IMG/VR virus record: IMGVR_UViG_2585427767_000007
DNA: 34,558 bases
Strand: one strand, 5' to 3'
Origin: a virus
Lineage: Duplodnaviria > Heunggongvirae > Uroviricota > Caudoviricetes > Peduoviridae
Part shown: piece after piece, positions 1 to 34,558 of the stretch
Layout: the number at the start of each line of letters is the position of its first letter
Numbering within the stretch: position 1 is the stretch's first letter
Notes under the pieces: model-generated
What the model was told of the DNA's origin: nothing
What the model saw: the letters and a program-made list of their open reading frames with translations, nothing else
Database searches by the model: none
Program-made: the position numbers and the translations under genes

Positions 1-981
1 TTATAACGTCACTCCGCCTTTTAGTGGATTCAGAGCGACGGCATTTTGCAGATAGTCAGGCGCAAGGTGCGCATAGGCCATCGTCTGCTGAATGCTCGCA
101 TGTCCCAGAATCTGTTGCAGTGCGATTATATTGCCCCCATTCATCATGAAATGGCTTGCGAATGTATGCCGCAGGATGTGGGTTGCCTGATTGGGTGGTA
201 TATCAGGTTTCACTCTGCGTAAAATCCCGCAAAATTTCTCATAATCAACTTTGAATAATTTGGCGCTGGCCTCCTCTTTAACTTTTTTCTCCAGTTCCTC
301 AGAAATCGGCACGGTTCGCTTTTTACCGTTTTTGGTTTTCAGGAAGGTAACCCTGCAATTTGTAATCTGTGCTGGTTTTAGCGTGGCAACTTCCGTCCAT
401 CTTCCTCCAGTGCTCAGACATAAAAGCGCGACAAGTAAGTCATCACCAGCCAAAACATTTAACAGTTTTTCGATTTCTGCTTTTTCCAGGAACGTCATTT
501 CAGGGTTGGCCTCCGCCAGTGGCGGCAGTCCGTGAATTGGGTGTTGCCCGGAAAATTCATCCAATTGAATTAATTTTGTGAACATGCCGGATAATCGGTA
601 CATGTCACGGTTTATCGTTGCGGCACTGATACCATCACGTAGTCGCATGGAACGATAATCCATCAAAGCCCTTTTGCTCATCCTGCTCACTGGTATATCA
701 CCTATGCCGCTGATGGTTTTGAGTAGATGATTAAACTCTTTTGTTCCATGCCCGTGGTTTTGCCCGTGATATTTCCACCAGATGTCCAGCAACTCACTCA
801 AAGTCCGGCGGTCTGCTCGCTGGCCTCCCCATTCTTTCTGACTGGCATTGGCGATTGTGTATCGCTCAAATGCTAGTGCTTCAGCTTTTCTTTCGAATTT
901 CCTGCGGATGCGTTTTCCGTCGCGACCGCGAGGTCTAATGTCCACTTCATAGCGACCATCATCGAGCTTCTTAATTGCCAT
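1..981 (-). CDS. int: Phage integrase, P2-type tyrosine recombinase
   Basis: Minus-strand ORF ending at window position 1. C-terminal HxxR...Y catalytic region (HILRHTFASHF...AYAHL) typical of tyrosine recombinases. N-terminus MAIKKLDDGRYEVD resembles remembered P2 Int; ATG at 979-981 has a GGAGGG Shine-Dalgarno 8 nt upstream. An alternative in-frame ATG at 1009-1011 would add 10 aa. Confidence 0.9.
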   Translation of the reverse strand: MAIKKLDDGRYEVDIRPRGRDGKRIRRKFERKAEALAFERYTIANASQKEWGGQRADRRTLSELLDIWWKYHGQNHGHGTKEFNHLLKTISGIGDIPVSRMSKRALMDYRSMRLRDGISAATINRDMYRLSGMFTKLIQLDEFSGQHPIHGLPPLAEANPEMTFLEKAEIEKLLNVLAGDDLLVALLCLSTGGRWTEVATLKPAQITNCRVTFLKTKNGKKRTVPISEELEKKVKEEASAKLFKVDYEKFCGILRRVKPDIPPNQATHILRHTFASHFMMNGGNIIALQQILGHASIQQTMAYAHLAPDYLQNAVALNPLKGGVTL

Positions 982-1050
982 AAGAAAGCCCTCCGGCGCT
1001 GTATTCACCATCTTGGTAGCAAATGGTGAAAATGTAATCTTTATATAGAG

Positions 1051-1344
1051 TTAGCCAATCCTTTTCTCGGAGTGGTTGGACTCTGTTGACTCTGGCCCAA
1101 TGTGCGCGAGAGCCGGTGCGATTTGTCCTGCGTCCGGCGCGGTTTTATCTGTCATAAGCCATAGAGCATATTTTTGGAATGTGGGATGCATAGTGATTTT
1201 TAGCAAAGCTGTGCCACCGGGTTCAAAGTTTCCTCCTTCATATTTTTTAAGTGTGCTTAGCGGTAACTCTATGATTTCACAGAATTTTGATTGGCTTAGC
1301 CCTTCAGCCTCACGCAAGGCCTTAATCTTTTCGCTTAATTTCAT
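1051..1344 (-). CDS. C: Immunity repressor, P2 C-like HTH protein
   Basis: 97-aa ORF next to and co-oriented with int. N-terminal helix-turn-helix-like segment (LSQSKFCEIIELPLSTLKKYEGG); C-terminal ...QIAPALAH resembles remembered P2 C. ATG verified at 1342-1344. Confidence 0.8.
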   Translation of the reverse strand: MKLSEKIKALREAEGLSQSKFCEIIELPLSTLKKYEGGNFEPGGTALLKITMHPTFQKYALWLMTDKTAPDAGQIAPALAHIGPESTESNHSEKRIG

Positions 1345-1465
1345 TTGACATGGTGCCTATATAGGGACTAAATTCCCTCAAAACTGGAACCTATATAGGT
1401 TCCATTGATTTGAGAATAAACCAGCGTCTAAACGGTTTTGAGTGGTTTAGAAAGGGCTGGATCCT
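1345..1465. promoter_or_regulatory. Early control region between C and cox with candidate rightward promoter and two palindromic operators
   Basis: TTGACA at 1345-1350. CCTATATAGG occurs twice (1356-1365 and 1390-1399); the second lies inside a perfect 18-bp palindrome GGAACCTATATAGGTTCC (1386-1403). Position corresponds to the P2/186 face-to-face Pe/Pc switch region. Confidence 0.5.
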
Positions 1466-1753
1466 ATGAGGGTACCATATATGGACGCTGAAAATTATGT
1501 GATTCAGTATCCGCTTGATGCGGTTCATGTGGATAAATTTGCTGATTTATTAGGGAAGCCAAAGACAGCCGTCAGTGAAATGGTGAAGGCAAATAAATTA
1601 CCAATTATTGAATTGCGTGATCCTTGCAAACCGAAGGCTCGTGCCGGTGAAAAATGGGTTTTCATTCCTGAGTTTAATCGCGCTGTACGTGAGGCGTTTT
1701 ATAACCGACCGGTTGAACAGCGTGATGCATGGCTTTTGTGGATGGGGTTGTGA
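1466..1753 (+). CDS. cox: Cox-like excisionase/early repressor
   Basis: First gene transcribed rightward, diverging from C. Small basic protein; C-terminal ...RDAWLLWMGL resembles remembered P2 Cox. Start may instead be the ATG at 1481, which has a GAGGG Shine-Dalgarno. Confidence 0.7.
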   Translation: MRVPYMDAENYVIQYPLDAVHVDKFADLLGKPKTAVSEMVKANKLPIIELRDPCKPKARAGEKWVFIPEFNRAVREAFYNRPVEQRDAWLLWMGL

Positions 1754-1755
1754 TT

Positions 1756-1926
1756 ATGAATGAGCCGCGTTGTATTGCTCAGTTACTGCGTAACGAAAGC
1801 CCAAGGGCGATTGACTTCACCATCACCCACGGGAAGGGTCGCAAGGGAATCATTATCCGCACCAAAAAACAGAGTCCGTTAAAAAAGGCTCTGACCTTTC
1901 TGAAAAGCCGGAGGGTCTGGAAATGA
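1756..1926 (+). CDS. Small basic hypothetical early protein (56 aa)
   Basis: ORF between cox and the next early gene; ATG at 1756 is 2 nt after the cox stop. Start is uncertain (the track ORF starts at the in-frame ATG at 1729, inside cox). No recognisable motif. Confidence 0.4.
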   Translation: MNEPRCIAQLLRNESPRAIDFTITHGKGRKGIIIRTKKQSPLKKALTFLKSRRVWK

Positions 1927-2423
1927 CAGTGATGACGCTCAATCTCGTCGAAAAACAGCCAGCAACTATGCGCCGGATAATTGGTAAGCATCTGGCCGTC
2001 CCTCGCTGGCAGGATACATGTGATTATTATAATCAGATGATGGAGCGCGAACGGTTAACGGTTTGCTTTCATGCGCAGTTAAAACAGCGTCACGCAACGA
2101 TGCGTTTTGAAGAAATGAACGACGTCGAACGTGAACGGCTGGTTTGTGCAATTGATGAATTGCGTGGGGCATTCTCAAAACGCCGTCAGGTCGGTGCAAG
2201 TGAGTATGCATATATTAGTTTTTTAACAGTCAGTCAGCGTCGTACTTTATTTATGCATGCCGGATTGACTGAAAAAGAATTCAACCAGCCATACTGGCGA
2301 ATTAATGAAGAGTCATGTTACTGGCGTGATGCTTTATTCCGTGCATTACGTGAATTATTCAGCCTGTTTGAGTATGCACCGACAATTCTGACGTCGGTAA
2401 AACCAGAGCAATATCTGCATTAA
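1923..2423 (+). CDS. Early-operon protein, 166 aa; position and size match P2 gpB (replication, helicase-loader-like)
   Basis: ATG at 1923 overlaps the upstream stop. Length equals remembered P2 gpB size. Assignment rests on synteny and size only. Confidence 0.55.
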   Translation: MTVMTLNLVEKQPATMRRIIGKHLAVPRWQDTCDYYNQMMERERLTVCFHAQLKQRHATMRFEEMNDVERERLVCAIDELRGAFSKRRQVGASEYAYISFLTVSQRRTLFMHAGLTEKEFNQPYWRINEESCYWRDALFRALRELFSLFEYAPTILTSVKPEQYLH

Positions 2424-2486
2424 GTAATTAACCAGAGTTTTTAACGCACTTAATTGTGCGGGGCTTCTTTTTGCCTGGAGAAAGTC

Positions 2487-2711
2487 ATGCATACAGTTTC
2501 TGAAAATCAGTGCGGTAAATACGCATTACTGCTGCAACAGGCCAGAACCGAAGCACAGGCCGACGCGGCGACGCGCTTTTCTTCTCATCTTGACGCCATG
2601 ATTCGCCACATCACAAAGGCGGAGTTATCCCGCGTGGAGATAGTCGAGCTGCTCAGTCAGGAGTCGGAAAAATTTCACAATATCGGATTGTCTCGCGGGG
2701 AGGGACTTTGA
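2487..2711 (+). CDS. Hypothetical early protein (74 aa)
   Basis: ATG at 2487 preceded by GGAGAAAG Shine-Dalgarno; stop overlaps the next start (ATGA-type coupling at 2709-2713). Confidence 0.55.
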
Positions 2712-3013
2712 TGTCCTGTTCTCATTCAGTTGTATTACTGAATAACGCCTTAAAAATCGCCGTTATGGAAAATGGTGATTTGTCTCTTATTCAACTTTGT
2801 CTTGATAAAGAAAAACGCGACATCACTGAATCTGTTATCGCGATTTATCAGAATGAATTAAACCTCCTGTCTGATGTGGTCAATTTACTTGTTAAACGCG
2901 CTGTATTCCACAAGCAAATTTCCTCAGTGGATGAACTGACGAAATTAACGACAGAAATCGCCAGTTATTGCGCTGATGAATTTAAGAAGCTGAACGACAA
3001 AAGGAGCTGGTAA
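2711..3013 (+). CDS. Hypothetical early protein (100 aa)
   Basis: In-frame ATG at 2711 (the track start at 2708 is TTG). Translationally coupled to flanking genes. Confidence 0.6.
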   Translation: MSCSHSVVLLNNALKIAVMENGDLSLIQLCLDKEKRDITESVIAIYQNELNLLSDVVNLLVKRAVFHKQISSVDELTKLTTEIASYCADEFKKLNDKRSW

Positions 3014-3237
3014 TGCCGGACAACGTAGATTTTATTCAGGAACAACAGGCTGAATTACTGGAGCGCCAGATTAACGCGGCAAGGGTAAAACATTGCGGTG
3101 TTTCTGCGCTGGTTTGCGAAGAGTGTGACGCGCCAATACCTGCTGCCCGTCGTGCGGCTTATCCGTCAGCCACGCGTTGTGTTTCCTGCCAGTCAGTCTT
3201 TGAAGCAAAAAACAAGCATTACCGGAGAACGGCATGA
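3013..3237 (+). CDS. TraR/DksA-family C4 zinc-finger protein
   Basis: AAGGAG Shine-Dalgarno before ATG 3013. Protein carries CxxC...CxxC (CEECDAPI...RCVSCQ), the four-cysteine signature of TraR/DksA-type zinc fingers. Confidence 0.75.
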   Translation: MPDNVDFIQEQQAELLERQINAARVKHCGVSALVCEECDAPIPAARRAAYPSATRCVSCQSVFEAKNKHYRRTA

Positions 3238-3512
3238 GTATTCGTATTGAAATTGGCGAACGTTATGTCGTTACCAGTGACAGCTTTCAGTTTATTCTCC
3301 ACGAGAAAAAGAGAGCGGAAAGCGGTAAAAACGCCGGTCAGGAATGGCTGGCGGTGGTTGGTTATTATCCGAAATTAAGCCAGCTCGTTTCCGGCCTGAT
3401 GCATCACGATATTCTGACCGGAAGCGCAAAATCTTTTGCCGATTTAAACACGCAGGTTGAGCAGCTCAGCAAGCGTTGTTCAGAGGCGTTCTCCAGAGGA
3501 GCGTCTGAATGA
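3234..3512 (+). CDS. Hypothetical early protein (92 aa)
   Basis: ATG 3234 with GGAGAAC upstream; stop overlaps the start of the next gene. Confidence 0.6.
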   Translation: MSIRIEIGERYVVTSDSFQFILHEKKRAESGKNAGQEWLAVVGYYPKLSQLVSGLMHHDILTGSAKSFADLNTQVEQLSKRCSEAFSRGASE

Positions 3513-4516
3513 TTACTGATGCTCGTTGCCATACTGAAAATACCATCAATGTTATTTTTGTTTCAGGTGGAAAGGACAGCCTTGCTCAGTGGCTTGTCGC
3601 TATTGAAGAAAATGTACCCATATTGCCGGTTTTTGCTGATACGGGACATGAACATCCACAGACAATGAAATATCTGGATTATCTGGAAAAACGGCTTGGC
3701 CCAATTAAAAGGGTCAGGGCTGATTTTTCCTGCCGGATTGAATCAAAGCGCAAGTTTATCCAGACCAAATGGCCTGATTTGTTGGTTAACGATTGTGGAA
3801 TGTCGGAAGAAGAAGCGCACCAGCGCATCAGTTGTGCGCTGGAAATTCTCAAACCAACGGGTATCCCGTTTCTTGATTTGTGTCTGTGGAAGGGGCGTTT
3901 CCCATCAACCAAAGCCAGATTTTGCACATTTGAACTGAAACATGAACCCGTGCGTTCTCAGGTAATCCTGCCTTTACTCAATGAATTTGAGGAAGTGATT
4001 AGCTGGCAGGGAGTGCGTGCTCAGGAATCGCCATCACGCGCAGCTTTACCTGTCTGGGAAGAGGATGCAGACAACACCCCCGGATTGCATGTATATCGCC
4101 CGATTTTGCACTGGAAGCATGAAGATGTATTTGCAATAGCCAGAAGACATGACATTAAGCCAAATCCGTTATATCTGCAGGGGTGTGGCCGTGTTGGTTG
4201 TATGCCATGTATTCATGTCCGTAAATCTGAACTGGCAGAAATTTTTCGCCGGTGGCCGGAGGAAATAAAGCGGGTTGCTGAATGGGAACGACTGGTTGCG
4301 TCGTGCTCCCGTCGGGGAAATTCCACTTTTTTCCCATCCACACATGATCCGTTACGCGCAGAACGTCGTATTGAGGTTGTAACAGTCGAGGCATACGGAA
4401 TTGAAACCTACCATGACTGGACAATGACAACGCGTGGGGGTACTCAGTTTGATTTACTGGCTTCGGCGAATGATAAAGCCGTTTGCAGTAGTGTCTATGC
4501 CGGTGTATGTGAATGA
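3509..4516 (+). CDS. PAPS-reductase-like PP-loop protein (phosphoadenosine phosphosulfate reductase family)
   Basis: N-terminal VIFVSGGKDS PP-loop (SGGxDS) motif and C-terminal cysteine cluster (GCGRVGCMPC). Translationally coupled to the downstream gpA gene (ATGA overlap at 4513-4516). Confidence 0.75.
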   Translation: MITDARCHTENTINVIFVSGGKDSLAQWLVAIEENVPILPVFADTGHEHPQTMKYLDYLEKRLGPIKRVRADFSCRIESKRKFIQTKWPDLLVNDCGMSEEEAHQRISCALEILKPTGIPFLDLCLWKGRFPSTKARFCTFELKHEPVRSQVILPLLNEFEEVISWQGVRAQESPSRAALPVWEEDADNTPGLHVYRPILHWKHEDVFAIARRHDIKPNPLYLQGCGRVGCMPCIHVRKSELAEIFRRWPEEIKRVAEWERLVASCSRRGNSTFFPSTHDPLRAERRIEVVTVEAYGIETYHDWTMTTRGGTQFDLLASANDKAVCSSVYAGVCE

Positions 4517-6804
4517 GTCATTCTTTCCAGGAGCAATACACCTGCGTACCTCCGTCTGCGTTTGCCGCAGGCACCGGTAAGGCGTTTACCGGTGCTTATG
4601 CATGGAATACGCCACGCGAGGCTGTCGGGCGCGAAAGACCCCTTACACGTGACGAGATGCGTCAGGTGCAAGGTGTTTTATCCACGATTAACCGCCTGCC
4701 TTACTTTTTGCGCTCGCTGTTTACTTCACGTTATGACTACATACGGCGCAATAAAAGCCCGCTACACGGGTTTTATTTCCTCACATCCACTTTTCAGCGT
4801 CGTTTATGGCCGCGCATTGAGCGTGTGAATCAGCGCCATGAAATGAACACCGACGCGTCGTTACTGTTTCTGGCAGAGCGTGACCACTATGCGCGCCTGC
4901 CGGGAATGAATGACAAGGAGCTGAAAAAGTTTGCTGCCCGTATCTCATCGCAGCTTTTCATGATGTATGAGGAACTCAGCGATGCCTGGGTGGATGCGCA
5001 TGGCGAAAAAGAATCGCTGTTTACGGATGAGGCGCAGGCTCACCTCTATGGTCATGTTGCTGGCGCTGCACGTGCTTTCAATGTTTCCCCTCTCTACTGG
5101 AAAAAATACCGTAAAGGGCAGATGACCACGAGGCAGGCATATTCTGCCATTGCCCGTCTGTTTAACGATGAGTGGTGGATTAGTCAGCTTAAAGGCCAGC
5201 GTATGCGCTGGCATGAGGCGTTACTGATTGCTGTCGGGGAGGTCAATAAAGACCGTTCTCCTTATGCCAGTAAACATGCCATTCGTGATGTGCGTGCACG
5301 CCGCCAGGCAAATCTGGAGTTTCTTAAATCGTGTGACCTTGAAAACAGGGAAACCGGCGAGCGCATCGACCTTATCAGTAAGGTGATGGGCAGTATTTCT
5401 AATCCTGAAATTCGCCGGATGGAGCTGATGAACACCATTGCCGGTATTGAGCGTTACGCTGCAGCAGAGGGTGATGTGGGGATGTTTATCACGCTGACCG
5501 CGCCGTCAAAGTATCACCCGACACGTCAGGTCGGAAAAGGCGAAAGTAAAACCGTCCAGCTAAATCACGGCTGGAACGATGAGGCATTTAATCCAAAGGA
5601 TGCGCAGCGTTATCTCTGCCGTATCTGGAGCCTGATGCGCACGGCATTCAAGGATAATGATTTACAGGTCTACGGTTTGCGTGTCGTCGAGCCACACCAC
5701 GACGGAACGCCGCACTGGCATATGATGCTTTTTTGTAATCCGCGCCAGCGTAACCAGATTATTGAAATCATGCGTCGCTATGCGCTCAAAGAGGATGGCG
5801 ACGAAAGAGGAGCCGCGCGAAACCGTTTTCAGGCAAAACACCTTAACCGGGGCGGTGCTGCGGGGTATATCGCGAAATACATCTCAAAAAACATCGACGG
5901 CTATGCACTGGATGGTCAGCTCGATAACGATACCGGCAGACCTCTGAAAGATACTGCCGCGGCTGTTACTGCATGGGCGTCAACGTGGCGCATCCCGCAA
6001 TTTAAAACGGTTGGTCTGCCGACAATGGGGGCTTACCGTGAACTACGCAAATTGCCGCGCGGCGTCAGCATTGCTGATGAGTTTGACGAGCGCGTCGAGG
6101 CTGCACGCGCCGCCGCAGACAGTGGTGATTTTGCGTTGTATATCAGCGCGCAGGGTGGGGCAAATGTCCCGCGCGATTGTCAGACTGTCAGGGTTGCCCG
6201 TAGCCCGTCGGATGAAGTTAACGAGTACGAGGAAGAAGTCGAGAGAGTGGTCGGCATTTACGCGCCGCATCTCGGCGCGCGTCATATTCATATCACCAGA
6301 ACGACGGACTGGCGCATTGTTCCGAAAGTTCCGGTCGTTGAGCCTTTGACTTTAAAAAGCGGCATCGCCGCGCCTCGGAGTCCTGTCAATAACTGTGGAA
6401 AACTCACCGGTGGTGATACTTCGTTACCGGCTCCCACACCTTCAGAGCACGCCGCAGCAGTGCTTAATCTGGTTGATGACGGTGTTATCGAATGGAATGA
6501 CCAGGAGGTCGTGAAGGCGCTAAGGGGCGCATTAAAACACGGACTGAGAACACCAAATCGTCAGCAAAGAGCCGGAAGCCCGTTAAAACCGCATGAAATA
6601 GCGCCATCGGCCAGAATGACCCGGTCGGAACGAATGCAAATTACCCGTATCCGCGTTGACCTTGCTCAGAACGGTATCAGGCCGCAGCGATGGGTGCTTG
6701 AGGCGCTGGCGCGTGGCGCGACCGTAAATTATGACGGGAAAAAATTCACGTATCCGGTCGCTGATGAGTGGCCGGGATTCTCAACAGTAATGGAGTGGAA
6801 ATGA
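4513..6804 (+). CDS. A: Rolling-circle replication initiation endonuclease gpA
   Basis: 763-aa ORF. HUH motif (PHWHMMLF) and downstream tyrosine pair region (YIAKYISKNIDGY) characteristic of P2 gpA-type relaxase/initiators. Size close to remembered P2 gpA. Confidence 0.9.
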   Translation: MSHSFQEQYTCVPPSAFAAGTGKAFTGAYAWNTPREAVGRERPLTRDEMRQVQGVLSTINRLPYFLRSLFTSRYDYIRRNKSPLHGFYFLTSTFQRRLWPRIERVNQRHEMNTDASLLFLAERDHYARLPGMNDKELKKFAARISSQLFMMYEELSDAWVDAHGEKESLFTDEAQAHLYGHVAGAARAFNVSPLYWKKYRKGQMTTRQAYSAIARLFNDEWWISQLKGQRMRWHEALLIAVGEVNKDRSPYASKHAIRDVRARRQANLEFLKSCDLENRETGERIDLISKVMGSISNPEIRRMELMNTIAGIERYAAAEGDVGMFITLTAPSKYHPTRQVGKGESKTVQLNHGWNDEAFNPKDAQRYLCRIWSLMRTAFKDNDLQVYGLRVVEPHHDGTPHWHMMLFCNPRQRNQIIEIMRRYALKEDGDERGAARNRFQAKHLNRGGAAGYIAKYISKNIDGYALDGQLDNDTGRPLKDTAAAVTAWASTWRIPQFKTVGLPTMGAYRELRKLPRGVSIADEFDERVEAARAAADSGDFALYISAQGGANVPRDCQTVRVARSPSDEVNEYEEEVERVVGIYAPHLGARHIHITRTTDWRIVPKVPVVEPLTLKSGIAAPRSPVNNCGKLTGGDTSLPAPTPSEHAAAVLNLVDDGVIEWNDQEVVKALRGALKHGLRTPNRQQRAGSPLKPHEIAPSARMTRSERMQITRIRVDLAQNGIRPQRWVLEALARGATVNYDGKKFTYPVADEWPGFSTVMEWK

Positions 6805-7043
6805 TGGCAAAAATTCACGAGGTAAAGCTGCACGCAAAATATTTCGACCTTGTGCTGGAAGGAAAGAAACGTGCGGAGTTTCGGAAAAATGACCGTAATT
6901 ATGAGTACGGAGACACGTTGATTTTGCATGAATGGGTTCAGGATGTGTATACGGGGCGAAAGGTTGAAGCCCGGATAACGGATGTTACGGACCTGTCAGA
7001 CTGGCTGGAGGATTATGTTTTGTTAAGTATTCAAGTGTGTTGA
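6801..7043 (+). CDS. Small ASCH/DUF3850-like protein (80 aa)
   Basis: ATG 6801 overlaps the gpA stop, with GGAG 5 nt upstream. Sequence (KIHEVKLHAKYFDLVLEGKKRAEFRKNDRNYEYGDTLILHEW) resembles the small beta-barrel ASCH-like family often found after gpA; family assignment is from memory. Confidence 0.55.
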   Translation: MMAKIHEVKLHAKYFDLVLEGKKRAEFRKNDRNYEYGDTLILHEWVQDVYTGRKVEARITDVTDLSDWLEDYVLLSIQVC

Positions 7044-7329
7044 AAATGTATGCGGTATGTATGGAAAACCGCACCATAACGAGAAAAATATCCAGTATGA
7101 ATCTGCTTAGATTAATAGATCGCAGAAGAGAGAAGAGGTATTGAGCCATGATGCCAATTTGTGAGATACCGAAGTGTTATGACAAAGATGCTTTTAATGT
7201 TACATTCCGTCATTACTCTTATTAATCATCTATTTCAATAGATTAGGATTAATCTGGCTATGTCATTGAAGATGCTCGATGTCTCGATATTTCTTAGCTA
7301 AAATAGGAGGCACTAAGGGAGAGGATGTT

Positions 7330-8388
7330 ATGTCTAAAATTTATGCTATTGACCTTTTTTGTGGTGCAGGTGGATTAACCCATGGTTTGATACAAGCAGG
7401 GATTGGTGTCATTGCTGGTATTGATTTAGATCCAGATTGCAGATGGGCGTATGAGCACAACAACAAAGCTAAATATATAAATTCAGATATTTGTGATGTA
7501 ACAGGTCAAGACCTTATGCGCTTGTGGCCAGAACAGGGAATAAGACTTCTTGCTGGTTGCGCCCCATGTCAGCCTTTTTCAAGTTATCGAAAAGGCAAGA
7601 TTGAATCTGCTGACGGCAAATGGAAACTCTTAGGTGAATTTGGACGGCTAGTCAAAGAATCTTCACCAGACTTGATAACCATGGAAAACGTACCAAGGTT
7701 ACAAAAGCATAAAATTTTCTTGGATTTTGTTAAAGACCTTAAGAAAGGTGGGTATAAGGTCTGGTATGGCGTCGTTGACTGTCAACAATATGGTGTGCCT
7801 CAGAAAAGGCAGCGATTAGTTTTACTGGCATCCAAGATCAGTGATGTTGTGTTGATTCCTCCAACACATTCAGAAGATAACTACGTAACAGTGAAAGATG
7901 CTATTTCTCATTTGCCAGAGATAGATTCAGGGCAAGCTGATGAGAAAGATCCATTACACGTTGCTCAGGGAATGAGCCAATTAAATCTCGAAAGGATTCG
8001 TCAATCAAAACCAGGTGGAACATGGAAGGATTGGGATCCTGAGTTGGTTGCTGCGTGCCATAAGAAAAGTAGTGGCAAAACTTACACAAGTGTATATGGA
8101 CGGATGAGATGGGATGAACCAGCTCCTACAATGACAACCCTATGTTTTGGTTTTGGTAATGGACGTTTTGGGCATCCTCAACAGGATAGGGCCATTTCTT
8201 TACGTGAGGCAGCTATCTTTCAAAGTTTTCCGGAGAACTATGTTTTTTCTGAACCAGGTGCAAAGATCACATTTGCAACAGTTGGTCGCTTGATTGGTAA
8301 TGCCGTTCCGGTAAAACTAGGTGAAGTTGTAGGAAAATCATTTATTAATAGTCTATCTGGGGGTAGTAGGAGAAATGGCGGAGCATAG
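7330..8388 (+). CDS. DNA (cytosine-5)-methyltransferase, Dcm-type
   Basis: Canonical C5-MTase motifs in canonical order: motif I FCGAGG (IDLFCGAGGLTHGL), motif IV PCQPFS (catalytic Cys), motif VI ENV, motif VIII QKRQR, motif X GNAV. ATG 7330 with GGGAGAGG Shine-Dalgarno; the track start at 7279 is a longer upstream extension. Lower GC than the phage backbone. Confidence 0.9.
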   Translation: MSKIYAIDLFCGAGGLTHGLIQAGIGVIAGIDLDPDCRWAYEHNNKAKYINSDICDVTGQDLMRLWPEQGIRLLAGCAPCQPFSSYRKGKIESADGKWKLLGEFGRLVKESSPDLITMENVPRLQKHKIFLDFVKDLKKGGYKVWYGVVDCQQYGVPQKRQRLVLLASKISDVVLIPPTHSEDNYVTVKDAISHLPEIDSGQADEKDPLHVAQGMSQLNLERIRQSKPGGTWKDWDPELVAACHKKSSGKTYTSVYGRMRWDEPAPTMTTLCFGFGNGRFGHPQQDRAISLREAAIFQSFPENYVFSEPGAKITFATVGRLIGNAVPVKLGEVVGKSFINSLSGGSRRNGGA

Positions 8389-10372
8389 CGAAGTTTTATC
8401 GCATGTTGATGAAAAAACACATACTTATGAGATGCTGGTTAGCTTGAGTGTTCTGGGGCATCTGGGGATCAATCTATATAGCAATGTTGCGGCAGTGATT
8501 ACGGAAACAGTAGCTAATGCATGGGATGCAGATGCTACAGAAGTGCATATAAAACTTTCTCCTGACAGAATCACTATTTCGGATAATGGTTTTGGAATGA
8601 CCATTCATGATATGAATTCGAAATATCTAACAGTTGGCTATCAAAAAAGAAATGATAAAAGCCAGCTATTAACTCCCAAGGGACGACTACCCATGGGCAG
8701 AAAAGGTATTGGTAAGTTATCTTTATTTTCTATTGCAAAAACTGTAACGGTTGAATCAATCAAGGATGGAGAACGACATGGTTTAGTTATGGAAGTTCCA
8801 AAAATAGAGCATGCAATCAAAAGTGGGGCTGGTAGATATTATCCAGAACCTTTGGATTCTGCTCAACTTTCTGTGAGTCAAGGAACATTAGTAACATTGC
8901 GTGATCTAAATCGATCTCGCATACCTGCCACTGCAACCGCTTTGCGTAAAAAGTTAGCAAGGCGTTTTTCTGTTATTGGTAGTAATGATTTTAGGGTCTT
9001 CGTTGATGGTGTAGAAGTAACAGCAAAGGAACGTGAGGACCTAAAACATGTTCAGTTCGTATGGGATATTAACTCGGGGGTAGATTTTAAAAAAGAATGT
9101 CCGGGGTTAATAACTGTAACTGACATTTCATCATTTTTGACAGAAAGTCAATTATTTAATCCTGAATGGAGCATTAAAGGGTGGATTGGTAGTATAAAAC
9201 AGCCTAGTCAGTTGAATACACCTGAAGGAAATCTAAATAGCATTGTTGTTTTATCTAGAGGTCGATTGTTTCAAGAGAACATTTTAGATGATATAAACGA
9301 TGGTGGGATATACACAAAGTATCTTACAGGGCAACTTGAGGCAGACTTCCTTGATACAGATGAAGATGAAGATATTGCAACAAGTGATAGACAACGAGTT
9401 GTTGAAGATGACCCTCGTTATCAATATTTGAAATCATTGGTTAAGATTGCCCTGAGAAAGGTTGCTGGTCAATGGAGCTCACTACGAGAAAAGCAAGGAG
9501 CAAAGGAAGCTAAAGAATCGAATCCGGTACTTGCGGAGTGGATCGGTTCATTAAAACCTGCTTCCCGAGGCTATGCAGAAAAAATGATCGCTCAAATTGA
9601 ATCGTTGCCTTTGGAGGATAAACCACAAGAGAAGAAGGAACTCTTTAAGCATGCAATTTTTGCATTTGAGCGCTTGCGTATTAAGGAAATGTCGCAGGAG
9701 CTAGCTGATGCTGTATTTTTTAATGCAGAAAAATTATTGCCATTGCTTGAGAAACAAGACGATTTAGAGGCAACATTATATTATGAGATAGCTAAGAGTC
9801 GTGTAGATGTTATTCAAAGCTTCAAAGGCCTAGTCGATAACGATGAAAAAGAAAAAGTATTGCAACGTTATCTTTTTGAACACCTTTGGTTATTAGACCC
9901 ATCATGGGAAAGAATTGATGGTTCTCCAATAATGGAGTCGCGTGTTAACCAAGAGTGGGACAAGATTGATGCTGGCCTGAGTGAAGAAGAGAAGAAAGGT
10001 CGTATGGATATAAAATATCGCTCATCTGCAGGTAAGCATATTATCATTGAACTTAAGAGAGCTAGCGTATTGACTTCTGTTGCAAATCTAGTCAGTCAGG
10101 GGAATAAGTACAGGCAGGCAGTAATTAAGTGTGCAAAAGCTGTTGACCCGGCCTCAACACCATCAATTGATGTGATTTTTGTCCTTGGTCGAGAGCCATC
10201 AGATTATGCGTTAGACCCATCTTATACTAACCTTCAGCTACAGTCAGTGAATGGTCGGATTGTTTATTATGATGGGCTAATTAATAGCGCACAGAGCTCG
10301 TATAGAGAATATACAGAGAGGCAGGCTACTGTTGCAAGGATTGCTGAAATCGTTAAAAAACTAGATGACTAG
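8375..10372 (+). CDS. GHKL/HATPase_c-type ATPase (665 aa) with C-terminal PD-(D/E)xK-like nuclease motif; candidate restriction/defence effector
   Basis: Bergerat-fold motifs near the N-terminus: N-box ETVANAWDA (ExxxNAxDA), G1 box DNGFGM, G2 box GRKGIGKLS. C-terminal region has D...ExK pattern (GRMDIKY...HIIIELKR). ATG 8375 overlaps the MTase stop by 14 nt with AGGAG upstream. Low GC. Confidence 0.8.
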   Translation: MAEHSEVLSHVDEKTHTYEMLVSLSVLGHLGINLYSNVAAVITETVANAWDADATEVHIKLSPDRITISDNGFGMTIHDMNSKYLTVGYQKRNDKSQLLTPKGRLPMGRKGIGKLSLFSIAKTVTVESIKDGERHGLVMEVPKIEHAIKSGAGRYYPEPLDSAQLSVSQGTLVTLRDLNRSRIPATATALRKKLARRFSVIGSNDFRVFVDGVEVTAKEREDLKHVQFVWDINSGVDFKKECPGLITVTDISSFLTESQLFNPEWSIKGWIGSIKQPSQLNTPEGNLNSIVVLSRGRLFQENILDDINDGGIYTKYLTGQLEADFLDTDEDEDIATSDRQRVVEDDPRYQYLKSLVKIALRKVAGQWSSLREKQGAKEAKESNPVLAEWIGSLKPASRGYAEKMIAQIESLPLEDKPQEKKELFKHAIFAFERLRIKEMSQELADAVFFNAEKLLPLLEKQDDLEATLYYEIAKSRVDVIQSFKGLVDNDEKEKVLQRYLFEHLWLLDPSWERIDGSPIMESRVNQEWDKIDAGLSEEEKKGRMDIKYRSSAGKHIIIELKRASVLTSVANLVSQGNKYRQAVIKCAKAVDPASTPSIDVIFVLGREPSDYALDPSYTNLQLQSVNGRIVYYDGLINSAQSSYREYTERQATVARIAEIVKKLDD

Positions 10373-10443
10373 TTTTTAACACTTAAGGATGCCTATATAT
10401 GCTGCATGGATCTGCATGACCATTTGAATAATTTTTTTGTTAA

Positions 10444-10468
10444 GGCCCGTCAGAATTGGCGGGCTTTT
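10444..10468 (+). terminator. Possible intrinsic terminator after the cargo operon
   Basis: GCCCG ... CGGGC stem followed by TTTT, about 70 nt after the ATPase stop. Stem is short and the loop long, so weak. Confidence 0.35.
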
Positions 10469-10513
10469 GCTTAACTTATAGATGTGCATGAAAATATCTC
10501 CATGAAGCGGGCG

Positions 10514-10532
10514 GGCGAGGCGGGGAAAGCAC
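10514..10532. other. Candidate cos site (19-nt cohesive-end sequence of P2-type phages)
   Basis: GGCGAGGCGGGGAAAGCAC matches my recollection of the P2 cohesive end, and lies where cos is expected in a P2 prophage (between the old/tin-position cargo and the 3' end of Q). Confidence 0.55.
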
Positions 10533-10674
10533 TGCGCGCTGGCGGGGGTGCTGATTTTATTTTTTCAGCGTCTGAGCGCGTCGTGAAGGCGTTTACTTGG
10601 CCTGCTGGGGCGTTGGTGTGTCTGCGGGATTTTTTGTGCGGTGATGAGCGTGTGAGGGCGTGATGACGGGGTGT

Positions 10675-10696
10675 AAAAAAGCCGCCCGCAGGCGGC
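10675..10696 (-). terminator. Rho-independent terminator of the Q-P operon
   Basis: On the minus strand, GCCGCC-tgcg-GGCGGC hairpin followed by TTTTTT, starting 5 nt after the Q stop codon. Confidence 0.7.
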
Positions 10697-10701
10697 GATG
10701 T

Positions 10702-11736
10702 TCAGCCGTTGTCAGTGTCCAGTGAGTAGTTTTTAAAGCGGATGACCTCCTGACCGAGCCAGCCGTTTATTTCCCGAATCCTGTCCTGTAGCGGGATAAG
10801 TTCATTGCGGACAAAGACCTTTGCCACTTTCTCAATATCACCCAGAGACCCGACGTTCTCCGGCTTGCCGCCCATCAACTGAAAGGGGATGCGGTGTGCG
10901 TCCAGCAGGTCAGCGGCGCTGGCTTTTTTGATATTAAAAAAATCGTCCTTCGTCGCCACTTCACTGAGCGGGATAATTTTAATGCCGTCGGCTTTCCCCT
11001 GTGGGGCATAGAGAAACAGGTTTTTAAAGTTATTGCGGCCTTTCGACTTCACCATGTTTTCGCGAAGCATTTCGATATCGTTGCGGTCCTGCACGGCATC
11101 GGTGACGTACATGATGTATCCGGCATGCGCGCCGTTTTCGTAATACTTGCGGCGGAACAGCGTGGCCGACTCATTCAGCCAGGCAGAGTTAAGGGCGCTG
11201 AGATATTCCGGCAGGCCGTACAGCTCCTGATTAATATCCGGCTCCAGCAGGTGAAACACGGAACCGGGCGCGAAAGGTGTCGGCTCGTTGAAGGACGGCA
11301 CCCACCAGTAAACATCCTCCTCCACGCCACGGCGGGGATATTTTGCCGGGGAGGTTTCCAGTCTGATGATCTTACCGGTGGTGCTGTAACGCTTTTCCAG
11401 AAACGCATTACCGAACACCAGAAAATCCAGCACAAAGCGGCTGAAATCCTGTTGCGAAAGCCACGGATGCGGGATAAATGTCGAGGCCAGAATATTGCGT
11501 TTAACGTAAATCGGTGAGCTGTGATGCACGGCAGCACGCAGGCTTTTCGCCAGACCGGTAAAGCTGACCGGCGGCTCATACCATCTGCCGTTACTGATGC
11601 ACTCGACGTAATCCAGAATGTCACGGCGGTCGAGTACCGGCACCGGCTCACCAAAGGTGAATGCCTCCATTTTCGGGGCGCTGGCGGTCATTTTTTTTGC
11701 CGCAGGTTGCGGTGTTTTCCCTTTTTTCTTGCTCAT
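10702..11736 (-). CDS. Q: Portal protein gpQ
   Basis: 344-aa minus-strand ORF at the canonical position next to cos; matches remembered P2 gpQ size. Start ATG overlaps the terminase stop by 1 nt. Confidence 0.9.
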   Translation of the reverse strand: MSKKKGKTPQPAAKKMTASAPKMEAFTFGEPVPVLDRRDILDYVECISNGRWYEPPVSFTGLAKSLRAAVHHSSPIYVKRNILASTFIPHPWLSQQDFSRFVLDFLVFGNAFLEKRYSTTGKIIRLETSPAKYPRRGVEEDVYWWVPSFNEPTPFAPGSVFHLLEPDINQELYGLPEYLSALNSAWLNESATLFRRKYYENGAHAGYIMYVTDAVQDRNDIEMLRENMVKSKGRNNFKNLFLYAPQGKADGIKIIPLSEVATKDDFFNIKKASAADLLDAHRIPFQLMGGKPENVGSLGDIEKVAKVFVRNELIPLQDRIREINGWLGQEVIRFKNYSLDTDNG

Positions 11737-13508
11737 CAGTAAAACTCCAGAATGGTGGATGTCAGCGGGGTGCTGATACCGGCGGTGAGTGGCTCATTTA
11801 ACAGGGCGTGCATGGTCGCCCAGGCGAGGTCGGCGTGGCTGGCTTCCTCGCTGCGGCTGGCCTCATAAGTGGCGCTGCGTCCGCTGCTGGTCATGGTCTT
11901 GCGGATAGCCATAAACGAGCTGGTGATGTCGGTGGCGCTGACGTCATATTCCAGACAGCCACGGCGGATGACGTCTTTTGCCTTGAGCACCATTGCGGTT
12001 TTCATTTCCGGCGTGTAGCGGATATCGCGCGCGGCGGGATAGAACGAGCGCACGAGCTGGAACACGCCGACACCGAGGCCGGTGGCATCAATACCGATGT
12101 ATTCGACGTTGTATTTTTCGGTGAGTTTGCGGATGGATTCCGCCTGAGTGGCAAAGTCCATGCCTTTCCACTGGTGACGCTCAAGTATTCTGAATTTGCC
12201 ACCGGCCACCACCGGCGGTGCCAGTACCACGCATCCGGCGCTGTCGCCACGGTGTGACGGGTCGTAACCAATCCAGACCGGGCGGGAGCCGAACGGATTG
12301 GCGGCAAACGGCGCATAGTCTTCCCATTCTTCCAGCGTGTCGACCATGCAGCGTTGCAGCTCCTCGAACGGGAACACCGACGCCTTGTCGTCAACAAATT
12401 CACACATGAACAGGTTTTTAAAATCGTCGGCGCTGTTTTCGCGTTTGAGCTGTTCAATGTCGAACAGCGTGCAGCCACCTTTCAGGGCGTCCTCAATGGT
12501 GACAATCTGCCGCCACTGGCCGTCCGCACAGAGAAGCCCACCGGCAAGGGCGTTATGACTGACGTCGATTTCCACGCGTTCGGCGGCGCTGGCGCGTCCC
12601 CGGTTGAACAGTTCACCTGACCAGAACGGGTAGGCGTCGTGCGCCAGCGTGGACGGGGTGGAGAAATAGGTCGAGCGCAGGTGACTCTGTGAGGCCATAC
12701 CTGATGCCACCTTACGCAGTACCTGAAAATTCGGGATCCAGAAAATCTCGTCGACGTACAGGTCGCCGTTATGGCTCTGTGCGGTGTTGGAGTTGGTGCC
12801 GAGAAAAATCAGTTTTGCGCCGTTATTGCCCAGGACAATCGGGTCACCGGTCAGGTCAACGTCAACCAGCCGGGCAAAGGCGATGATGTATTCGCGGAAC
12901 ACATACGCCTGCGTTTTACTGGCCGACAGAAAAATCTGGTTATGGCCGGTTTTCAGGGCGCGCAGCAGCGCCTCGCGGGAAAAATAAAACGTCGCGCCAA
13001 TCTGGCGGGATTTCAGGATATCGCGGATGCGGTGCTCAAGCCCGGCGCGATACCAGTGCAACTGATAGTCGAAAGACTGCTCAAAGAAAATCTGCTCCAG
13101 CTTTTCGATGGCCTCGTCACTGAAAAAATTTTTTTTCGGTTTGCGCCGCCCGCCTTTGTTGCGGTTAGCGACGTTCGGATTAAGGTCTGCCTCGTTGCCG
13201 GTCTGGCTGTAACGATTTACCCGTGCCAGTCGTTCAATCTGGCGTCCCAGCAGGTCAATTTCCTTGAAGTCACCGCCGGTTTTCTGCGGTTTGATGATGA
13301 GCTGGGTCAGCCGCGCTTCCAGGCTCATTTCGACACGGCTGATGGGGGCAACATTGTCCCAGCCGTCGCGCTGTTTCCAGCTCTGCACTGTCGGGCGTTT
13401 CATCTGCAACATGGCGGCAATCTGCGGCACGGAAAATCCCTGCCAGTACAGCAGCGCCGCCTGACGACGCGGGTCGTGTAAAAGAGTGGTGTCTGTGGTG
13501 ATGGTCAT
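11736..13508 (-). CDS. P: Terminase large (ATPase) subunit gpP
   Basis: Minus-strand ORF. The track start at 13538 is a TTG; the in-frame ATG at 13506-13508 (MTITTDTTLL...) gives 590 aa, matching remembered P2 gpP size. Confidence 0.9.
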   Translation of the reverse strand: MTITTDTTLLHDPRRQAALLYWQGFSVPQIAAMLQMKRPTVQSWKQRDGWDNVAPISRVEMSLEARLTQLIIKPQKTGGDFKEIDLLGRQIERLARVNRYSQTGNEADLNPNVANRNKGGRRKPKKNFFSDEAIEKLEQIFFEQSFDYQLHWYRAGLEHRIRDILKSRQIGATFYFSREALLRALKTGHNQIFLSASKTQAYVFREYIIAFARLVDVDLTGDPIVLGNNGAKLIFLGTNSNTAQSHNGDLYVDEIFWIPNFQVLRKVASGMASQSHLRSTYFSTPSTLAHDAYPFWSGELFNRGRASAAERVEIDVSHNALAGGLLCADGQWRQIVTIEDALKGGCTLFDIEQLKRENSADDFKNLFMCEFVDDKASVFPFEELQRCMVDTLEEWEDYAPFAANPFGSRPVWIGYDPSHRGDSAGCVVLAPPVVAGGKFRILERHQWKGMDFATQAESIRKLTEKYNVEYIGIDATGLGVGVFQLVRSFYPAARDIRYTPEMKTAMVLKAKDVIRRGCLEYDVSATDITSSFMAIRKTMTSSGRSATYEASRSEEASHADLAWATMHALLNEPLTAGISTPLTSTILEFY

Positions 13509-13681
13509 GAATACCTCGCCGTGATGAATACACGGCAAGGCTACTGAGTCGCGCCCTGCGATTCGCTAAGGTGCTGTTGTGTCAGTGATAAGCCATCCGG
13601 GACTGATGGCGGAGGATGCGCATCGTCGGGAAACTGATGCCGACATGTGACTCCTCTAATCACTATTCAGGACTCCTGACA
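13509..13681. promoter_or_regulatory. Divergent intergenic region between P (leftward) and O (rightward); expected location of Ogr-dependent late promoters
   Basis: In P2 this interval carries the divergent late promoters PP and PO. Here it contains a 5-bp inverted repeat TCAGT-N15-ACTGA (about 13581-13605). I could not find a clean TGT-N12-ACA dyad. Confidence 0.4.
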
Positions 13682-14536
13682 ATGGCAAAAAAAGTCTCAA
13701 AATTCTTTCGTATCGGCGTTGAGGGTGACACCTGTGACGGGCGTGTCATCAGTGCGCAGGATATTCAGGAAATGGCTGAAACCTTTGACCCGCGTGTCTA
13801 CGGTTGCCGCATTAACCTGGAACATCTGCGCGGCATCCTGCCTGACGGTATTTTTAAACGTTATGGCGATGTGGCCGAACTTAAGGCCGAAAAGATTGAC
13901 GATGATTCGGCGCTGAAAGGCAAATGGGCGCTGTTTGCGAAAATCACCCCGACCGATGACCTTATCGCGATGAACAAGGCCGCGCAGAAGGTCTACACCT
14001 CAATGGAAATTCAGCCGAACTTTGCCAACACCGGCAAATGTTATCTGGTGGGTCTGGCCGTCACCGATGACCCGGCAAGCCTCGGCACGGAATACCTGGA
14101 ATTCTGCCGCACGGCAAAACACAACCCCCTGAACCGCTTCAAATTAAGCCCTGAAAACCTGATTTCAGTGGCAACGCCTGTTGAGCTGGAATTTGAAGAC
14201 CTGCCTGAAACAGTGTTCACCGCCCTGACCGAAAAGGTGAAGTCCATTTTTGGCCGCAAACAGGCCAGCGATGATGCCCGTCTGAATGACGTGCATGAAG
14301 CGGTGACCGCTGTTGCTGAACATGTGCAGGAAAAACTGAGCGCCACTGAGCAGCGCCTCGCTGAGATGGAAACCGCCTTTTCCGCACTTAAGCAGGAGGT
14401 GACTGACAGGGCGGATGAAACCAGCCAGGCATTCACCCGCCTGAAAAACAGCCTCGACCACACCGAAAGTCTGACCCAGCAGCGCCGCAGCAAGGCCACC
14501 GGCGGTGGCGGTGACGCCCTGATGACGAACTGCTGA
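13682..14536 (+). CDS. O: Capsid scaffolding protein gpO
   Basis: In-frame ATG at 13682 (MAKKVSKFF...) gives 284 aa, the remembered P2 gpO size; the track ORF starts further upstream at 13616. Coiled-coil-rich C-terminus. Confidence 0.85.
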   Translation: MAKKVSKFFRIGVEGDTCDGRVISAQDIQEMAETFDPRVYGCRINLEHLRGILPDGIFKRYGDVAELKAEKIDDDSALKGKWALFAKITPTDDLIAMNKAAQKVYTSMEIQPNFANTGKCYLVGLAVTDDPASLGTEYLEFCRTAKHNPLNRFKLSPENLISVATPVELEFEDLPETVFTALTEKVKSIFGRKQASDDARLNDVHEAVTAVAEHVQEKLSATEQRLAEMETAFSALKQEVTDRADETSQAFTRLKNSLDHTESLTQQRRSKATGGGGDALMTNC

Positions 14537-14594
14537 CCGGCGTCAGTCAGTCCGGGAAAACCTTCACGATTAACCCTTAATTTCAGGAAAAACT

Positions 14595-15668
14595 ATGCGC
14601 CAGGAAACCCGCTTTAAATTTAATGCCTATCTGTCCCGTGTTGCCGAACTGAACGGCATCGACGCCGGTGATGTGTCGAAAAAATTCACCGTTGAACCGT
14701 CGGTCACCCAGACCCTGATGAACACCATGCAGGAGTCCTCTGATTTTCTGACCCGCATCAACATTGTGCCGGTCAGCGAAATGAAAGGGGAAAAAATTGG
14801 TATTGGTGTCACCGGCTCCATCGCCAGCACCACCGACACCGCCGGTGGCACCGAGCGTCAGCCGAAGGACTTCTCGAAGCTGGCGTCAAACAAGTACGAA
14901 TGCGACCAGATTAACTTCGATTTTTATATCCGCTACAAAACGCTGGACCTGTGGGCGCGTTATCAGGATTTCCAGCTCCGTGTCCGTAACGCCATTATCA
15001 AGCGTCAGTCCCTTGATTTCATCATGGCCGGTTTTAACGGCGTGAAGCGTGCCGAAAACTCTGACCGCAGCAGTAATCCGATGCTGCAGGATGTGGCGGT
15101 CGGCTGGCTGCAGAAATACCGCAATGAAGCCCCGGCGCGCGTGATGAGCAAGGTCACTGACGAGGAAGGTCACACGACCTCTGAGGTCATCCGCGTGGGT
15201 AAGGGCGGTGATTATGCCAGCCTTGATGCACTGGTGATGGATGCGACCAACAACCTGATTGAACCGTGGTATCAGGAAGACCCTGACCTTGTGGTGATTG
15301 TGGGGCGTCAGCTACTGGCGGACAAGTATTTCCCCATCGTTAACAAGGAGCAGGACAACAGCGAAATGCTGGCCGCTGACGTCATCATCAGCCAGAAACG
15401 CATCGGTAACCTGCCGGCGGTACGCGTCCCGTACTTCCCGGCGGATGCGATGCTCATCACGAAGCTGGAAAACCTGTCCATCTACTACATGGATGACAGC
15501 CATCGCCGCGTGATTGTGGAAAACCCGAAACTCGACCGCGTGGAGAACTACGAGTCAATGAACATTGATTACGTGGTGGAAGACTACGCCGCCGGTTGTC
15601 TGGTGGAAAAAATTAAGGTCGGTGATTTCTCCACACCGGCTAAGGCGACCGCAGAGCCGGGAGCGTAA
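14595..15668 (+). CDS. N: Major capsid protein gpN
   Basis: 357-aa ORF directly after O; size and position match P2 gpN. Confidence 0.9.
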   Translation: MRQETRFKFNAYLSRVAELNGIDAGDVSKKFTVEPSVTQTLMNTMQESSDFLTRINIVPVSEMKGEKIGIGVTGSIASTTDTAGGTERQPKDFSKLASNKYECDQINFDFYIRYKTLDLWARYQDFQLRVRNAIIKRQSLDFIMAGFNGVKRAENSDRSSNPMLQDVAVGWLQKYRNEAPARVMSKVTDEEGHTTSEVIRVGKGGDYASLDALVMDATNNLIEPWYQEDPDLVVIVGRQLLADKYFPIVNKEQDNSEMLAADVIISQKRIGNLPAVRVPYFPADAMLITKLENLSIYYMDDSHRRVIVENPKLDRVENYESMNIDYVVEDYAAGCLVEKIKVGDFSTPAKATAEPGA

Positions 15669-15671
15669 CCG

Positions 15672-16415
15672 ATGACGAGTCCCGCACAGCGCCACATGAT
15701 GCGGGTCTCGGCAGCGATGACCGCGCAGCGGGAAGCCGCCCCGCTGCGACATGCAACTGTCTATGAGCAGATGCTGGTCAAGCTGGCCGCAGACCAGCGC
15801 ACACTGAAAGCGATTTATTCAAAAGAGCTGAAGGCCGCGAAAAAGCGCGAACTGCTGCCGTTCTGGTTGCCGTGGGTGAACGGCGTGCTGGAGCAGGGCA
15901 AAGGCGCACAGGATGACATTCTGATGACGGTCATGCTGTGGCGTCTGGATACCGGCGATATTGCCGGTGCGCTGGAGATTGCCCGTTATGCCCTGAAATA
16001 CGGTCTGACCATGCCGGGTAAACACCGCCGCACCCCGCCGTATATGTTCACCGAGGAGGTCGCGCTCGCGGCCATGCGCGCCCACGCGGCCGGTGAGTCT
16101 GTGGATACCCGCCTGCTGACGGAGACCCTTGAACTGACTGCCGCTGCTGACATGCCTGATGAAGTGCGCGCAAAGCTGCACAAAATCACCGGTCTGTTAC
16201 TGCGTGACGGCGGTGATGCCGCAGGTGCGCTGGCGCACCTGCAACGTGCGACACAGCTCGACTGTCAGGCAGGCGTCAAAAAAGAGATTGAACGACTGGA
16301 GCGGGAGCTGAAACCGAAGCCGGAGCCGCAGCCCAAAGCGGCCACCCGCGCCCCGCGTAAGACCCGGAGTGTGACACCGGCAAAACGTGGACGCCCGAAA
16401 AAGAAAGCCAGTTAA
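15672..16415 (+). CDS. M: Terminase small/endonuclease subunit gpM
   Basis: 247-aa ORF with basic C-terminal tail (KRGRPKKKAS); size and position match P2 gpM. Confidence 0.85.
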   Translation: MTSPAQRHMMRVSAAMTAQREAAPLRHATVYEQMLVKLAADQRTLKAIYSKELKAAKKRELLPFWLPWVNGVLEQGKGAQDDILMTVMLWRLDTGDIAGALEIARYALKYGLTMPGKHRRTPPYMFTEEVALAAMRAHAAGESVDTRLLTETLELTAAADMPDEVRAKLHKITGLLLRDGGDAAGALAHLQRATQLDCQAGVKKEIERLERELKPKPEPQPKAATRAPRKTRSVTPAKRGRPKKKAS

Positions 16416-16514
16416 CAACCGAATGCGCCCCGCGCCAGGGCGGCACGCCGGTCAGTGAGGGTGAATCACCTGACACTGCACCGGCGTCCACCGCCCGACT
16501 TTTCAGAGGTAGTC

Positions 16515-17024
16515 ATGATGACGCTGATTATTCCGCGAAAGGAGGCTCCTGTATCCGGTGAGGGTACGGTGGTCATCCCGCAACCGGCAGACGACGAGCC
16601 GGTGATTAAAAACACGTTCTTTTTTCCCGATATCGACCCGAAGCGCGTCCGGGAACGTATGCGCCTTGAGCAGACCGTCGCCCCCGCCCGTCTGCGTGAG
16701 GCCATCAAGTCAGGCATGGCGGAGACGAATGCGGAGCTGTACGAGTACCGTGAACAGAAAATTGCCGCCGGTTTTACGCGTCTGGCGGACGTCCCTGCGG
16801 ACGACATCGACGGTGAAAGCATCAAAGTTTTTTACTACGAGCGCGCCGTGTGTGCGATGGCGACCGCGTCGCTTTATGAGCGTTACCGCGGCGTGGATGC
16901 CAGTGCGAAAGGCGACAAGAAGGCCGACAGCATTGACAGCACCATTGATGAGCTGTGGCGGGATATGCGCTGGGCGGTGGCGCGTATCCAGGACAAGCCG
17001 CGCTGCATCGTGAGTCAAATCTGA
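16515..17024 (+). CDS. L: Head completion/stabilisation protein gpL
   Basis: ATG 16515 with AGAGG Shine-Dalgarno gives 169 aa, matching P2 gpL; the track start at 16455 is an upstream extension. Confidence 0.85.
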   Translation: MMTLIIPRKEAPVSGEGTVVIPQPADDEPVIKNTFFFPDIDPKRVRERMRLEQTVAPARLREAIKSGMAETNAELYEYREQKIAAGFTRLADVPADDIDGESIKVFYYERAVCAMATASLYERYRGVDASAKGDKKADSIDSTIDELWRDMRWAVARIQDKPRCIVSQI

Positions 17025-17227
17025 TGAAGACCTTTGCGCTACAGGGCGACACGCTCGACGCCATTTGTGTCCGCTATTACGGGCGCACTGAGGGCGTGGT
17101 CGAGGCCGTGCTCGCCGCAAATCCGGGACTGGCTGAACTGGGGGCGGTGCTGCCACACGGCACCGCCGTCGAACTGCCCGACGTTCAGACCGCGCCCGTG
17201 GCTGAAACTGTCAATCTGTGGGAGTAA
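17024..17227 (+). CDS. X: Tail protein gpX (small, LysM-like)
   Basis: ATG 17024 overlaps the L stop; 67 aa, matching P2 gpX. The track ORF starting at 16955 is an upstream extension. Confidence 0.8.
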   Translation: MKTFALQGDTLDAICVRYYGRTEGVVEAVLAANPGLAELGAVLPHGTAVELPDVQTAPVAETVNLWE

Positions 17228-17230
17228 CGC

Positions 17231-17512
17231 ATGACAGCAGAAGAAAAAAGCGTCCTGTCGCTTTTCATGATTGGGGTGCTGATTGTTGTCGGCAAGGTGC
17301 TTGCCGGTGGTGAACCCATCACCCCGCGTCTGTTTATCGGGCGCATGTTGCTCGGTGGTTTTGTCTCGATGGTTGCCGGTGTTGTTCTGGTGCAGTTTCC
17401 TGACCTGTCACTGCCTGCGGTGTGCGGCATCGGCTCCATGCTGGGTATCGCCGGTTATCAGGTGATTGAGATTGCCATTCAGCGCCGCTTTAAGGGCAGG
17501 GGGAAACCGTAA
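17231..17512 (+). CDS. Y: Holin gpY
   Basis: 93 aa with hydrophobic transmembrane segments and a charged C-terminus (RRFKGRGKP); GGAG Shine-Dalgarno. Size equals P2 gpY. Confidence 0.8.
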   Translation: MTAEEKSVLSLFMIGVLIVVGKVLAGGEPITPRLFIGRMLLGGFVSMVAGVVLVQFPDLSLPAVCGIGSMLGIAGYQVIEIAIQRRFKGRGKP

Positions 17513-18009
17513 TGCCGGTAATTAACACGCATCAGAATATCGCGGCCTTTCTCGACATGCTGGCCGTGTCCGAAGGGACGGCGAATCATCCGCTGACGAA
17601 AAACCGGGGCTATGACGTGATAGTCACCGGACTGGACGGGAAGCCGGAAATTTTCACCGACTACAGTGACCACCCGTTCGCGCATGGCCGACCGGCGAAG
17701 GTGTTTAACCGTCGCGGTGAAAAATCCACGGCCTCCGGTCGCTATCAGCAGCTTTACCTGTTCTGGCCGCATTACCGCAAACAGCTTGCCCTGCCGGATT
17801 TCAGTCCGTTGTCACAGGACAGACTTGCCATTCAGTTGATCCGCGAACGCGGTGCACTGGATGACGTCCGGGCGGGACGTATTGAGCGCGCCATTTCACG
17901 CTGTCGCAATATCTGGGCGTCCCTGCCGGGTGCCGGTTACGGTCAGCGTGAGCATTCACTGGAAAAACTGGTCACCGTCTGGCGTACCGCTGGCGGCGTA
18001 CCGGCTTAA
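17512..18009 (+). CDS. K: Endolysin gpK (lysozyme-like)
   Basis: 165 aa, start overlapping the holin stop; size and position match P2 gpK. Confidence 0.85.
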   Translation: MPVINTHQNIAAFLDMLAVSEGTANHPLTKNRGYDVIVTGLDGKPEIFTDYSDHPFAHGRPAKVFNRRGEKSTASGRYQQLYLFWPHYRKQLALPDFSPLSQDRLAIQLIRERGALDDVRAGRIERAISRCRNIWASLPGAGYGQREHSLEKLVTVWRTAGGVPA

Positions 18010-18023
18010 ACGGAGTAAACACC

Positions 18024-18449
18024 ATGAAGAAATTATCCCTTTCACTGATGCTGAACGTGTCGCTGGCGCTGATGCTGGCACTGTCCCTGATTTACCCGCA
18101 GAGCGTGGCCGTCAGTTTTGTCGCCACCTGGGCGATTCTGGCGACGGTTATCTGTGTGGTTGCCGGTGGTGTCGGTGTGTATGCCACTGAGTATGTGCTG
18201 GAACGCTACGGGCGGGAGCTGCCGCCGGAATCGCTGGCCGTGAAGATTGTCACGTCGCTGTTTTTGCAGCCGGTAACGTGGTGCCGACGGGCTGTGGGTC
18301 TGGTGGTGATGGTGGCGACGTTTATCTCGCTGGTCGCTGCCGGGTGGATTTTTACCGCGCTGATTTATCTCGTGGCGTCGCTGTTCTTCCGGCTGATACG
18401 TACGGCCTGTCGTCAGCGTCTTGAGGAGCGGGAACTATGTCAAAGCTGA
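18024..18449 (+). CDS. lysA: Lysis regulator LysA (membrane protein)
   Basis: 141 aa with multiple hydrophobic helices; size and position match P2 LysA. Confidence 0.7.
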   Translation: MKKLSLSLMLNVSLALMLALSLIYPQSVAVSFVATWAILATVICVVAGGVGVYATEYVLERYGRELPPESLAVKIVTSLFLQPVTWCRRAVGLVVMVATFISLVAAGWIFTALIYLVASLFFRLIRTACRQRLEERELCQS

Positions 18450-18862
18450 TGATTGTGCTGGTCGTGTTGTTATCGCTGGCGGTGGCCGGTCTGTTTCTGG
18501 TGAAGCATGAAAACGCCAGCCTGCGGGCCTCGCTGGACAGGGTGAACAACGTCGCCAGTGAACAGCAGACGACCATCACTATGCTGAAAAATCAGCTTCA
18601 TGTTGCCCTCACCAGGGCAGACAAAAACGAGCTGGCGCAGGTGGCACTGCGTCAGGAACTGGAGAACGCCGCGAAGCGTGAAGCACAGCGCGAGAAAACC
18701 ATCACGAGGTTACTTAATGAAAACGAAGATTTTCGCCGCTGGTACGGTGCTGACCTGCCTGATGCTGTGCGCCGGTTGCACCAGCGCCCGGCCTGCACCG
18801 ACGCCAGTGATTGTCCACAACGCCTGCCCGAAAGTGAGTCTTTGCCCGATGCCGGGCAGTGA
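18437..18862 (+). CDS. lysB: LysB, Rz-like inner-membrane spanin
   Basis: 141 aa with N-terminal transmembrane helix followed by coiled-coil-like, charged periplasmic region; GAGGAG Shine-Dalgarno. Confidence 0.75.
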   Translation: MSKLMIVLVVLLSLAVAGLFLVKHENASLRASLDRVNNVASEQQTTITMLKNQLHVALTRADKNELAQVALRQELENAAKREAQREKTITRLLNENEDFRRWYGADLPDAVRRLHQRPACTDASDCPQRLPESESLPDAGQ

Positions 18863-19007
18863 CCCGGAGACGAACGGCGATTTAAGTGCTGATATCCGGC
18901 AGCTTGAGAACGCGCTGGCACGCTGTGCCAGCCAGGTAAAAATGATTAAACACTGTCAGGACGAAAACGATGCTCAAACCCGACAGCCTGCGCAGGGCGC
19001 TGACTGA
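18717..19007 (+). CDS. lysC: LysC, Rz1-like outer-membrane lipoprotein spanin, starting inside lysB in another frame
   Basis: ATG 18717 with GAGG upstream gives 96 aa (P2 LysC size). Signal peptide with Cys-containing lipobox-like segment (LTCLMLCAGCTS). Gene begins within the lysB coding region. Confidence 0.7.
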   Translation: MKTKIFAAGTVLTCLMLCAGCTSARPAPTPVIVHNACPKVSLCPMPGSDPETNGDLSADIRQLENALARCASQVKMIKHCQDENDAQTRQPAQGAD

Positions 19008-19437
19008 CGCCGTCACGGTGCTGAAAACCAGTCCCGAGATGCTGCGGATATTCGTGGATAACGGGAGTATTGCCTCCACACTGGCGACGTCTATGTCATT
19101 CGAAAAGCGTTACACGCTCAATGTGATTGTGACCGACTTTACCGGTGATTTTGACCTGCTCATTGTGCCGGTGCTGGCGTGGCTGCGGGAAAATCAGCCC
19201 GACATCATGACCACCGACGAAGGCCAGAAAAAGGGCTTCACGTTTTATGCAGACATCAACAATGACAGCAGCTTTGATATCAGCATCAGCCTGATGCTGA
19301 CCGAGCGCACGCTGGTCAGTGAGGTGGACGGCTCGCTGCATGTGAAGAATATCCCGGAACCTCCGCCGCCGGAGCCGGTCACCCGCCCGATGGAGCTGTA
19401 TATCAATGGCGAACTGGTGAGCAAGTGGGATGAATGA
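18970..19437 (+). CDS. R: Tail completion protein gpR
   Basis: 155 aa; size and position match P2 gpR. Confidence 0.8.
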   Translation: MLKPDSLRRALTDAVTVLKTSPEMLRIFVDNGSIASTLATSMSFEKRYTLNVIVTDFTGDFDLLIVPVLAWLRENQPDIMTTDEGQKKGFTFYADINNDSSFDISISLMLTERTLVSEVDGSLHVKNIPEPPPPEPVTRPMELYINGELVSKWDE

Positions 19438-19882
19438 GTTTAAGCGTTTTGAAGACCGGCTGACCGGACTTATTGAATCGCTGTCACCGTCAGGGCGTCG
19501 GCGACTGAGTGCCGAACTGGCGAAACGTCTGCGTCAGAGTCAGCAGCGTCGGGTGATGGCACAGAAAGCCCCGGACGGCACACCCTACGCACCACGCCAG
19601 CAGCAGAGCGCCAGAAAAAAGACCGGTCGTGTTAAGCGAAAAATGTTTGCGAAACTTATCACCAGTCGTTTTTTGCATATCCGCGCCAGCCCGGAACAGG
19701 CATCAATGGAATTTTACGGCGGGAAGTCGCCGAAAATCGCCAGTGTGCATCAGTTCGGTCTGTCGGAAGAAACCCGAAAAGACGGTAAGAAAATTGATTA
19801 TCCGGCGCGTCCTCTGCTCGGCTTTACCGGTGAGGATGTGCAGATGATTGAAGAGATTATCCTGTCTCACCTCGACCGTTAG
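19430..19882 (+). CDS. S: Tail completion protein gpS
   Basis: 150 aa, start overlapping the R stop; size and position match P2 gpS. Confidence 0.8.
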   Translation: MNEFKRFEDRLTGLIESLSPSGRRRLSAELAKRLRQSQQRRVMAQKAPDGTPYAPRQQQSARKKTGRVKRKMFAKLITSRFLHIRASPEQASMEFYGGKSPKIASVHQFGLSEETRKDGKKIDYPARPLLGFTGEDVQMIEEIILSHLDR

Positions 19883-19948
19883 TTGTGCCATTCCCGACAC
19901 CTCATCGTCACATTGCCGCCGGTATGACCCGGCGGCATCCTTCCCGTT

Positions 19949-20590
19949 ATGAACACACTCGCAAATATTCAGGAACTCGCGCGCGCACTGCGCAATATGA
20001 TTCGCACCGGCGTTATCGTCGAAACCGACCTTAACGCCGGTCGCTGTCGTGTGCAGACCGGCGGCATGTGCACCGACTGGCTTCAGTGGCTGACCCATCG
20101 TGCCGGACGTTCGCGCACATGGTGGGCACCTTCCGTGGGGGAACAGGTGCTGATTCTGGCTGTGGGCGGTGAACTCGACACGGCGTTCGTTCTGCCGGGG
20201 ATTTATTCCGGCGATAACCCCGCGCCGTCTGCGTCGGCGGATGCCCTGCATATCCGTTTCCCTGACGGGGCGGTGATTGAGTATGAACCTGAAACCAGTG
20301 CACTCACGGTAAGCGGAATTAAAACGGCCAGCGTGACGGCTTATGATTCTGTTACCGCCACGGTGCCGGTGGTCATGGTGAAAGCGTCAACCCGCGTCAC
20401 CCTGGACACACCGGAGGTGGTCTGCACCAACAAGCTGACTACCGGCACGCTGGAAGTGCAGAAGGGCGGGAAGATGCACGGCAACATCGAGCATACCGAC
20501 GGGAAATTCACTTCTAACGGCGTTCAGGTGGATGACCACGGTCACGGTGGTGTTAAGTCAGGAGACAACTGGACACAGGGGACAAAATGA
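19949..20590 (+). CDS. V: Baseplate spike/assembly protein gpV
   Basis: 213 aa at the P2 gpV position (P2 gpV about 211 aa from memory). Confidence 0.85.
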   Translation: MNTLANIQELARALRNMIRTGVIVETDLNAGRCRVQTGGMCTDWLQWLTHRAGRSRTWWAPSVGEQVLILAVGGELDTAFVLPGIYSGDNPAPSASADALHIRFPDGAVIEYEPETSALTVSGIKTASVTAYDSVTATVPVVMVKASTRVTLDTPEVVCTNKLTTGTLEVQKGGKMHGNIEHTDGKFTSNGVQVDDHGHGGVKSGDNWTQGTK

Positions 20591-20934
20591 CAGCACGTTA
20601 TCTCGGAATGAATCGCAGTGATGGCCTGACGGTCACTGACCTTGAGCATATCAGCCAGAGTATCGGCGATATCCTGCGCACGCCGGTCGGCTCACGGGTG
20701 ATGCGTCGTGATTACGGCTCGTTGCTGGCGTCAATGATTGACCAGCCGCAGACCCCGGCGCTTGAGTTGCAGATTAAGGTCGCCTGTTACATGGCGGTGC
20801 TGAAATGGGAACCCCGCGTCACCCTGTCATCCGTTACCACGGCGCGCAGCTTTGACGGGCGAATGACGGTCACGTTAACCGGCCAGCACAACGACACCGG
20901 CCAGCCACTTTCATTAACCATCCCTGTGAGTTGA
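20587..20934 (+). CDS. W: Baseplate wedge protein gpW (gp25-like)
   Basis: 115 aa, start overlapping the V stop; matches P2 gpW size. Confidence 0.85.
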   Translation: MTARYLGMNRSDGLTVTDLEHISQSIGDILRTPVGSRVMRRDYGSLLASMIDQPQTPALELQIKVACYMAVLKWEPRVTLSSVTTARSFDGRMTVTLTGQHNDTGQPLSLTIPVS

Positions 20935-20938
20935 AACC

Positions 20939-21847
20939 ATGCCGATTATCGACCTGAACCAGCTACCCGCACCGGATGTGGTCGAGGAGCTGGACTTTGA
21001 AACCATTCTTGCCGAACGCAAGGCGACACTGATTTCCCTTTACCCGGAAGACCTGCAGGAGGCGGTCGCCCGTACCCTGACGCTGGAATCCGAGCCTCTC
21101 GTCAAACTGCTGGAGGAAAATGCTTATCGTGAACTTATCTGGCGTCAGCGTGTGAATGAGGCCGCACGGGCGGTGATGCTGGCCTGTGCTGCCGGTAATG
21201 ACCTTGATGTGATTGGTGCCAATTACAACACCACGCGCCTGATTATCACCCCGGCAGATGATTCGACTATCCCGCCGACACCGGCAGTGATGGAGTCTGA
21301 CACCGATTACCGGCTGCGTATTCAGCAGGCGTTTGAAGGCTTAAGCGTCGCCGGGTCGGTGGGTGCCTATCAGTATCATGGCCGCAGTGCCGACGGGCGT
21401 GTCGCGGATATCTCTGTCACCAGTCCGTCTCCGGCCTGCGTCACCATCTCTGTGCTGTCACGTGAGAATAACGGTGTGGCATCCGAAGACCTGCTGGCGG
21501 TGGTACGTAACGCCCTTAATGGCGAGGATGTCAGGCCGGTGGCCGACCGCGTGACCGTGCAGTCTGCCGCCATCGTTGAATACCAGATAAACGCCACGCT
21601 TTACCTTTACCCTGGTCCCGAAAGCGAACCCATCCGCGCGGCCGCCGTGAAAAAACTGGAAGCGTATATCACGGCACAGCACCGGCTGGGGCGCGACATC
21701 CGTCTGTCTGCCATTTATGCCGCTTTGCATGTGGAAGGCGTGCAGCGTGTCGAACTGACTGCACCGCTGGCCGACATCGTGCTCAACAGTACGCAGGCGT
21801 CTTTCTGTACCGAATACCGCGTCGTGACCGGAGGCTCTGATGAGTGA
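20939..21847 (+). CDS. J: Baseplate protein gpJ
   Basis: 302 aa; matches P2 gpJ size and position. Confidence 0.85.
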   Translation: MPIIDLNQLPAPDVVEELDFETILAERKATLISLYPEDLQEAVARTLTLESEPLVKLLEENAYRELIWRQRVNEAARAVMLACAAGNDLDVIGANYNTTRLIITPADDSTIPPTPAVMESDTDYRLRIQQAFEGLSVAGSVGAYQYHGRSADGRVADISVTSPSPACVTISVLSRENNGVASEDLLAVVRNALNGEDVRPVADRVTVQSAAIVEYQINATLYLYPGPESEPIRAAAVKKLEAYITAQHRLGRDIRLSAIYAALHVEGVQRVELTAPLADIVLNSTQASFCTEYRVVTGGSDE

Positions 21848-22370
21848 TTCGCGCCTGCTGCCGACCGGCTCATCACCGCTTGAAGTTGCCGCCGCAAAAG
21901 CCTGTGCGGAAATTGAAAAAACGCCGGTCAGTATTCGTGAGCTGTGGAACCCGGACACCTGTCCGGCAAATCTGCTGCCGTGGCTGGCGTGGGCGTTTTC
22001 GGTTGACAGGTGGGATGAAAAGTGGCCGGAAGCGACCAAACGCGCCGTGATTCGCGATGCGTATTTCATTCATTGTCATAAAGGCACTGTCGGCGCAATC
22101 CGGCGTGTGGTGGAGCCGCTCGGCTATCTCATTAACGTAAAGGAATGGTGGGAGACAAACGACCCGCCCGGAACCTTTCGCCTTGATATCGGTGTGCTGG
22201 AAAGCGGTATCACGGAGGAGATGTATCTGGAAATGGAACGGCTGATTGCCGATGCCAAACCCGCAAGTCGCCACCTTATCGGTCTGAACATTATCCAGGA
22301 CATTCCCGGCTATCTGTATACAGGCGGTGTGGTCTGTGATGGTGATGTTATTACTGTTTATCCCGGATAA
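21840..22370 (+). CDS. I: Baseplate protein gpI
   Basis: 176 aa, overlapping the J stop; matches P2 gpI. Confidence 0.85.
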   Translation: MSDSRLLPTGSSPLEVAAAKACAEIEKTPVSIRELWNPDTCPANLLPWLAWAFSVDRWDEKWPEATKRAVIRDAYFIHCHKGTVGAIRRVVEPLGYLINVKEWWETNDPPGTFRLDIGVLESGITEEMYLEMERLIADAKPASRHLIGLNIIQDIPGYLYTGGVVCDGDVITVYPG

Positions 22371-22380
22371 GTGAGAAACA

Positions 22381-25140
22381 ATGAGCACGAAATTTAAAAC
22401 CGTTATCACTACTGCCGGAGCCGCAAAGCTGGCAGCCGCCACTGTCCCCGGCGGGAAAAAAGTAAACCTGTCTGCAATGGCCGTGGGTGACGGTAATGGC
22501 AAATTGCCGGTGCCGGATGCCGGTCAGACGAAACTGGTGCATGAGGTCTGGCGTCACGCTCTGAATAAAGTCAGCGTGGATAACAAGAATAAAAACTATA
22601 TCGTGGCTGAACTGGTTGTACCGCCCGAAGTGGGCGGCTTCTGGATGCGTGAGCTTGGTCTGTATGACGATGCCGGAACACTGATTGCGGTATCCAACAT
22701 GGCAGAAAGCTATAAGCCAGAACTGGCTGAAGGCTCCGGACGTGCGCAGACCTGCCGCATGGTTATTATTCTCAGCAACGTGGCGTCCGTTGAGCTGAGT
22801 ATTGATGCCAGCACGGTGATGGCGACGCAGGATTACGTCGATGACAAAATCGCAGAGCATGAGCAGTCCCGCCGCCATCCTGACGCCACGCTGACAGAAA
22901 AAGGTTTTACTCAGTTAAGCAGTGCAACAAACAGCACCAGTGAAAAGCTGGCGGCAACGCCAAAAGCGGTCAAGGCAGCAAATGACAACGCAAATTCACG
23001 TCTGGCGAAAAATCAGAACGGTGCAGATATCCAGGATAAATCAGCTTTTCTGGACAATGTTGGCGTTACCAGCCTGACGTTTATGAAAAACAATGGCGAA
23101 ATGCCGCTTGATGCTGATCTGAATACATTTGGTCCCGTTAAGGCTTATCTGGGGATCTGGTCTAAAGCTACCTCAACTAACGCAACACTGGAGAAAAATT
23201 TCCCGGAAGATAATGCTGTCGGTGTGCTTGAGGTTTTTGCTGCCGGCAATTTTGCAGGTACGCAACGCTTTACCACAAGAGACGGCAATGTATACATGCG
23301 TAAACTCGCCAATAAGTGGAATGGCACTGATGGTCCGTGGGGCGTATGGCGTCACACTCAATCAGCTACCCGCCCTTTGAGTACGACTATAGACCTGAAT
23401 ACGCTTGGAGCCGCCGAACATCTTGGTTTATGGCGTAACAGTAGCTCGGCTATAGCTTCATATGAACGCAATTATCCAGAGGAAGGCGGCTTTGCTCAGG
23501 GGACGCTTGAGATCCTTGAAGGCGGGAATTATGGAAGAACGCAACGTTATACCACTCGCCGTGGAAATATGTATGTCCGCTGCCTTGCGGCAAGCTGGGA
23601 TGCATCAAATCCGCAGTGGGAACCGTGGTTAAGAGTCGGTCATCAGTCAGAGAGTCGTTATTACGAAGGTGATTTGAATGATGTAACCTCACCAGGTATT
23701 TACAGCGTTACAGGTAAAGCGACCAACGGTCCAGTACTGGACGGAAACGGCGTGACTGTACTCGGCATTCTGGAAGTGTTGAGGCGGTTTGATGGTGTTA
23801 ATGTATGGCAGCGTTATACAACTGCCGGAACAGGTACAACCCTTAAAGGCCGCACCTTTGAGCGCGTCTTTACCGGCAGCTCATGGAGCGAATGGCGGGA
23901 AGTCTACACCTCGTATTCACTTCCCCTGAATCTGGGTATCGGCGGTGCTGTGGCAAAGCTCACCAGCCTGGACTGGCAGACCTACGATTTTGTGCCGGGC
24001 AGTCTGATAACCGTTAGGCTGGATAATATGACCAATATTCCCGACGGTATGGACTGGGGCGTCATTGATGGCAACCTGATAAACATCGCAGTTGGTCCGA
24101 GTGATGATTCCGGTACGGGGCGCTCAATGCATGTATGGCGCAGCACTGTAAGTAAAGCGAACTACCGATTTTTTATGGTGCGTATTTCAGGAAATCCGGG
24201 AAGCCGCACGATCACAGCAAGACGAGTACCAATCATTGACGAAGCCCAGACATGGGGCGCGAAACAGACATTCAGTGCTGGCCTTTCTGGTGAACTGTCC
24301 GGCAATGCGGCGACAGCAACAAAGCTGAAAACAGCCCGTAAAATTAATAACGTTTCGTTTGATGGAACATCAGATATTAACCTGACGCCGAAAAATATTG
24401 GTGCATTTGCTTCAGGAAAAACAGGAGACACCGTTGCGAATGATAAAGCCGTTGGGTGGAACTGGAGTAGCGGAGCCTATAACGCAACTACTGGTGGGGC
24501 ATCAACGTTAATTCTTCATTTTAATATCGGTGAAGGAAGTTGTCCCGCCGCCCAGTTCCGCGTTAATTATAAGAACGGCGGTATTTTTTATCGTTCTGCT
24601 CGTGACGGTTACGGATTCGAGGCTGACTGGTCTGAGTTTTATACCACAACGCGAAAACCTACAGCGGGAGATGTCGGTGCACTGCCGTTATCTGGTGGTC
24701 AATTGAATGGTGCTCTGGGTATAGGAACATCCAGTGCTCTTGGCGGTAATTCGATTGTTTTGGGTGATAATGACACGGGCTTTAAACAAAATGGTGATGG
24801 TAATCTGGATGTTTATGCTAATAGCGTCCATATTATGCGCTTTGTCTCGGGAAGTATTCAAAGTAATAAAACCATAAATATTACGGGGCGTGTTAATCCC
24901 TCGGATTACGGTAACTTTGATTCCCGCTATGTCCGGGATATCCGGCTTGGTGGTGCTGCCACATACAAACCTGCGAACAATGGCATGACATGGACACATC
25001 AGGCACCGTCCGGGTGTGTATATTCCGGCATTATTGTTCAGGATACCGGCTCAAACTCTGCCGATAACATTGGTGGTGTATATTACAGGCCGGTTCAGAA
25101 ATACATTAACGGGACATGGTATAACGTGGCGCAGGTATAA
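22381..25140 (+). CDS. H: Tail fibre protein gpH, extended 919-aa variant
   Basis: Position after I. Considerably longer than the roughly 669 aa I remember for P2 gpH. Contains three related internal repeats beginning GVLEVF.../GTLEILEG.../GILEVLRR..., each carrying a QR(F/Y)TT core. Confidence 0.85.
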   Translation: MSTKFKTVITTAGAAKLAAATVPGGKKVNLSAMAVGDGNGKLPVPDAGQTKLVHEVWRHALNKVSVDNKNKNYIVAELVVPPEVGGFWMRELGLYDDAGTLIAVSNMAESYKPELAEGSGRAQTCRMVIILSNVASVELSIDASTVMATQDYVDDKIAEHEQSRRHPDATLTEKGFTQLSSATNSTSEKLAATPKAVKAANDNANSRLAKNQNGADIQDKSAFLDNVGVTSLTFMKNNGEMPLDADLNTFGPVKAYLGIWSKATSTNATLEKNFPEDNAVGVLEVFAAGNFAGTQRFTTRDGNVYMRKLANKWNGTDGPWGVWRHTQSATRPLSTTIDLNTLGAAEHLGLWRNSSSAIASYERNYPEEGGFAQGTLEILEGGNYGRTQRYTTRRGNMYVRCLAASWDASNPQWEPWLRVGHQSESRYYEGDLNDVTSPGIYSVTGKATNGPVLDGNGVTVLGILEVLRRFDGVNVWQRYTTAGTGTTLKGRTFERVFTGSSWSEWREVYTSYSLPLNLGIGGAVAKLTSLDWQTYDFVPGSLITVRLDNMTNIPDGMDWGVIDGNLINIAVGPSDDSGTGRSMHVWRSTVSKANYRFFMVRISGNPGSRTITARRVPIIDEAQTWGAKQTFSAGLSGELSGNAATATKLKTARKINNVSFDGTSDINLTPKNIGAFASGKTGDTVANDKAVGWNWSSGAYNATTGGASTLILHFNIGEGSCPAAQFRVNYKNGGIFYRSARDGYGFEADWSEFYTTTRKPTAGDVGALPLSGGQLNGALGIGTSSALGGNSIVLGDNDTGFKQNGDGNLDVYANSVHIMRFVSGSIQSNKTINITGRVNPSDYGNFDSRYVRDIRLGGAATYKPANNGMTWTHQAPSGCVYSGIIVQDTGSNSADNIGGVYYRPVQKYINGTWYNVAQV

Positions 25141-25143
25141 TTT

Positions 25144-25671
25144 ATGCAGCATTTAAAAAATATTACGGCGGGGAATCCAAAAACGGTTGAACAATATCAA
25201 TTGACAAAGGGTTTTGATGTTGTCTGGTTTTTTTCAGAAGATGGTAAGAACTGGTACGAAGAACAAAAGTATTTTGCTGATGACACGATAAAAATAGCGT
25301 ACGACAAAGATAATATTATCCGCTATGTGGAAAAGGATGTGACAGCTATCAGACCGGATGGATTAAGTGTTGTTGAAGTGGCGGATATTACTGCTAACCG
25401 ACGGGCGGACATTTCAGGGGGCTGGATGTTTAAGGACGGCAAAGTGATTAAACGCATTTATACGGCAGAGGAATTGCTGCAGCAGGCAGAAAACCGGAAA
25501 GCCAGACTTCTTGCAGATGCTGAATCCGTGATTTTGCCGCTGGAGCGCGCGGTCAGACTGAACATGGCAACAGATGAGGAGCGTAGCCGACTGGATGCAT
25601 GGGAGCGTTACAGCGTTCTGGTCAGTCGTGTGGATCCTGCAAATCCTGAATGGCCGGAAATGCCGCAATAA
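25144..25671 (+). CDS. G: Tail fibre assembly chaperone gpG
   Basis: 175 aa immediately after H; matches P2 gpG size. Confidence 0.8.
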
Positions 25672-25892
25672 GTTGTATGATCTCTGGAGTGAGCAAACGT
25701 ATCTATGGCACAGAGTAAAGCCTAATCTGACAGGCCGCTCTGTGTCTGGAGTAGATTTTAGTAAAGCATTATTTTATTAGTGCAAATTCTAATCAATACA
25801 TTTTATGTATATGATATCCTGCAGACTTTAATGACTTGGTTTAGGCTAACCAGATAACACTGAAGGAATATTTTTGATAATTAAGGTACGGT

Positions 25893-26486
25893 ATGTTTAC
25901 TAAGCGACGATTAAAAAATATTAACTGGGAGGCAAGTTCAGTGATTCTTGCTATGGTTCTCTTTGTTGGAAATATATTTTATACAAATCATCGTGATGAT
26001 ATAAGCATGGAGGCTGAGAGGGACAGTATCAGAACAATGTTTGCATATGAAATCGCTAATAACCATCGCGCTCTCACTTTTCTTGATAAAACGAGACATA
26101 TTGGCTTTGACGAAAATTCGGAGCATTTTGTTGGCGAGCCTTTTGCCATTAATGTCAAATCATTAGGGGGGCCTCGCTTACAGATTGCATTAAACCAGAC
26201 TGATAAAGTGTTTAAATCCTACTTCAGCGAATTAAGTAAGCTTGGTAAAGAGGATGTTACTCTTCTTATGGACTATTACCATGAGCAAAGCATCCTGCTG
26301 GAGCGTGTAAAATCTACGTTACAGAAGATGAAAAGTGGTAATGATATTAAAGTTGATATTGATGGTTACTTATTAGAAGAACACTTCATGAATGAGCTTA
26401 ATCTTTCTAATATTTTGCTTAAACGCTATAGCCATTTGTTGTCACAATACGCTAAAGAACATAAAACAAAAGATTTACATAATTGA
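25893..26486 (+). CDS. AT-rich moron at the P2 Z/fun locus: 197-aa hypothetical protein with N-terminal membrane anchor
   Basis: ATG 25893 with AAGG upstream. Single hydrophobic segment SSVILAMVLFVGNIF near the N-terminus. Markedly lower GC than the flanking tail genes; followed by a strong terminator. Confidence 0.65.
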   Translation: MFTKRRLKNINWEASSVILAMVLFVGNIFYTNHRDDISMEAERDSIRTMFAYEIANNHRALTFLDKTRHIGFDENSEHFVGEPFAINVKSLGGPRLQIALNQTDKVFKSYFSELSKLGKEDVTLLMDYYHEQSILLERVKSTLQKMKSGNDIKVDIDGYLLEEHFMNELNLSNILLKRYSHLLSQYAKEHKTKDLHN

Positions 26487-26695
26487 TAATCTGCTAATGG
26501 TTATTCATGGGGTAACTATGTTTTATATGTAATCCAACTCAGATGAATTATTGATTCTGGATAATAACCGCAGAGCGGCATATACCCTGACAGGCAAATG
26601 TCCGCTTCTTGTTCAAAGCAGACTGTCAGATTTGATAACTTTTGGGCTATGTAAATTGTCAGTCGGAAAATGAGTGAGTTCAAATCAGGACAGGC

Positions 26696-26734
26696 GGGGG
26701 GAATTGCCCCCCCTTTTTTTTTTTTTTTTTTTTT
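26696..26734 (+). terminator. Intrinsic terminator: G6-loop-C7 hairpin followed by a T21 homopolymer
   Basis: GGGGGG-AATTG-CCCCCCC (26696-26713) followed by 21 consecutive T (26714-26734), downstream of the moron ORF and about 80 nt upstream of FI. Confidence 0.6.
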
Positions 26735-26816
26735 CCCCTGACCAGCCAGGTCAAATAGCGTCTCATGCTCTGCACAACAGAAAATAGTTGCACCCATTAA
26801 CCACGGAGTTAAACGG

Positions 26817-28007
26817 ATGAGTGACTATCATCACGGCGTGCAGGTGCTGGAGATTAACGACGGCACCCGCGTCATTTCCACCGTATCCACGGCCATTGTC
26901 GGCATGGTCTGCACGGCCAGCGATGCGGATGCGGAAACCTTCCCCCTCAATAAACCGGTGCTGATTACCAATGTGCAGAGCGCAATTGCAAAGGCCGGTA
27001 AAACAGGCACGCTGGCGGCATCGTTGCAGGCCATCGCTGACCAGTCAAAACCGGTCACCGTTGTCGTGCGTGTGGAAGACGGCACCGGCGAAGACGAAGA
27101 AACGAAGCTCGCGCAGACCGTTTCCAATATCATCGGCACCACCGACGAAAACGGTCAGTACACCGGACTGAAAGCCCTGCTGGCGGCGGAGTCGGTAACC
27201 GGTGTTAAACCGCGTATTCTCGGCGTGCCGGGACTGGATACCAAAGAGGTGGCTGTTGCACTGGCATCTGTCTGTCAGAAGTTGCGCGCTTTCGGGTATA
27301 TCAGCGCATGGGGCTGTAAAACCATTTCCGAGGTGAAAGCCTACCGCCAGAATTTCAGCCAGCGTGAGCTGATGGTCATCTGGCCGGATTTCCTCGCATG
27401 GGATACGGTCACCAGTACCACCGCCACCGCGTATGCCACCGCCCGTGCACTGGGGCTGCGTGCCAAAATCGACCAGGAGCAGGGCTGGCATAAAACGCTG
27501 TCCAATGTCGGGGTGAACGGTGTTACCGGCATCAGCGCCTCTGTATTCTGGGATTTGCAGGAGTCCGGCACTGATGCTGACCTGCTGAACGAGGCAGGCG
27601 TCACAACGCTGGTTCGCCGCGACGGTTTCCGTTTCTGGGGTAACCGTACCTGCTCCGATGACCCACTTTTCCTCTTTGAAAACTACACCCGCACCGCGCA
27701 GGTGCTGGCCGACACGATGGCTGAGGCGCACATGTGGGCGGTGGACAAGCCCATCACCGCAACGCTGATTCGCGACATCGTTGACGGCATCAATGCCAAA
27801 TTCCGTGAGCTGAAAACAAACGGCTATATCGTGGATGCGACCTGCTGGTTCAGCGAAGAATCCAACGATGCGGAAACCCTCAAGGCCGGAAAACTGTATA
27901 TCGACTACGACTATACACCGGTGCCTCCTCTCGAAAACCTGACCCTGCGCCAGCGTATTACCGATAAATACCTGGCAAATCTGGTCACCTCGGTTAACAG
28001 CAATTAA
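26817..28007 (+). CDS. FI: Tail sheath protein gpFI
   Basis: 396 aa; size and position match P2 gpFI. Confidence 0.9.
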   Translation: MSDYHHGVQVLEINDGTRVISTVSTAIVGMVCTASDADAETFPLNKPVLITNVQSAIAKAGKTGTLAASLQAIADQSKPVTVVVRVEDGTGEDEETKLAQTVSNIIGTTDENGQYTGLKALLAAESVTGVKPRILGVPGLDTKEVAVALASVCQKLRAFGYISAWGCKTISEVKAYRQNFSQRELMVIWPDFLAWDTVTSTTATAYATARALGLRAKIDQEQGWHKTLSNVGVNGVTGISASVFWDLQESGTDADLLNEAGVTTLVRRDGFRFWGNRTCSDDPLFLFENYTRTAQVLADTMAEAHMWAVDKPITATLIRDIVDGINAKFRELKTNGYIVDATCWFSEESNDAETLKAGKLYIDYDYTPVPPLENLTLRQRITDKYLANLVTSVNSN

Positions 28008-28019
28008 GGAGCCTGACCG

Positions 28020-28538
28020 ATGGCAATGCCGCGCAAACTCAAGTTAATGAACGTCTTTCTGAACGGCTACAGCTATCAGGGCGTTGCAAAGTCCGTCACG
28101 CTGCCAAAACTGACCCGTAAGCTCGAAAACTATCGCGGTGCGGGGATGAACGGCAGCGCACCGGTAGATCTCGGCCTTGATGACGATGCGCTGTCAATGG
28201 AGTGGTCTCTCGGGGGCTTCCCGGATTCGGTTATCTGGGAGCTTTACGCCGCAACCGGTGTGGATGCCGTGCCGATTCGTTTTGCCGGTTCTTACCAGCG
28301 CGACGATACCGGCGAAACGGTGGCCGTCGAGGTGGTCATGCGTGGACGTCAGAAAGAAATCGACACCGGCGAGGGGAAACAGGGAGAAGACACCGAGTCG
28401 AAAATCTCCGTGGTCTGTACCTATTTCCGGCTGACGATGGACGGTAAGGAGTTGGTCGAAATCGACACCATCAACATGATTGAGAAGGTGAACGGCGTCG
28501 ACCGGCTGGAGCAACACCGCCGAAATATCGGCCTGTGA
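28020..28538 (+). CDS. FII: Tail tube protein gpFII
   Basis: 172 aa; size and position match P2 gpFII. Confidence 0.9.
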   Translation: MAMPRKLKLMNVFLNGYSYQGVAKSVTLPKLTRKLENYRGAGMNGSAPVDLGLDDDALSMEWSLGGFPDSVIWELYAATGVDAVPIRFAGSYQRDDTGETVAVEVVMRGRQKEIDTGEGKQGEDTESKISVVCTYFRLTMDGKELVEIDTINMIEKVNGVDRLEQHRRNIGL

Positions 28539-28594
28539 TTTTCATCCGGTCAGCCTGGCTGACCGGTTAACCCTGATTCAGAAGTGAGAAAACC

Positions 28595-28870
28595 ATGAAC
28601 AAAGAAAATGTGATTACCCTGGACAATCCGGTCAAGCGTGGTGAGCAGGTTATCGAACAGGTCACGCTGATGAAACCCAGTGCGGGGACGCTGCGCGGTG
28701 TCAGTCTGGCTGCGGTTGCAAACTCCGAAGTCGATGCACTGATTAAGGTACTGCCGCGCATGACGGCACCGATGCTGACCGAGCAGGAGGTCGCCGCGCT
28801 GGAACTGCCTGACCTTGTGGCGCTGGCCGGTAAGGTGGTCGGTTTTTTGTCGCCGAACTCGGTGCAGTAA
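28595..28870 (+). CDS. E: Tail assembly chaperone gpE
   Basis: 91 aa directly upstream of the tape-measure gene; matches P2 gpE. Confidence 0.8.
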   Translation: MNKENVITLDNPVKRGEQVIEQVTLMKPSAGTLRGVSLAAVANSEVDALIKVLPRMTAPMLTEQEVAALELPDLVALAGKVVGFLSPNSVQ

Positions 28871-29022
28871 CGTTTCCGAAAAATCTCTCGGTCGATGACC
28901 TGATGGCGGATGTGGCAGTGATATTTCACTGGCCGCCATCAGAACTGTATCCCATGAGCCTGACCGAACTCATCACATGGCGCGAAAAGGCACTCCGGCG
29001 AAGCGGAAACACGAATGAGTAA
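28595..29022 (+). CDS. gpE+E' fusion produced by programmed -1 ribosomal frameshift
   Basis: Slippery heptamer T_TTT_TTG at 28843-28849 near the 3' end of E. The -1 frame from 28849 is open for 57 codons to a TAA at 29020-29022, overlapping the T start; predicted fusion is about 141-142 aa, as remembered for P2 E+E'. Confidence 0.6.
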
Positions 29023-31462
29023 CAATGTAAAATTACAGGTATTGCTCAGGGCTGTTGACCAGGCATCCCGCCCGTTTAAATCCATCCGTACAGCGAGCAG
29101 GTCGCTGTCGGGGGATATCCGGGAAACACAAAAATCACTGCGCGAGCTGAACGGTCACGCATCCCGTATTGAGGGATTCCGCAAGACCAGTGCACAGCTC
29201 GCTGTGACTGGTCATGCACTTGAAAAGGCACGGCAGGAGGCCGAAGCCCTTGCCACACAGTTTAAAAATACCGAACGTCCAACCCGTGCTCAGGCGAAAG
29301 TGCTGGAATCCGCAAAGCGTGCGGCGGAGGACTTACAGGCGAAATATAACCGCCTGACGGATTCTGTTAAACGCCAGCAGCGGGAACTGGCCGCTGTGGG
29401 AATTAATACCCGCAATCTTGCACATGATGAGCAGGGGCTGAAAAACCGTATCAGTGAAACCACCGCACAACTTAACCGTCAGCGCGATGCACTGGCGCGT
29501 GTCAGTGCACAACAGGCAAAACTTAACGCAGTAAAACAGCGTTATCAGGCCGGAAAGGAACTGGCCGGAAATATGGCCTCAGTGGGCGCTGCCGGTGTGG
29601 GGATTGCTGCTGCGGGAACGATGGCCGGAGTTAAGCTGCTGATGCCCGGTTATGAGTTTGCGCAGAAAAACTCAGAATTGCAGGCCGTGCTCGGAGTGGC
29701 AAAAGACTCCGCCGAAATGGCCGCGCTCCGCAAGCAGGCGCGCCAGCTCGGCGATAATACCGCCGCCTCGGCGGATGATGCGGCCGGTGCGCAGATTATC
29801 ATTGCGAAAGCGGGTGGAGATGCTGCGGCTATTCAGGCGGCAACGCCGGTCACGCTGAATATGGCACTGGCGAATCAGCGGTCGATGGAAGAAAACGCGC
29901 AACTGTTACTGGGGACTAAGGCATCCTTTCAACTGTCAAATGATGATGTCAGCCATGTGGGCGACGTGTTGTCGGCAACGATGAATAAGTCGGCGGCTGA
30001 TTTTCAGGGACTCAGTGATGCACTGACTTACCTCGGGCCGGTTGCGAGGACGGCAGGTGTAAGTCTTGAGCAGGCAGCGGCCATGACAGGTGTGCTGCAT
30101 GACAATAACATCAGGGGGTCAATGGCGGGTACGGGTAGCAGTGCCGTTGTCACCCGATTACAGGCACCGACTGGAAAAGCATGGGATGCACTCAAAGAGC
30201 TTGGCGTTAAAACCTCGGACAAAAAGGGAAATATGCGTCCGTTGTTCACCATTCTGAAAGAGATTCAGGCCAGCTTTGATAAACACAAGCTGGGAACGTC
30301 TCAGAAGGGGGAATACCTTAAAACCATTTTTGGTGAGGAAGCCCTGAAATCAGCGAACGTTTTACTGGCAGCGGCAGCAAGCGGAAAACTGGATACGCTG
30401 ACCGCCACGCTGAAAGCCTCGGACGGTAAAACGGAAGAGCTGGTTAAAATCATGCAGGATAACCTCGGCGGTGACTTTAAGGAGTTTCAGTCCGCTTATG
30501 AGGCGGTGGGGACTGACCTGTTTGACCAGCAGGAAGGCACACTGCGTAAGCTCACGCAGACGGCCACAAAGTATGTGTTAAAACTCGACGGCTGGATACA
30601 GAAAAACAAATCACTGGCGTCAACCATTGGCCTCATTGCCGGTGGCGCACTGGCGCTGACTGGTGTCATCGGTGCCATTGGTCTTGTAGCCTGGCCGGTT
30701 ATCACCGGCATCAATGCCATTATCGCGGCAGCAGGCGCAATGGGGGCAATCTTCACGACGGTTGGTAGTGCCGTTATGACGGCCATCGGGGCGATTAGCT
30801 GGCCGGTTGTGGCTGTGGTGGCCGCCATTGTCGCCGGGGCGTTGCTTATCCGTAAATACTGGGAGCCTGTCAGCGCATTCTTCGGCGGTGTGGTTGAAGG
30901 GCTGAAAGCAGCATTTGCGCCGGTGGGGGAACTGTTCACGCCACTTAAGCCGGTGTTTGACTGGCTGGGTGAAAAGTTACAGGCCGCGTGGCAGTGGTTT
31001 AAAAACCTGATTGCCCCGGTTAAAGCCACCCAGGACACCCTGAACCGTTGCCGTGACACGGGCGTCATGTTCGGGCAGGCACTGGCTGACGCGCTGATGC
31101 TGCCGCTTAATGCGTTCAACAAACTGCGCAGCGGAATTGACTGGGTACTGGAAAAACTCGGTGTTATCAACAAAGAGTCAGACACACTTGACCAGACCGT
31201 CGCCAGAACTCAAGCCGCCACGTATGGCAGCGGTGGTTATATTCCGGCGACCAGCTCTTATGCAGGCTATCAGGCTTATCAGCCGGTTACGGCACCGGCT
31301 GGCCGCTCTTATGTGGACCAGAGTAAAAACGAATATCACATCAGCCTGACGGGTGGTACTGCGCCGGGGACACAGCTTGACCGCCAGTTACAGGATGCGC
31401 TCGAAAAATACGAGCGGGATAAACGTGCGCGCGCCCGTGCCAGCATGATGCATGACGGTTAA
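29015..31462 (+). CDS. T: Tail tape-measure protein gpT
   Basis: 815 aa, alanine/glycine-rich with hydrophobic central segment; size identical to remembered P2 gpT. Confidence 0.9.
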   Translation: MSNNVKLQVLLRAVDQASRPFKSIRTASRSLSGDIRETQKSLRELNGHASRIEGFRKTSAQLAVTGHALEKARQEAEALATQFKNTERPTRAQAKVLESAKRAAEDLQAKYNRLTDSVKRQQRELAAVGINTRNLAHDEQGLKNRISETTAQLNRQRDALARVSAQQAKLNAVKQRYQAGKELAGNMASVGAAGVGIAAAGTMAGVKLLMPGYEFAQKNSELQAVLGVAKDSAEMAALRKQARQLGDNTAASADDAAGAQIIIAKAGGDAAAIQAATPVTLNMALANQRSMEENAQLLLGTKASFQLSNDDVSHVGDVLSATMNKSAADFQGLSDALTYLGPVARTAGVSLEQAAAMTGVLHDNNIRGSMAGTGSSAVVTRLQAPTGKAWDALKELGVKTSDKKGNMRPLFTILKEIQASFDKHKLGTSQKGEYLKTIFGEEALKSANVLLAAAASGKLDTLTATLKASDGKTEELVKIMQDNLGGDFKEFQSAYEAVGTDLFDQQEGTLRKLTQTATKYVLKLDGWIQKNKSLASTIGLIAGGALALTGVIGAIGLVAWPVITGINAIIAAAGAMGAIFTTVGSAVMTAIGAISWPVVAVVAAIVAGALLIRKYWEPVSAFFGGVVEGLKAAFAPVGELFTPLKPVFDWLGEKLQAAWQWFKNLIAPVKATQDTLNRCRDTGVMFGQALADALMLPLNAFNKLRSGIDWVLEKLGVINKESDTLDQTVARTQAATYGSGGYIPATSSYAGYQAYQPVTAPAGRSYVDQSKNEYHISLTGGTAPGTQLDRQLQDALEKYERDKRARARASMMHDG

Positions 31463-31476
31463 GGAGGTGACGAAAA

Positions 31477-31956
31477 ATGATGCTCGCGTTAGGTATGTTT
31501 GTTTTTATGCGCCAGACGCTGCCACACCAGACCATGCAGCGTGAATCAGATTATCGCTGGCCGTCAAATTCCCGTATCGGTAAACGGGATGCCTACCAGT
31601 TTCTCGGCGTTGGCGAGGAAAACATCACGCTTGCCGGTGTGCTTTATCCCGAACTGACCGGCGGAAAGCTGACGATGACCACGCTCAGGCTGATGGCAGA
31701 GGAAGGCCGGGCGTGGCCGTTGCTGGATGGCACTGGCATGATTTACGGCATGTATGTCATCAGCAGGGTGAGTGAAACAGGGAGTATTTTCTTTGCAGAC
31801 GGCACACCCCGGAAAATTGATTTTACGCTGTCGCTCACCCGCGTTGATGAATCACTGGCCGCGCTTTATGGCGATATCGGTAAACAGACGGAATCGCTCA
31901 TCGGTAAAGCTGGCAGTATGGCGACCAGATTCACGGGTATGACGGGGGCGGCATAA
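31477..31956 (+). CDS. U: Tail protein gpU
   Basis: 159 aa, AAGGAGG Shine-Dalgarno upstream; matches P2 gpU. Confidence 0.85.
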   Translation: MMLALGMFVFMRQTLPHQTMQRESDYRWPSNSRIGKRDAYQFLGVGEENITLAGVLYPELTGGKLTMTTLRLMAEEGRAWPLLDGTGMIYGMYVISRVSETGSIFFADGTPRKIDFTLSLTRVDESLAALYGDIGKQTESLIGKAGSMATRFTGMTGAA

Positions 31957-33119
31957 TGCTGGATGCACTGACATTTGATGCAGGCAGTACGCTGACGCCG
32001 GATTACATGCTGATGCTCGACAGCAGGGATATTACCGGCAATATCAGCGACCGTCTGATGAGTATGACCCTGACGGATAACCGGGGCTTTGAGGCTGACC
32101 AGCTTGATATTGAACTGAACGATGCCGACGGGCAGGTCGGGCTGCCGGTTCGTGGCGCTGTCCTGACGGTGTATATCGGCTGGAAAGGTTTTGCCCTGGT
32201 ATGCAAAGGGAAATTCACCGTTGATGAGGTTGAACACCGGGGCGCGCCGGATGTGGTCACCATCCGCGCCCGGAGTGCAGATTTCCGCGGGACGCTCAAT
32301 TCCCGCCGGGAAGGCTCCTGGCATGACACCACGCTCGGTGCAATTGTTGAGGCGATAGCCTCCCGTAACAGGCTGGAAGCCAGTGTCGCTCCGTCACTGG
32401 CCGGAATTAAAATCCCGCACATCGACCAGTCGCAGGAGTCTGATGCGAAATTCCTGACCCGTCTTGCAGAACGCAACGGCGGTGAGGTGTCGGTAAAAAT
32501 GGGAAAACTGTTGTTTCTCAAAGCGGGGCAGGGGGTGACGGCCAGTGGTAAAAAAATCCCGCAGATTACCATCACCCGCAGTGACGGCGACCGCCATCAT
32601 TTTGCGATTGCTGACCGTGGAGCCTATACCGGCGTAACAGCAAAGTGGTTACACACCAAAGACCCGAAACCGCAAAAGCAGAAGGTAAAACTGAAACGCA
32701 AAAAGAAAGAAAAACACCTGCGCGCACTGGAGCACCCGAAAGCGAAACCGGTCAGGCAGAAGAAAGCGCCTAAAGTACCGGAAGCGCGCGAAGGTGAATA
32801 CATGGCCGGTGAGGCTGATAACGTTTTTGCCCTGACCACGGTATATGCCACGAAAGCGCAGGCCATGCGCGCCGCTCAGGCGAAGTGGGATAAACTGCAA
32901 CGGGGTGTTGCGGAGTTCTCCATCAGCCTGGCTACCGGTCGGGCAGATATTTACACGGAAACACCGGTTAAAGTGTCAGGCTTTAAGCGCGTCATAGACG
33001 AGCAGGACTGGACAATCACTAAGGTGACACATTTTCTGAATAATAGCGGCTTCACGACGTCCTTGGAGCTTGAGGTCAGGCTTTCTGATGTGGAGTACGA
33101 AACAGAAGATGATGAGTGA
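31956..33119 (+). CDS. D: Tail protein gpD
   Basis: 387 aa, start overlapping the U stop; matches P2 gpD. Confidence 0.85.
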   Translation: MLDALTFDAGSTLTPDYMLMLDSRDITGNISDRLMSMTLTDNRGFEADQLDIELNDADGQVGLPVRGAVLTVYIGWKGFALVCKGKFTVDEVEHRGAPDVVTIRARSADFRGTLNSRREGSWHDTTLGAIVEAIASRNRLEASVAPSLAGIKIPHIDQSQESDAKFLTRLAERNGGEVSVKMGKLLFLKAGQGVTASGKKIPQITITRSDGDRHHFAIADRGAYTGVTAKWLHTKDPKPQKQKVKLKRKKKEKHLRALEHPKAKPVRQKKAPKVPEAREGEYMAGEADNVFALTTVYATKAQAMRAAQAKWDKLQRGVAEFSISLATGRADIYTETPVKVSGFKRVIDEQDWTITKVTHFLNNSGFTTSLELEVRLSDVEYETEDDE

Positions 33120-33200
33120 TGCTTTTATTTTATCTGTTTGTTTTATAAGGATAAATTAACTAAAATGGCACCATCAACAAAACCGGAAGAGGTGCTCGCG

Positions 33201-33419
33201 ATGTTTCATTGTCCTTTATGCCAGCATGCCGCACATGCGCGTACAAGCCGCTATATCACTGACACGACAAAAGAGCGTTATCATCAGTGCCAGAACGTGA
33301 ATTGCAGTGCCACGTTCATCACTTATGAGTCGGTACAGCGATACATCGTGAAGCCGGGAGAAGTCCACGCCGTAAGGCCGCACCCGTTGCCGTCAGGGCA
33401 GCAAATTATGTGGATGTGA
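33201..33419 (+). CDS. ogr: Late-gene transcriptional activator Ogr (zinc-finger)
   Basis: ATG 33201 (MFHCPLCQHAAHAR...) gives 72 aa with CxxC...CxxxxC zinc-binding cysteines (CPLC...CQNVNC); matches remembered P2 Ogr. The track ORF from 33138 begins at a TTG. Confidence 0.85.
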   Translation: MFHCPLCQHAAHARTSRYITDTTKERYHQCQNVNCSATFITYESVQRYIVKPGEVHAVRPHPLPSGQQIMWM

Positions 33420-33429
33420 TCACAAAAAT

Positions 33430-33456
33430 AGCCCCTCAGTTGAGGGGCTTTATTTA
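33430..33456 (+). terminator. Rho-independent terminator after ogr
   Basis: AGCCCCTCA-gt-TGAGGGGCT hairpin followed by TTTATTT, 10 nt after the ogr stop. Confidence 0.65.
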
Positions 33457-33612
33457 TGGTCGATGTGGACGCTATGTGGACAGTGGTTGATATAAATCCA
33501 TTTATATCATCAGGTTAGGTGCTTTTTTGTGACACCATCCCTGTCTTCCCCCACATGATGTGGGGTTTTTTTTTATCCTCAATTTGCTTGCTGCTTAATG
33601 CATTGCAGATGA
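33457..33612. other. Putative attR region (phage arm plus core), boundaries not resolved
   Basis: Between ogr and host fieF. Contains direct repeat ATGTGGAC x2 (33462-33469, 33473-33480), palindrome GATATAAAT-cca-ATTTATATC (33489-33509), and hairpin CCCCACAT-gatg-TGGGG followed by T9 (about 33549-33575). attL is not in the window, so the core cannot be confirmed. Confidence 0.4.
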
Positions 33613-33655
33613 TTTGCTTCCGTTATACTACCGTCAGTTGATAGCGGGAGTATTT

Positions 33656-34558
33656 ATGAATCAATCTTATGGACGGCTGGTCAGTCGGGCGGCGATTGCT
33701 GCGACGGCGATGGCTTCGCTGCTATTGCTGATTAAAATTTTTGCATGGTGGTATACCGGGTCGGTGAGTATTCTCGCCGCGCTGGTGGATTCGCTGGTGG
33801 ATATCGGCGCGTCGTTGACGAATTTACTGGTGGTGCGATATTCCCTGCAACCTGCCGACGATAATCACTCGTTTGGTCACGGTAAAGCTGAGTCCCTCGC
33901 GGCGCTGGCGCAAAGTATGTTTATCTCCGGTTCGGCACTATTCCTGTTTTTGACGGGTATTCAACATCTGGTATCTCCAACACCGATGACAGATCCAGGC
34001 GTCGGGGTTATCGTGACAATTGTGGCGCTAATTTGTACGATTATCCTTGTCTCGTTTCAGCGTTGGGTGGTGCGCCGGACGCAAAGCCAGGCGGTGCGGG
34101 CTGATATGCTACATTACCAGTCTGATGTTATGATGAACGGTGCAATTCTGCTGGCGCTGGGGTTGTCCTGGTACGGCTGGCATCGCGCCGATGCTCTGTT
34201 TGCATTGGGAATCGGCATCTATATTTTATATAGCGCGTTACGCATGGGATATGAGGCGGTACAGTCATTACTGGATCGCGCATTGCCTGATGAAGAACGG
34301 CAAGAAATTATTGATATCGTGACTTCCTGGCCGGGTGTTAGCGGCGCTCACGATCTTCGCACGCGGCAGTCAGGGCCGACCCGCTTTATTCAGATTCATT
34401 TGGAAATGGAAGACTCTCTGCCTTTGGTTCAGGCACATATGGTGGCGGATCAGGTAGAGCAGGCTATTTTACGGCGTTTTCCGGGATCGGATGTGATTAT
34501 CCATCAGGACCCCTGTTCCGTCGTACCCAGGGAGGGTAAACGGTCTATGCTTTCATAA
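33656..34558 (+). CDS. fieF: Host cation-efflux transporter FieF (CDF family, ferrous iron/zinc)
   Basis: 300-aa protein from ATG 33656 (GGGAG Shine-Dalgarno) matches remembered E. coli FieF/YiiP ([36 protein letters not shown]...). Terminal TAA is the last codon of the window. Confidence 0.9.

What the first reader, a model, noticed from the sequence alone, without database searches (positions are those of the whole stretch)
1345..1465. Lysis-lysogeny switch region with two CCTATATAGG operators, one inside a perfect 18-bp palindrome
Between the divergent repressor and cox genes there are two copies of CCTATATAGG spaced 34 bp apart, the second embedded in GGAACCTATATAGGTTCC, next to a TTGACA -35 element. 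Two operator copies about three helical turns apart suggest cooperative repressor binding. Palindromic operators differ from the direct-repeat operators I recall for P2 C, suggesting a different immunity specificity.
Basis: partly seen in the sequence, partly recalled or inferred. Interest (0 to 1): 0.45.

Follow-up and report, generated by a model that had tools for sequence, protein, structure and literature searches.

The report
Repressor binding sites of a P2-like prophage
The two CCTATATAGG copies are almost certainly the binding sites through which this common P2-like E. coli prophage's small repressor shuts off its lytic genes; this is an ordinary kind of phage switch, with the modest twist that each site is a palindrome in a repressor family known for binding non-palindromic repeats.

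Summary
CCTATATAGG occurs exactly twice (1356-1365, 1390-1399), 34 bp apart, flanking the -10 of a strong promoter (TTGACA 1345-1350, TAAATT 1369-1374). The promoter lies between a 97-aa P2-type C repressor gene and cox. The second copy sits in a perfect 20-bp palindrome (1385-1404).

The layout is collinear with phage WPhi, whose operator was mapped experimentally: two 10-bp repeats, 34 bp apart, flanking the -10 of Pe. The repeat sequence differs, and C is 57% identical.

Four lines of evidence point to C operators:
- Both sites are essentially invariant in 37 viral contigs and about 97-99% of 420 E. coli prophages, while the adjacent -10 end varies in about 25%.
- Virulent phage R18C differs from the class consensus over 721 bp only by one substitution in each site. 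Clear-plaque mutant L-413C also has one in each.
- CCTATATAGG-like pairs co-occur with the recognition-helix motif S-T-L-x-K-Y-E across Enterobacterales and Pseudomonas, at spacings of 23-34 bp.
- The sites track C, not Cox.

This is a new member of a known kind. The dyad symmetry suggests conventional symmetric dimer binding. A conserved hairpin centred on the second site is a separate feature. No binding experiment exists for this class in the literature I could reach.

The parts
1..1011 (-). Integrase gene (336 aa). It lies downstream of C in the lysogenic operon.
   Evidence: ORF list. The homologous position is annotated int in L-413C, WPhi and P2.
1051..1344 (-). C immunity repressor, 97 aa, P2-C family. 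Predicted recognition helix L29-S-T-L-K-K-Y-E36.
   Evidence: Pfam HTH_3. Full-length match to the P2 C structure 2XCJ/2L49, E=3.6e-21. 57% identical to WPhi C with no gaps. 96/97 identical to L-413C C.
1345..1350 (+). Early promoter Pe, -35 hexamer TTGACA.
   Evidence: Promoter scan, 10 of 12 matches. Aligns with the WPhi and P2 Pe -35.
1352..1369 (.). Operator O1: GGTG-CCTATATAGG-GACT (core 1356-1365), in the -35/-10 spacer. Imperfect palindrome, 7 of 9 pairs. Its right flank runs into the -10.
   Evidence: Same position as WPhi O1. The 33-bp segment containing it is exact in 407 of 420 E. coli prophages. Mutated in R18C (1364 G>T) and L-413C (1356 C>A).
1369..1374 (+). Pe -10 hexamer TAAATT. 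The transcription start is inferred near 1381.
   Evidence: Aligns with the WPhi -10 TATATT. Positions 1373/1374 are polymorphic in natural prophages.
1386..1403 (.). Operator O2: GGAA-CCTATATAGG-TTCC (core 1390-1399). Perfect palindrome, 20 bp if 1385-1404 is taken. It lies just downstream of the inferred Pe start.
   Evidence: Same position as WPhi O2. The 35-bp segment is matched in 416 of 420 E. coli prophages, 415 at 99% identity or more. Mutated in R18C (1390 C>T) and L-413C (1402 C>A).
1377..1414 (.). Extended dyad or hairpin centred on O2: outer stem CUCAAA/UUUGAG plus inner stem UGGAACCU/AGGUUCCA. Conserved as a structure, not as a sequence, in the WPhi/window clade. Its role is unknown; it could be a leader hairpin in the Pe and/or Pc transcripts.
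   Evidence: RNA MFE -16.4 kcal/mol, z=-5.3. WPhi equivalent z=-3.8. 76% of 41 related switches have z<-2, against 7% of control segments.
1481..1753 (+). cox (90 aa), first gene of the early operon. Shine-Dalgarno GAGGG at 1468-1472. The longer ORF from 1466 is probably not the real start.
   Evidence: Pfam Phage_Cox, 1.2e-23. 82% identical to WPhi Cox from residue 1. Annotated from this start in R18C, vB_YpM_50, P2_AC1 and FSL SP-004.

Best explanation
**What it is.** O1 (1352-1369) and O2 (1386-1403) are the operator of the prophage's 97-aa P2-type C immunity repressor.

**How it works.**
- C is made from the leftward lysogenic operon (C-int).
- It binds both sites, which bracket the -10 hexamer and start site of the rightward early promoter Pe.
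- This blocks transcription of cox-B-A. The block maintains lysogeny and gives immunity to superinfecting phages of the same class.
- Both sites are needed, as in WPhi and P2.
- The sites define an immunity class distinct from P2, P2 Hy dis and WPhi. The class is shared with L-413C, R18C, FSL SP-004 and about 8% of complete E. coli genomes.

**Inferred binding mode.** Each site is a dyad-symmetric 18-mer, consensus (G/T)G-n-n-CCTAT|ATAGG-n-n-C(C/A). It would be bound by one symmetric C dimer using both recognition helices specifically. Two dimers would then occupy four half-sites and occlude or bend the promoter.

**Shown and inferred.** Shown here: sequence anatomy, homology, conservation, natural mutants and covariation. 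Inferred: physical binding, stoichiometry and dyad-symmetric contacts.
For: 1. **Same architecture as a mapped operator.** WPhi C binds two 10-bp repeats (TATTGGTGAC) 34 bp apart centre to centre, flanking the -10 of Pe. Mutating both abolishes repression (PMC1904268, PMC1904263). The window aligns collinearly: same -35, O1 in the spacer, -10, TCCC..TCAAAA, and O2 34 bp on. C is 57% identical to WPhi C with no gaps. It matches the P2 C crystal structure over its full length.

2. **Conservation within the class.** 34 of 37 viral-contig members are identical across 1340-1424. In 420 E. coli prophages the O1 segment is exact in 407 and the O2 segment is matched in 416, 415 of them at 99% identity or more. 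About 25% differ somewhere in the 66-bp promoter-operator core, and all three such variants I sampled differ at 1373/1374, the end of the -10.

3. **Natural genetics.** R18C is published as virulent (PMC6823313). It differs from the class consensus in 721 bp only at 1364 (O1 core) and 1390 (O2 core), with wild-type C. The chance that two random changes hit one core each is about 4e-4 (my arithmetic). L-413C is a clear-plaque mutant (PMC3448106). It has 1356 C>A in the O1 core and 1402 C>A at a conserved O2 flank position, again with intact C. None of the 37 viral-contig members carries either change, and the O1 and O2 segments are exact in about 97-99% of the E. coli prophages. A third isolated phage, HQ103, carries a 7-bp frameshift deletion in C instead.

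4. **Covariation with the recognition helix.** Among 100 non-redundant switches, all 12 with helix-3 ST[LY]KKY[ED] have at least two CCTATATAGG-like sites. The other 5 with two sites have S/N-T-L/V-x-K-Y-E. The remaining 83 do not have two such sites (Fisher p=6e-12, not corrected for phylogeny). The set includes Pseudomonas prophages with C only 41-45% identical.

5. **The sites track C, not Cox.** Cox is 82% identical between the window and WPhi, while the operators share no core.

6. **Dyad symmetry.** Both halves of the core are conserved at both sites. The left flank is lineage-specific but shared by O1 and O2. The O2 right flank mirrors it, covarying as GGAA/TTCC, TGCT/AGCA, TGTT/AACA and GGAT/ATCC. 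The P2 C dimer is symmetric, with recognition helices 26 A apart as in P22 c2 (PMC2995052).
Against: - No binding, footprint or reporter data for this immunity class were found in the accessible literature. Karlsson 2006, Garcia 2008 and Liu 1999 could not be read.
- The phenotypes of R18C and L-413C are taken from papers that do not attribute them to these substitutions.
- The helix-motif association is inflated by shared ancestry.
- Some relatives have non-palindromic core variants (CCTATTTAGG, CCCATATAGG), so strict dyad symmetry is not required.
- The outer palindrome at O2 could owe its symmetry to the conserved hairpin rather than to protein contacts.
- O1-O2 spacing varies out of helical phase, which argues against a rigid cooperative geometry.
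Confidence: 0.85

Rival explanations
1. The long palindrome at the second copy is primarily a transcript or DNA structural element. It would be a 5' leader hairpin or attenuator in the Pe and/or Pc RNAs, which overlap here. The CCTATATAGG inside it would then be incidental to repressor binding, or only the first copy would be a true operator.
For: A hairpin starting 1-5 nt after the Pe -10 is conserved as a structure with differing stem sequences in the WPhi/window clade: 76% have z<-2, against 7% of controls. It is present in WPhi, P37 and SW5, where O2 itself is not palindromic. In the window the hairpin plus short U runs was picked up as terminator-like. The leftward strand folds better in 28 cases against 13 (p=0.014). 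In WPhi, removing the phage sequence flanking the minimal promoter/operator (upstream of -35 and downstream of O2) raised expression about 100-fold (PMC1904263).
Against: The 10-bp core is repeated exactly at O1, which is not in a hairpin. The O2 core is conserved in sequence across lineages while the hairpin stems are not. Both lytic isolates carry a change at O2 as well as at O1. O2 occupies the same position as the experimentally proven WPhi O2. The two roles can coexist. As an exclusive explanation this is unlikely; as an additional layer it is plausible (about 0.5).
Confidence: 0.1
2. The repeats are bound by another protein (Cox, Int, IHF or another host factor) rather than by C.
For: Cox also acts in this intergenic region, repressing Pc. 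P2-family switches bend DNA. The A/T-rich centre TATATA would be easily bent.
Against: Cox is 82% identical between the window and WPhi, yet the repeats are entirely different. The motif covaries with the C recognition helix. The sites flank the Pe -10, where C acts in P2 and WPhi. Cox acts at Pc, which in WPhi starts about 60 nt beyond O2 (PMC1904263).
Confidence: 0.03
3. The two copies are a chance repeat in an A/T-rich promoter region and have no function.
For: The motif is short and A/T-rich. A one-mismatch copy occurs by chance at 10392.
Against: 0.24 matches are expected and none of 100 shuffles reached the observed count. Both copies are exactly conserved in hundreds of prophages while neighbouring bases vary. 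The pair recurs in lineages as distant as Pseudomonas.
Confidence: 0.01

Closest known systems
Phage WPhi C repressor and its O1/O2 operator (P2-like immunity class III; Liu & Haggard-Ljungquist 1999; PMC1904263, PMC1904268)
   Same: - 97-aa C with no alignment gaps, 57% identical.
- Two 10-bp repeats 34 bp apart centre to centre, flanking the Pe -10.
- -35 TTGACA abutting the C start codon.
- Conserved TCCC..TCAAAA after the -10.
- A hairpin centred on O2.
- Cox 82% identical.
   Different: - The half-site is CCTATATAGG (palindromic), not TATTGGTGAC (non-palindromic).
- The recognition helix is LSTLKKYE rather than LGTVKNYE.
- Binding has not been tested for this class.
Phage P2 C repressor and O1/O2 (PMC2995052; annotated in NC_001895)
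   Same: - Homologous repressor: full-length match to the crystal structure, E=3.6e-21.
- Two repeated sites flanking the Pe -10.
- C-int and cox-B-A operons arranged face to face.
   Different: - The P2 half-sites are 8 bp (GTTTAGAT), 22 bp apart and non-palindromic.
- C is only 42-43% identical.
- No leader hairpin stands out by eye in the P2 sequence (not folded), and it is largely absent in the loci with C below 50% identity.
P2 Hy dis C and its operator (Renberg-Eriksson 2001; PMC1904268)
   Same: Same repressor family and the same switch logic.
   Different: The Hy dis half-sites are 8 bp, 26 bp apart, and flank the -35 rather than the -10. A C of the presumed Hy dis type (phage 720R8) is 46% identical.
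Classical palindromic-operator HTH repressors (P22 c2, 434, lambda cI N-terminal domains)
   Same: Each site is a 14-20 bp dyad suited to a symmetric HTH dimer. The P2 C dimer superimposes on P22 c2, with the same 26 A spacing between recognition helices (PMC2995052).
   Different: These are a different protein family: two-domain, RecA-cleavable repressors with three or more adjacent operators. Here a single-domain 97-aa protein uses two separated sites and is not known to be SOS-inducible.
Phage 186 CI switch
   Same: P2-like phage with face-to-face promoters. CI recognises inverted repeats.
   Different: CI is about twice the size, unrelated in architecture, and has CII and distant looping sites. 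The window has a P2-type C, not a CI.

Membership tests
P2-type C/Cox transcriptional switch | Immunity repressor of about 100 aa homologous to P2 C | tested here: met
   Full-length match to P2 C (2XCJ/2L49), E=3.6e-21. HTH_3. 18 invariant columns shared with 13 family members, including the GQIAPAL motif.
P2-type C/Cox transcriptional switch | Divergently transcribed cox as the first early gene, with int downstream of C | tested here: met
   Phage_Cox 1.2e-23. Gene order int-C / cox-orf78-B matches L-413C, WPhi and P2.
P2-type C/Cox transcriptional switch | Two repeated repressor sites spanning the early promoter Pe | tested here: met
   Two exact 10-mers flank the -10 of the only sigma-70-like promoter in the region.
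P2-type C/Cox transcriptional switch | Convergent weak promoter Pc downstream of Pe | tested here: inconclusive
   No consensus match on the minus strand. Pc is known to be weak. By WPhi homology it should start about 60 nt right of O2, roughly 1455-1465 (PMC1904263).
P2-type C/Cox transcriptional switch | C physically binds the repeats and represses Pe | not testable with these tools
   Only indirect evidence is available: conservation, natural mutants and covariation.
P2-C family hallmark 'binder of non-palindromic direct repeats' (Massad 2010) | The half-sites are non-palindromic | tested here: not met
   The 10-bp core is a perfect palindrome. O2 is a perfect 20-bp palindrome and O1 has 7 of 9 pairs. 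The two units are nevertheless also in direct repeat.
WPhi immunity class (class III) | C at least 95% identical within the class, and operator TATTGGTGAC | tested here: not met
   C is 57% identical. The operator core is different.
L-413C / R18C / FSL SP-004 immunity class | C at least 95% identical and the same C-cox spacer | tested here: met
   C is 96/97 identical. The switch is 99-100% identical.
186-type CI/Apl/CII switch | CI of about 190 aa plus a cII gene | tested here: not met
   The repressor is 97 aa and of the P2-C type. cox is followed by an orf78-like ORF and B.

The most novel reading that the evidence does not exclude
In this widespread clade of P2-type C repressors (helix-3 S-T-L-x-K-Y-E), each operator is a complete dyad-symmetric 18-bp site. 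It would be bound conventionally by a symmetric dimer using both recognition helices. The non-palindromic direct-repeat binding reported for P2, WPhi and Hy dis would then be a derived or degenerate state of an ancestrally palindromic operator, which would resolve the symmetry paradox raised by the P2 C crystal structure. As corollaries, R18C and L-413C would be natural double-operator virulent mutants. The conserved hairpin centred on O2 would be an undescribed RNA-level layer of the Pe/Pc switch.
Probability: 0.5. Interest if true: 0.45.

Novelty: new member of a known kind. Interest (0 to 1): 0.3.

Why it matters
This immunity class sits in about 8% of complete E. coli genomes. It also includes the plague-diagnostic phage L-413C and the lytic phage R18C.

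- **Phage behaviour.** Knowing the operator explains, as a testable hypothesis, why those two phages are lytic: one hit in each operator. It also predicts which lysogens will or will not exclude them, which is useful for phage typing and therapy.
- **Mechanism.** A palindromic-operator branch of the P2 C family is a natural comparison for the long-noted oddity that the symmetric P2 C dimer binds asymmetric direct repeats.
- **Scale.** None of this changes the basic picture of the P2-type switch.

Tried and rejected
- **Papers not held.** Three key papers could not be read: Karlsson 2006 on immunity classes, Garcia 2008 on L-413C and Liu 1999 on the WPhi switch. I therefore cannot say which numbered immunity class this is, or whether the repeats were already pointed out as predicted operators.
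- **Motif search in the literature.** Full-text search for CCTATATAGG returned only unrelated hits such as eukaryotic CArG boxes and primers. A search for palindromic operators of P2-like C repressors returned only the P2 C structure paper.
- **Covariation test.** RNAalifold on a MAFFT alignment of 24 leader segments gave no consensus structure, because loop lengths vary and the window row was misaligned. I fell back on per-sequence folding z-scores with a downstream control segment.
- **Remote third operator.** The only near-match (10392, CCTATATATG) is single, carries a mismatch at a conserved G, and lies in AT-rich intergenic DNA after a cargo gene. I rejected it as chance.
- **L-413C's -10 change.** I first counted 1373 T>C as a third selected mutation. 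I withdrew this after finding 1373/1374 polymorphic in natural prophages.
- **Fixed three-turn spacing.** I rejected a fixed three-turn spacing as a requirement, because relatives use 23-34 bp.
- **Structure prediction.** Not run. The sequence match to the solved P2 C structure is already full-length, and the tool cannot model a dimer on DNA.

Full report
**1. The observation**

- CCTATATAGG occurs at 1356-1365 and 1390-1399 and nowhere else in the 34.6-kb window. With one mismatch allowed there are 3 matches against 0.24 expected, and none of 100 shuffles reached that.
- The second copy lies in a perfect palindrome. It is 20 bp long, not 18: TGGAACCTATATAGGTTCCA at 1385-1404.
- The first copy lies in an imperfect palindrome, GGTGCCTATATAGGGACT, with 7 of 9 pairs.
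- TTGACA (1345-1350) touches the start codon of the leftward 97-aa gene. With TAAATT (1369-1374) it forms the only sigma-70-like promoter found between 1000 and 1800.
- So one copy sits in the -35/-10 spacer and the other just downstream of the inferred start site.

**2. What the element is**

- The leftward gene (1051-1344) is an HTH_3 protein. The rightward gene is a Phage_Cox protein.
- The gene order is int-C / cox-orf78-B...A, as in P2-like phages.
- The repressor matches the solved P2 C structure over its whole length, E=3.6e-21.
- It is 42-43% identical to P2 C, 46% to the C of 720R8 (presumed P2 Hy dis type) and 57% to WPhi C, with no gaps.
- The 721-bp switch is 99-100% identical to that of Yersinia phage L-413C, phage R18C, Salmonella phage FSL SP-004 and others.
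- It occurs once, on the chromosome, in 420 of 5,426 complete E. coli genomes.
- By alignment with WPhi Cox (82% identity from residue 1), cox most likely starts at 1481 rather than 1466 (annotations).

**3. Homology to an experimentally mapped operator**

- The Haggard-Ljungquist laboratory showed that WPhi C binds two 10-bp direct repeats (TATTGGTGAC), 34 bp apart centre to centre, flanking the -10 of Pe.
- A mutation in one repeat is tolerated, while mutations in both abolish repression. Shortening the spacing by 6 or 10 bp does not impair repression in vivo (PMC1904268, PMC1904263).
- The WPhi sequence reads TTGACA-GTAACC-TATTGGTGAC-TTATAT-TCCCGTCAAAAGGTTGTG-TATTGGTGAC.
- The window reads TTGACA-TGGTG-CCTATATAGG-GAC-TAAATT-CCCTCAAAACTGGAA-CCTATATAGG.
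- The layout is the same element for element. Only the repeat sequence differs.

**4. Four independent lines say these are C's operators**

*(a) Conservation.*
- 34 of 37 class members from viral contigs are identical across 1340-1424, so the window is the class consensus.
- Among the 420 E. coli prophages, the 33-bp segment holding the -35 and O1 is exact in 407. The 35-bp segment holding O2 is matched in 416, 415 of them at 99% identity or more.
- About a quarter differ somewhere in the 66-bp promoter-operator core. All three variants I sampled differ at 1373/1374, the 3' end of the -10.

*(b) Natural genetics.*
- R18C, published as a virulent P2-like phage (PMC6823313), has a wild-type C. 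It differs from the class consensus in 721 bp at just two positions: 1364 G>T in the O1 core and 1390 C>T in the O2 core. By my arithmetic, the chance of one random hit in each 10-bp core is about 4e-4.
- L-413C, a clear-plaque mutant of L-413 (PMC3448106), also has an intact C. It carries 1356 C>A in the O1 core and 1402 C>A at a conserved flank position of O2. None of the 37 viral-contig members carries either change.
- L-413C's background divergence from the window is about 1 difference per 150-200 bp.
- A third isolated phage, HQ103, has a 7-bp frameshift deletion in C instead.
- This one-hit-in-each-site pattern is what the WPhi and P2 experiments predict for loss of repression.

*(c) Covariation.*
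- I compared 100 non-redundant C-cox spacers from phages, viral contigs and species-representative genomes.
- Every one of the 12 whose C has helix-3 ST[LY]KKY[ED] carries at least two sites within two mismatches of CCTATATAGG.
- The only 5 others with two sites have the near-identical helix S/N-T-L/V-x-K-Y-E. The remaining 83 do not have two such sites (Fisher p=6e-12, uncorrected for shared ancestry).
- The motif persists in Pseudomonas prophages whose C is only 41-45% identical.
- The WPhi-like helix (LGT[LV]KNYE) goes with ...TGAC-type sites instead.
- In P2 numbering, the helix positions that differ include residues the crystal-structure paper identified as base-contacting (PMC2995052; alignment).

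*(d) The sites follow C, not Cox.* Cox is 82% identical between the window and WPhi, while the operators share no core.

**5. Anatomy of a site**

- Across 16 lineages the core CC-TATATA-GG is nearly invariant at both O1 and O2, and both halves are conserved.
- The four bases to the left are lineage-specific but shared by O1 and O2 of the same phage (GGAA/GGAA, TGCT/TGCT, TGTT/TGTT).
- At O2 the right flank mirrors the left (GGAA..TTCC, TGCT..AGCA, TGTT..AACA, GGAT..ATCC). At O1 the right flank runs into the -10 hexamer.
- O1 always begins 4-5 bp after the -35.
- O1-O2 spacing is 34, 33, 32, 29, 25, 24 or 23 bp in different lineages. It is therefore not locked to helical phase, which agrees with the WPhi deletion experiments.

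**6. Mechanism**

- The best-supported reading is that C, made from the leftward operon, occupies O1 and O2 and shuts Pe by covering the -10 and the start site. This maintains lysogeny and confers class-specific immunity.
- I infer that each 18-bp dyad takes one symmetric C dimer. The P2 C dimer is symmetric, with recognition helices 26 A apart, as in the palindrome-binder P22 c2 (PMC2995052). Two dimers would then fill four specific half-sites.
- In P2, four protected patches were seen by footprinting (PMC1904263). The structure paper proposes that only one helix of each dimer reads the 8-bp repeat specifically (PMC2995052).
- Binding, stoichiometry and symmetric contacts have not been demonstrated for this class.

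**7. A separate feature under the same palindrome**

- The window folds into a strong hairpin at 1377-1414 with O2 at its apex (-16.4 kcal/mol, z=-5.3).
- WPhi has the same kind of hairpin (z=-3.8) although its O2 is not palindromic.
- Among 41 non-redundant switches with C at least 50% identical to the window's, 76% have z<-2, against 7% of control segments. The stems differ in sequence (CCCTCATTGG/CCAATGAGGG, CCCTAACC/GGTTAGGG, GCTTGGTGG/CCATCAAGC and others).
- More distant, P2-proper-like classes largely lack it.
- Because WPhi Pe and Pc transcripts overlap by 82 nt (PMC1904263), both RNAs would contain it. The leftward strand folds somewhat better (28 vs 13, p=0.014).
- Its function is unknown. 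It explains part of why the palindrome at O2 is so long, and it is a candidate extra layer of the switch.

**8. Comparison and novelty**

- This is a P2-type C/Cox switch of the L-413C/R18C immunity class. Its closest characterised relative is WPhi.
- It is not a member of the WPhi, P2 or Hy dis immunity classes, and it is not a 186-type CI switch.
- The 2007 and 2010 papers state that operators had been located only for P2, Hy dis and WPhi, and that all seven known classes seem to recognise direct repeats.
- This class is common enough that it was almost certainly among those seven, so the repeats may have been noted before. I could not read that paper.
- I found no mention in the accessible literature of three things: the dyad symmetry of the units, its conservation across a wide clade, and the double-operator changes in R18C and L-413C.
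- I therefore rate it a new member of a known kind, with a modestly interesting mechanistic twist.

**9. Limits**

- All functional claims rest on comparative and natural-variant evidence.
- The phenotypes of R18C and L-413C come from papers that do not link them to these substitutions.
- The association statistics are not phylogenetically corrected.
- Pc could not be located by consensus.
- The E. coli counts rely on megablast word-size behaviour rather than a full tabulation of variants.

Noticed in passing
window 1377-1414 (and the equivalent position in WPhi L002:24089-24118, P37, SW5 and about 30 other loci): A hairpin or extended dyad centred on O2 begins 1-5 nt after the Pe -10. It is conserved as a structure, with stem sequences that differ between lineages. 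It is present in 76% of 41 related switches, against 7% of control segments, and largely absent from P2-proper-like classes. The leftward (Pc/C mRNA) strand folds slightly better. Its function is unknown.
   Followed up: partly
window 1373-1374: The last two bases of the Pe -10 (TAAATT) are polymorphic in natural prophages, giving TAAATC or TAAACC. About 25% of 420 E. coli prophages differ somewhere in the 66-bp core, and all three sampled variants were at these positions. Losing the final T should weaken Pe, so many resident prophages may be poorly inducible.
   Followed up: partly
window 1466-1480: The longest cox ORF starts at 1466, and L-413C is annotated that way. Alignment with WPhi Cox and a GAGGG Shine-Dalgarno at 1468-1472 favour the start at 1481.
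   Followed up: yes
window 1067: The window's C has Glu93 where 31 of 37 viral-contig class members and all the phage records compared have Ala93. The residue lies in the C-terminal tail, which in P2 C is disordered and dispensable.
   Followed up: partly
window 7279-10372: A low-GC (36-43%) two-gene cargo sits between the replication gene A region and the portal gene. It comprises a C-5 cytosine DNA methyltransferase (PF00145) and a 665-aa protein matching PADLOC Type II restriction enzyme models (1e-94), with a GHKL ATPase domain. It looks like a restriction-modification moron, at the position where P2 carries tin/old (from memory).
   Followed up: partly
window 3509-4516: A 335-aa PAPS-reductase-domain protein (PF01507, with weaker SspD/BrxP/DndC-like PADLOC hits) lies in the early operon just upstream of gene A. 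The P2 and WPhi stretches I looked at show no such gene before A.
   Followed up: no
window 10392-10401: A single one-mismatch copy, CCTATATATG, lies in AT-rich intergenic DNA just after the restriction-enzyme-like gene, next to a terminator-like hairpin (AAAAACTAGATGACTAGTTTTT). It is probably chance, not a remote operator.
   Followed up: yes
L004:622-653 (Yersinia phage P37); also L065, L068, L084: In some heteroimmune relatives the two repeat units flanking the Pe -10 are in inverted, not direct, orientation. An example is TTAATGAC-N16-GTCATTAA in P37. Repeat orientation is therefore not fixed in the P2-C family.
   Followed up: no
L015:520-600 (Arsenophonus nasoniae plasmid pArsFIN13): A P2-like element annotated as a plasmid carries CCTAATTAGG and CCTATATAGG 23 bp apart at its Pe. 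Its C gene appears split or frameshifted: the tblastn match is in two pieces and only a 56-aa product is annotated.
   Followed up: no
L146 (Yersinia phage HQ103), equivalent to window 1179-1185: A 7-bp deletion frameshifts the C repressor gene of this isolated phage, while both operators are intact. This is the classic repressor-null route to a clear-plaque phage, in contrast with the operator route seen in R18C and L-413C.
   Followed up: partly

What the first reader, a model, noticed from the sequence alone, without database searches (positions are those of the whole stretch)
3013..3237. Phage-encoded TraR/DksA-type zinc-finger protein
A 74-aa protein with a C4 zinc finger (CEEC...CVSC) sits in the early operon. 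DksA/TraR-family proteins bind the RNA polymerase secondary channel, so a phage copy may reprogramme host transcription early in infection or after induction.
Basis: partly seen in the sequence, partly recalled or inferred. Interest (0 to 1): 0.4.

Follow-up and report, generated by a model that had tools for sequence, protein, structure and literature searches.

The report
P2 Orf82, a known TraR-type regulator
This small zinc-finger gene is a near-identical copy of phage P2 gene orf82, whose protein has already been shown to bind bacterial RNA polymerase and turn down ribosomal RNA promoters, so the finding is correct but not new.

Summary
The ORF at 3013..3237 (+) is real. It encodes 74 aa with a C4 zinc finger (C35/C38/C56/C59) and has a strong AAGGAG ribosome-binding site. 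It scores above the curated cut-offs of Pfam zf-dskA_traR and of NCBIfam TIGR02419 (phage/plasmid TraR family). Its best solved-structure relative is F-plasmid TraR bound to RNA polymerase.

The window is a P2-like (Peduovirus) prophage of E. coli next to fieF. The protein is 73/74 identical to P2 Orf82 (A30V). Gopalkrishnan et al. (mBio 2022, PMC9239242) purified P2 Orf82 and showed four things:
- It competes with DksA for the RNA polymerase secondary-channel site.
- It inhibits rrnB P1 without ppGpp (IC50 about 250 nM, five times weaker than TraR).
- It activates thrABC and argI 2-4 fold.
- It complements a dksA-null strain.

The window protein keeps D3, D6, R46/R47 and the C-terminal helix residues. 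Like P2 Orf82 it has I8 in place of the A of DxxDxA.

The gene occurs at 95% identity or more in 1602 of 5426 complete E. coli genomes, where it is annotated as a TraR/DksA family regulator. The role of Orf82 in the P2 life cycle remains untested.

The parts
3013..3237 (+). orf82-type gene: a 74-aa TraR-family C4 zinc-finger protein that binds the RNA polymerase secondary channel
   Evidence: ORF. Pfam PF01258, TIGR02419, phrog_54. Best PDB match is F TraR, 5w1s/6n57. 73/74 identical to P2 Orf82 NP_046793.
3001..3006 (+). Shine-Dalgarno sequence AAGGAG, 6 nt upstream of the ATG (P2 has AAGGAA here)
   Evidence: Sequence; alignment with P2.
3019..3036 (+). Codons 3-8, D-N-V-D-F-I: the DxxDxA-equivalent tip motif. 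D3 and D6 are kept; A8 is replaced by I8.
   Evidence: Alignment with TraR, lambda Orf73 and Peduoviridae homologs. The same deviation is noted for P2 Orf82 in PMC9239242.
3115..3189 (+). C4 zinc-finger / globular-domain region. Contains C35, C38, C56, C59, P41-I-P43 and R46-R47 (equivalent to TraR R48/R49); A44 and A48 replace TraR E46 and K50.
   Evidence: Residue roles from PMC6970531 and PMC9239242.
3190..3234 (+). C-terminal helix segment. Q60, E64 and K68-H69-Y70 are conserved with TraR Q62, E66 and K70-H71-Y72. In TraR this segment contacts the beta-lobe Si1 insertion.
   Evidence: Helix 59-68 in the low-confidence model. TraR C-helix role.
1345..1374 (+). Pe-like early promoter (TTGACA, 18 nt spacer, TAAATT) between the repressor gene C and cox. 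It is the presumed source of the transcript that carries orf82.
   Evidence: Consensus scan. The position corresponds to the annotated Pe of P2. The assignment is inferred, not measured.
2445..2472 (+). Terminator-like hairpin plus T-run between B and orf80, identical to the 'putative rho-independent terminator' annotated in P2. It may attenuate expression of orf80 through A.
   Evidence: P2 annotation.
2487..2711 (+). orf80 equivalent (DUF2732). It is the first ORF of the overlapping-ORF chain, and its position just upstream of the TraR gene is conserved across Peduoviridae genera.
   Evidence: Pfam, P2 annotation, loci L004-L008.
2711..3013 (+). orf81 equivalent (DUF5405). Its stop overlaps the orf82 start (TAATG).
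3234..3512 (+). orf83 equivalent (DUF5405, a paralog of orf81). Its start overlaps the orf82 stop (ATGA).

Best explanation
The gene is an allele (A30V) of bacteriophage P2 orf82. It sits in a P2-like prophage of E. coli and encodes a TraR-family protein.

The protein probably works as follows. It is made from the early (Pe) lytic transcript as one link in a chain of translationally coupled ORFs (orf80, 81, 82, 83, a PAPS-reductase-family gene, then A). It inserts its N-terminal helix into the secondary channel of host RNA polymerase, with D3 and D6 near the active site. Its zinc-finger globular domain docks on the beta-prime rim helices through R46/R47. Its C-terminal helix contacts the beta-lobe Si1 insertion.

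Without needing ppGpp, this binding destabilises open complexes at rRNA and ribosomal-protein promoters, which are inhibited. It favours open-complex formation at promoters such as thrABC and argI, which are activated.

The likely purpose is to slow host ribosome synthesis and growth, and so redirect RNA polymerase and resources to phage replication during lytic growth or after induction.

Shown by others for the 99%-identical protein: RNA polymerase binding at the DksA site, ppGpp-independent inhibition of rrnB P1, activation of thrABC and argI, dksA complementation, and growth arrest on overexpression. Inferred: the residue-level docking (by homology to TraR), expression from Pe, and the benefit to the phage.
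For: - Family membership: Pfam PF01258 and TIGR02419 score above their curated cut-offs, and phrog_54 matches over the full length.
- Solved structures: the best matches are TraR chains from TraR-RNA polymerase complexes 5w1s and 6n57 (E about 3e-10), followed by YbiI and DksA.
- Identity with the tested protein: 73/74 identical to P2 Orf82, and the gene DNA is 98% identical.
- Published P2 Orf82 data (PMC9239242): IC50 of 250 nM on rrnB P1 without ppGpp; half-maximal competition with DksA at 0.65-1 uM; 2-4 fold activation of thrABC and argI; complementation of a dksA deletion when induced with IPTG.
- Functional residues D3, D6, P41, P43, R46, R47, the four Cys, Q60, E64 and K68-H69-Y70 align with their TraR counterparts, whose roles are defined.
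- Position V30 is variable and hydrophobic across homologs: I in TraR and lambda Orf73, V in three Peduoviridae homologs.
- The early-operon position is conserved in four Peduoviridae genera.
- Coding constraint is clear.
- RefSeq already names an identical copy 'TraR/DksA family transcriptional regulator'.
Against: - Nothing was measured on this V30 allele itself.
- A8 of the DxxDxA motif is I8, and two of the three TraR residues at the beta-prime Si3 interface (E46, K50) are alanines here. This fits the five-fold weaker inhibition reported for P2 Orf82 and leaves room for a modified or attenuated mode of action.
- No phage phenotype of an orf82 mutant is reported in the papers read, so the benefit to the phage is extrapolated from lambda Orf73.
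- The single-sequence structure model is low confidence (pLDDT 61). Its match to TraR is only weak: Foldseek E 0.045, TM 0.35.
Confidence: 0.9

Rival explanations
1. The protein acts mainly as part of a complex with one of its translationally coupled small neighbours (Orf80/DUF2732, or Orf81/Orf83, both DUF5405). This would resemble TraR of vibriophage VP882, which needs QisA for strong host growth arrest. On this reading the weak stand-alone activity of P2 Orf82 is not its full activity.
For: - In VP882 the ORF directly upstream of the TraR gene, overlapping it, encodes a partner that boosts TraR-dependent growth arrest (preprint 10.64898/2026.07.27.740977).
- Here every junction from orf80 to A has overlapping stop and start codons.
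- The DUF2732-TraR adjacency is conserved in Eganvirus, Felsduovirus and Dagavirus loci.
- P2 Orf82 binds RNA polymerase as well as TraR does but inhibits five-fold less well.
Against: - QisA has no detectable sequence relative among the early proteins of the window or of 186-like phages (best E about 0.7).
- QisA has no Pfam family.
- P2 Orf82 alone is active in vitro and complements a dksA deletion.
- Gene overlap is common in compact phage operons and is not evidence of physical interaction.
- No literature was found on DUF2732 or DUF5405 function.
Confidence: 0.1
2. Its main target is the phage rather than host ribosomal promoters. By binding RNA polymerase it might tune P2 early or late promoters, or relieve transcription-replication conflicts during rolling-circle replication. 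That would explain why it sits among the replication genes B and A.
For: - It lies between B and A in all Peduoviridae loci examined.
- F TraR activates F-element promoters (section heading).
- DksA has reported roles in replication and elongation, as stated in the VP882 preprint discussion.
- The authors of PMC9239242 leave open that some homologs regulate their own phage promoters.
Against: [quoted passage not shown]
- No P2 promoter has been tested.
- The demonstrated activities of P2 Orf82 are on host promoters.
- This is an additional role, not an alternative molecular mechanism.
Confidence: 0.15
3. It is a DNA-binding zinc-finger transcription factor of the Ogr / 186 B type, or a spurious ORF, unrelated to RNA polymerase channel binding.
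For: It is small and has a C4 zinc finger, like P2 Ogr. Overlapping ORFs exist in other frames at 3071-3235 (-) and 3098-3250 (+).
Against: - The window has its own ogr at about 33138-33419, which matches a different PHROG (phrog_603). Orf82 matches only phrog_54 and the TraR models.
- Family scores are above the curated cut-offs.
- There is strong synonymous-over-nonsynonymous bias.
- Biochemistry on the 99%-identical protein shows RNA polymerase binding.
Confidence: 0.01

Closest known systems
Bacteriophage P2 Orf82 (NP_046793, 'DksA-like zinc-finger protein')
   Same: 73/74 residues are identical and the length is the same. It has the same I8 in place of A8. The neighbours are the same (orf80, orf81, orf82, orf83), with the same overlapping stop/start junctions and the same upstream terminator-like hairpin. 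Its biochemistry is published (PMC9239242).
   Different: The window protein has A30V. Its Shine-Dalgarno sequence is AAGGAG where P2 has AAGGAA. A 1-kb PAPS-reductase-family gene lies between orf83 and A that the P2 type strain lacks.
F-plasmid TraR (PDB 5w1s, 6n57/6n58)
   Same: Similar size (73 vs 74 aa) and a CxxC-x17-CxxC zinc finger. D3, D6, P43, P45, R48, R49, Q62, E66 and K70-H71-Y72 are all conserved. Both bind the same RNA polymerase site and act without ppGpp, according to PMC9239242.
   Different: Only 39% identical. Changes are A8 to I, E46 to A and K50 to A, plus a 2-residue deletion before the finger. It scores 45 bits against a cut-off of 108 for the TraR equivalog model NF010268. 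It is encoded in a phage early operon, not a tra operon. P2 Orf82 inhibits rrnB P1 about five-fold less well.
Phage lambda Orf73
   Same: A phage-encoded TraR homolog of 73 aa with the C4 finger, D3/D6 and the RR pair. It inhibits rRNA and r-protein promoters, slows host growth and raises burst size.
   Different: It has an intact DxxDxA motif and TraR-like potency (IC50 about 50 nM). It gives little or no activation of thrABC and argI, whereas P2 Orf82 activates them. It lies in the exo-xis region, not next to replication genes.
Vibriophage VP882 TraR (gp61) with its partner QisA (gp60)
   Same: A TraR homolog, 36% identical over 70 aa, in a repressor-controlled early operon, with the upstream ORF overlapping its start.
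   Different: It requires QisA for strong growth arrest and is countered by QtiQ. No QisA relative is detectable in this window.
E. coli DksA and YbiI
   Same: They share the C-terminal C4 zinc-finger module (PF01258). DksA binds the same secondary-channel site.
   Different: DksA is 151 aa with a coiled coil and needs ppGpp. The window protein scores far below the DksA and YbiI equivalog cut-offs: 19.7 vs 115.5, 27.4 vs 105 and 46.4 vs 96 bits.

Membership tests
TraR subfamily of the DksA/TraR family (TIGR02419 C4_traR_proteo; Pfam PF01258) | Scores above the curated cut-offs of the family models | tested here: met
   PF01258 scores 43.8 bits against 24.9. TIGR02419 scores 78 bits against 59.7, covering residues 3-64 of 74.
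TraR subfamily of the DksA/TraR family | C4 zinc-binding motif CxxC-x17-CxxC spanning the globular domain and the start of the C-terminal helix | tested here: met
   C35, C38, C56 and C59 are invariant in the 10-sequence alignment.
TraR subfamily of the DksA/TraR family | Short form (about 73 aa): a single N-terminal helix in place of the DksA coiled coil | tested here: met
   74 aa. It aligns end to end with TraR. The model predicts a helix at residues 5-28, though at low confidence.
TraR subfamily of the DksA/TraR family | The two N-terminal aspartates of DxxDxA (TraR D3, D6), required for function | tested here: met
   D3 and D6 are present. Their requirement was shown for TraR and lambda Orf73.
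TraR subfamily of the DksA/TraR family | The alanine of DxxDxA (TraR A8) | tested here: not met
   I8 here, as in P2 Orf82. The 186-like, Felsduovirus and Dagavirus homologs mostly keep A8. PMC9239242 links the missing A8 to lower activity, not to loss of function.
TraR subfamily of the DksA/TraR family | Arg pair that contacts the beta-prime rim helices and Si3 (TraR R48, R49) | tested here: met
   R46 and R47 are invariant in the alignment. Their roles are described.
TraR subfamily of the DksA/TraR family | The other Si3-interface residues of TraR (E46, K50), which contribute to activation | tested here: not met
   A44 and A48 here. TraR E46A and K50A lose about half of activation. Even so, P2 Orf82 is reported to activate thrABC and argI 2-4 fold.
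TraR subfamily of the DksA/TraR family | C-terminal helix with the conserved residues that face the beta-lobe Si1 insertion | tested here: met
   Q60, E64, K68, H69 and Y70 align with TraR Q62, E66, K70, H71 and Y72. The model predicts a helix at residues 59-68.
TraR subfamily of the DksA/TraR family | Three-element fold superposable on TraR | tested here: inconclusive
   The single-sequence AlphaFold2 model has pLDDT 60.8. The top Foldseek PDB hit is TraR 6n57_M, but at E 0.045 and TM 0.35; the next hits are DksA-family chains at E about 1 or worse.
TraR subfamily of the DksA/TraR family | Direct binding to the RNA polymerase secondary channel and ppGpp-independent regulation of initiation | not testable with these tools
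   Published for P2 Orf82, which differs by one residue.
Conjugal transfer protein TraR, equivalog (NF010268) | Score above the equivalog cut-off, meaning an ortholog of F TraR | tested here: not met
   45 bits against 108. It is a family member, not the F TraR ortholog.
DksA (TIGR02420, NF033459) and YbiI (NF008243) | Score above the equivalog cut-off; for DksA, also the coiled-coil domain and ppGpp-site residues | tested here: not met
   19.7 vs 115.5, 27.4 vs 105 and 46.4 vs 96 bits. At 74 aa the protein has no room for the DksA coiled coil.
P2 Ogr / 186 B late-gene zinc-finger activators | Membership of the Ogr family | tested here: not met
   Orf82 matches only phrog_54. The window's separate ogr ORF (33138-33419) matches phrog_603 and is annotated ogrK in E. 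coli genomes.

The most novel reading that the evidence does not exclude
P2-type Orf82 carries I8, A44 and A48 where TraR has A8, E46 and K50. It could be a deliberately attenuated TraR whose full or conditional activity depends on one of its translationally coupled neighbours. The candidates are Orf80/DUF2732, whose position next to the TraR gene is conserved across Peduoviridae genera, and the DUF5405 paralogs Orf81 and Orf83. This would be a second, sequence-unrelated example of the partner or modulator logic just described for QisA and QtiQ in vibriophage VP882.
Probability: 0.1. Interest if true: 0.45.

Novelty: already known. Interest (0 to 1): 0.08.

Why it matters
Phage TraR homologs let a virus impose a stringent-response-like transcription programme without ppGpp: less rRNA and ribosomal protein, more amino-acid biosynthesis. 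That principle, and the activity of this particular protein family member (P2 Orf82), are already published.

The copy in this window adds only a common natural allele. The gene is in about 30% of complete E. coli genomes. The open questions are modest. What does Orf82 contribute to P2 burst size or induction? Do the P2-specific substitutions, or the coupled small neighbours, modulate it?

Tried and rejected
- **Single-sequence structure prediction.** pLDDT was 61. The best Foldseek PDB hit was TraR, but only at E 0.045, which is too weak to count as a structural test. A deep alignment would have needed the large protein-database search. I did not run it, because the answer does not depend on it.
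- **Search for a QisA-like partner.** VP882 gp60 has no sequence relative in the window or in 186-like loci. It also does not match the 186 CII Pfam family, despite its RefSeq label 'CII-like'.
- **Literature search on the neighbours.** The search for DUF5405, DUF2732, Orf81 and Orf83 returned only unrelated viruses.
- **Promoter scan.** It found fewer sigma-70-like sites than the shuffled controls (4 vs 7.9). The Pe assignment therefore rests on positional correspondence with annotated P2, not on the scan.
- **Rfam scan of the whole window.** No families matched.
- **PADLOC scan of Orf82.** No defence-system family matched.
- **Ogr-type zinc finger or spurious ORF.** Considered and rejected; see the rival explanations.

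Full report

Yes. The + strand carries an ORF from ATG 3013 to the stop at 3235-3237, encoding 74 aa. A fifth Cys at position 28 lies outside the motif. AAGGAG lies at 3001-3006, 6 nt before the ATG. The start overlaps the stop of the upstream ORF (TAATG) and the stop overlaps the start of the downstream ORF (ATGA).

The ORF is not a chance reading frame:
- Pfam zf-dskA_traR scores 43.8 bits against a cut-off of 24.9.
- NCBIfam TIGR02419, 'phage/conjugal plasmid C-4 type zinc finger protein, TraR family', scores 78 bits against 59.7.
- phrog_54, 'DksA-like zinc-finger protein', matches end to end at E 5e-33.
- Against P2, 3 of the 4 nucleotide differences in the ORF are synonymous.
- Against homologs from other Peduoviridae genera, synonymous sites are saturated (pS 0.79-0.92) while pN stays near 0.36.

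**2. What is the window?**

It is a complete P2-like (Peduovirus) prophage. The gene order is integrase (1-1011, -), an HTH repressor (1051-1344, -), cox, a 65-aa ORF, B, orf80 (DUF2732), orf81 (DUF5405), the finding, orf83 (DUF5405), a PAPS-reductase-family gene and gpA. The morphogenesis genes and ogr follow.

The right end of the window is the host gene fieF. The ogr-fieF junction recurs in 691 of 5426 complete E. coli genomes. Megablast against phage records finds P2 and many P2-like phages of Escherichia, Yersinia and Salmonella. Their annotations under the match include 'DksA-like zinc-finger protein', 'traR' and 'TraR/YbiI family protein'.

**3. Identity with a characterised protein**

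I fetched the annotated type genome of P2, NC_001895. The window protein is 73/74 identical to P2 Orf82 (NP_046793); the one change is A30V. The DNA is 98% identical across the gene (4 differences in 225 bases) and 99% across gene plus flanks.

Position 30 is a variable hydrophobic position: I in F TraR and lambda Orf73, and V in three Peduoviridae homologs. A functional change is therefore unlikely.

At 95% nucleotide identity or more, the gene is present in 1602 of 5426 complete E. coli genomes. Identical copies are annotated by RefSeq as WP_001113270.1, 'TraR/DksA family transcriptional regulator', with the same neighbours including the PAPS reductase gene. Copies also occur on plasmids that carry P2-like elements.

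**4. What the protein does (published evidence)**

Gopalkrishnan et al., mBio 2022 (PMC9239242), chose P2 Orf82 as one of five TraR homologs to test. Their results for it were:
- Expressed from pTrc with IPTG, it complemented a dksA deletion for growth on minimal medium.
[quoted passage not shown] - It competed with labelled DksA for RNA polymerase about as well as TraR, with half-maximal competition at 0.65-1 uM. It therefore binds the same site.
- It activated thrABC and argI about 2-4 fold.

The authors attribute the lower inhibitory activity partly to the missing A8 of the DxxDxA motif. They also cite Liu, Saha and Haggard-Ljungquist 1993 for the report that Orf82 overexpression stops cell growth, and they note that orf82 is expressed from Pe.

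**5. Residue-level comparison done here**

I confirmed the F TraR sequence against PDB 5w1s chain M and recovered lambda Orf73 from the unannotated ea22-orf61 gap. I then aligned these with the window protein, P2 Orf82, an F-like plasmid homolog and five Peduoviridae homologs.

Conserved with TraR (TraR residue to window residue):
- D3 and D6 (same numbering)
- C37, C40, C58, C61 to C35, C38, C56, C59
- P43, P45 to P41, P43
- R48, R49 to R46, R47
- Q62 to Q60, and E66 to E64
- K70-H71-Y72 to K68-H69-Y70

According to the cryo-EM work (PMC6970531) and the mBio discussion, these residues belong to three structural elements. The N-terminal helix reaches the active site. The globular domain sits on the beta-prime rim helices and Si3. 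The C-terminal helix contacts beta-lobe Si1.

Differences from TraR are A8 to I8, E46 to A44 and K50 to A48. [quoted passage not shown] The 186-like homologs keep A8 and E46, so these changes are specific to the P2 lineage.

A single-sequence AlphaFold2 model gave the expected layout: a helix at 5-28, a central region, and a helix at 59-68. Its pLDDT was only 61. TraR 6n57_M was its top Foldseek hit but at E 0.045, so I count the structural test as inconclusive.

**6. Context and expression (inferred)**

A Pe-like promoter lies at 1345-1374, between the repressor gene and cox. A terminator-like hairpin at 2445-2460 followed by a T-run lies between B and orf80. It is identical to the 'putative rho-independent terminator' annotated in P2.

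From orf80 to A, every junction has overlapping stop and start codons (TGATG, TAATG, and ATGA three times). This indicates translational coupling.

In Eganvirus, Felsduovirus, Dagavirus and an unclassified Peduoviridae phage, the TraR gene always follows the DUF2732 gene and lies upstream of gpA. The slot between TraR and gpA holds variable cargo.

**7. Rivals**

A July 2026 preprint (10.64898/2026.07.27.740977) reports that VP882 TraR forms a complex with QisA, the product of the overlapping upstream gene. QisA strongly enhances TraR-dependent growth arrest, and QtiQ inactivates the complex.

I tested whether QisA has a relative here. It does not: the best E is about 0.7 against all early proteins of the window and of 186-like loci, and QisA matches no Pfam family. 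Nothing is published on DUF2732 or DUF5405.

A partner-dependent mode therefore remains possible but unsupported; I put it at about 0.1. An additional role on phage promoters or replication is also open; I put it at about 0.15, as an added role rather than an alternative mechanism. An Ogr-type DNA-binding factor and a spurious ORF are both excluded.

**8. Verdict**

The feature is the already known and biochemically characterised P2 orf82 gene, here as a common A30V allele. Interest is low. The only untested matters are its contribution to the P2 life cycle and whether the P2-specific substitutions or the coupled neighbours modulate it.

Noticed in passing
window 2487-6804 (+): orf80, orf81, orf82, orf83, the PAPS-reductase-family gene and gpA form an unbroken chain. 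Every junction has overlapping stop and start codons (TGATG, TAATG, ATGA three times). A terminator-like hairpin (2445-2460 plus T-run), identical to the one annotated in P2, precedes the chain.
   Followed up: partly
window 2711-3013 and 3234-3512 (+): The two ORFs flanking the TraR gene (P2 Orf81 and Orf83 equivalents) both match Pfam DUF5405 (E 4e-33 and 4e-14), so they are paralogs. PHROGs labels both 'replication initiation protein', and some RefSeq phage re-annotations under the same match say 'minor tail protein'. Neither Pfam nor NCBIfam supports these labels, which look like propagated names.
   Followed up: partly
window 3509-4516 (+); loci L004-L008: A 335-aa PAPS-reductase-family protein sits between orf83 and gpA. 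It has weak PADLOC hits to SspD, BrxP and DndC. The P2 type strain has nothing in this slot. Other Peduoviridae carry different cargo there: queuine tRNA-ribosyltransferase, exonuclease plus methyltransferase, Dam methylase, or nothing. This is a variable cargo slot in the early operon.
   Followed up: partly
window 7279-10372 (+): At the position of P2 tin/old lie a C-5 cytosine DNA methyltransferase (369 aa; PADLOC MTase_II/DrmMII, E 1e-93) and an overlapping 665-aa HATPase_c_3 protein that matches PADLOC 'Type II restriction enzyme' (E 1e-94). This is probably a restriction-modification cargo in the known P2 hotspot. An otherwise similar E. coli prophage (L010) carries a DUF7380 protein there instead.
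   Followed up: partly
window 25893-26486 (+): A 197-aa ORF has no Pfam or PADLOC match and falls in phrog_3829 (unknown function). It lies between the tail-fibre-assembly gene and the sheath gene, where I recall P2 carrying Z/fun; I did not check that position here. It may be a lysogenic-conversion or defence gene.
   Followed up: no
window 1-1926: The repressor ORF (97 aa) and cox ORF (95 aa) differ in length from those of P2 (99 and 91 aa), whereas B through orf83 are 98-99% identical to P2. This suggests a different immunity module on a P2 backbone, i.e. a mosaic. Their identity to P2 was not measured.
   Followed up: no
window 33138-34558 (+): ogr is followed by the host gene fieF (CDF cation-efflux transporter), so the window is an integrated prophage. 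The window starts exactly at the integrase stop codon and ends at the fieF stop codon. The ogr-fieF junction is found in 691 of 5426 complete E. coli genomes.
   Followed up: yes
L002 1593-1814 (-) (lambda NC_001416, about 30392-30613): Lambda orf73, the best-studied phage TraR homolog, is not annotated in the lambda RefSeq record held here. It was recovered only by ORF listing in the ea22-orf61 gap.
   Followed up: yes
L009 5867-6466 (+) (VP882 gp60, QisA): RefSeq labels QisA 'CII-like transcriptional activator'. It matches no Pfam family, including the phage 186 CII family PF06892, and shows no similarity to the 186-type CII proteins of loci L004 and L005.
   Followed up: yes

What the first reader, a model, noticed from the sequence alone, without database searches (positions are those of the whole stretch)
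3509..4516. PAPS-reductase-like PP-loop enzyme embedded in the early/replication operon
A 335-aa protein with an SGGKDS PP-loop and a C-terminal cysteine cluster is translationally coupled to gpA. Canonical P2 does not, to my recollection, encode this. PP-loop/PAPS-reductase-like enzymes occur in DNA-modification pathways (for example DndC in phosphorothioation), so it could modify phage DNA or act in anti-restriction. Its early-operon placement suggests a role at replication.
Basis: partly seen in the sequence, partly recalled or inferred. Interest (0 to 1): 0.5.

Follow-up and report, generated by a model that had tools for sequence, protein, structure and literature searches.

The report
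Phage 186 Orf84-type PP-loop enzyme gene
This is a real but already catalogued accessory gene of P2/186-type prophages: a "PAPS-reductase-like" ATP-using enzyme that is probably mislabelled as a sulphur-metabolism gene, travels with DNA methyltransferases in many phages, and most likely helps protect phage DNA from host defences, although nobody has yet shown what it does.

Summary
**Observation.** It is confirmed. ORF 3509-4516 (+) encodes 335 aa with SGGKDS at residues 19-24, PF01507 at E=2.8e-34, and ATGA overlaps with the upstream DUF5405 gene and with gpA.

**Not new.** It is the orthologue (76% aa) of coliphage 186 Orf84, which sits at the same place with the same junction. That record annotates it "unknown function; not essential". 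The gene belongs to phrog_424 and is 100% identical to genes annotated in RefSeq E. coli genomes. P2 itself lacks it.

**What I add.**
- The family keeps an ATP-type PP-loop that true CysH has lost.
- It fails every CysH, APS-reductase and DndC curated cutoff.
- It has invariant C139 and C231xxC234, plus a conserved flexible C-terminal tail C326-SSxYG(L/V)C334-E.
- It is under strong purifying selection (dN/dS about 0.07).
- DNA methyltransferases of three classes peak at the adjacent gene positions (OR 5.8-8.7), often with start/stop overlap.

**Best reading (inferred).** It is an adenylating, probably Fe-S and persulfide-using enzyme in a phage DNA-modification or anti-restriction module, not a sulphate-assimilation gene.

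**Against stand-alone phosphorothioation.** No partner NTPase is present.

**Verdict.** The gene is already known and its function is still open, so interest is modest.

The parts
3509..4516 (+). Complete ORF (335 aa plus stop). It is the orthologue of phage 186 Orf84, a PP-loop enzyme of the PAPS_reduct superfamily.
   Evidence: ORF. (PF01507, E=2.8e-34). (phrog_424, E=3e-85). (76% aa identity to 186 Orf84 at the same position). (dN/dS about 0.07).
3563..3580 (+). PP-loop S19-G-G-K-D-S24, the ATP pyrophosphatase signature.
   Evidence: Sequence read directly. G21 and S24 are invariant, and S19, G20, K22 and D23 are at least 90% conserved. True CysH has 'SFGIQAAV' at the aligned position. DndC shares SGGKDS (review PMC6435447).
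3728..3892 (+). Helical insert, residues 74-128. It is family-specific and missing in the short Bacteroidota and Acinetobacter phage relatives.
3899..3940 (+). Conserved block F131-P-S...R-F-C139-T-x-E-L-K144, with C139 and K144 invariant.
   Evidence: DndC, SspD and BrxP HMM alignments start at residues 126-132, so they include this block. CysH and APS-reductase alignments start at 142-159.
4010..4039 (+). 'Arg loop' G168-V-R170-A-Q-E173-S174-P-S-R177, shared with the whole PAPS_reduct superfamily.
   Evidence: G168 is invariant, and R170, E173, S174 and R177 are at least 90% conserved. It aligns to 'GLRREQSQSRA' of CysH.
4190..4210 (+). R228-V-G-C231-M-P-C234. This is the CxxC motif equivalent to the 'SIGCxPCT' Fe-S ligand pair of APS reductases.
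   Evidence: HMMER aligns it to 'GYPSIGCAPCT' of M. tuberculosis APS reductase and 'GYISIGCEPCT' of the P. aeruginosa enzyme. C231 is invariant and C234 is at least 90% conserved.
4217..4483 (+). C-terminal domain, residues 237-325. It is mostly helical, contains the W304-x-x-T-x-R-G-G311 motif, and has no solved relative.
   Evidence: secondary structure. (W304, T307, G310 and G311 at least 90% conserved). (no significant PDB sequence match).
4484..4513 (+). Flexible C-terminal tail C326-S-S-V-Y-A-G-V-C334-E335. The protein ends here.
   Evidence: C334 is invariant, and C326, S328, G332 and E335 are at least 90% conserved. pLDDT falls to 59-72 over the last 25 residues.
3509..3512 (+). ATGA overlap with the stop of the upstream DUF5405 gene (3234-3512).
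   Evidence: DUF5405.
4513..4516 (+). ATGA overlap with the start of gpA (4513-6804). The last 18 nt, GCCGGTGTATGTGAATGA, are identical in phage 186.
   Evidence: The phage 186 record notes that 'translation to end of orf84 appears necessary for translation of A protein'.

Best explanation
The gene is the P2/186-group orthologue of coliphage 186 orf84. It is a non-essential accessory gene of the early operon that encodes a stand-alone PP-loop ATP pyrophosphatase of the PAPS-reductase superfamily.

**Shown**
- It has the fold and motifs of the superfamily.
- It has a canonical ATP-type SGGKDS loop.
- It has three near-invariant core cysteines (C139, C231xxC234).
- It has a conserved flexible C-terminal tail, CSSxYG(L/V)CE.
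- It is under strong purifying selection.
- It is recurrently adjacent to, and often translationally coupled with, DNA methyltransferases of several classes.

**Inferred mechanism**
- The enzyme binds ATP and adenylates an oxygen on a nucleic-acid substrate. The most likely substrate is phage DNA, at a backbone phosphate or a base carbonyl.
- The core cysteines hold an Fe-S cluster, as in DndC, APS reductase and TtuA-type enzymes.
- The mobile two-cysteine tail carries a persulfide obtained from a host cysteine desulfurase (IscS). It delivers the sulphur and displaces AMP.
- The product is a covalent mark that, alone or together with methylation, protects incoming or replicating phage DNA from host restriction-type defences.

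It is not an assimilatory PAPS reductase and is not required for replication. In this prophage its only cis role is that ribosomes finishing it reinitiate on gpA.
For: **Orthology and position**
- 76% aa identity to 186 Orf84 at the same place, with the same ATGA junction.
- phrog_424, E=3e-85.

**Superfamily and fold**
- PF01507, E=2.8e-34.
- AF2 model: pLDDT 92.7, pTM 0.90.

**ATP-type loop**
- SGGKDS is conserved, whereas CysH aligns 'SFGIQAAV' at that position.
- DndC has SGGKDS, a [4Fe-4S] cluster and ATP pyrophosphatase activity (PMC6435447).

**Cysteine pattern**
- The CxxC aligns to the Fe-S ligand pair of APS reductases.

**Closest defence-system models**
- SspD E=3e-21, BrxP E=4e-12, DndC E=1e-7. 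All three are phosphorothioation sulfurtransferases.

**Selection**
- dN/dS about 0.07.

**Methyltransferase linkage in 77 viral loci**
- Methyltransferase genes make up 13/63 genes at position -1 and 7/58 at position -2.
- They make up 14/601 genes at positions 3 to 9.
- All loci: OR 5.8, p=6e-8. After dereplication at 70% identity: OR 8.7, p=1.5e-5.
- The nearby methyltransferases are 14 Dam, 8 C5 and 7 N4/N6, with many -4 or -1 overlaps. The Dam cluster is confirmed as PF02086.
- Named phages with the same pattern: phiE125, Rivra, Parlo, S1 and the Porphyromonas phage.

**Fusions**
- A PADLOC 'MTase_II' model contains the domain.
- P0268 carries a weak N-terminal methyltransferase domain.

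**Experiment elsewhere**
- A Vibrio phage PAPS-domain/Dam fusion, with a neighbouring gene, confers escape from Dnd.
- Others also predict an anti-defence role.
Against: - No experiment exists for this family. The phage 186 record says only 'unknown function; not essential'.
- Known phosphorothioation systems need a P-loop NTPase (DndD, SspC or BrxC) next to the PAPS-domain protein. Isolates lacking that pair made no PT (PMC12914056). No such NTPase, cysteine desulfurase or DndE/SspB is near the window gene. Its neighbours are DUF5405 and gpA.
- In this window and in 186 there is no adjacent methyltransferase. The C5 methyltransferase at 7279-8388 belongs to an R-M pair in the tin/old hotspot.
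- The Fe-S cluster is inferred only. HMMER places the APS-reductase Cys-Cys pair opposite P147/V148, not C139. I had no model coordinates to check whether C139, C231 and C234 lie close together.
- The Vibrio protein tested by Piel et al. was not shown to belong to this subfamily.
- PP-loop enzymes can also act on RNA, proteins (Cap9) or small molecules.
Confidence: 0.45

Rival explanations
1. It is a genuine assimilatory (P)APS reductase, an auxiliary metabolic gene that boosts host sulphate reduction and cysteine supply. Many phage-genome and virome papers assume this.
For: - Its name and fold: the top structural matches are CysH and APS reductases.
- The Arg loop and the DTG motif are shared.
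- It has a CxxC like APS reductases and a cysteine near the C-terminus, like the ECGLH nucleophile.
- The literature treats it this way.
Against: - It scores far below every curated CysH or APS-reductase cutoff: PRK02090 65 vs 154, TIGR00434 44.5 vs 165, TIGR02057 37.7 vs 254, TIGR02055 50.9 vs 235. Only residues from about 142-159 onward align.
- It has a canonical ATP-type SGGKDS where sulfonucleotide reductases have a degenerate loop.
- It has no ECG[LI]H motif; the tail is CSSxYG(L/V)CE.
- About 150 of its 335 residues are family-specific.
- Its genomic partners are DNA methyltransferases and ParB-like genes, not sulphur-pathway genes.
- E. coli already has cysH.
- It is expressed from the lytic early operon, not as a lysogenic-conversion gene (its position).
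Confidence: 0.08
2. It is an anti-defence protein that does not itself mark DNA. One version is a DndC/SspD mimic that hijacks or poisons host phosphorothioation or BREX-4 machinery, borrowing DndD/E or SspB/C or titrating IscS or DndA. Another version consumes a nucleotide cofactor or signal by ATP-pyrophosphatase chemistry.
For: - The best defence-library hits are SspD, BrxP and DndC.
- It lacks an NTPase partner of its own.
- The Vibrio phage PAPS-domain protein overcame a Dnd system specifically.
- Family members sit in variable, anti-defence-rich regions and Aca-controlled operons.
- A distant relative sits near repA/mobI of IncC conjugative plasmids.
Against: - The family is very widespread: 5,921 clusters,312 representatives at 50% identity. 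From my own knowledge, Dnd, Ssp and BREX-4 occur in only a minority of these hosts; that was not measured here.
- A pure binder would not need invariant catalytic PP-loop residues and five conserved cysteines.
- The tight coupling to several unrelated methyltransferase classes points to acting on DNA.
Confidence: 0.17
3. It modifies something other than DNA. It could be a tRNA or rRNA thiolase (TtcA, TtuA or ThiI-like) that retunes translation during lytic growth. It could also be a Cap9/QueC-like enzyme that conjugates a small molecule to a protein.
For: - The arrangement of three cysteines plus a PP-loop resembles the [4Fe-4S] tRNA thiolases.
- The gene works as a stand-alone gene in 186 and in this prophage.
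Against: - No RNA-binding domain (THUMP, PUA or a TtuA zinc finger) was detected.
- The neighbours are DNA methyltransferases, ParB-like proteins and Mom, which are DNA-directed functions.
- It is closer to SspD, DndC and BrxP than to tRNA thiolase families in the HMM libraries.
Confidence: 0.15
4. Its relevant function here is purely in cis. It is a long leader ORF whose translation delivers ribosomes to gpA and prevents premature termination, and its enzymatic activity is dispensable baggage.
For: - The 186 annotation says translation to the end of orf84 is needed for A translation, and a terminator (tM1) lies just inside A.
- The junction is conserved with 186.
- A stable hairpin lies about 60-85 nt into gpA here (-21.5 kcal/mol, z=-3.0), like 186 tM1.
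Against: - P2 couples Orf83 directly to A without this gene.
- The protein is under strong purifying selection, with invariant catalytic motifs.
- The family is conserved in phages and plasmids that have no gpA.
Confidence: 0.05

Closest known systems
Coliphage 186 Orf84 (NP_052288.1) and its relatives in phrog_424 (PGAP name: 'phosphoadenosine phosphosulfate reductase family protein')
   Same: - 76% aa identity over the full length.
- The same position between a DUF5405 gene and the replication gene A.
- The same ATGA overlap and identical last 18 nt.
- The same motifs.
- Identical or near-identical genes are annotated in 30 complete E. coli genomes, and 72-78% identical ones in 38 more.
   Different: Nothing essential. 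Here gpA is P2-type rather than 186-type, and the prophage carries a different cargo (an R-M pair) in the tin/old hotspot.
DndC / SspD / BrxP, the PAPS-reductase-domain sulfurtransferases of DNA phosphorothioation systems
   Same: - A PF01507 core.
- A canonical SGGKDS adenylation loop.
- Conserved cysteines consistent with an Fe-S cluster.
- The HMM alignments include the FPS..RFC139T..LK144 block.
- SspD is the best PADLOC hit at E=3e-21.
   Different: - It scores far below the family thresholds (DndC TIGR03183: 21 vs 290 bits).
- Only a partial alignment is obtained.
- There is no DndA/D/E, SspA/B/C or BrxC/Z/L partner nearby.
- There is no DUF4007.
- It has its own helical insert, C-terminal domain and CSSxYGLCE tail.
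- It is encoded by phages, next to methyltransferases.
Assimilatory PAPS reductase CysH and APS reductase
   Same: - A DTG motif and an Arg loop.
- An 'RVGCxPC' motif equivalent to the 'SIGCxPCT' Fe-S ligands of APS reductase.
- A cysteine on a flexible C-terminal tail.
   Different: - An ATP-type PP-loop instead of the degenerate loop.
- No Cys-Cys pair at the aligned position.
- No ECGLH motif.
- It fails all curated cutoffs.
- It carries about 150 extra residues.
- There is no sulphur-pathway genomic context.
Vibrio crassostreae phage 44E38.1 p0018, a PAPS-domain/Dam fusion (Piel et al., bioRxiv 10.1101/2021.05.05.442762)
   Same: - It is a phage-encoded PAPS-reductase-domain protein physically linked to a Dam methyltransferase.
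- The same pairing (a Dam gene directly upstream and overlapping) occurs in many P2-like relatives of the window gene.
- It is the only experimental phenotype for a phage PAPS-domain gene: escape from Dnd.
   Different: - It is a fusion protein whose PAPS domain ends at about residue 175.
- I could not retrieve its sequence, so whether it belongs to this subfamily is untested.
- The phenotype was obtained with two genes transferred together.
[4Fe-4S]-dependent PP-loop thiolases (TtuA, TtcA, NcsA) and persulfide-relay thiolases (ThiI, MnmA)
   Same: - It works like them in outline: a PP-loop adenylation site, three cysteines that could hold a cluster with one free iron, and a pair of cysteines that could act as persulfide carrier and resolver.
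   Different: - It belongs to a different family within the superfamily.
- It has no RNA-binding modules.
- Its genomic context is DNA-directed.

Membership tests
PAPS_reduct superfamily (Pfam PF01507; adenine nucleotide alpha-hydrolase fold) | Match to the Pfam model above its gathering score | tested here: met
   119.1 bits against a cutoff of 22.5, E=2.8e-34, residues 15-236.
PAPS_reduct superfamily (Pfam PF01507; adenine nucleotide alpha-hydrolase fold) | Rossmann-like alpha/beta fold shared with solved members | tested here: met
   [not shown]
Phage 186 Orf84 family (phrog_424) | Full-length similarity to 186 Orf84 and a match to the PHROG profile | tested here: met
   76.3% identity over residues 2-335. 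phrog_424 E=3.4e-85.
Phage 186 Orf84 family (phrog_424) | Position immediately upstream of, and overlapping, the replication gene A in the early operon | tested here: met
   gpA lies downstream in 20 of the viral loci.
Assimilatory PAPS reductase CysH | Score above the curated equivalog or subfamily cutoffs | tested here: not met
   PRK02090 65.2 vs 154; TIGR00434 44.5 vs 165.1; TIGR02057 37.7 vs 254.2.
Assimilatory PAPS reductase CysH | C-terminal ECGLH motif with the catalytic cysteine (established knowledge of the family) | tested here: not met
   The protein ends ...AVCSSVYAGVCE. The family consensus is CSSxYGLCE.
Assimilatory PAPS reductase CysH | Degenerate, non-ATP P-loop | tested here: not met
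   The query has a canonical SGGKDS. CysH aligns 'SFGIQAAV' at that position.
Assimilatory APS reductase | CC...CxxC ligands of the [4Fe-4S] cluster, and a score above the TIGR02055 cutoff | tested here: not met
   The CxxC is present (C231, C234), but the CC position aligns to P147/V148. The score is 50.9 against a cutoff of 235.3.
DndC (DNA phosphorothioation) | Score above the TIGR03183 cutoff | tested here: not met
   21.2 bits against 290.4. The best PADLOC DndC hit is E=1.2e-7, over residues 132-214 only.
DndC (DNA phosphorothioation) | Encoded with dndD and dndE (plus dndA/iscS, dndB) | tested here: not met
   The neighbours are DUF5405, TraR/DksA, gpA and DUF3850. No Dnd model hit any tested neighbour.
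DndC (DNA phosphorothioation) | SGGKDS adenylation loop; [4Fe-4S] cluster; ATP pyrophosphatase activity | tested here: inconclusive
   The loop is present. The cysteines are conserved. The cluster and the activity cannot be tested with these tools.
SspD (Ssp phosphorothioation) | Full-length match to the SspD model, and an sspABC neighbourhood | tested here: not met
   74 bits, E=3e-21, but residues 127-282 align only to model positions 73-216 of 277. No Ssp partner genes are in the window.
BrxP (BREX type 4) | PAPS domain fused to DUF4007, with brxC/Z/L neighbours | tested here: not met
   A partial hit at E=4e-12 covering model positions 212-336 of 779. Pfam finds PF01507 only.
IbrA-type regulators (PAPS_reduct + DUF3440, paired with ParB-like IbrB; definition from my own knowledge) | DUF3440 C-terminal domain and an adjacent ParB-like gene | tested here: not met
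   Pfam gives no DUF3440, and there is no ParB-like gene beside it in the window. ParB-HTH genes do flank some relatives: L017, L088 and phiE125 gp58.

The most novel reading that the evidence does not exclude
The Orf84 family would be a self-sufficient DNA-marking enzyme of a kind not yet described. It would use one polypeptide and only a housekeeping cysteine desulfurase, with no DndD/SspC-type NTPase. It would adenylate and thiolate phage DNA, at the backbone or a base, as the DNA is made by gpA-driven rolling-circle replication. The mark would cooperate with Dam, Dcm or N4/N6 methylation to defeat restriction, Dnd/Ssp or BREX-type defences. That would make phage 186 and this prophage carriers of an undiscovered DNA modification. 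It would also overturn the routine reading of phage 'PAPS reductase' as a sulphur auxiliary metabolic gene.
Probability: 0.15. Interest if true: 0.75.

Novelty: already known. Interest (0 to 1): 0.3.

Why it matters
The gene itself is ordinary: annotation pipelines already name it, and it was seen in phage 186 decades ago. What remains open is its function. That matters because virome studies up to 2026 still count phage "PAPS reductase" as a sulphur-metabolism auxiliary gene and draw ecological or health conclusions from it.

The sequence evidence here argues against that reading:
- an ATP-type PP-loop;
- failure of all CysH and APS-reductase cutoffs;
- a family-specific cysteine tail;
- tight linkage to DNA methyltransferases.

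These features point to a DNA-modification or anti-defence enzyme instead. Phage 186 and P2-like prophages of E. coli are genetically tractable. A deletion, a catalytic mutant, nucleoside mass spectrometry and plating on defined defence systems could settle the question.

Tried and rejected
- **Literature on orf84.** A search for 'phage 186' plus 'orf84' found nothing in the library. An IbrA/IbrB search returned only retina papers.
- **PptA lead.** A weak PDB profile hit to 'PptA' (21fy) could not be traced. The 'PptA' plus 'phosphorothioate' search gave irrelevant papers. The C-terminal half on its own has no PDB relative.
- **Type IV-B CRISPR.** The 'CysH-like' search gave no functional data.
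- **afdb50.** This fold library was not available. The viral BFVD library returned only similarly named, uncharacterised phage proteins.
- **DndC/SspD sequences.** I tried to obtain a DndC or SspD sequence for a residue-level alignment from plasmid hits H175 and H178. Neither lies in a Dnd or Ssp cluster, so the comparison rests on HMM coordinates only.
- **APS-reductase Cys-Cys pair.** I first thought C139 matched the first cysteine of this pair by motif register (CTFELKHEP against CCxxRKVxP). HMMER's alignment is anchored on the conserved 'PL...GxR' spacing and puts the pair opposite P147/V148. I dropped the claim.
- **ASCH fusion.** The N-terminal extension of the Acidovorax phage homologue shares only a 23-residue similarity with the window's DUF3850 protein and has no Pfam hit. 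This is too weak to use.
- **Terminator scan.** No canonical intrinsic terminator was found at the gpA start. Only a hairpin without a T-run is present.
- **Imported moron.** The ORF has 46.8% GC, like the upstream early genes (45.7%). It is therefore not compositionally distinct from its operon, and I rejected the idea that it is a recently imported moron of foreign composition.
Full report
**1. The observation**

The window is a P2-like prophage of E. coli. It matches strains MZ1211 and CB209 at 100% DNA identity over 3000-7100.

- ORF 3509-4516 (+) is an ATG ORF of 335 aa.
- SGGKDS is at residues 19-24. There are twelve cysteines, including C226/C231/C234 and C326/C334.
- The start overlaps the stop of an upstream DUF5405 gene (ATGA at 3509-3512). 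The stop overlaps the start of gpA (ATGA at 4513-4516). gpA is PF05840 at E=3e-123.
- Pfam gives PF01507 PAPS_reduct at E=2.8e-34 over residues 15-236.
- Against the phage 186 orthologue, non-synonymous divergence is 0.146 while synonymous sites are saturated (pS 0.72). This gives dN/dS of about 0.07, so it is a constrained protein-coding gene.
- Canonical P2 goes directly from Orf83 to A.

**2. It is a known gene**

- tblastn against phage genomes finds 81% identity in Yersinia phage P37 and 76% in coliphage 186.
- In 186 the hit is Orf84. It lies between a DUF5405 gene and gene A, and the A start overlaps it.
- The RefSeq record notes [quoted passage not shown].
- The last 18 nt, including the ATGA, are identical between the window and 186.
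- The protein matches phrog_424 at E=3e-85.
- In the 5.8-billion-protein collection it has 5,921 relatives at E<=1e-5. The top 120 are all Enterobacterales proteins already named "phosphoadenosine phosphosulfate reductase family protein".
- At 50% clustering there are 2,312 representatives, 312 of them at E<=1e-30.
- Among 5,426 complete E. coli genomes, 68 carry the ORF: 30 at >=95% and 38 at 72-78% nucleotide identity. By contrast, 1,724 genomes have some match to the 3000-7100 region.
- The gene is therefore a minority, variable cargo of the early operon.

**3. What kind of enzyme**

*Structure*
- An AlphaFold2 model built on 58 diverse relatives is confident (pLDDT 92.7, pTM 0.90). Only the last 25 or so residues are flexible.
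- Only about 180 of the 335 residues align. A helical insert (74-128) and the C-terminal domain (237-335) are family-specific. The C-terminal half has no solved sequence relative.

*Why it is not a sulfonucleotide reductase*
- All CysH and APS-reductase NCBIfam models score far below their cutoffs, for example 65 against 154 bits. They align only from residue 142-159 onward.
- Where CysH has the degenerate loop "SFGIQAAV", this family has a canonical, conserved SGGKDS. DndC shares that motif and has ATP pyrophosphatase activity and a [4Fe-4S] cluster (review PMC6435447).
- The ECGLH catalytic tail is absent.

*What the family conserves instead*
- Across 58 sequences at 39-82% identity, C139 (in the block FPS..RFCT.ELK), C231 and C334 are invariant.
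- C234, C326, G332 and the terminal E335 are conserved in at least 90%.
- This gives a C-terminal signature CSSxYG(L/V)CE-COOH.
- The C231xxC234 pair aligns with the "SIGCxPCT" Fe-S ligands of APS reductases. The Cys-Cys pair of those enzymes aligns with P147/V148, so the APS-reductase cluster motif is only half present.

*Relation to the phosphorothioation enzymes*
- In the defence-system library the best hits are SspD (E=3e-21), BrxP (E=4e-12) and DndC (E=1e-7).
- Their alignments start at residues 126-132 and so include the C139 block.
- All are partial and below any membership level.

The protein is thus a separate clade of the superfamily. Chemically it resembles the adenylating, sulphur-inserting members more than it resembles CysH.

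**4. Genomic company**

*Named phages*
- Burkholderia phiE125: the homologue lies between a methyltransferase and a ParB-like gene.
- Agrobacterium Rivra: it lies between two methyltransferases.
- Serratia Parlo: it lies near a Dam and an ASCH gene.
- The Stenotrophomonas S1, Porphyromonas and Phocaeicola phages also have methyltransferases close by.

*Quantification*
- I fetched 80 viral contigs encoding relatives and called genes crudely.
- I detected methyltransferases by iterated HMM search from ten seed sequences.
- Methyltransferase genes are 13 of 63 genes at position -1, 7 of 58 at -2, 4 of 60 at +1 and 5 of 58 at +2. At positions 3 to 9 on either side they are 14 of 601.
- Over all loci the odds ratio is 5.8 (p=6e-8). 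After keeping one locus per 70%-identity cluster it is 8.7 (p=1.5e-5), and 13 of 33 lineages have a methyltransferase within two genes.
- Three classes are involved near the gene: 14 Dam, 8 C5 and 7 N4/N6. Many overlap the PAPS-like gene by 1 or 4 nt.

*Further details*
- In the P2-like loci a PF02086 Dam gene sits directly upstream, giving Dam-Orf84-gpA.
- An independent Pfam scan of 121 neighbours of the 46 divergent loci put C5 and N6/N4 methylases on top. MT-A70, Mom and ParB-HTH also appeared.
- Fusions occur. A PADLOC "MTase_II" model contains the domain, and P0268 has a weak N-terminal methyltransferase domain.
- The far positions within the same loci act as an internal control for the general richness of early regions in methyltransferases.

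*Caveats*
- Gene calling was simple.
- The seed set misses some methyltransferase families.
- IMG/VR contigs are not fully independent.

In the window itself, as in 186, no methyltransferase is adjacent. The C5 methyltransferase at 7279-8388 is paired with a GHKL-ATPase restriction-enzyme-like gene in the tin/old hotspot and is probably unrelated.

**5. Literature**

- The only experiment on a phage PAPS-domain gene that I found is Piel et al. Transferring a PAPS-domain/Dam fusion and its neighbour into a sensitive Vibrio phage gave escape from the host Dnd system.
- A 2026 NAR paper predicts that PAPS reductases in Aca-controlled operons are anti-defence genes.
- A 2024 paper says these phage proteins "deserve further investigation".
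- Older and current phage and virome papers treat them as sulphur-assimilation morons or auxiliary metabolic genes.
- Work on phosphorothioation stresses that a PAPS-domain protein and a P-loop NTPase are both needed, and that isolates lacking the pair have no PT. This counts against stand-alone phosphorothioation by Orf84.

**6. Mechanism: what is shown and what is inferred**

*Shown*
- Superfamily membership.
- The ATP-type loop and the conserved cysteine pattern.
- The flexible tail.
- Purifying selection.
- Methyltransferase linkage.
- The annotation of the 186 orthologue as non-essential.
- The translational coupling layout.

*Inferred*
- ATP-dependent adenylation of an oxygen on phage DNA.
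- An Fe-S cluster on C139/C231/C234.
- A persulfide relay through C326/C334, fed by host IscS.
- A protective covalent mark that acts with, or instead of, methylation.

I give this about 0.45.

*Rivals*
- A non-marking anti-defence role, such as hijacking or poisoning of Dnd/Ssp machinery (0.17).
- An RNA, protein or small-molecule substrate (0.15).
- True sulphate assimilation (0.08).
- A purely cis leader role for gpA expression (0.05).

**7. Verdict**

The finding is real and correctly described, but it is an already known gene family. The DNA-modification or anti-restriction interpretation is reasonable and is strengthened here by comparative genomics, yet it remains untested. Membership of DndC, SspD, BrxP, CysH and APS reductase was tested and not met. 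Interest is modest (0.3). The value lies in a tractable open question and in correcting a common mis-annotation, not in novelty.

Noticed in passing
window 7279-10372 (+): A C5 cytosine methyltransferase (PF00145, E=1e-55) sits at 7279-8388. It overlaps a 665-aa GHKL-ATPase protein at 8375-10372 that matches a PADLOC 'REase_II' model at E=1e-94. Together they look like a restriction-modification pair. They lie between gpA/Orf91 and the portal gene, which is where P2 carries tin and old.
   Followed up: partly
window 6768-7043 (+): A DUF3850/ASCH protein (P2 Orf91 homologue) starts inside the end of gpA. ASCH-domain genes also lie near the PAPS-like gene in Serratia phage Parlo and Phocaeicola phage PV4-TP1.
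   Followed up: partly
window 2708-3013, 3013-3237, 3234-3512 (+): Two DUF5405 paralogues flank a TraR/DksA zinc-finger gene, and all three overlap start to stop. P2 has the same trio (Orf81-Orf83). Their function is unknown.
   Followed up: no
window 4570-4596 (+), inside the 5' end of gpA: A stable hairpin (9-bp perfect stem CACCGGTAA/TTACCGGTG, -21.5 kcal/mol, z=-3.0) lies about 60-85 nt into gpA. Phage 186 has its annotated terminator tM1 85-112 nt into its A gene, with equal stability, but the sequences do not align. This suggests that coupling from the upstream ORF protects gpA expression in both phages.
   Followed up: partly
L093:5494-6609 (IncC plasmid pNDM10505) and 1,461 plasmid records: A distant relative (about 26% identity) sits about 1.5 kb from repA and near mobI in IncC plasmids. 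It has SGGKDS, the C139-block cysteine and a CxxC, but no GLCE end. Relatives occur on 1,461 plasmids, 1,106 of them conjugative. It may be the plasmid counterpart of the phage gene.
   Followed up: partly
L091:3420-4664 (Escherichia phage phi458 Orf4): A 414-aa protein annotated 'putative transcriptional regulator' in a lambdoid phage is a full family member. It has SAGKDS, the conserved cysteines and a CSSRYGLCE end. It lies next to a SAM methyltransferase on the opposite strand, so the annotation looks wrong.
   Followed up: partly
L007:3716-4015 (Acidovorax phage Alfacinha3 gp49 N-terminus): This P2-family homologue carries an N-terminal extension of about 95 aa. Its first residues resemble the start of the window's DUF3850/ASCH protein (10 of 23 identical, E=6e-5), but no Pfam model matches.
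   Followed up: partly
L033:5141-9251 and similar loci (L020, L024, L035, L036, L039, L042): Many P2-like viral contigs have Dam (PF02086), then the Orf84 homologue, then gpA, all overlapping by 1-4 nt. The site between Orf83 and A is a small cargo slot. It can be empty (P2), hold the PAPS-like gene alone (186 and this window), or hold Dam plus the PAPS-like gene.
   Followed up: yes

What the first reader, a model, noticed from the sequence alone, without database searches (positions are those of the whole stretch)
7179..7254. Candidate promoter and 34-bp near-palindrome upstream of the methyltransferase operon
ATGACA-N16-TACATT (7179-7206) is a plausible sigma70 promoter. Immediately downstream is ATTAATCATCTATTTCAATAGATTAGGATTAATC (7221-7254), a nested inverted repeat (ATTAATC...GATTAAT enclosing ATCTATT-tc-AATAGAT). 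Palindromes at this position in restriction-modification operons often act as operators that time MTase versus nuclease expression; no separate controller gene is evident here.
Basis: seen in the sequence. Interest (0 to 1): 0.45.

Follow-up and report, generated by a model that had tools for sequence, protein, structure and literature searches.

The report
Tandem promoters of a mobile restriction-modification cassette
The flagged stretch is the upstream part of the control region of a two-gene restriction-modification cassette carried in a P2-like prophage: the promoter call looks right, but the palindrome is not a conserved operator, and a second promoter nearer the gene is the one conserved in most relatives.

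Summary

They lie in the control region of an AT-rich cargo module (about 7170-10390). The module has a C5 cytosine methyltransferase and a GHKL-ATPase restriction enzyme of the BbrUII/HgiDII family. It sits in the gpA-gpQ hotspot of an E. coli P2-like prophage.

I compared versions from Klebsiella, Salmonella, Cronobacter and more distant relatives. Synonymous sites between most of them are nearly saturated.

- **Flagged promoter:** conserved, and it begins the shared module.
- **Proximal promoter:** TCGATG-N17-TAAAAT (7276-7304) is the only non-coding element conserved across all seven upstream types.
- **Palindrome:** not conserved as a palindrome. The right outer arm lies in neutrally evolving DNA and is deleted in Salmonella. 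The inner arms shrink from 7 to 5 bp or fewer. There is no covariation.
- **Central block:** about 30 nt (7218-7247) is conserved as sequence in three lineages but has decayed in Cronobacter.
- **Regulator:** no controller gene, no C-box, no HTH extension on the methyltransferase, and no GTCGAC site in the promoter region.

Verdict: an ordinary tandem-promoter region. The operator idea is not supported.

The parts
7170..7206 (+). Predicted start near 7213.
   Evidence: Conservation against the neutral rate: 31/37 W-K, 30/37 W-S, 34/37 K-C. Homology with the Klebsiella type begins at about 7169.
7221..7254 (.). The nested inverted repeat as flagged: outer arms 7221-7227 and 7247-7253, inner arms 7228-7234 and 7237-7243. 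In this full form it is specific to the E. coli version.
7218..7247 (+). Conserved block B2: left outer arm, inner repeat and TTAGG. It is conserved as sequence, not as symmetry, in E. coli, Klebsiella and Salmonella, and has decayed in Cronobacter. Its function is unknown.
   Evidence: 24/30 W-K, 24/30 W-S, 23/30 K-S, but 21/30 K-C, which equals the neutral rate. Alignments.
7233..7245 (+). TTTCAA-N4-TTA, a 12/13 match to the IHF consensus WATCAANNNNTTR. The nine specified positions are invariant in four types and three of the four N positions vary. This is a lead only.
   Evidence: One-mismatch matches to this consensus occur at chance frequency.
7247..7265 (.). Neutrally evolving spacer that contains the right outer arm of the palindrome. 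It is deleted in the Salmonella version.
   Evidence: spacer2 8/18, 5/18, 3/18; right arm 0/7 against S.
7275..7304 (+). Proximal promoter: -35 box (C)TCGATG 7275-7281, 17-nt spacer, -10 TAAAAT 7299-7304. Predicted start near 7311. It is the only non-coding element invariant in all seven upstream types.
   Evidence: invariant C7275-T7280, T7299, A7300, T7304; TCGATR-N17-TAnnnT in 7 types at -54 to -50; 39/39 K-C. The 61-62% relatives L094, L143 and L144 have TTGACA at the equivalent place.
7317..7332 (+). Shine-Dalgarno GGGAGAGGA (7317-7325) and the methyltransferase start codon ATG (7330).
   Evidence: The start ATGTCTAAAATTTATGC is conserved, and the 7279 ATG is followed by a stop codon in the Klebsiella type.
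7330..8388 (+). C5 cytosine DNA methyltransferase, 352 aa. Motif I begins at about residue 6, so there is no N-terminal DNA-binding extension.
   Evidence: PF00145 E=1.3e-55; TIGR00675; RefSeq annotation.
8375..10372 (+). Restriction enzyme of the BbrUII/HgiDII family, 665 aa, with an N-terminal GHKL ATPase domain. Its start overlaps the methyltransferase gene by 14 nt.
   Evidence: NF050001 785 bits against a cutoff of 550; PF13589; PMC2441816.
10356..10377 (.). 9-bp perfect inverted repeat AAAAACTAG-atga-CTAGTTTTT over the stop codon, near the right end of the module (P2 backbone resumes at about 10390). Possible terminator.
   Evidence: The simple terminator scan did not call it.

Best explanation
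The flagged 76 nt are the upstream half of a self-contained control region of about 160 nt (7170-7329). This region travels with a two-gene Type II restriction-modification cassette: a C5 methyltransferase followed by a GHKL-ATPase endonuclease of the HgiDII/BbrUII family. The cassette is cargo in the gpA-gpQ defence hotspot of an E. coli P2-like prophage.

The region carries two sigma-70 promoters in tandem.
It should start transcription near 7213 and give a leader of about 117 nt.
- The proximal one is TCGATG-N17-TAAAAT (7276-7304). It should start near 7311, giving a short leader with the Shine-Dalgarno sequence. It is conserved in every relative with REase identity of 71% or more.
- Both would let the cassette express itself in a lysogen, where the phage early operon upstream is repressed (inference).

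The palindrome lies between the two promoters. Its centre (7218-7247) is a sequence block under constraint in the E. coli, Klebsiella and Salmonella versions, but its symmetry is not under selection. The full nested repeat is an accident of the E. coli lineage. It is therefore not a C-box-type operator and probably does not time methylase against nuclease. At most, the conserved centre is an accessory element, either a host-factor site or a leader sequence, and the Cronobacter version has done without it.

Shown here: the coordinates, block-wise conservation against the synonymous rate, lack of covariation, and absence of a regulator gene or domain. Inferred: promoter activity, start sites, and any role of block B2.
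For: - Context: gpA, truncated DUF3850, methyltransferase, restriction enzyme and portal genes. AT-rich island. P2 backbone resumes at about 10390. The hotspot between gpA and gpQ is described in PMC9122126.
- The module occurs in several contexts with homology starting at about 7169.
- Four-fold-site identity is 0.36-0.49 among W, K and S, and 0.73-0.755 for K-C.
- Block identities: B1 31/37, 30/37 and 34/37; B3 32/39 and 39/39; B4 21/25. Spacers are at neutral level.
- B2 is 24/30, 24/30 and 23/30 among W, K and S, but 21/30 for K-C. The right outer arm is 0/7 against S.
- The proximal promoter is invariant in seven upstream types with a fixed 17-nt spacer and unconserved intervening sequence.
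- A distal plus a proximal promoter are among the top-scoring sites in seven of the eight types with REase identity of 71% or more; in L092 the proximal one scores too low but is present by pattern match.
- No covariation in the hairpin and no significant inverted repeat in any of 11 relatives.
- The leader RNA folds no better than shuffles, z=+0.97. No Rfam match.
- No HTH or C gene, no C-box and no GTCGAC in the region.
Against: - No transcription data exist, so both promoters are predictions.
- The -35 of the proximal promoter matches the consensus at only 3 of 6 positions and scores 6.5 bits. Its invariant non-consensus CTCGAT box might be a binding site rather than, or as well as, a -35 element.
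- PWM scores like that of the distal promoter occur inside genes of the island.
- Block B2 is clearly constrained in three lineages. Something functional lies inside the palindrome, so a regulatory protein site cannot be excluded.
- The nested 7+7 repeat is rare in shuffles (0.15%).
- Only about five independent upstream lineages were available.
- Alignment optimisation inflates non-coding identity somewhat. The spacers serve as the internal control for this.
Confidence: 0.55

Rival explanations
1. The conserved centre of the palindrome is a binding site for a host nucleoid protein, most plausibly IHF. The site would be TTTCAA-N4-TTA at 7233-7245, preceded by an AT-rich tract. Bending the DNA about 72 nt upstream of the proximal start, or 20-32 nt downstream of the distal start, would modulate one or both promoters, perhaps counteracting H-NS silencing of the AT-rich cargo.
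For: - 12/13 match to WATCAANNNNTTR in the W, K, S and C types.
- The nine specified positions are invariant and three of the four N positions vary. If three variable columns fell at random among 13, the chance that all three landed on the N positions is about 0.014 (my calculation, made after seeing the pattern).
- L090 and L091 also have 12/13 matches to WATCAR-N4-TTR at the aligned place.
- AT-rich defence cargo is reported to be H-NS-silenced (abstract of 10.64898/2026.09.05.749240).
Against: - One-mismatch matches to the consensus occur at chance frequency (10 found, 9.4 expected in 9 kb), and there is no exact match anywhere in the window.
- The mismatch falls in the conserved ATC core.
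- The distance to the proximal -35 varies by 10 nt, because Salmonella lacks about 10 nt of the spacer.
- The consensus is recalled from memory, and no IHF weight matrix or binding data were available.
Confidence: 0.17
2. One reading: the palindrome is an operator for a dimeric repressor or activator. The protein would be either the methyltransferase or the endonuclease acting on its own promoter, or a phage or host factor. Bound at +9 to +42 of the distal promoter, it would delay nuclease expression relative to methylase after the cassette enters a new cell.
For: - The position is right for a roadblock.
- The nested repeat is rare in shuffles.
- The central block is constrained in three lineages.
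- One pair (7229/7242) is T-A in E. coli and G-C in Cronobacter, while it is unpaired in the others.
Against: - No controller gene or HTH domain in the module. The methyltransferase has no N-terminal extension. No C-box.
- Symmetry is not conserved.
- The outer arm is deleted in Salmonella, and the left inner arm is removed by indels in L091 and L142.
- The block is decaying at the neutral rate in Cronobacter, where both genes remain intact.
- Both genes are in one operon, so an operator upstream of both could not by itself separate their timing.
- The module occurs in P2-like and lambdoid prophages and next to an IS element, which argues against a phage-specific regulator.
Confidence: 0.08
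3. Only the proximal promoter is functional. The flagged -35/-10 match and the palindrome would then have no promoter or operator role, and their conservation would reflect some other constraint, such as an upstream AT-rich activating sequence or the recombination boundary of the cassette.
For: - The consensus scan is at chance level, and comparable PWM scores occur inside genes.
- In L091 and L142 the shared TATGATAA motif reads as a -10, not a -35, so the exact promoter reading is not stable across the family.
- The inner repeat is at chance level.
Against: - B1 is as conserved as the proximal promoter in every pairwise comparison.
- The Salmonella 1-nt indel preserves a legal spacer.
- TGnTACATT is identical in four types.
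- Seven of the eight types with REase identity of 71% or more have a strong distal promoter candidate 100-130 nt upstream of the start codon; in the Cronobacter type the equivalent site (ATGATA-N16-TACATT) ends 135 nt upstream.
Confidence: 0.15
4. The palindrome acts at the RNA level, as a hairpin in the long leader made from the distal promoter. It could affect stability, processing or translation of the methyltransferase message.
For: The element would be transcribed from the distal promoter. The 46-nt segment folds better than its own shuffles, z=-3.8.
Against: - The hairpin is weak (-5.3 to -6.6 kcal/mol).
- The whole leader folds no better than shuffles.
- No covariation, and the stem is broken in the K, S and C types.
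- No Rfam family matches.
Confidence: 0.04

Closest known systems
Controller (C) protein / C-box regulation of Type II restriction-modification systems (PvuII, EcoRV, AhdI, Esp1396I; from established knowledge)
   Same: A palindromic element sits upstream of a restriction-modification operon, at a position where an operator could act.
   Different: There is no C gene or HTH ORF in or beside the module. No GACT-N3-AGTC-like box occurs between 6382 and 7643. The symmetry is not conserved in relatives.
Autoregulating C5 methyltransferases with an N-terminal HTH region (SsoII, Ecl18kI, EcoRII, MspI, ScrFIA; from established knowledge)
   Same: A C5 methyltransferase is encoded first, with an inverted repeat in its promoter region and no separate regulator.
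   Different: The catalytic motif I (FCGAGG) begins at about residue 6 of the protein, so there is no N-terminal DNA-binding domain.
Methylation-sensitive promoters such as CfrBI (the system's own site inside the promoter; from established knowledge)
   Same: A C-protein-independent system. The proximal -35 box contains an invariant TCGA core.
   Different: The family's reported site, GTCGAC (M.HgiDII; PMC5867850), is absent from 7044-7329. The nearest site is at 12339. The specificity of this particular enzyme was not determined.
HgiDII/BbrUII restriction-modification systems
   Same: The endonuclease meets the NCBIfam equivalog NF050001 (785 bits) and has the N-terminal GHKL domain described for R.HgiDII (PMC2441816). 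Its partner is an m5C methyltransferase, as for M.HgiDII.
   Different: This is an enterobacterial, prophage-borne version. I found no published description of its promoters or regulation in the library searched.
Defence cargo of the P2 gpA-gpQ hotspot (old/tin locus), which is expressed from native promoters
   Same: Same locus, between the replication gene A and the portal gene Q. The cargo is AT-rich and self-contained, with its own promoter region (PMC9122126).
   Different: Here the cargo is a classical Type II restriction-modification pair rather than a new defence system. The same cassette also sits in a lambdoid prophage and beside an IS element.

Membership tests
C-protein-controlled restriction-modification system | A small HTH controller gene within or next to the operon | tested here: not met
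   Pfam finds no HTH in any ORF of 7040-10700, including the small ORFs at 6985-7149(-), 7148-7222(+) and 10484-10663(+). The module holds only the methyltransferase and the endonuclease.
C-protein-controlled restriction-modification system | A C-box operator (paired GACT...AGTC-type symmetric sites) upstream of the controlled gene | tested here: not met
   No GACTNNNAGTC match, with up to 2 mismatches, between 6382 and 7643. The palindrome sequence is unrelated to this box.
Operator (symmetric protein-binding site) in general | Dyad symmetry maintained across homologous loci | tested here: not met
   72.9% of cells pair against 72.2% in shuffles; eight of 14 pairs depart only through unpaired cells. 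No relative has a significant inverted repeat at this position. The right arm is neutral or deleted.
SsoII/EcoRII-type autoregulating C5 methyltransferase | An N-terminal DNA-binding extension before motif I | tested here: not met
   The PF00145 match starts at residue 23 of the 369-aa ORF, which is residue 6 from the conserved ATG at 7330. The protein begins MSKIYAIDLFCGAGG.
CfrBI-type methylation-sensitive promoter | The system's own recognition site lies inside the promoter | tested here: inconclusive
   GTCGAC, the site reported for M.HgiDII, is absent from the region. However, the specificity of this enzyme is only inferred from family membership. The invariant CTCGAT box remains unexplained.
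Sigma-70 promoter (distal, 7179-7206) | -35 and -10 hexamers with a 16-18 nt spacer, kept in relatives | tested here: met
   5/6 and 4/6 hexamer matches plus TG. ATGAYA-N16/17-TGnTACATT is present in the W, K, S and C types. The block is conserved above the neutral rate.
Sigma-70 promoter (distal and proximal) | A mapped transcription start and RNA polymerase dependence | not testable with these tools
   No transcriptome or start-site data were available.
Sigma-70 promoter (proximal, 7276-7304) | Two hexamers at fixed spacing with unconserved intervening sequence, placed just upstream of the ribosome-binding site | tested here: met
   TCGATR-N17-TAnnnT is present in seven upstream types at -54 to -50. 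The hexamer columns are invariant. Note that the -35 matches the consensus at only 3/6.
IHF binding site | Match to WATCAANNNNTTR with an upstream AT-rich tract, plus demonstrated binding | tested here: inconclusive
   A 12/13 match whose conservation pattern fits the consensus. Such matches occur at chance frequency. Binding cannot be tested here.
BbrUII/HgiDII family restriction enzyme | Score above the NCBIfam equivalog cutoff, and an N-terminal GHKL domain | tested here: met
   NF050001 785.3 bits against a cutoff of 550. PF13589 at residues 38-145.

The most novel reading that the evidence does not exclude
The conserved centre of the palindrome (7218-7247), possibly together with the invariant non-consensus CTCGAT box of the proximal promoter, could be a cis-regulatory site. 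Through it the cassette's own GHKL-ATPase endonuclease or its methyltransferase, or a host factor such as IHF, would set expression. That would be a controller-independent way of regulating a Type II restriction-modification system carried by prophages.
Probability: 0.07. Interest if true: 0.5.

Novelty: new member of a known kind. Interest (0 to 1): 0.2.

Why it matters
Restriction-modification cassettes must protect the host genome before the nuclease acts. How systems without a controller protein manage this is known for only a few cases.

This cassette moves between P2-like prophage hotspots, a lambdoid prophage and a site next to an IS3-family transposase gene (L293), and it carries its own compact control region with it. 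If the tandem promoters are real, there are defined sequences to test: the start of the shared module, two promoters, and one conserved block of unknown role.

The practical value is modest. It gives better annotation of defence cargo in prophages and a clean set of constructs for anyone studying this enzyme family. Nothing here overturns current understanding.

Tried and rejected
- **Small ORFs.** The 25-aa ORF (7148-7225) and the 20-aa ORF starting at the ATG of ATGACA (7179-7241) are not conserved. Their N-termini lie in non-homologous flanks, and the Salmonella version has a 1-nt indel that shifts the frame while the nucleotides stay conserved. No Pfam hits.
- **Structured RNA.** No Rfam match. 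The leader folds no better than shuffles.
- **Minus-strand promoter in the palindrome (TTGAAA).** No consistent -10 across the types (and by eye).
- **Fur box, P2 Cox box and several other remembered consensus sites.** Matches compared by eye were weak (9-13 of 19 for Fur) and not conserved. No tool test was run on these.
- **C-box.** Absent.
- **GTCGAC in the promoter.** Absent.
- **Ogr-type late promoter dyad (TGT-N12-ACA).** Not present, by eye.
- **Search for more upstream variants.** Three IMG/VR pattern scans, one metagenome scan and one genome scan returned only the types already in hand or relatives at 45-54% identity whose upstream regions I did not examine.
- **E. coli, phage and plasmid BLAST of the intergenic region.** Only seven near-identical E. 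coli genomes matched.
- **A motif possibly shared with the 61-62% relatives (TGATAAACAT).** By my estimate it could be a chance 10-12-mer match, so I did not rely on it.

Full report
**What is in the sequence.** The coordinates are exact. ATGACA is at 7179-7184, followed by a 16-nt spacer and TACATT at 7201-7206. TG at 7198-7199 makes this an extended -10. The repeat has outer arms ATTAATC (7221-7227) and GATTAAT (7247-7253). Its inner arms are ATCTATT (7228-7234) and AATAGAT (7237-7243), with a 2-nt loop and a 3-nt bulge.

**Context.**
- The window is an E. coli P2-like prophage. It encodes replication protein gpA (4513-6804), a DUF3850/ASCH gene (6804-7043) that RefSeq marks as truncated, and the portal protein on the minus strand (10702-11736).
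- Between these lies an AT-rich island of 34-45% GC, against 52-60% in the flanks.
- The island encodes a C5 cytosine methyltransferase. Its conserved ATG is at 7330, and the gene ends at 8388.
- It also encodes a 665-aa protein (8375-10372) with an N-terminal GHKL ATPase domain. This protein meets the NCBIfam equivalog for BbrUII/HgiDII restriction enzymes, scoring 785 bits against a cutoff of 550.
- R.HgiDII is described as having a GHKL N-terminal domain (PMC2441816). M.HgiDII is an m5C enzyme for GTCGAC (PMC5867850).
- The site is the gpA-gpQ hotspot, which holds old and tin in P2 itself (PMC9122126).
- The P2 backbone resumes at about 10390.
- The intergenic sequence occurs in only seven of 5426 complete E. 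coli genomes, at 99.7-100% identity.

**Is it more than chance?**
- For the promoter, sequence alone is weak evidence. The consensus scan finds 9 sites where 9.8 are expected.
- A position-weight score with an extended -10 bonus ranks the site 6th in the window, but several sites inside genes of the island score almost as high.
- For the palindrome, the inner 7+7 repeat is matched or beaten in 23-26% of dinucleotide shuffles.
- The nested 7+7 arrangement appears in 0.15% of shuffles. That criterion was chosen after seeing the repeat.
- A gapped inverted-repeat score is reached by 14.5% of shuffles.
- As a hairpin the element is weak, at -5.3 to -6.6 kcal/mol.

**Relatives.** Homologues of the endonuclease form a graded series. 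I recovered the cassette in the following contexts.

| Type | Host and context | REase identity |
|---|---|---|
| K | Klebsiella, Enterobacter and Kluyvera P2-like prophages, after a DinI-like gene | 91-92% |
| C | Cronobacter P2-like prophage | 91% |
| – | Serratia, next to an IS3-family transposase | 91% |
| S | Salmonella lambdoid prophage, beside ninG and Q | 87% |
| L089/L090, L091, L142, L092 | Various | 80%, 75%, 74%, 71% |
| L093, L094, L143, L144 | Various | 61-63% |

Homology between the E. coli (W) and K types begins at about 7169, just upstream of the flagged -35.

**Neutral yardstick.**
- Four-fold degenerate sites in the two genes are only 36-49% identical among W, K and S, which is near saturation.
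- They are 73-75.5% identical between K and C.
- Third-position identity is uniform along the genes, so the cassette is not a mosaic.

**Phylogenetic footprint.** The upstream region splits into constrained blocks separated by spacers at the neutral level.

| Block | Coordinates | Identity | Reading |
|---|---|---|---|
| B1, flagged promoter | 7170-7206 | 31/37 W-K, 30/37 W-S, 34/37 K-C | Constrained |
| Spacer 1 | 7207-7217 | 4/11, 3/11, plus a 15-17-nt indel | Neutral |
| B2 | 7218-7247 | 24/30 W-K, 24/30 W-S, 23/30 K-S, 21/30 K-C | Constrained, except K-C at the neutral rate |
| Spacer 2, with the right outer arm | 7248-7265 | 8/18, 5/18, 3/18 | Neutral |
| B3 | 7266-7304 | 32/39 W-K, 39/39 K-C | Constrained |
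| B4, leader and Shine-Dalgarno | 7305-7329 | 21/25 W-K | Constrained |

- In B2, seven or eight of the ten K-C differences in the 38-nt B2 region compared by eye are derived in Cronobacter.
- In spacer 2, about 10 nt are deleted in Salmonella.

**The promoter call holds.**
- ATGAYA-N16/17-TGnTACATT is present in W, K, S and C.
- The Salmonella 1-nt insertion keeps a legal spacer. It also shifts the frame of every small ORF that crosses the block, so the constraint is on the DNA and not on a peptide.
- The more distant relatives L090, L091, L142 and L092 each carry a strong distal promoter, TTTACS-N17-TAT(G/T)AT, ending 129-153 nt upstream of the start codon. A distal promoter is therefore a shared feature, even though the exact hexamers are not.

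- Across seven upstream types, the only invariant non-coding columns are CTCGAT (7275-7280) and the T, A and final T of TAAAAT (7299-7304), plus Shine-Dalgarno G residues.
- All seven have TCGAT(G/A)-N17-TAnnnT, 50-54 nt before the start codon, with unrelated sequence in between. That pattern is the signature of a sigma-70 promoter.
- L094, L143 and L144 have TTGACA at the equivalent place; L093 (63%) does not.
- The predicted start is near 7311, giving a leader of about 19 nt.
- The -35 box matches the consensus at only 3 of 6 positions, yet it is invariant. I cannot explain this.

**The operator idea fails its tests.**
- Counting the 14 proposed pairs over five distinct sequences, 72.9% of cells pair. 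Shuffling partners among sequences gives 72.2%. Eight pairs depart only through unpaired cells, and one pair shows a double change, which is within shuffle expectation.
- In K the inner arms are 5 bp and the outer arms match at 5 of 7.
- In S the right outer arm is gone.
- In C both inner arms carry non-compensating changes.
- In L091 and L142, indels remove the left inner arm while the flanking motifs TATTAAT/AAATCA and (A/G)TTAGG remain.
- None of 11 relatives has a significant inverted repeat between the two promoters.
- There is no controller gene, no HTH domain and no C-box. The methyltransferase has no N-terminal extension.
- No GTCGAC lies nearer than 12339.
- Both genes are in one operon, so an operator upstream of both could not by itself separate their timing (inference).

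**What the conserved centre might be.**
- Within B2, TTTCAA-N4-TTA (7233-7245) is a 12/13 match to the IHF consensus WATCAANNNNTTR, which I recalled from memory.
- In W, K, S and C the nine specified positions are invariant, and three of the four N positions vary.
- This is suggestive, but one-mismatch matches to the consensus occur at chance frequency (10 found, 9.4 expected). I keep it as a rival only.
- An RNA role is unlikely. The leader folds no better than shuffles (z=+0.97), and no Rfam family matches.

**Verdict.** The region is best read as tandem promoters of a mobile restriction-modification cassette, with one extra conserved block of unknown and apparently dispensable function. This is an ordinary regulatory region, newly described but not of a new kind.

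Noticed in passing
window 10356-10377: A 9-bp perfect inverted repeat, AAAAACTAG-atga-CTAGTTTTT, spans the endonuclease stop codon about 15 nt before the P2 backbone resumes. It may be a bidirectional terminator marking the right end of the cassette. The simple terminator scan did not call it.
   Followed up: partly
window 7275-7289: The -35 box of the proximal promoter, CTCGAT(G/A), is invariant in seven diverged upstream types despite matching the consensus poorly. E. coli has it twice in tandem (CTCGATGTCTCGAT), and Salmonella has an imperfect second copy (CTCGATATCTCGGA). It may be more than a -35 element.
   Followed up: partly
window 6804-7043: The DUF3850/ASCH gene upstream is annotated in RefSeq as a pseudogene missing its C-terminus. 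The cargo insertion seems to have clipped it.
   Followed up: no
window 8375-10372 (alignment A1): The C-terminal half of the endonuclease has invariant D545, E559 and K561 (D-x13-E-x-K), which looks like a PD-(D/E)XK nuclease signature. A 2008 classification (PMC2441816) left this domain of R.HgiDII unassigned.
   Followed up: no
window 8375-8388; L084 3485-3501: In E. coli the methyltransferase is 352 aa and overlaps the endonuclease start by 14 nt. In the Klebsiella, Salmonella and Cronobacter versions it is 342 aa and stops 15 nt before the endonuclease ATG.
   Followed up: no
NZ_OY754453.1 (hit H21): In one E. coli genome the cassette match is split by an IS2 insertion. The annotated features suggest the insertion lies in the endonuclease gene, which would leave an orphan methyltransferase, but I did not inspect the locus.
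   Followed up: no
L088, L293, L084, L291: The same cassette sits in P2-like hotspots after different upstream genes, in a Salmonella lambdoid prophage beside ninG and Q, and next to an IS3-family transposase in Serratia. It moves as a unit together with its control region.
   Followed up: partly
window 1377-1414: A 10+10 perfect palindrome, TGGAACCTATATAGGTTCCA (1385-1404), with nested outer arms lies in the integrase region. It is stronger than the flagged repeat.
   Followed up: no
L002 (NZ_CP159540.1): Another E. coli P2-like prophage carries, at the same hotspot, a different dcm-type methyltransferase with a convergently oriented ATP-binding protein. It is only about 70% identical at the DNA level over short stretches.
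   Followed up: no

Follow-up and report, generated by a model that had tools for sequence, protein, structure and literature searches.

The genes at positions 7330-8388 and 8375-10372 most probably form a two-gene Type II restriction-modification (R-M) operon, which is carried as cargo in a prophage hotspot and whose restriction subunit is proposed to act as an ATP-gated clamp. Both genes lie in the window, the 34,558 nucleotide stretch of virus DNA analysed here (IMG/VR record IMGVR_UViG_2585427767_000007). The upstream gene encodes a C5 cytosine DNA methyltransferase (MTase, the M subunit) and the downstream gene a 665 amino acid protein (the R subunit) which combines an N-terminal GHKL ATPase with a C-terminal nuclease domain. 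A first-pass annotation, made from the sequence, had read R as an ATP-driven nuclease and a plausible methylation-sensitive restriction component. The interpretation as a restriction component is supported but is not new, and R is a member of a known family for which the gene name, the architecture (in 2008) and the niche (in 2022) had all been catalogued earlier.

The R gene (8375-10372, plus strand) opens with an ATG and encodes 665 residues, which confirms the open reading frame as first annotated, and the motif strings that had been picked out in it, ETVANAWDA (residues 44-52), DNGFGM (70-75), GRKGIGKLS (108-116) and GRMDIKYRSSAGKHIIIELKR (542-562), are all located where they had been placed. 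R belongs to the BbrUII/HgiDII family of restriction endonucleases. It scores 785.3 bits against NCBIfam NF050001.1 ('BbrUII/HgiDII family restriction enzyme'), an equivalog model for the whole protein with a curated cutoff of 550 bits, and residues 18-663 align to positions 1-659 of the 659 in the profile. The PADLOC model for Type II restriction endonucleases, REase_II, matches R with an E-value of 1.3e-94. An identical protein, WP_001538235.1, is present in RefSeq where it already carries the BbrUII/HgiDII label and has a 'DNA cytosine methyltransferase' as its neighbour.

The MTase gene (7330-8388, plus strand) is matched by Pfam DNA_methylase (E = 1.3e-55) and by the PADLOC models MTase_II/DrmMII. 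Its longest open reading frame begins at 7279, but the start is most likely the ATG at 7330, which is preceded on its 5' side by the Shine-Dalgarno-like GGGAGAGGA and is equivalent to the start of the 352 amino acid RefSeq MTase. The MTase and R reading frames overlap by 14 nucleotides (8375-8388), and R thus lies directly downstream of a C5-MTase as had been proposed. This arrangement is not confined to E. coli. A C5-MTase, with or without Vsr, adjoins the R homologue in Dyella, in a P2-like prophage of Burkholderia gladioli and in a metagenomic genome, and the same holds, with overlapping or abutting reading frames, for R homologues in Campylobacter, Pantoea and the archaeon Halobaculum which are 25-38% identical, so that the MTase-nuclease pairing is kept from E. 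coli to a haloarchaeon. The MTase is 60% identical to the neighbouring MTase of the Dyella homologue and 56% identical to the Dcm protein of phage PhiR44_1, and M and R diverge together (M/R identities of 60/48%, 56/37% and 39/29%). The conserved linkage, the REase_II match and the full-length NF050001 match above the cutoff all bear out the idea that R is the restriction partner of the MTase. Not every member of the family is under methylation control, as two members scoring above or near the NF050001 cutoff (L006 and L003) have no adjacent C5-MTase. A Type IV (methylation-dependent) reading of R was rejected, since an enzyme of that kind would be suicidal next to an active C5-MTase of the cognate family. 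For M.HgiDII, m5C methylation of GTCGAC has been characterised experimentally, and by membership of the HgiDII family this site is probably also the target of the M-R pair described here; depletion of GTCGAC within the window is not significant (3 sites versus 7.7 +/- 2.9 expected).

The N-terminal region of R consists of a GHKL (Bergerat) ATPase domain (residues ~18-200; 8426-8974, plus strand), in agreement with the first-pass annotation and identified by Pfam, by invariant motifs and by Foldseek. Pfam HATPase_c_3 matches residues 38-145 (E = 3.7e-17; 63 bits versus a cutoff of 25), and NCBIfam GHKL models also match the N-terminus. The four GHKL motifs are made up of E44/N48 (motif I), D70xGxG74 (II), G108xxGxG113 (III) and G170-T171 (IV). 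In an alignment of 38 R homologues which reaches down to 47% identity, E44, N48, D70, G72, G74, G108, G111, G113 and G170 are invariant, while T171 is Thr in 35 sequences and Ser in three. Apart from T171, the GHKL residues are still invariant in full-length homologues of just 24-38% identity, as is D545 of the nuclease domain. The N-box had also been labelled 'Walker-like', which is wrong since the N-box is a GHKL/Bergerat motif. With the AlphaFold (AF2) model of the full-length protein (pLDDT 77.6) as the query, Foldseek retrieves TRAP1/Hsp90 (E ~1e-12), MORC2 (1e-10) and the MutL N-terminal domain (5e-10). The alignments span about 400-480 columns (430-480 for Hsp90, TRAP1 and MORC2) and extend past the ATP-binding domain, so that the ATPase comes with a middle/transducer domain. 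This S5/transducer-like domain is placed at residues ~201-345 (8975-9409, plus strand) on the basis of the Foldseek span, the beta-rich model and invariant columns, which in the alignment of 38 sequences include the segment T336-S-D-R-Q-R341. It is connected to the nuclease domain by a helical linker (residues ~346-485; 9410-9829, plus strand) which was delimited by AF2 secondary structure and pLDDT. The linker is the least conserved region of R (41% versus 48-56% elsewhere) and is modelled poorly at residues 440-470. Judging from the GHKL motifs, and by analogy with the phenotype of the E27A mutant of VcSduA, R is predicted to bind and hydrolyse ATP.

The C-terminal domain of R (residues ~486-665; 9830-10369, plus strand) is probably of the PD-(D/E)xK nuclease type, with E493 as motif I, D545 as motif II, E559/K561 as motif III and Q575, together with Y579, as motif IV. 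All six residues are invariant in the alignment of 38 sequences, and the resulting E...D...ExK...Q pattern substantiates the PD-(D/E)xK-like motif that had been noticed near residue 540. A further invariant segment, W505-L-L-D-P-x-W-E-R513, is located between motifs I and II. In the AF2 model D545 opens one strand of a hairpin and E559 and K561 close the next, with two strands ahead of the alpha-2 helix in place of the canonical three. The best structural match of the modelled nuclease domain is the Shedu protein SduA of Bacillus cereus. A Foldseek search of the C-terminal model against the PDB gave a best E-value of 0.027 and none at or below 1e-3, with PD-(D/E)xK proteins among the insignificant matches, and a HMMER profile of the domain retrieved only noise from the PDB sequences (superoxide dismutase, mKate). 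At the sequence level Pfam SduA_C scores 14.4 bits on R (E = 0.044), below its gathering score of 27; it is found at E-values of 1 or less in 14 of 21 homologues, the best being 9e-5, and Pfam scans of more distant homologues gave no SduA_C match above threshold. The PADLOC SduA model reaches E = 0.0047 on R with no passing stretch. When the HMMER profile was run against 1.84 billion representatives it matched 799 cluster representatives, of which the best 150 either have the same ~650 amino acid architecture with the domain at the C-terminus or are shorter, probably partial proteins, and offer no bridge to canonical Shedu. With moderate confidence, the domain can be assigned to the Shedu/NucS branch of the PD-(D/E)xK nucleases, and its catalytic residues can be named. 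The value of this placement is modest, in that it fills the C-terminal domain of R.HgiDII which was left unassigned in 2008 (Orlowski and Bujnicki 2008).

The architecture of R has been described under several names, and the BbrUII/HgiDII family itself is elsewhere called paraMORC3. R shares the domain order and an adjacent C5-MTase homologous to the M.HgiDII type with the HgiDII/BbrUII family, a likeness that runs via the family profile, and the N-terminal domain of R.HgiDII has been assigned to GHKL (Orlowski and Bujnicki 2008). HgiDII comes from Herpetosiphon and differs in host and vehicle from the copy described here, which resides in a P2-like prophage of E. coli. The paraMORC3 proteins consist of a GHKL domain, an S5 domain and a C-terminal RecB-like restriction endonuclease fold with an E-D-ExK signature, and have DCM and Vsr neighbours (Iyer, Abhiman and Aravind 2008). 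R matches them in both architecture and neighbourhoods, and its 37% identical homologue in PhiR44_1, which was deposited as 'ParaMORC3' next to a 'Dcm', passes NF050001 with 751 bits. However, many nuclease-bearing paraMORC3 genes stand alone (Iyer et al. 2008), whereas R is tightly operonic with its MTase. Shedu type I-D proteins, exemplified by VcSduA, combine GHKL with a DUF4263 nuclease (Gu et al. 2023/2025; Adams et al. 2025). VcSduA has the same succession of GHKL, Hsp90/MORC-like middle and Shedu-like nuclease domains, and its defence is lost in the E27A (motif I Glu) and K557A (ExK Lys) mutants, positions that are comparable to E44 and K561 of R. Unlike R with its cognate-looking MTase, VcSduA acts without a methylase, and R differs from Shedu in that its nuclease domain falls below the gathering score of SduA_C/DUF4263 and is not significantly matched by the PADLOC SduA model. 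It can be suggested, if only tentatively, that the HgiDII/BbrUII enzymes, paraMORC3 and the methylase-less VcSduA are one ATP-gated GHKL-clamp nuclease machine. Self/non-self discrimination could then come, as in this operon, from a cognate m5C methylase, or else from another cue, and the P2-borne operon would be a tractable E. coli model both of a Bergerat ATPase licensing a Shedu-type nuclease and of the interconversion of restriction-modification and 'innate' nuclease defences.

It is proposed that the MTase methylates a target-site cytosine at C5 in the DNA of both host and prophage, and that R is the restriction endonuclease, built of a GHKL ATPase, Hsp90/MORC-type middle domain, helical linker and Shedu/NucS-like nuclease (E493, D545, E559, K561, Q575). 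In the most likely mechanism ATP binding would dimerise the N-terminal domains, as in other GHKL enzymes, and the middle domains would clamp around the DNA. With the clamp closed, the two C-terminal nuclease domains may then be licensed to cleave incoming phage DNA whose target sites are unmethylated, and ATP hydrolysis, with E44 as the base and N48 holding Mg2+, would reset the enzyme. The gating step is modelled on VcSduA, and dimerisation, the recognition site and an anti-phage phenotype are likewise expected features of the operon. Family membership, domain identities, motif conservation, M-R linkage and hotspot location are shown by the sequence analysis itself.

In an alternative reading R is an orthodox, ATP-independent Type IIP enzyme in which the GHKL region serves as a dimerisation or DNA-clamp scaffold, or as a nucleotide binder that needs no hydrolysis, in which case the R-M assignment would be right and the label 'ATP-driven' wrong. 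HgiDII and BbrII are iso- or neoschizomers of SalI by classical assays, and restriction enzymes are classically assayed without ATP, which speaks for this reading. A literature search found no report of ATP dependence or biochemistry for a GHKL-containing Type II enzyme, and no ATP-dependence experiment on R or a close homologue. The classification of Orlowski and Bujnicki (2008) also assigns R.HgiDII to subtype P (orthodox). Against this, the residues for ATP binding and hydrolysis, with the exception of T171, are invariant both in the 38 homologues and at 24-38% identity, which is difficult to account for unless catalysis is under selection, and a Glu-to-Ala change in motif I is enough to abolish defence by VcSduA, which has the same architecture. 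An ATP-independent R is thus rather unlikely.

The resemblance to VcSduA can also be taken further, to the point where R is a stand-alone nuclease of the Shedu type I-D/VcSduA kind that senses infection by other means, for instance through DNA ends or phage proteins, with the MTase being functionally independent of it, for example as a phage anti-restriction methylase. VcSduA works alone with the same architecture, the modelled nuclease domain of R is most similar to Shedu, L006 and L003 manage without an adjacent C5-MTase, and many Shedu genes are merely embedded in restriction-modification loci (Gu et al.). This is nevertheless quite improbable given that M and R overlap here, overlap or abut in Pantoea, Campylobacter and Halobaculum, co-diverge and are often accompanied by Vsr, and that NCBIfam and PADLOC both class R as a Type II restriction enzyme while PADLOC SduA reaches only 0.0047. 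Vsr, a frequent neighbour in other genomes, features again in the notion that R is not a defence nuclease at all but a MutL-like ATPase with a repair or accessory role, which would act alongside Vsr and Dcm in very-short-patch repair, an analogy between MutL and Vsr having been raised by Iyer et al. The weak matches of NCBIfam MutL models over the N-terminus of R agree with such a role, but they score 15-32 bits versus cutoffs of 180-840, R has no MutL C-terminal domain and the cassette no Vsr. A role in repair is very improbable indeed for a full-length member of a restriction enzyme equivalog located in a phage defence hotspot.

The R-M cassette is located between the replication endonuclease gene (Phage_GPA, 4513-6804) and the portal gene (gpQ, 10702-11736), both identified by Pfam. 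Its left junction is a truncated DUF3850/ASCH gene (6768-7043, plus strand; Pfam DUF3850, 4.2e-18), a RefSeq pseudogene with its C-terminus missing, at which the GC content drops from 51% to 36%; the cassette has 36-43% GC versus 50-58% for the backbone. The right edge of the hotspot is formed by GGCGAGGCGGGGAAAGCAC (10514-10532, plus strand), read from the sequence, which we take to be the P2 cohesive-end (cos) sequence. Between R and this edge, about 75 nucleotides past the R stop, a hairpin GCCCG...CGGGC followed by TTTT can be read at 10445-10468 (plus strand); it was not reported by a terminator scan, and is at best a possible terminator of the operon. The P2 defence hotspot has been described as lying between gpA and gpQ and adjoining cos (Rousset et al. 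2022), and the site of the cassette likewise lies between A and Q with a content that varies among near-identical prophages. The cassette is thus horizontally acquired cargo of low GC content, inserted at the gpA-gpQ hotspot in a P2-like prophage of E. coli. It occupies the same position between replication endonuclease and portal gene, near cos, as old/tin in P2, but the cargo here is a classical restriction-modification pair in place of old/tin, retrons and the like, and it is rare: the flanks of the cassette are present in 2,074 of 5,426 complete E. coli genomes and the cassette itself in only seven. In a megablast search of the cassette against isolated phages the match was confined to the conserved flank, whereas a search at the protein level showed that diverged versions of it occupy this site in the P2-like phages PhiR44_1 and Yersinia P37. 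The same module of MTase and GHKL nuclease, diverged to 29-37% identity, therefore recurs in the cos-proximal hotspot in several P2-like phages, and provides an easy system in which to ask whether this class of restriction enzymes truly needs ATP hydrolysis.

The 665-aa protein is encoded on the plus strand by the nuclease gene R (8375-10372) and on sequence grounds belongs to the BbrUII/HgiDII family. It matches the NCBIfam equivalog NF050001 ('BbrUII/HgiDII family restriction enzyme') from end to end (785 bits, curated cutoff 550), fits a PADLOC Type II REase model as well (1.3e-94) and is identical in sequence to RefSeq WP_001538235.1, which bears the same family name and lies beside a 'DNA cytosine methyltransferase'. 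The gene directly upstream of R encodes a C5 cytosine methyltransferase (M; Pfam E = 1.3e-55) which probably starts at ATG 7330 rather than at 7279 and whose stop overlaps the start of the R ORF by 14 nt. Both family matches and the conserved M-R linkage support the proposal of the first-pass annotation that R is a restriction component paired with the C5-MTase immediately 5' of it. The feature is already known and nothing about it is categorically new; the N-terminal domain of R.HgiDII has been assigned as GHKL, with the C-terminal domain left unassigned (Orlowski and Bujnicki 2008). Two small points are added, namely that the C-terminal domain of HgiDII can be assigned, with moderate confidence, a fold and an active site and that the same methylase-nuclease module recurs in one hotspot across P2-like phages. 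M.HgiDII is an m5C methylase for GTCGAC, as characterised by experiment. The literature on M.BbrUII is in conflict, describing it either as an N6-adenine methylase (PMC5829577) or as a 5mC methylase homologous to M.HgiDII (PMC5867850), and the C5-MTase partners in the BbrUII/HgiDII family fit the 5mC version.

The motifs ETVANAWDA (residues 44-52), DNGFGM (70-75) and GRKGIGKLS (108-116) and the C-terminal stretch GRMDIKYRSSAGKHIIIELKR (542-562) are present as described by the first-pass annotation and are not a chance occurrence, since residues 38-145 match Pfam HATPase_c_3 (E = 3.7e-17) and an alignment of 38 homologs, down to 47% identity, reveals invariant residues at both ends of the protein (E44, N48, D70, G72, G74, G108, G111, G113 and G170; E493, D545, E559, K561, Q575 and Y579). 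The GHKL residues and D545 are kept even in full-length homologs at 24-38% identity. A full-length AlphaFold2 model (mean pLDDT 77.6) matches TRAP1/Hsp90 (E ~1e-12), MORC2 (1e-10) and the MutL N-terminal domain (5e-10), which upholds the predicted Bergerat/GHKL ATPase. These alignments extend over ~400-480 columns, which implies that the ATPase comes with a middle/transducer domain at residues ~201-345. A helical linker (residues ~346-485, from model and conservation) is the least conserved part of the protein and is poorly modelled near residues 440-470.

The first-pass annotation also placed a PD-(D/E)xK-like motif at the C-terminus. The invariant pattern E493...D545...E559-x-K561...Q575 runs in the order of motifs I-IV of Shedu (E204, D249, E264/K266, Q295), and 14 of 21 homologs give sub-threshold matches to Pfam SduA_C (best E = 9e-5), others among the 21 matching NucS_C or PDDEXK families. 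Against this, a separate model of the C-terminal 206 residues (pLDDT 83) has only two strands ahead of helix alpha-2 and finds no significant match with Foldseek, profile searches of PDB sequences with the domain returned nothing, and there is no bridge to canonical Shedu among the best 150 matches listed from a profile search of 1.84 billion representative proteins. The domain is therefore assigned with moderate confidence as a Shedu/NucS-like PD-(D/E)xK nuclease, rather than as a Pfam-defined DUF4263 member. The whole protein has the same architecture as paraMORC3 (Iyer et al. 2008) and may be likened to Shedu type I-D, yet it falls short of the Pfam and PADLOC cutoffs for that system. An invariant WLLDPxWER segment (residues 505-513; 9887-9913) lies between the first two nuclease motifs, in a position corresponding to the regulatory 'motif II loop' region of B. 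cereus Shedu.

The window holds an almost complete P2-like prophage in which the integrase (1-1011) is followed by gpA (4513-6804), the portal and terminase genes (10702-13538), the tail genes and, at the far end, gpD (31956-33119); beyond it lies a host cation-efflux gene. The M-R cassette sits between gpA and the portal gene and has a GC content of 36-43%, compared with 50-58% in the backbone. About 140 nt past the R stop codon is GGCGAGGCGGGGAAAGCAC (10514-10532), which we take to be the 19-nt cohesive-end (cos) sequence of P2, so that the cassette would abut cos as in P2/P4 hotspots. This niche is the known gpA-gpQ hotspot (Rousset et al. 2022). The cassette starts at a cut-off DUF3850/ASCH gene (6768-7043), a RefSeq pseudogene missing its C-terminus, exactly at the fall in GC from ~51% to ~36%; the cargo probably has its left recombination junction here, and an intact ASCH gene occupies the same place in Yersinia phage P37 (985-1440 of its locus). 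Of 5,426 complete E. coli genomes, 2,074 have matches to the flanks but just seven contain the cassette. In one of these (NZ_OY754453.1) IS2 lies inside the nuclease gene and the methylase is intact, which is the usual restriction-modification decay path towards an orphan methylase.

Divergent pairs of methylase and GHKL-nuclease occur at the portal-proximal hotspot of P2-like phages from three genera, which suggests that the module has been exchanged there repeatedly. In a Burkholderia gladioli prophage (CP045573.1; 2430-5920 of the locus) M, R (61% identical) and Vsr directly adjoin portal and terminase. The isolated phages PhiR44_1 (4022-7070 of its locus; R 37%, M 56%; R 751 bits on NF050001; annotated 'Dcm' and 'ParaMORC3') and P37 (1932-4977 of its locus; R 29%, M 39%; R 329 bits, below cutoff) carry their pairs in the same gpA-gpQ interval. 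Among other close family members, gene order is R, Vsr, M in Dyella (MTase 60%, R 48%) and M, Vsr, R in a metagenomic genome. Paired identities fall together in Dyella, PhiR44_1 and P37, indicating that M and R co-diverge; M is the more conserved, as is usual in restriction-modification pairs. A C5-MTase also overlaps or abuts distant full-length homologs on their upstream side in Campylobacter (25%), Pantoea (26%) and the archaeon Halobaculum (38%). As exceptions, one family member has an MmeI-like enzyme on one side and a helicase on the other, without a C5-MTase nearby, another has only Vsr nearby and a third adjoins an unrelated C5-MTase.

On the best-supported reading, M and R make up a Type II restriction-modification system in which the nuclease works as a GHKL clamp. 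Dimerisation of the N-terminal domains, driven by ATP, would close the middle-domain clamp on DNA and so allow the pair of C-terminal nuclease domains to cleave unmethylated sites, while the methylase would shield the DNA of the host and of the prophage, the prophage's own three GTCGAC sites included. It is unlikely that R acts alone, like Shedu, beside a methylase unrelated to it, because the M-R operon is conserved and overlapping. The main rival is an enzyme that cleaves without ATP: HgiDII is listed as subtype P, and a literature search found no biochemistry on the ATP dependence of cleavage. A role for ATP is best supported by the strict conservation of all catalytic GHKL residues together with the published behaviour of VcSduA, a GHKL-DUF4263 protein (paraMORC3/Shedu type I-D) in which E27A (motif I) and K557A (ExK) both abolish anti-phage activity; the same architecture is described by Gu et al.

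Two further genes of the prophage deserve mention. A 197-aa ORF (25893-26486) between the tail-fibre assembly and tail sheath genes, in the place where P2 has its second variable locus (Z/fun), has no Pfam match and matches phrog_3829 (function unknown); it may be a further accessory or defence gene. Just upstream of gpA, a PAPS-reductase-family protein (3509-4516) that is conserved in the prophage lineage is weakly similar by PADLOC to SspD, BrxP and DndC (E = 3e-21 to 1e-7).

What the first reader, a model, noticed from the sequence alone, without database searches (positions are those of the whole stretch)
10514..10532. Probable cos site located between the cargo island and the portal gene
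The 19-mer GGCGAGGCGGGGAAAGCAC matches my recollection of the P2 cohesive end and is in the expected position. If correct, the methyltransferase/ATPase cargo is the last DNA packaged and sits immediately next to the packaging site.
Basis: partly seen in the sequence, partly recalled or inferred. Interest (0 to 1): 0.35.

Follow-up and report, generated by a model that had tools for sequence, protein, structure and literature searches.

The report
P2 phage cos packaging site
This 19-base stretch is the well-known cohesive-end (cos) site where P2-family phages cut their circular DNA for packaging, and it sits in its normal place in an intact-looking P2-like prophage of E. coli, so the call is right but ordinary.

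Summary
GGCGAGGCGGGGAAAGCAC occurs once in the window, at 10514-10532 (+). It is identical to the cosL/cosR features annotated in phage P2 (NC_001895) and to the left end of satellite P4. Several cos-linearised Peduovirus records begin exactly at window base 10514.

The context is canonical P2:
- the site lies 169 nt upstream of the stop of portal gene Q (167 nt in P2), followed by terminase P;
- the terminase proteins gpM and gpP and the portal gpQ are 99% identical to P2's;
- the inferred phage genome is about 33.7 kb (P2: 33.6 kb).

The cargo to the left is a type II restriction-modification pair, a C5-methyltransferase plus a BbrUII/HgiDII-family restriction enzyme. It sits in the known cos-adjacent defence hotspot of P2-like phages (Rousset 2022).

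One mild oddity was found. The 29-bp left arm of the 55-bp cos carries 5 substitutions against the consensus. All fall at naturally variable positions. This combination occurs only together with this cargo (7 of 5426 E. coli genomes, no phage record).

The claim that the cargo is the "last DNA packaged" could not be verified. Verdict: already known, low interest.

The parts
10514..10532 (+). 19-nt cohesive-end sequence (the cosN equivalent). Inferred staggered nicks lie 5' of G10514 on the top strand and after the complement of C10532 on the bottom strand, giving 5' overhangs.
   Evidence: Unique exact match. Identical to P2 cosL/cosR and to the P4 left end; 186 differs at 2 nt. The nick polarity comes from the 186 record's note and from '5'-extruding' in PMC3931495. 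Records P24B2, S164, P24A7b, HQ103 and VB-YPM-4 start at this base.
10485..10513 (+). Left arm of the 55-bp cos: TGCATGAAAATATCTCCATGAAGCGGGCG. This is a divergent variant.
   Evidence: The block is shared by P2, P4 and 186 and by 120 IMG/VR loci. The window has 5 mismatches to the consensus (-24, -19, -18, -17, -15). All positions that are invariant in the 120 loci are retained.
10533..10539 (+). Right arm of the 55-bp cos: TGCGCGC.
   Evidence: Conserved as YGCGCGC in P2, P4 and 186. No mismatches among P2-class loci carrying unrelated cargo.
10681..10696 (-). tQ-type intrinsic terminator ending the P-Q operon.
   Evidence: Terminator scan. P2 annotates tQ at the equivalent place, 160-181.
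10702..11736 (-). Portal protein gpQ.
   Evidence: Pfam Phage_portal. 338/343 residues identical to P2 gpQ.
11736..13508 (-). Large terminase gpP, using the P2-equivalent start. The mechanical ORF extends to 13538.
   Evidence: Pfam Terminase_6N, Terminase_6C and Terminase_5. 589/590 residues identical to P2 gpP.
15672..16415 (+). Small terminase gpM.
   Evidence: Pfam Phage_term_smal. 244/247 residues identical to P2 gpM.
7279..8388 (+). Cargo: C5 cytosine DNA methyltransferase.
   Evidence: Pfam DNA_methylase 1.3e-55. NCBIfam dcm. PADLOC MTase_II.
8375..10372 (+). Cargo: BbrUII/HgiDII-family type II restriction enzyme with an N-terminal GHKL ATPase-like domain.
   Evidence: NCBIfam NF050001 equivalog, 785 bits against a cut-off of 550. 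PADLOC REase_II. Pfam HATPase_c_3.
10444..10468 (+). Hairpin followed by T-run after the restriction gene. Probably the terminator of the cargo cassette.
   Evidence: DNA fold of 10436-10476: -10.3 kcal/mol, z = -4.2, no shuffle of 200 folds as well.
6768..7043 (+). Orf91/DUF3850 remnant, marking the left edge of the cargo island.
   Evidence: Pfam DUF3850. PGAP marks the equivalent gene as a C-terminally truncated pseudogene in strain MZ1211. P2 has Orf91 directly after gene A.
33531..33577 (+). attR core, 47 bp. It sets the size of the excised genome that this cos must serve.
   Evidence: The same 47-mer lies upstream of int in L131, and a 46/47 copy in MZ1211. The prophage unit is about 33,693 bp, against 33,593 bp for P2.

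Best explanation
Window 10485-10539 is the cos site of a P2-like (Peduovirus) prophage integrated between cpxP and fieF of E. coli. The following mechanism is taken from P2 and not shown for this element. After excision and replication, the phage terminase (gpM small subunit plus gpP large subunit), together with proheads, recognises the ~55-bp cos on covalently closed circular monomers. It makes two nicks 19 bp apart, 5' of G10514 on the top strand and opposite C10532 on the bottom strand. One genome length of about 33.7 kb is then threaded through the gpQ portal. The virion DNA is therefore linear with complementary 19-nt 5' overhangs. Its left end starts at 10514 and runs into Q, P, O, N and M. 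Its right end carries gene A, the R-M cargo and the cos left arm. After injection the ends anneal and are ligated. The R-M cassette occupies the known cos-adjacent accessory (defence) hotspot. Which end enters the capsid last is not established here.
For: Sequence identity: the 19-mer matches the curated P2 cosL/cosR and the P4 end exactly. PMC3931495 quotes the same 19-nt 5'-extruding end and a 55-bp cos. At least five cos-linearised phage records begin at window 10514.

Flanks: the right arm TGCGCGC is perfect. The left arm keeps every position that is invariant in 120 natural cos sites.

Context: the spacing to the tQ terminator and the Q stop is the same as in P2.

Cognate machinery: gpM 244/247, gpP 589/590 and gpQ 338/343 residues identical to P2.

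Genome size: an attL/attR core repeat gives a 33,693-bp unit, within the P2 capsid size class.

Intactness: a full P2 gene set is present.

Known biology: P2 packages circular monomers cut at a 55-bp cos to give 19-nt ends (PMC2231350; PMC5557969). The cos-adjacent hotspot between gpA and gpQ is described in PMC9122126.
Against: There are no virion-end data for this element. The left arm differs from the consensus at 5 of 29 positions and from P2's own arm at 6. This destroys the CCGCCC/GGGCGG inverted repeat seen in P2. The exact arm is absent from all 50,697 phage records; the best is 93.4% over 61 nt. In E. coli it occurs only in 7 of 5426 genomes. Packaging competence of this variant is therefore untested.
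Confidence: 0.9

Rival explanations
1. The site is a genuine P2-type cos by descent, but it is impaired or inactive for packaging. The swap that brought in the R-M cassette replaced part of the left arm, so the prophage is poorly packaged or not packaged.
For: Five substitutions cluster at -24 and -19..-15, positions that are otherwise 86-96% conserved. The combination is unique to this cargo. The terminase is essentially P2's, so there is no sign of a co-adapted change in specificity.
Against: Each single substitution is seen in 2-8 other natural cos sites, and all invariant blocks (GCAT, AAA, AAG, GGGC) are intact. 15 of 120 natural arms are at least as far from the consensus. The same cargo-plus-arm sits next to portal/terminase DNA that is only 98.1-98.5% identical in some genomes, while the cargo itself is at least 99.8% identical. 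That points to spread between backbones. The prophage otherwise looks intact.
Confidence: 0.1
2. The region encodes a small protein (ORF 10484-10663, 59 aa, GTG start), which several phage records annotate as 'hypothetical protein', and the 19-mer is simply part of that coding sequence.
For: The ORF exists. Similar ORFs are annotated in phage 9W, P2-T22 and others.
Against: It has no Pfam match. It is not annotated in the curated P2 record or by PGAP. Cos cleavage would split it in virion DNA. By my own reading of the sequence, the equivalent frame in 186 hits a stop shortly after cos. The region is G+C-rich, which generates spurious ORFs.
Confidence: 0.02
3. It is the cos of a P4-like satellite, or a chance match, rather than the phage's own site.
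For: P4 carries the identical 19-mer. 51 of 118 IMG/VR loci with the 19-mer lack the P2-type right flank.
Against: The right flank is P2-class throughout and runs straight into Q and P. No match appeared in 100 shuffles.
Confidence: 0.01

Closest known systems
Bacteriophage P2 cos (NC_001895: cosL 1-19, cosR 33575-33593)
   Same: Identical 19-nt cohesive end and identical 7-bp right arm. The distance to tQ and the Q stop is the same (169 vs 167 nt). The terminase and portal are 99% identical. Accessory genes lie immediately to the left.
   Different: The left arm differs at 6 of 29 positions. The cargo is an HgiDII-like R-M pair instead of old/tin.
Satellite P4 cos (NC_001609)
   Same: Identical 19-mer and a shared ~55-bp core. 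It is cut by the same P2 terminase.
   Different: The flanks beyond the core are unrelated. P4's variable locus (gop/beta) lies to the right of the 19-mer, whereas the P2-type hotspot lies to the left.
Phage 186 cos (NC_001317)
   Same: Same architecture and same position upstream of the portal gene W. The cohesive end is also 19 nt.
   Different: The 19-mer differs at 2 positions (GGCGTGGCGGGGAAAGCAT) and the arms are more diverged.
Phage lambda cos (cosQ-cosN-cosB)
   Same: Terminase makes sequence-specific staggered nicks that give 5' cohesive ends.
   Different: Lambda has 12-nt ends, a ~200-bp site and a concatemeric substrate. P2 uses 19-nt ends, a ~55-bp core and circular monomers.
cos-adjacent defence hotspot of P2-like phages (Rousset et al. 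2022, PMC9122126)
   Same: The variable cassette lies between gpA/Orf91 and cos/gpQ and abuts cos directly.
   Different: Here the cassette is a classical type II R-M system, a class already listed for these hotspots. Nothing new in kind.

Membership tests
P2-family (Peduoviridae) cos site | 19-nt cohesive-end sequence GGCGAGGCGGGGAAAGCAC (P2/P4 type) | tested here: met
   Exact, unique match at 10514-10532. Identical to the annotated P2 cosL/cosR and to the P4 end. Quoted in PMC3931495.
P2-family (Peduoviridae) cos site | Conserved ~55-bp core: about 29 bp to the left and 7 bp (YGCGCGC) to the right of the 19-mer | tested here: met
   The right arm is perfect. The left arm matches the consensus at 24 of 29 positions, all invariant positions are retained, and the 5 substitutions fall only at naturally variable positions. 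The variant is atypical.
P2-family (Peduoviridae) cos site | Location just downstream of the convergent portal (Q) and large terminase (P) operon, bordering the accessory locus after gene A | tested here: met
   ORF map and Pfam. P2 annotation. tQ terminator.
P2-family (Peduoviridae) cos site | Cognate gpM/gpP terminase encoded in the same element | tested here: met
   gpM 244/247 and gpP 589/590 residues identical to P2.
P2-family (Peduoviridae) cos site | Excised genome of a size that one P2 capsid can package | tested here: met
   The att core repeat gives about 33,693 bp, against 33,593 bp for P2.
P2-family (Peduoviridae) cos site | Virion DNA ends with 19-nt 5' overhangs at this site; cis-acting requirement for packaging | not testable with these tools
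   Needs induction plus end sequencing, or a cosmid transduction assay.
Type II R-M cargo (BbrUII/HgiDII family) | Adjacent C5-MTase and a REase that passes the family's curated cut-off | tested here: met
   NF050001 at 785 bits against a cut-off of 550; dcm superfamily. PADLOC MTase_II and REase_II. Activity and specificity were not tested.

The most novel reading that the evidence does not exclude
The divergent block of the cos left arm (-24..-15) is inherited together with the R-M cassette and not with the phage backbone. If so, the junction of the cargo exchange lies inside cos, within about 15 bp of the terminase nick. That would be a natural footprint of the idea, raised as speculation by Rousset et al. 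2022, that cohesive ends seed recombination at the P2 and P4 hotspots. It would also imply that cargo swaps can remodel the packaging signal itself, possibly altering packaging efficiency or competition between helper and satellite.
Probability: 0.25. Interest if true: 0.35.

Novelty: already known. Interest (0 to 1): 0.1.

Why it matters
The finding fixes the ends of the virion chromosome of this prophage, with the left end at 10514 and the right end at 10532. It also shows that the R-M cassette sits in the classical cos-adjacent hotspot. This helps annotation, since RefSeq annotates nothing at this site, and it helps anyone designing cosmids or cos knock-outs. It adds no new biology. The only thread worth a small follow-up is the cargo-linked variant of the left arm.

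Tried and rejected
1. Packaging direction ('cargo is last packaged'). Seven successful full-text searches and several paper look-ups gave no statement of which P2 end enters last. Only the title of Chattoraj & Inman 1974 was retrievable. The Christie & Calendar review and the Black & Thomas review are not held.

2. Sequence logic on direction is ambiguous. The terminase genes lie next to the left end; by analogy with lambda gene order (my own knowledge) that favours packaging the left end first. But the long conserved arm shared with P4 lies on the cargo (right-end) side, where a lambda-like cosB would predict the opposite. I therefore made no call.

3. Secondary structure of cos. The DNA fold is no better than shuffles (z = -0.08 for the window, +0.48 for P2), so I rejected a hairpin model.

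4. Rfam over the whole window: no family reached threshold.

5. Origin of the cargo or the left-arm variant elsewhere: no plasmid match, none in the one-genome-per-species collection, and only the same prophage in IMG/VR.

6. Chance match and P4-satellite origin: rejected on the shuffle result and on the flanks.

Full report
**Observation**

Window 10514-10532 reads GGCGAGGCGGGGAAAGCAC on the + strand. It is the only match in the window on either strand, even with up to 3 mismatches allowed. None of 100 dinucleotide-preserving shuffles produced a match.

**Identity**

- The RefSeq record of phage P2 (NC_001895) annotates bases 1-19 as 'cosL; left cohesive end' and 33575-33593 as 'cosR'. Both read ggcgaggcggggaaagcac, identical to the window.
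- Satellite P4 (NC_001609) starts with the same 19 bases.
- Phage 186 differs at two positions, GGCGTGGCGGGGAAAGCAT. Its record notes that the top strand is cut at the 5' end and the bottom strand at the 3' end.
- PMC3931495 quotes the P2 ends as 19-nt 5'-extruding 5'-GGCGAGGCGGGGAAAGCAC-3' within a 55-bp cos region.
- In a megablast of window 10380-10720 against 50,697 phage records, several cos-linearised genomes (P24B2, S164, P24A7b, HQ103, VB-YPM-4) begin at record base 1 aligned to query base 135. That is window base 10514, the first base of the 19-mer.

**Anatomy of the full site**

I joined the right and left ends of P2, P4 and 186. The shared core is about 29 bp to the left (TGCATTAAAACCGCCCCGYRAAGCGGGCG), the 19-mer, and 7 bp to the right (YGCGCGC), which together make the '55-bp cos'.

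Of 118 with enough flank, 67 have the P2-type right flank and 51 do not; the latter are mostly satellite-like. The two classes share conservation only from about -34 to +26.

Among 62 unique P2-class loci (61 IMG/VR loci plus the window itself) there are 1852 pairs with unrelated upstream cargo. Their per-position mismatch rates behave as follows:

| Positions | Mismatch rate |
|---|---|
| -37 and further left | ~0.5-0.77 (random level) |
| -36..-30 | 0.26-0.55 |
| -28..-25 (GCAT), -22..-20 (AAA), -9..-7 (AAG), -5..-2 (GGGC), +20..+26 (TGCGCGC) | 0 |

Positions -24, -23 and -19..-10 vary. The zero within the 19-mer itself follows from the search pattern and carries no information.

**The window's version**

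- The right arm is TGCGCGC, a perfect match.
- The left arm is TGCATGAAAATATCTCCATGAAGCGGGCG. It differs from the consensus at 5 positions (-24, -19, -18, -17, -15) and from P2's own arm at 6.
- It keeps every position that is invariant across the 120 loci.
- Each of its substitutions is seen in 2-8 other natural sites, and 15 of 120 arms are at least as far from the consensus.
- The exact combination is rare. No phage record has it; the best is 93.4% over 61 nt. Among 5426 complete E. coli genomes, 2139 have a match to the 68-bp probe, but only 7 match at 98.5% or better over its full length. The next best is 89.7%.
- Those 7 genomes are exactly the ones that carry the same cargo.
- IMG/VR holds one further copy, in the same prophage.
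- The one-genome-per-species collection and the plasmid collection hold none.
- The substitutions remove the CCGCCC/GGGCGG inverted repeat visible in P2. That repeat is not conserved in nature either (A at -16 in 42 of 120 loci), and neither version folds better than shuffled sequence.

**Context**

| Window coordinates | Feature | Evidence |
|---|---|---|
| 4513-6804 (+) | Replication gene A | |
| 6768-7043 (+) | Orf91/DUF3850 remnant; PGAP calls its equivalent a truncated pseudogene in strain MZ1211 | |
| 7279-8388 (+) | C5 methyltransferase | |
| 8375-10372 (+) | BbrUII/HgiDII-family restriction enzyme (NCBIfam equivalog 785 bits, cut-off 550) with a GHKL ATPase-like N-terminus | |
| 10444-10468 (+) | Strong hairpin with T-run, z = -4.2 | |
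| 10485-10539 | cos | see above |
| 10681-10696 (-) | tQ-like terminator | |
| 10702-11736 (-) | Portal Q | |
| 11736-13508 (-) | Large terminase P | |
| further right | O, N and the small terminase M (15672-16415) | |

The gap between the 19-mer and the Q stop is 169 nt, against 167 nt in P2. gpM, gpP and gpQ are 244/247, 589/590 and 338/343 residues identical to P2's, so the enzyme that must read this cos is essentially the P2 terminase.

The prophage lies between cpxP and fieF. A 47-bp att core at 33531-33577 is repeated upstream of int in related copies. This gives a unit of about 33,693 bp, close to P2's 33,593 bp.

**Mechanism (inferred from P2, not shown here)**

P2 packages covalently closed circular monomers that are cut at the 55-bp cos to give 19-nt cohesive ends (PMC2231350; PMC5557969). 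By homology, gpM and gpP together with proheads nick 5' of G10514 on the top strand and opposite C10532 on the bottom strand. The linear genome runs 10514 -> Q P O N M ... -> att junction -> int ... A -> R-M -> 10532. The ends re-anneal after injection.

**Cargo position**

The cos-adjacent region between gpA and gpQ is a documented hotspot of anti-phage systems in P2-like phages. The equivalent hotspot in P4 includes type II R-M systems (PMC9122126).

'Last DNA packaged' depends on the direction of packaging. I could not retrieve the primary result (Chattoraj & Inman 1974; only its title appears) or any secondary statement. The unsuccessful calls are listed under Tried and rejected.

Sequence logic cuts both ways. 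But the long arm shared by P2 and P4 lies on the cargo side. I leave this point open. [quoted passage not shown]

**Rivals**

- A cos weakened by its atypical left arm is possible (about 0.1). Against it: the invariant blocks are intact, and the cargo is at least 99.8% identical across genomes whose adjacent portal/terminase DNA is only 98.1-98.5% identical. That suggests spread between backbones.
- The 59-aa ORF over cos (10484-10663) is annotated as hypothetical in some phage records. It has no family match, and it is absent from the curated P2 record and from PGAP annotation.
- Chance and a P4-satellite origin are excluded.
- Rfam finds nothing in the window.

**Verdict**

This is a textbook feature of a very common prophage type: more than a third of complete E. 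coli genomes match the region. It is already known and of low interest. The only non-trivial residue is the cargo-linked variant of the left arm, which may mark a recombination junction inside cos.

Noticed in passing
window 10485-10513: The left arm of cos carries a unique combination of 5 substitutions. It is found only together with the HgiDII-like R-M cargo (7 of 5426 E. coli genomes, one IMG/VR contig, no phage record). It may mark the cargo-exchange junction inside cos.
   Followed up: partly
window 33531-33577 (and L131 24-70, L130 ~2339-2385): A 47-bp att core (the cpxP terminator) is duplicated at both prophage ends, giving a prophage unit of about 33,693 bp between cpxP and fieF. TGTGGAC(A/G)CTATGTGGACA repeats, which look like Int arm sites, lie near both ends.
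   Followed up: partly
window 33614-34558: The last ORF of the window is the host gene fieF (a CDF cation-efflux transporter), not phage DNA.
   Followed up: yes
window 6768-7043: An Orf91/DUF3850 (ASCH-like) remnant follows gene A directly. PGAP marks the equivalent as a C-terminally truncated pseudogene, so it is the left edge of the cargo island.
   Followed up: partly
window 3509-4516: A PAPS-reductase-family gene with SspD/DndC/BrxP-like PADLOC hits sits in the early operon just upstream of gene A. It may be a further accessory or defence-related gene.
   Followed up: no
window 25893-26486 (+) and 26516-26797 (-): Two ORFs lie between the tail-fibre genes and the 396-aa ORF at 26817-28007. 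By position (from my recollection of the P2 map) this is the Z/fun locus. Neither has a Pfam or PADLOC match, so this is unknown cargo.
   Followed up: partly
window 22381-25140: The tail-fibre H gene encodes 919 aa and carries T-even gp37 C-terminal and trimerisation domains. From memory, P2 gpH is shorter (about 669 aa), so this may be a mosaic receptor-binding tip.
   Followed up: no
whole window (sites at 12339, 12750, 28497): GTCGAC occurs 3 times against about 8.8 expected from base composition. From memory this is the HgiDII/SalI-type site. The avoidance is mild, and the specificity of this R-M system is unverified.
   Followed up: no
window 10484-10663: A 59-aa GTG ORF spans cos. Equivalent ORFs are annotated 'hypothetical protein' in several deposited phage genomes. 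This is probably an annotation artefact in G+C-rich non-coding DNA.
   Followed up: partly
window 10482-10506: The left arm of cos contains two CAT(G/T)AA motifs 14 bp apart (TGCATGAA ... TCCATGAA), also visible in the consensus arm. They could be paired protein-binding half-sites; this is speculative.
   Followed up: no
L004/L005 (P4 NC_001609) compared with L001/L002 (P2): The variable hotspot lies to the right of the 19-mer in P4 (gop/beta) but to the left of it in P2-like phages (old/tin, or here the R-M pair). It is therefore on opposite sides of the same cos.
   Followed up: partly
NZ_OY754453.1 (hit H126): In one of the 7 genomes that carry the cargo, an IS2 element interrupts the cassette, and the restriction gene is annotated only as 'ATP-binding protein'. 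The restriction function may be decaying in that genome.
   Followed up: no

What the first reader, a model, noticed from the sequence alone, without database searches (positions are those of the whole stretch)
18437..19007. Overlapping lysB/lysC (Rz/Rz1-like) spanin genes
The lipoprotein gene lysC starts at 18717 inside lysB in a different frame and extends past its stop (18862) to 19007, where it overlaps the start of R (18970). The two products would form the inner- and outer-membrane spanin pair. The overlap constrains both sequences and is easily missed by single-frame gene callers.
Basis: partly seen in the sequence, partly recalled or inferred. Interest (0 to 1): 0.35.

Follow-up and report, generated by a model that had tools for sequence, protein, structure and literature searches.

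The report
P2-type overlapping lysB/lysC spanin genes
This is the textbook pair of overlapping phage P2 lysis genes (lysB and lysC), which build the protein bridge that breaks the bacterial outer membrane at the end of infection, sitting in an ordinary P2-like prophage of E. coli.

Summary
lysB is 18437-18862 (141 aa). lysC is 18717-19007 (96 aa), in the +1 frame. R starts at 18970. The overlaps are 146 nt (lysB/lysC) and 38 nt (lysC/R). The window is a P2-like prophage next to the E. coli gene fieF, and its late region is 97.5% identical to phage P2.

LysB and LysC score far above the curated cut-offs of NCBIfam TIGR03495 (LysB) and NF038368/Pfam PF23793 (LysC). Both are 96% identical to the P2 proteins. 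P2, Wphi and PSP3 annotate the same architecture, and P2 lysB/lysC is the named paradigm of the "overlapped" two-component spanin class.

An open +1 frame across the overlap is not rare in itself: 84% of synonymous shuffles keep it open. The real evidence is:
- lysC is the only lipoprotein-like N-terminus among 428 reading frames in the window.
- The ATG and the 96-codon frame are kept in 77 of 77 distinct relatives, and in phages only about 72% identical.
- The non-overlapping part of lysC shows third-position variation in the lysC frame.
- The overlap has roughly half the divergence of the rest of lysB.

The same stretch occurs in 1604 of 5426 complete E. coli genomes. Verdict: real, correctly interpreted and already known. 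Low interest.

The parts
18437..18862 (+). lysB, the i-spanin (Rz-like), 141 aa
   Evidence: ORF. TIGR03495 at 169 bits against a 92.75 cut-off. PHROG 89 'Rz-like spanin'. 96% aa identity to P2 LysB.
18446..18502 (+). Codons 4-22 of lysB: the single N-terminal transmembrane segment (LMIVLVVLLSLAVAGLFLV), with Lys3 before it
   Evidence: Kyte-Doolittle mean of 3.1 over 19 residues; no other hydrophobic window in the protein. It forms part of the continuous predicted helix 2-104. The N-in/C-out topology is inferred.
18706..18709 (+). GAGG Shine-Dalgarno for lysC, 7 nt before its ATG and inside lysB
   Evidence: GAGG in 72 of 77 relatives and GAGA in 5.
18717..19007 (+). lysC, the o-spanin (Rz1-like outer-membrane lipoprotein precursor), 96 aa, +1 frame relative to lysB
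   Evidence: NF038368 at 128 bits (cut-off 27) and PF23793 at 62 bits (cut-off 27). 96% identity to P2 LysC. Same coordinates as P2 8202-8492, relative to lysB.
18717..18779 (+). lysC signal peptide (residues 1-20, MKTKIFAAGTVLTCLMLCAG) plus the Cys21 codon (18777-18779), the predicted lipidated first residue of the mature 76-aa protein
   Evidence: Cys21 and Gly20 are invariant in all relatives. The mature length of 76 aa agrees with the curated Wphi entry in the supplement of PMC6139136.
18717..18862 (+). 146-nt dual-coding overlap (LysB residues 94-141 / LysC residues 1-48)
   Evidence: fewer variable sites than in the rest of lysB and loss of simple third-position periodicity. The overlap length is identical to Wphi in PMC6139136 supplementary file 5.
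18863..18969 (+). lysC-only segment, encoding the conserved motif NGDLSADIRQLE and the start of a predicted helix
   Evidence: Variation peaks at lysC-frame position 3. N53-R61 are invariant. The helix 56-88 is a low-confidence prediction.
18914..18932 (+). Perfect 8-bp hairpin (GCTGGCAC-GCT-GTGCCAGC) inside lysC, at the position of the 'putative transcription attenuator' annotated in the P2 record
   Evidence: It has no U tract, its variants are all synonymous in lysC, and it is not conserved in more distant relatives. Its function is unsupported here.
18970..19007 (+). 38-nt overlap of the lysC 3' end with the start of tail-completion gene R (R = 18970-19437)
   Evidence: PF06891 matches R from residue 1.
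17231..18449 (+). Upstream lysis genes of the same cassette: Y holin (17231-17512), K endolysin (17512-18009), lysA (18024-18449)
   Evidence: PF04550 for the holin. PHROG 90 endolysin and NF038378 for lysA. Same order as in P2 and Wphi.

Best explanation
lysB and lysC are the two subunits of a P2-type two-component spanin, carried by a P2-like prophage of E. coli. LysB is anchored in the inner membrane by one N-terminal transmembrane helix and extends a long helical, coiled-coil-prone rod into the periplasm. LysC is translated from its own ribosome-binding site inside lysB, in the +1 frame. It is exported, cleaved before Cys21 and lipidated there, then sorted to the outer membrane because residue +2 is Thr, not Asp. 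Its proline-rich linker and C-terminal helical part meet the conserved C-terminal part of LysB. That part of LysB is encoded by the same DNA as the LysC signal peptide and linker. The complex spans the periplasm through the cell wall. After holin Y and endolysin K have destroyed the wall, the complex removes the outer membrane, by fusing inner and outer membranes in the lambda Rz/Rz1 model.

Shown here: the gene anatomy, family membership, targeting signals, conservation and the dual-coding signature. Inferred from the family and from lambda: complex formation, disulfide-linked dimers, membrane fusion and the lysis role.
For: - Coordinates and frames.
- Curated family models, well above cut-off. 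PHROG spanin families.
- 97.5% DNA identity to P2 across the late region and 96% protein identity to P2 LysB and LysC.
- Identical annotated architecture in P2, Wphi and PSP3.
- The only lipoprotein-like N-terminus in the window.
- Transmembrane segment, Thr at +2, 7 of 8 prolines in the first 30 mature residues, and periplasmic cysteines (LysB C120, C126; LysC C37, C43, C70, C80). The four LysC cysteines are invariant.
- LysB predicted as one helix 2-104 with pLDDT about 90, and one heptad register with 16 of 23 hydrophobic a/d positions.
- ORF and start codon kept in 77 of 77 relatives and in relatives about 72% identical.
- Codon-position and divergence statistics.
- Literature: P2 LysB/LysC is the paradigm overlapped spanin, and the fusion model rests on lambda Rz/Rz1 (PMC6139136). 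The P2 lysC start lies in the +1 frame in lysB and its stop lies in R (PMC3091744). P2 lysC missense alleles have a lysis phenotype (PMC3556154).
Against: - Nothing contradicts the explanation, but no expression or function was measured for this prophage.
- The lipobox is C-A-G-C, so position -3 is Cys rather than the consensus L/V/I (consensus quoted in PMC6139136). This is also the state in P2 itself and is conserved. No dedicated lipoprotein predictor was available.
- The LysC structure prediction is of low confidence (pLDDT 51).
- No solved structure of any relative exists.
- Membrane fusion has been shown experimentally only for lambda Rz/Rz1, which shares no detectable sequence similarity with this pair.
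Confidence: 0.95

Rival explanations
1. lysC is real but starts further downstream. One candidate is ATG 18762, giving the 81-aa product that NCBI's PGAP annotates in E. coli genomes. The other is ATG 18849, giving the 52-aa product annotated in several phage records. The overlap with lysB would then be 101 nt or only 14 nt.
For: PGAP annotates lysC from the position equal to 18762 in a genome that is 100% identical over this stretch. 52-aa 'o-spanin' entries exist for vB_YpM_50, Midge, EtG and MDG94-186. PHROG 952 models only residues 36-96.
Against: - A product starting at Met16 (MLCAGC...) has no basic n-region and only four residues before the lipobox Cys. One starting at Met45 has no signal at all. 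Neither could reach the outer membrane.
- There is no Shine-Dalgarno before 18762 or 18849, whereas GAGG precedes 18717.
- Residues 1-15 are conserved in distant relatives: M1, K4, A7, G9, L12 and L15 are invariant.
- Met16 is Ile in vB_YpM_50, and the Yersinia enterocolitica phage has Leu at that alignment position.
- NF038368 aligns from residue 4.
- P2, Wphi, PSP3 and the curated spanin table use the 96-aa start.
- 32 of 77 relatives have an in-frame TGA directly before ATG 18717, which also rules out any longer form.
Confidence: 0.03
2. The +1-frame ORF is a by-product of lysB's sequence, and the 107 nt after lysB are non-coding. No LysC protein is made.
For: An open +1 frame across the overlap is expected by chance in 84% of synonymous shuffles of lysB. 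Several public annotations omit lysC.
Against: - Strong hits to curated LysC models.
- A signal peptide and lipobox that are unique in the window.
- Start and length kept in 77 of 77 relatives and across about 28% DNA divergence.
- lysC-frame third-position periodicity where only lysC codes.
- P2 lysC missense alleles have phenotypes (PMC3556154).
Confidence: 0.01
3. LysB and LysC are regulators of lysis timing, as in the older P2 annotation ('nonessential; affects timing of lysis'), possibly acting on the holin, rather than outer-membrane disruptors.
For: The notes in the P2 record say so. PMC3556154 reports that lysC alleles are the only non-holin, non-antiholin alleles with early-lysis phenotypes and suggests possible functional interaction with the holin.
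Against: The membrane topology signals, one inner-membrane and one outer-membrane subunit, are those of a periplasm-spanning complex. The field has reclassified the pair as the paradigm overlapped spanin (PMC6139136). A delayed-lysis phenotype in ordinary shaken culture is what spanin mutants show (established knowledge for lambda Rz/Rz1). The two views are not exclusive.
Confidence: 0.05

Closest known systems
Phage P2 LysB/LysC (NC_001895: lysB 7922-8347, lysC 8202-8492), and the same pair in Wphi, L-413C, fiAA91-ss and many E. coli prophages
   Same: Same genes: 96% amino-acid identity for both proteins. Same lengths (141 and 96 aa). Same +1 frame, 146-nt overlap with lysB and 38-nt overlap with R. 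Same neighbours Y-K-lysA ... R-S. Same LCAGC lipobox. Same hairpin at the annotated 'attenuator'.
   Different: Only allelic differences. For example, LysC has K2 where P2 has R2, R25 where P2 has P25, H34 where P2 has P34, and E52 where P2 has Q52, with a few changes in LysB. Downstream of S the window lacks P2 orf30, as does Wphi.
PSP3 / Eganvirus-type LysB/LysC (PSP3, Midge, EtG, vB_YpM_MDG94-186) and Klebsiella or Yersinia enterocolitica P2-like phages
   Same: Homologous pair with the same overlapped +1 architecture, a 96-104-aa LysC, invariant Cys21 and four further cysteines, and the NGDLSADIR motif.
   Different: LysC identity is 72-74% (50% for the Y. enterocolitica phage) and LysB identity is 58-61% (35%). 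The lipobox is LCVGC or canonical LSGC. Some lack lysA or have a different endolysin. Several records annotate lysC truncated or not at all.
Lambda Rz/Rz1 (embedded two-component spanin)
   Same: Same logic: a type II inner-membrane protein with a helical periplasmic domain, plus a small proline-rich outer-membrane lipoprotein encoded in the +1 frame of the same DNA. It is the last step of lysis after holin and endolysin (PMC6139136).
   Different: No detectable sequence similarity: no Rz or Rz1 Pfam hit. Rz1 lies entirely inside Rz, whereas lysC runs 145 nt past lysB into R. Mature Rz1 is 40 aa, with 10 prolines and no predicted structure. Mature LysC is 76 aa, with 8 prolines and a predicted C-terminal helix.
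T4 PseT.3/PseT.2 (separated spanin) and T1 gp11 (unimolecular spanin)
   Same: Same function class: a link between inner and outer membrane that disrupts the outer membrane (PMC6139136).
   Different: Their genes do not overlap, or the function is carried by a single protein. Sequences are unrelated and the periplasmic domains are richer in beta structure.

Membership tests
P2 LysB/LysC overlapped two-component spanin | The i-spanin sequence matches the LysB family model above its curated cut-off | tested here: met
   TIGR03495 phage_LysB (equivalog): 169.3 bits against a 92.75 cut-off, covering residues 7-140 of 141. PHROG 89 at E=4e-60.
P2 LysB/LysC overlapped two-component spanin | The o-spanin sequence matches the LysC family models above their curated cut-offs | tested here: met
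   NF038368 P2_Rz1 (equivalog): 128.3 bits against 27. Pfam PF23793 LysC: 62.4 bits against 27.
P2 LysB/LysC overlapped two-component spanin | The o-spanin gene starts inside the i-spanin gene in the +1 frame and extends beyond its stop ('overlapped', not 'embedded') | tested here: met
   lysC 18717-19007 against lysB 18437-18862: frame offset 1, overlap 146 nt, and 145 nt beyond the lysB stop. The overlap equals that listed for Wphi in the PMC6139136 supplement.
P2 LysB/LysC overlapped two-component spanin | The i-spanin has a single N-terminal transmembrane segment and a mainly helical, coiled-coil-prone periplasmic domain | tested here: met
   There is one hydrophobic window, residues 4-22, with mean KD 3.1. 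The AF2 single-sequence model has a helix at 2-104 with pLDDT about 83-94. One heptad register gives 16 of 23 hydrophobic a/d positions. These are predictions only; the topology was not measured.
P2 LysB/LysC overlapped two-component spanin | The o-spanin has a signal peptidase II signal: basic n-region, hydrophobic core, small residues at -1 and -2, Cys at +1, and no Asp at +2 (outer-membrane sorting) | tested here: met
   MKTK / IFAAGTVLTCLMLC / A-G / C21 / T22. It is the only such N-terminus among 428 frames. G20, C21 and T22 are invariant.
P2 LysB/LysC overlapped two-component spanin | Strict lipobox consensus [LVI][ASTVI][GAS]C | tested here: not met
   Position -3 is Cys18 (C-A-G-C). P2, Wphi and PSP3 have the same residue and Midge has C-V-G-C, so this deviation belongs to the family and is no bar to membership. 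The Y. enterocolitica relative has the canonical L-S-G-C. PMC6139136 documents functional non-consensus lipoboxes in spanins.
P2 LysB/LysC overlapped two-component spanin | Located in the lysis cassette next to holin and endolysin | tested here: met
   Y holin (PF04550) at 17231-17512, K endolysin (PHROG 90) at 17512-18009 and lysA at 18024-18449 lie immediately upstream. The order is the same as in P2.
P2 LysB/LysC overlapped two-component spanin | Periplasmic cysteines available for intermolecular disulfide bonds | tested here: met
   LysB has C120 and C126. Mature LysC has C37, C43, C70 and C80, all four invariant in the alignment. The bonds themselves are not testable here.
P2 LysB/LysC overlapped two-component spanin | The two subunits form a complex and are needed for outer-membrane disruption (complementing lambda Rz/Rz1 amber mutants) | not testable with these tools
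   This needs genetics and biochemistry. Mutations silent in LysB that would test it are listed.
Lambda Rz/Rz1 embedded spanin (sequence family) | Sequence similarity to the Rz and Rz1 families, with the o-spanin gene entirely embedded in the i-spanin gene | tested here: not met
   The Pfam scan gave no Rz or Rz1 family hit for either protein. lysC extends 145 nt past lysB. The pair is a functional analogue of Rz/Rz1, not a member of that family.

The most novel reading that the evidence does not exclude
Natural allelic variation in the proline-rich linker of LysC may tune lysis timing or envelope-stress sensitivity among E. coli P2-like prophages. Residue 25 is Arg here and in 59 of 78 relatives, Pro in P2 and Gln in two; residue 28 is P, Q or L. 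This is the region where P2 missense alleles in the first two prolines are reported to cause early lysis. Separately, the 8-bp hairpin in the lysC-only segment (18914-18932) could be a genuine attenuator that sets the dose of the downstream tail-completion genes R and S. Neither idea is excluded, and neither is supported beyond the coincidence of position.
Probability: 0.08. Interest if true: 0.3.

Novelty: already known. Interest (0 to 1): 0.07.

Why it matters
It matters only as a good annotation. The pair completes the lysis cassette of this prophage, and it is a clean example of dual-coding DNA in which both reading frames are under selection. The one practical point is that public annotation of this exact, very common stretch is still inconsistent. 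It appears as 96 aa, 81 aa, 52 aa or absent, and only the 96-aa form has the export and lipidation signal. Pipelines that take the shorter forms will mis-predict localisation.

Tried and rejected
- **Openness of the +1 frame as evidence.** Rejected: 84% of synonymous shuffles of lysB are open over the overlap.
- **A longer LysC using the open frame upstream (18588-18716; the 135-aa ORF).** Rejected: 32 of 77 relatives carry an in-frame TGA directly before ATG 18717, and Wphi's frame opens only at the ATG.
- **Downstream starts at 18762 and 18849.** Rejected: they have no signal peptide and no Shine-Dalgarno, and Met16 is not conserved.
- **The hairpin 18914-18932 as a conserved RNA element.** It is a perfect 8-bp stem, but the 71-nt context folds no better than shuffles (z=-0.97). 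It has no U tract and was not picked up by the terminator scan. All its variants are lysC-synonymous, and it is absent or shifted in distant relatives.
- **Searches that found nothing.** Rfam and tRNA scans of the whole window gave no hits. PDB sequence searches found no relative with a solved structure.
- **A paper not held.** Markov et al. 2004 (J Bacteriol 186:4628), the primary paper on lysC, is not in the library. Its content is cited only through PMC3091744 and PMC3556154.
- **Searches deliberately not run.** I did not run the very large protein-database searches, because curated family models and more than 80 related loci already settled the question.
- **LysC structure prediction.** Single-sequence AF2 of LysC gave a low-confidence model (pLDDT 51), so no fold search was attempted.

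Full report
**What the window is.** The window is a P2-like prophage in integrated gene order. A diverged integrase lies at the left end, followed by the early genes. A cos-equivalent point lies near 10514, and the late genes follow. Window 10514-19884 aligns with P2 coordinates 1-9369 at 97.5% identity. The last ~1.1 kb (33450-34558) is the E. coli chromosomal gene fieF, which is present in all 5426 complete E. coli genomes searched. The finding lies in the late O operon.

**Check of the observation.** The sequence and ORF list and a direct computation give these coordinates:
- lysB: ATG 18437 to TGA 18862, 141 aa.
- lysC: ATG 18717 to TGA 19007, 96 aa.
- R: ATG 18970 to 19437.

lysC is in the +1 frame relative to lysB, and R is +1 relative to lysC. 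The overlaps are 146 nt (lysB/lysC), 38 nt (lysC/R) and 13 nt (lysA/lysB). GAGG lies 7 nt before the lysC ATG. Every coordinate in the finding is right.

**Is it more than chance?** An open alternative frame is weak evidence here. When LysB's codons are shuffled synonymously, the +1 frame stays open across the overlap in 84% of 20,000 trials. Four other lines of evidence carry the argument.
- Among 428 ATG-started frames of at least 40 aa in all six frames of the window, only lysC has a lipoprotein-type N-terminus: MKTK, a hydrophobic core, and A-G-C21 followed by Thr.
- In 77 distinct close relatives (80 IMG/VR loci plus P2, Wphi and vB_YpM_50), the ATG and the 96-codon length are kept in 77 of 77. 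The lysB stop is not: TGA in 71, CGA in 5 and TGG in 1, giving 147- or 156-aa LysB. Both changes are silent in LysC.
- Phages about 72% identical in DNA (PSP3, Midge, EtG, vB_YpM_MDG94-186 and a Klebsiella phage) and a Yersinia enterocolitica phage at 67% keep a 96-104-aa +1-frame ORF. It has the same signal, Cys21 and four further invariant cysteines.
- In 18863-18969, where only lysC codes, variable sites concentrate at lysC codon position 3. Within the clade the counts are 13/36 against 10/71 (p=0.013). Against PSP3 they are 18/36 against 14/71 (p=0.002). Pooled they are 28/36 against 24/71 (p=3e-5).

In the overlap, simple periodicity is lost and divergence is roughly halved compared with the rest of lysB: 33/143 against 99/250 versus PSP3 (p=9e-4). 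That is the expected signature of two frames under selection. Within the close clade, changes in the overlap are more often silent in LysB and replacing in LysC (16) than the reverse (8), with 5 replacing in both. This fits the tolerance of a signal peptide core and a linker.

**What it is.**
- LysB matches the NCBIfam equivalog TIGR03495 'Rz-like lysis system protein LysB' (169 bits, cut-off 92.75).
- LysC matches NF038368 'P2_Rz1' (128 bits, cut-off 27) and Pfam PF23793 'LysC' (62 bits, cut-off 27).
- PHROGs place both proteins in 'Rz-like spanin' families.
- Both proteins are 96% identical to those of phage P2.
- The P2 reference record annotates lysB at 7922-8347 and lysC at 8202-8492, the same geometry. 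Wphi and PSP3 do the same.
- The neighbours are those of P2: X, holin Y (PF04550), endolysin K and lysA upstream, and R (PF06891), S (PF05069) and V downstream.

**How it most likely works.** LysB has one hydrophobic segment (residues 4-22) with Lys3 before it. The rest is predicted as a single long helix to residue 104 (pLDDT about 90), with one heptad register rich in hydrophobic a/d positions. The C-terminal residues 105-141 are of low confidence. That tail is nevertheless well conserved (RRWY..LPD.VRRLH) and is encoded by the overlap.

LysC has a 20-residue signal peptide. Mature LysC (76 aa) begins at Cys21 and has Thr at +2. Seven of its eight prolines fall in the first 30 residues. It carries the invariant motif NGDLSADIRxLE and a C-terminal segment that is weakly predicted as helical. 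These features fit an inner-membrane subunit and an outer-membrane lipoprotein subunit that meet in the periplasm.

The functional model comes from lambda Rz/Rz1, as summarised in PMC6139136. In that model the complex spans the periplasm, forms disulfide-linked dimers, and fuses the inner and outer membranes once the endolysin has removed the wall. For this locus the model is inferred, not shown.

For P2 itself, PMC3091744 states that the lysC start is in the +1 frame within lysB and its stop is in R, citing Markov et al. 2004. PMC3556154 reports that lysC missense alleles in the first two prolines give early lysis in cells with compromised peptidoglycan. The gene product is therefore known to be made and to matter in P2.

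**Comparison with the known.** PMC6139136 names P2 as the example of the 'overlapped' architecture, which covers 228 of 528 two-component spanins surveyed. Its supplement lists Wphi with coordinates 7922-8348 and 8202-8493, a 146-nt overlap, a 96-aa o-spanin and a 76-aa mature form. These values are identical to those found here.

The stretch 18437-19007 occurs at 95% identity or more in about 1545 complete E. coli genomes. It occurs at some level in 1604 of 5426, and PGAP names the genes lysB and lysC. It also occurs in 124 phage records.

The pair does not belong to the lambda Rz/Rz1 sequence families: there is no Pfam hit, and the architecture is not embedded. It is their functional analogue.

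One defining feature departs from the textbook form. The lipobox is C-A-G-C, with Cys rather than L/V/I at -3. The same deviation is present in P2, Wphi and PSP3, and non-consensus lipoboxes are documented in spanins.

**Start site.** Three annotation variants exist in public records for essentially the same DNA:
- 96 aa in P2, Wphi, PSP3 and PhiR44_1.
- 81 aa from Met16 in PGAP annotation of E. coli.
- 52 aa from Met45 in vB_YpM_50, Midge, EtG and MDG94-186.

In addition, fiAA91-ss, L-413C, S164 and the Y. enterocolitica phages have no lysC annotated. Only the 96-aa form carries a usable signal peptide and a Shine-Dalgarno. An in-frame TGA immediately upstream in 32 of 77 relatives excludes any longer form.

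**Verdict.** The feature is a routine, already described and usually annotated member of the P2 LysB/LysC spanin family. Interest is low. The remaining open points are small: the effect of natural linker alleles, the reality of the annotated 'attenuator' hairpin, and the unsolved structure of P2-type spanins (no relative in the PDB).

Noticed in passing
window 18762 and 18849 (alternative lysC starts); L091:1626-1871; L002:2050-2208; L005:1200-1358: Public records disagree on the lysC start for near-identical DNA. PGAP uses Met16 (81 aa, no n- or h-region). Several phage records use Met45 (52 aa, no signal). Others omit lysC. Only the 96-aa form has a signal peptide and a Shine-Dalgarno.
   Followed up: yes
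window 18860-18862 (lysB stop): In 6 of 77 close relatives the lysB stop is mutated (TGA to CGA or TGG), which lengthens LysB to 147 or 156 aa. Both changes are synonymous in LysC. The extreme C-terminus of LysB therefore seems tolerant, whereas the LysC frame is never broken.
   Followed up: partly
window 18789-18791 (LysC codon 25) and 18798-18800 (codon 28): LysC residue 25 is Arg in the window and in 59 of 78 relatives, Pro in P2 and 17 others, and Gln in 2. Residue 28 is P, Q or L. More distant relatives have Pro-Pro at 25-26. A secondary source says P2 missense alleles in the first two prolines of LysC cause early lysis. The primary paper (Markov 2004) could not be read.
   Followed up: partly
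window 18914-18932: A perfect 8-bp stem with a 3-nt loop lies inside lysC, at the position annotated in the P2 record as 'putative transcription attenuator; O operon'. It has no U tract, its variants are all lysC-synonymous, and it is not conserved in Eganvirus or Klebsiella relatives.
   Followed up: partly
window 7279-10372: In place of P2's tin/old genes the prophage carries a C-5 cytosine DNA methyltransferase (7279-8388, PF00145). Overlapping it is a BbrUII/HgiDII-family restriction enzyme with a GHKL ATPase domain (8375-10372, NF050001 at 785 bits against a 550 cut-off). Together they form a type II restriction-modification cargo in the known variable region of P2-like phages.
   Followed up: partly
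window 3509-4516: An extra 335-aa gene with a PAPS-reductase domain (PF01507, with weak SspD/BrxP/DndC-like hits) is inserted among the early genes just upstream of the gene A homologue (ORF 4513-6804). It is absent from P2 at this position.
   Followed up: partly
window 25893-26486: A 197-aa ORF in the position of P2 fun(Z), between the tail-fibre genes and the F operon, has no Pfam, NCBIfam or PADLOC hit. It may be an uncharacterised cargo gene in a second variable region.
   Followed up: partly
window 18024-18449 (lysA): LysA is labelled 'endolysin' in RefSeq phage records and PHROG 162. The P2 literature treats it as an antiholin-like membrane protein with four predicted transmembrane domains, and NCBIfam only calls it 'DNZ54_00345 family'. 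The 'endolysin' label looks like annotation drift.
   Followed up: no
window 14-995 and 33450-34558: The integrase is only 70-80% identical to P2 int, and the right flank is host fieF. The prophage therefore uses an attachment site different from that of P2's own integrase. No tRNA gene is present in the window.
   Followed up: partly
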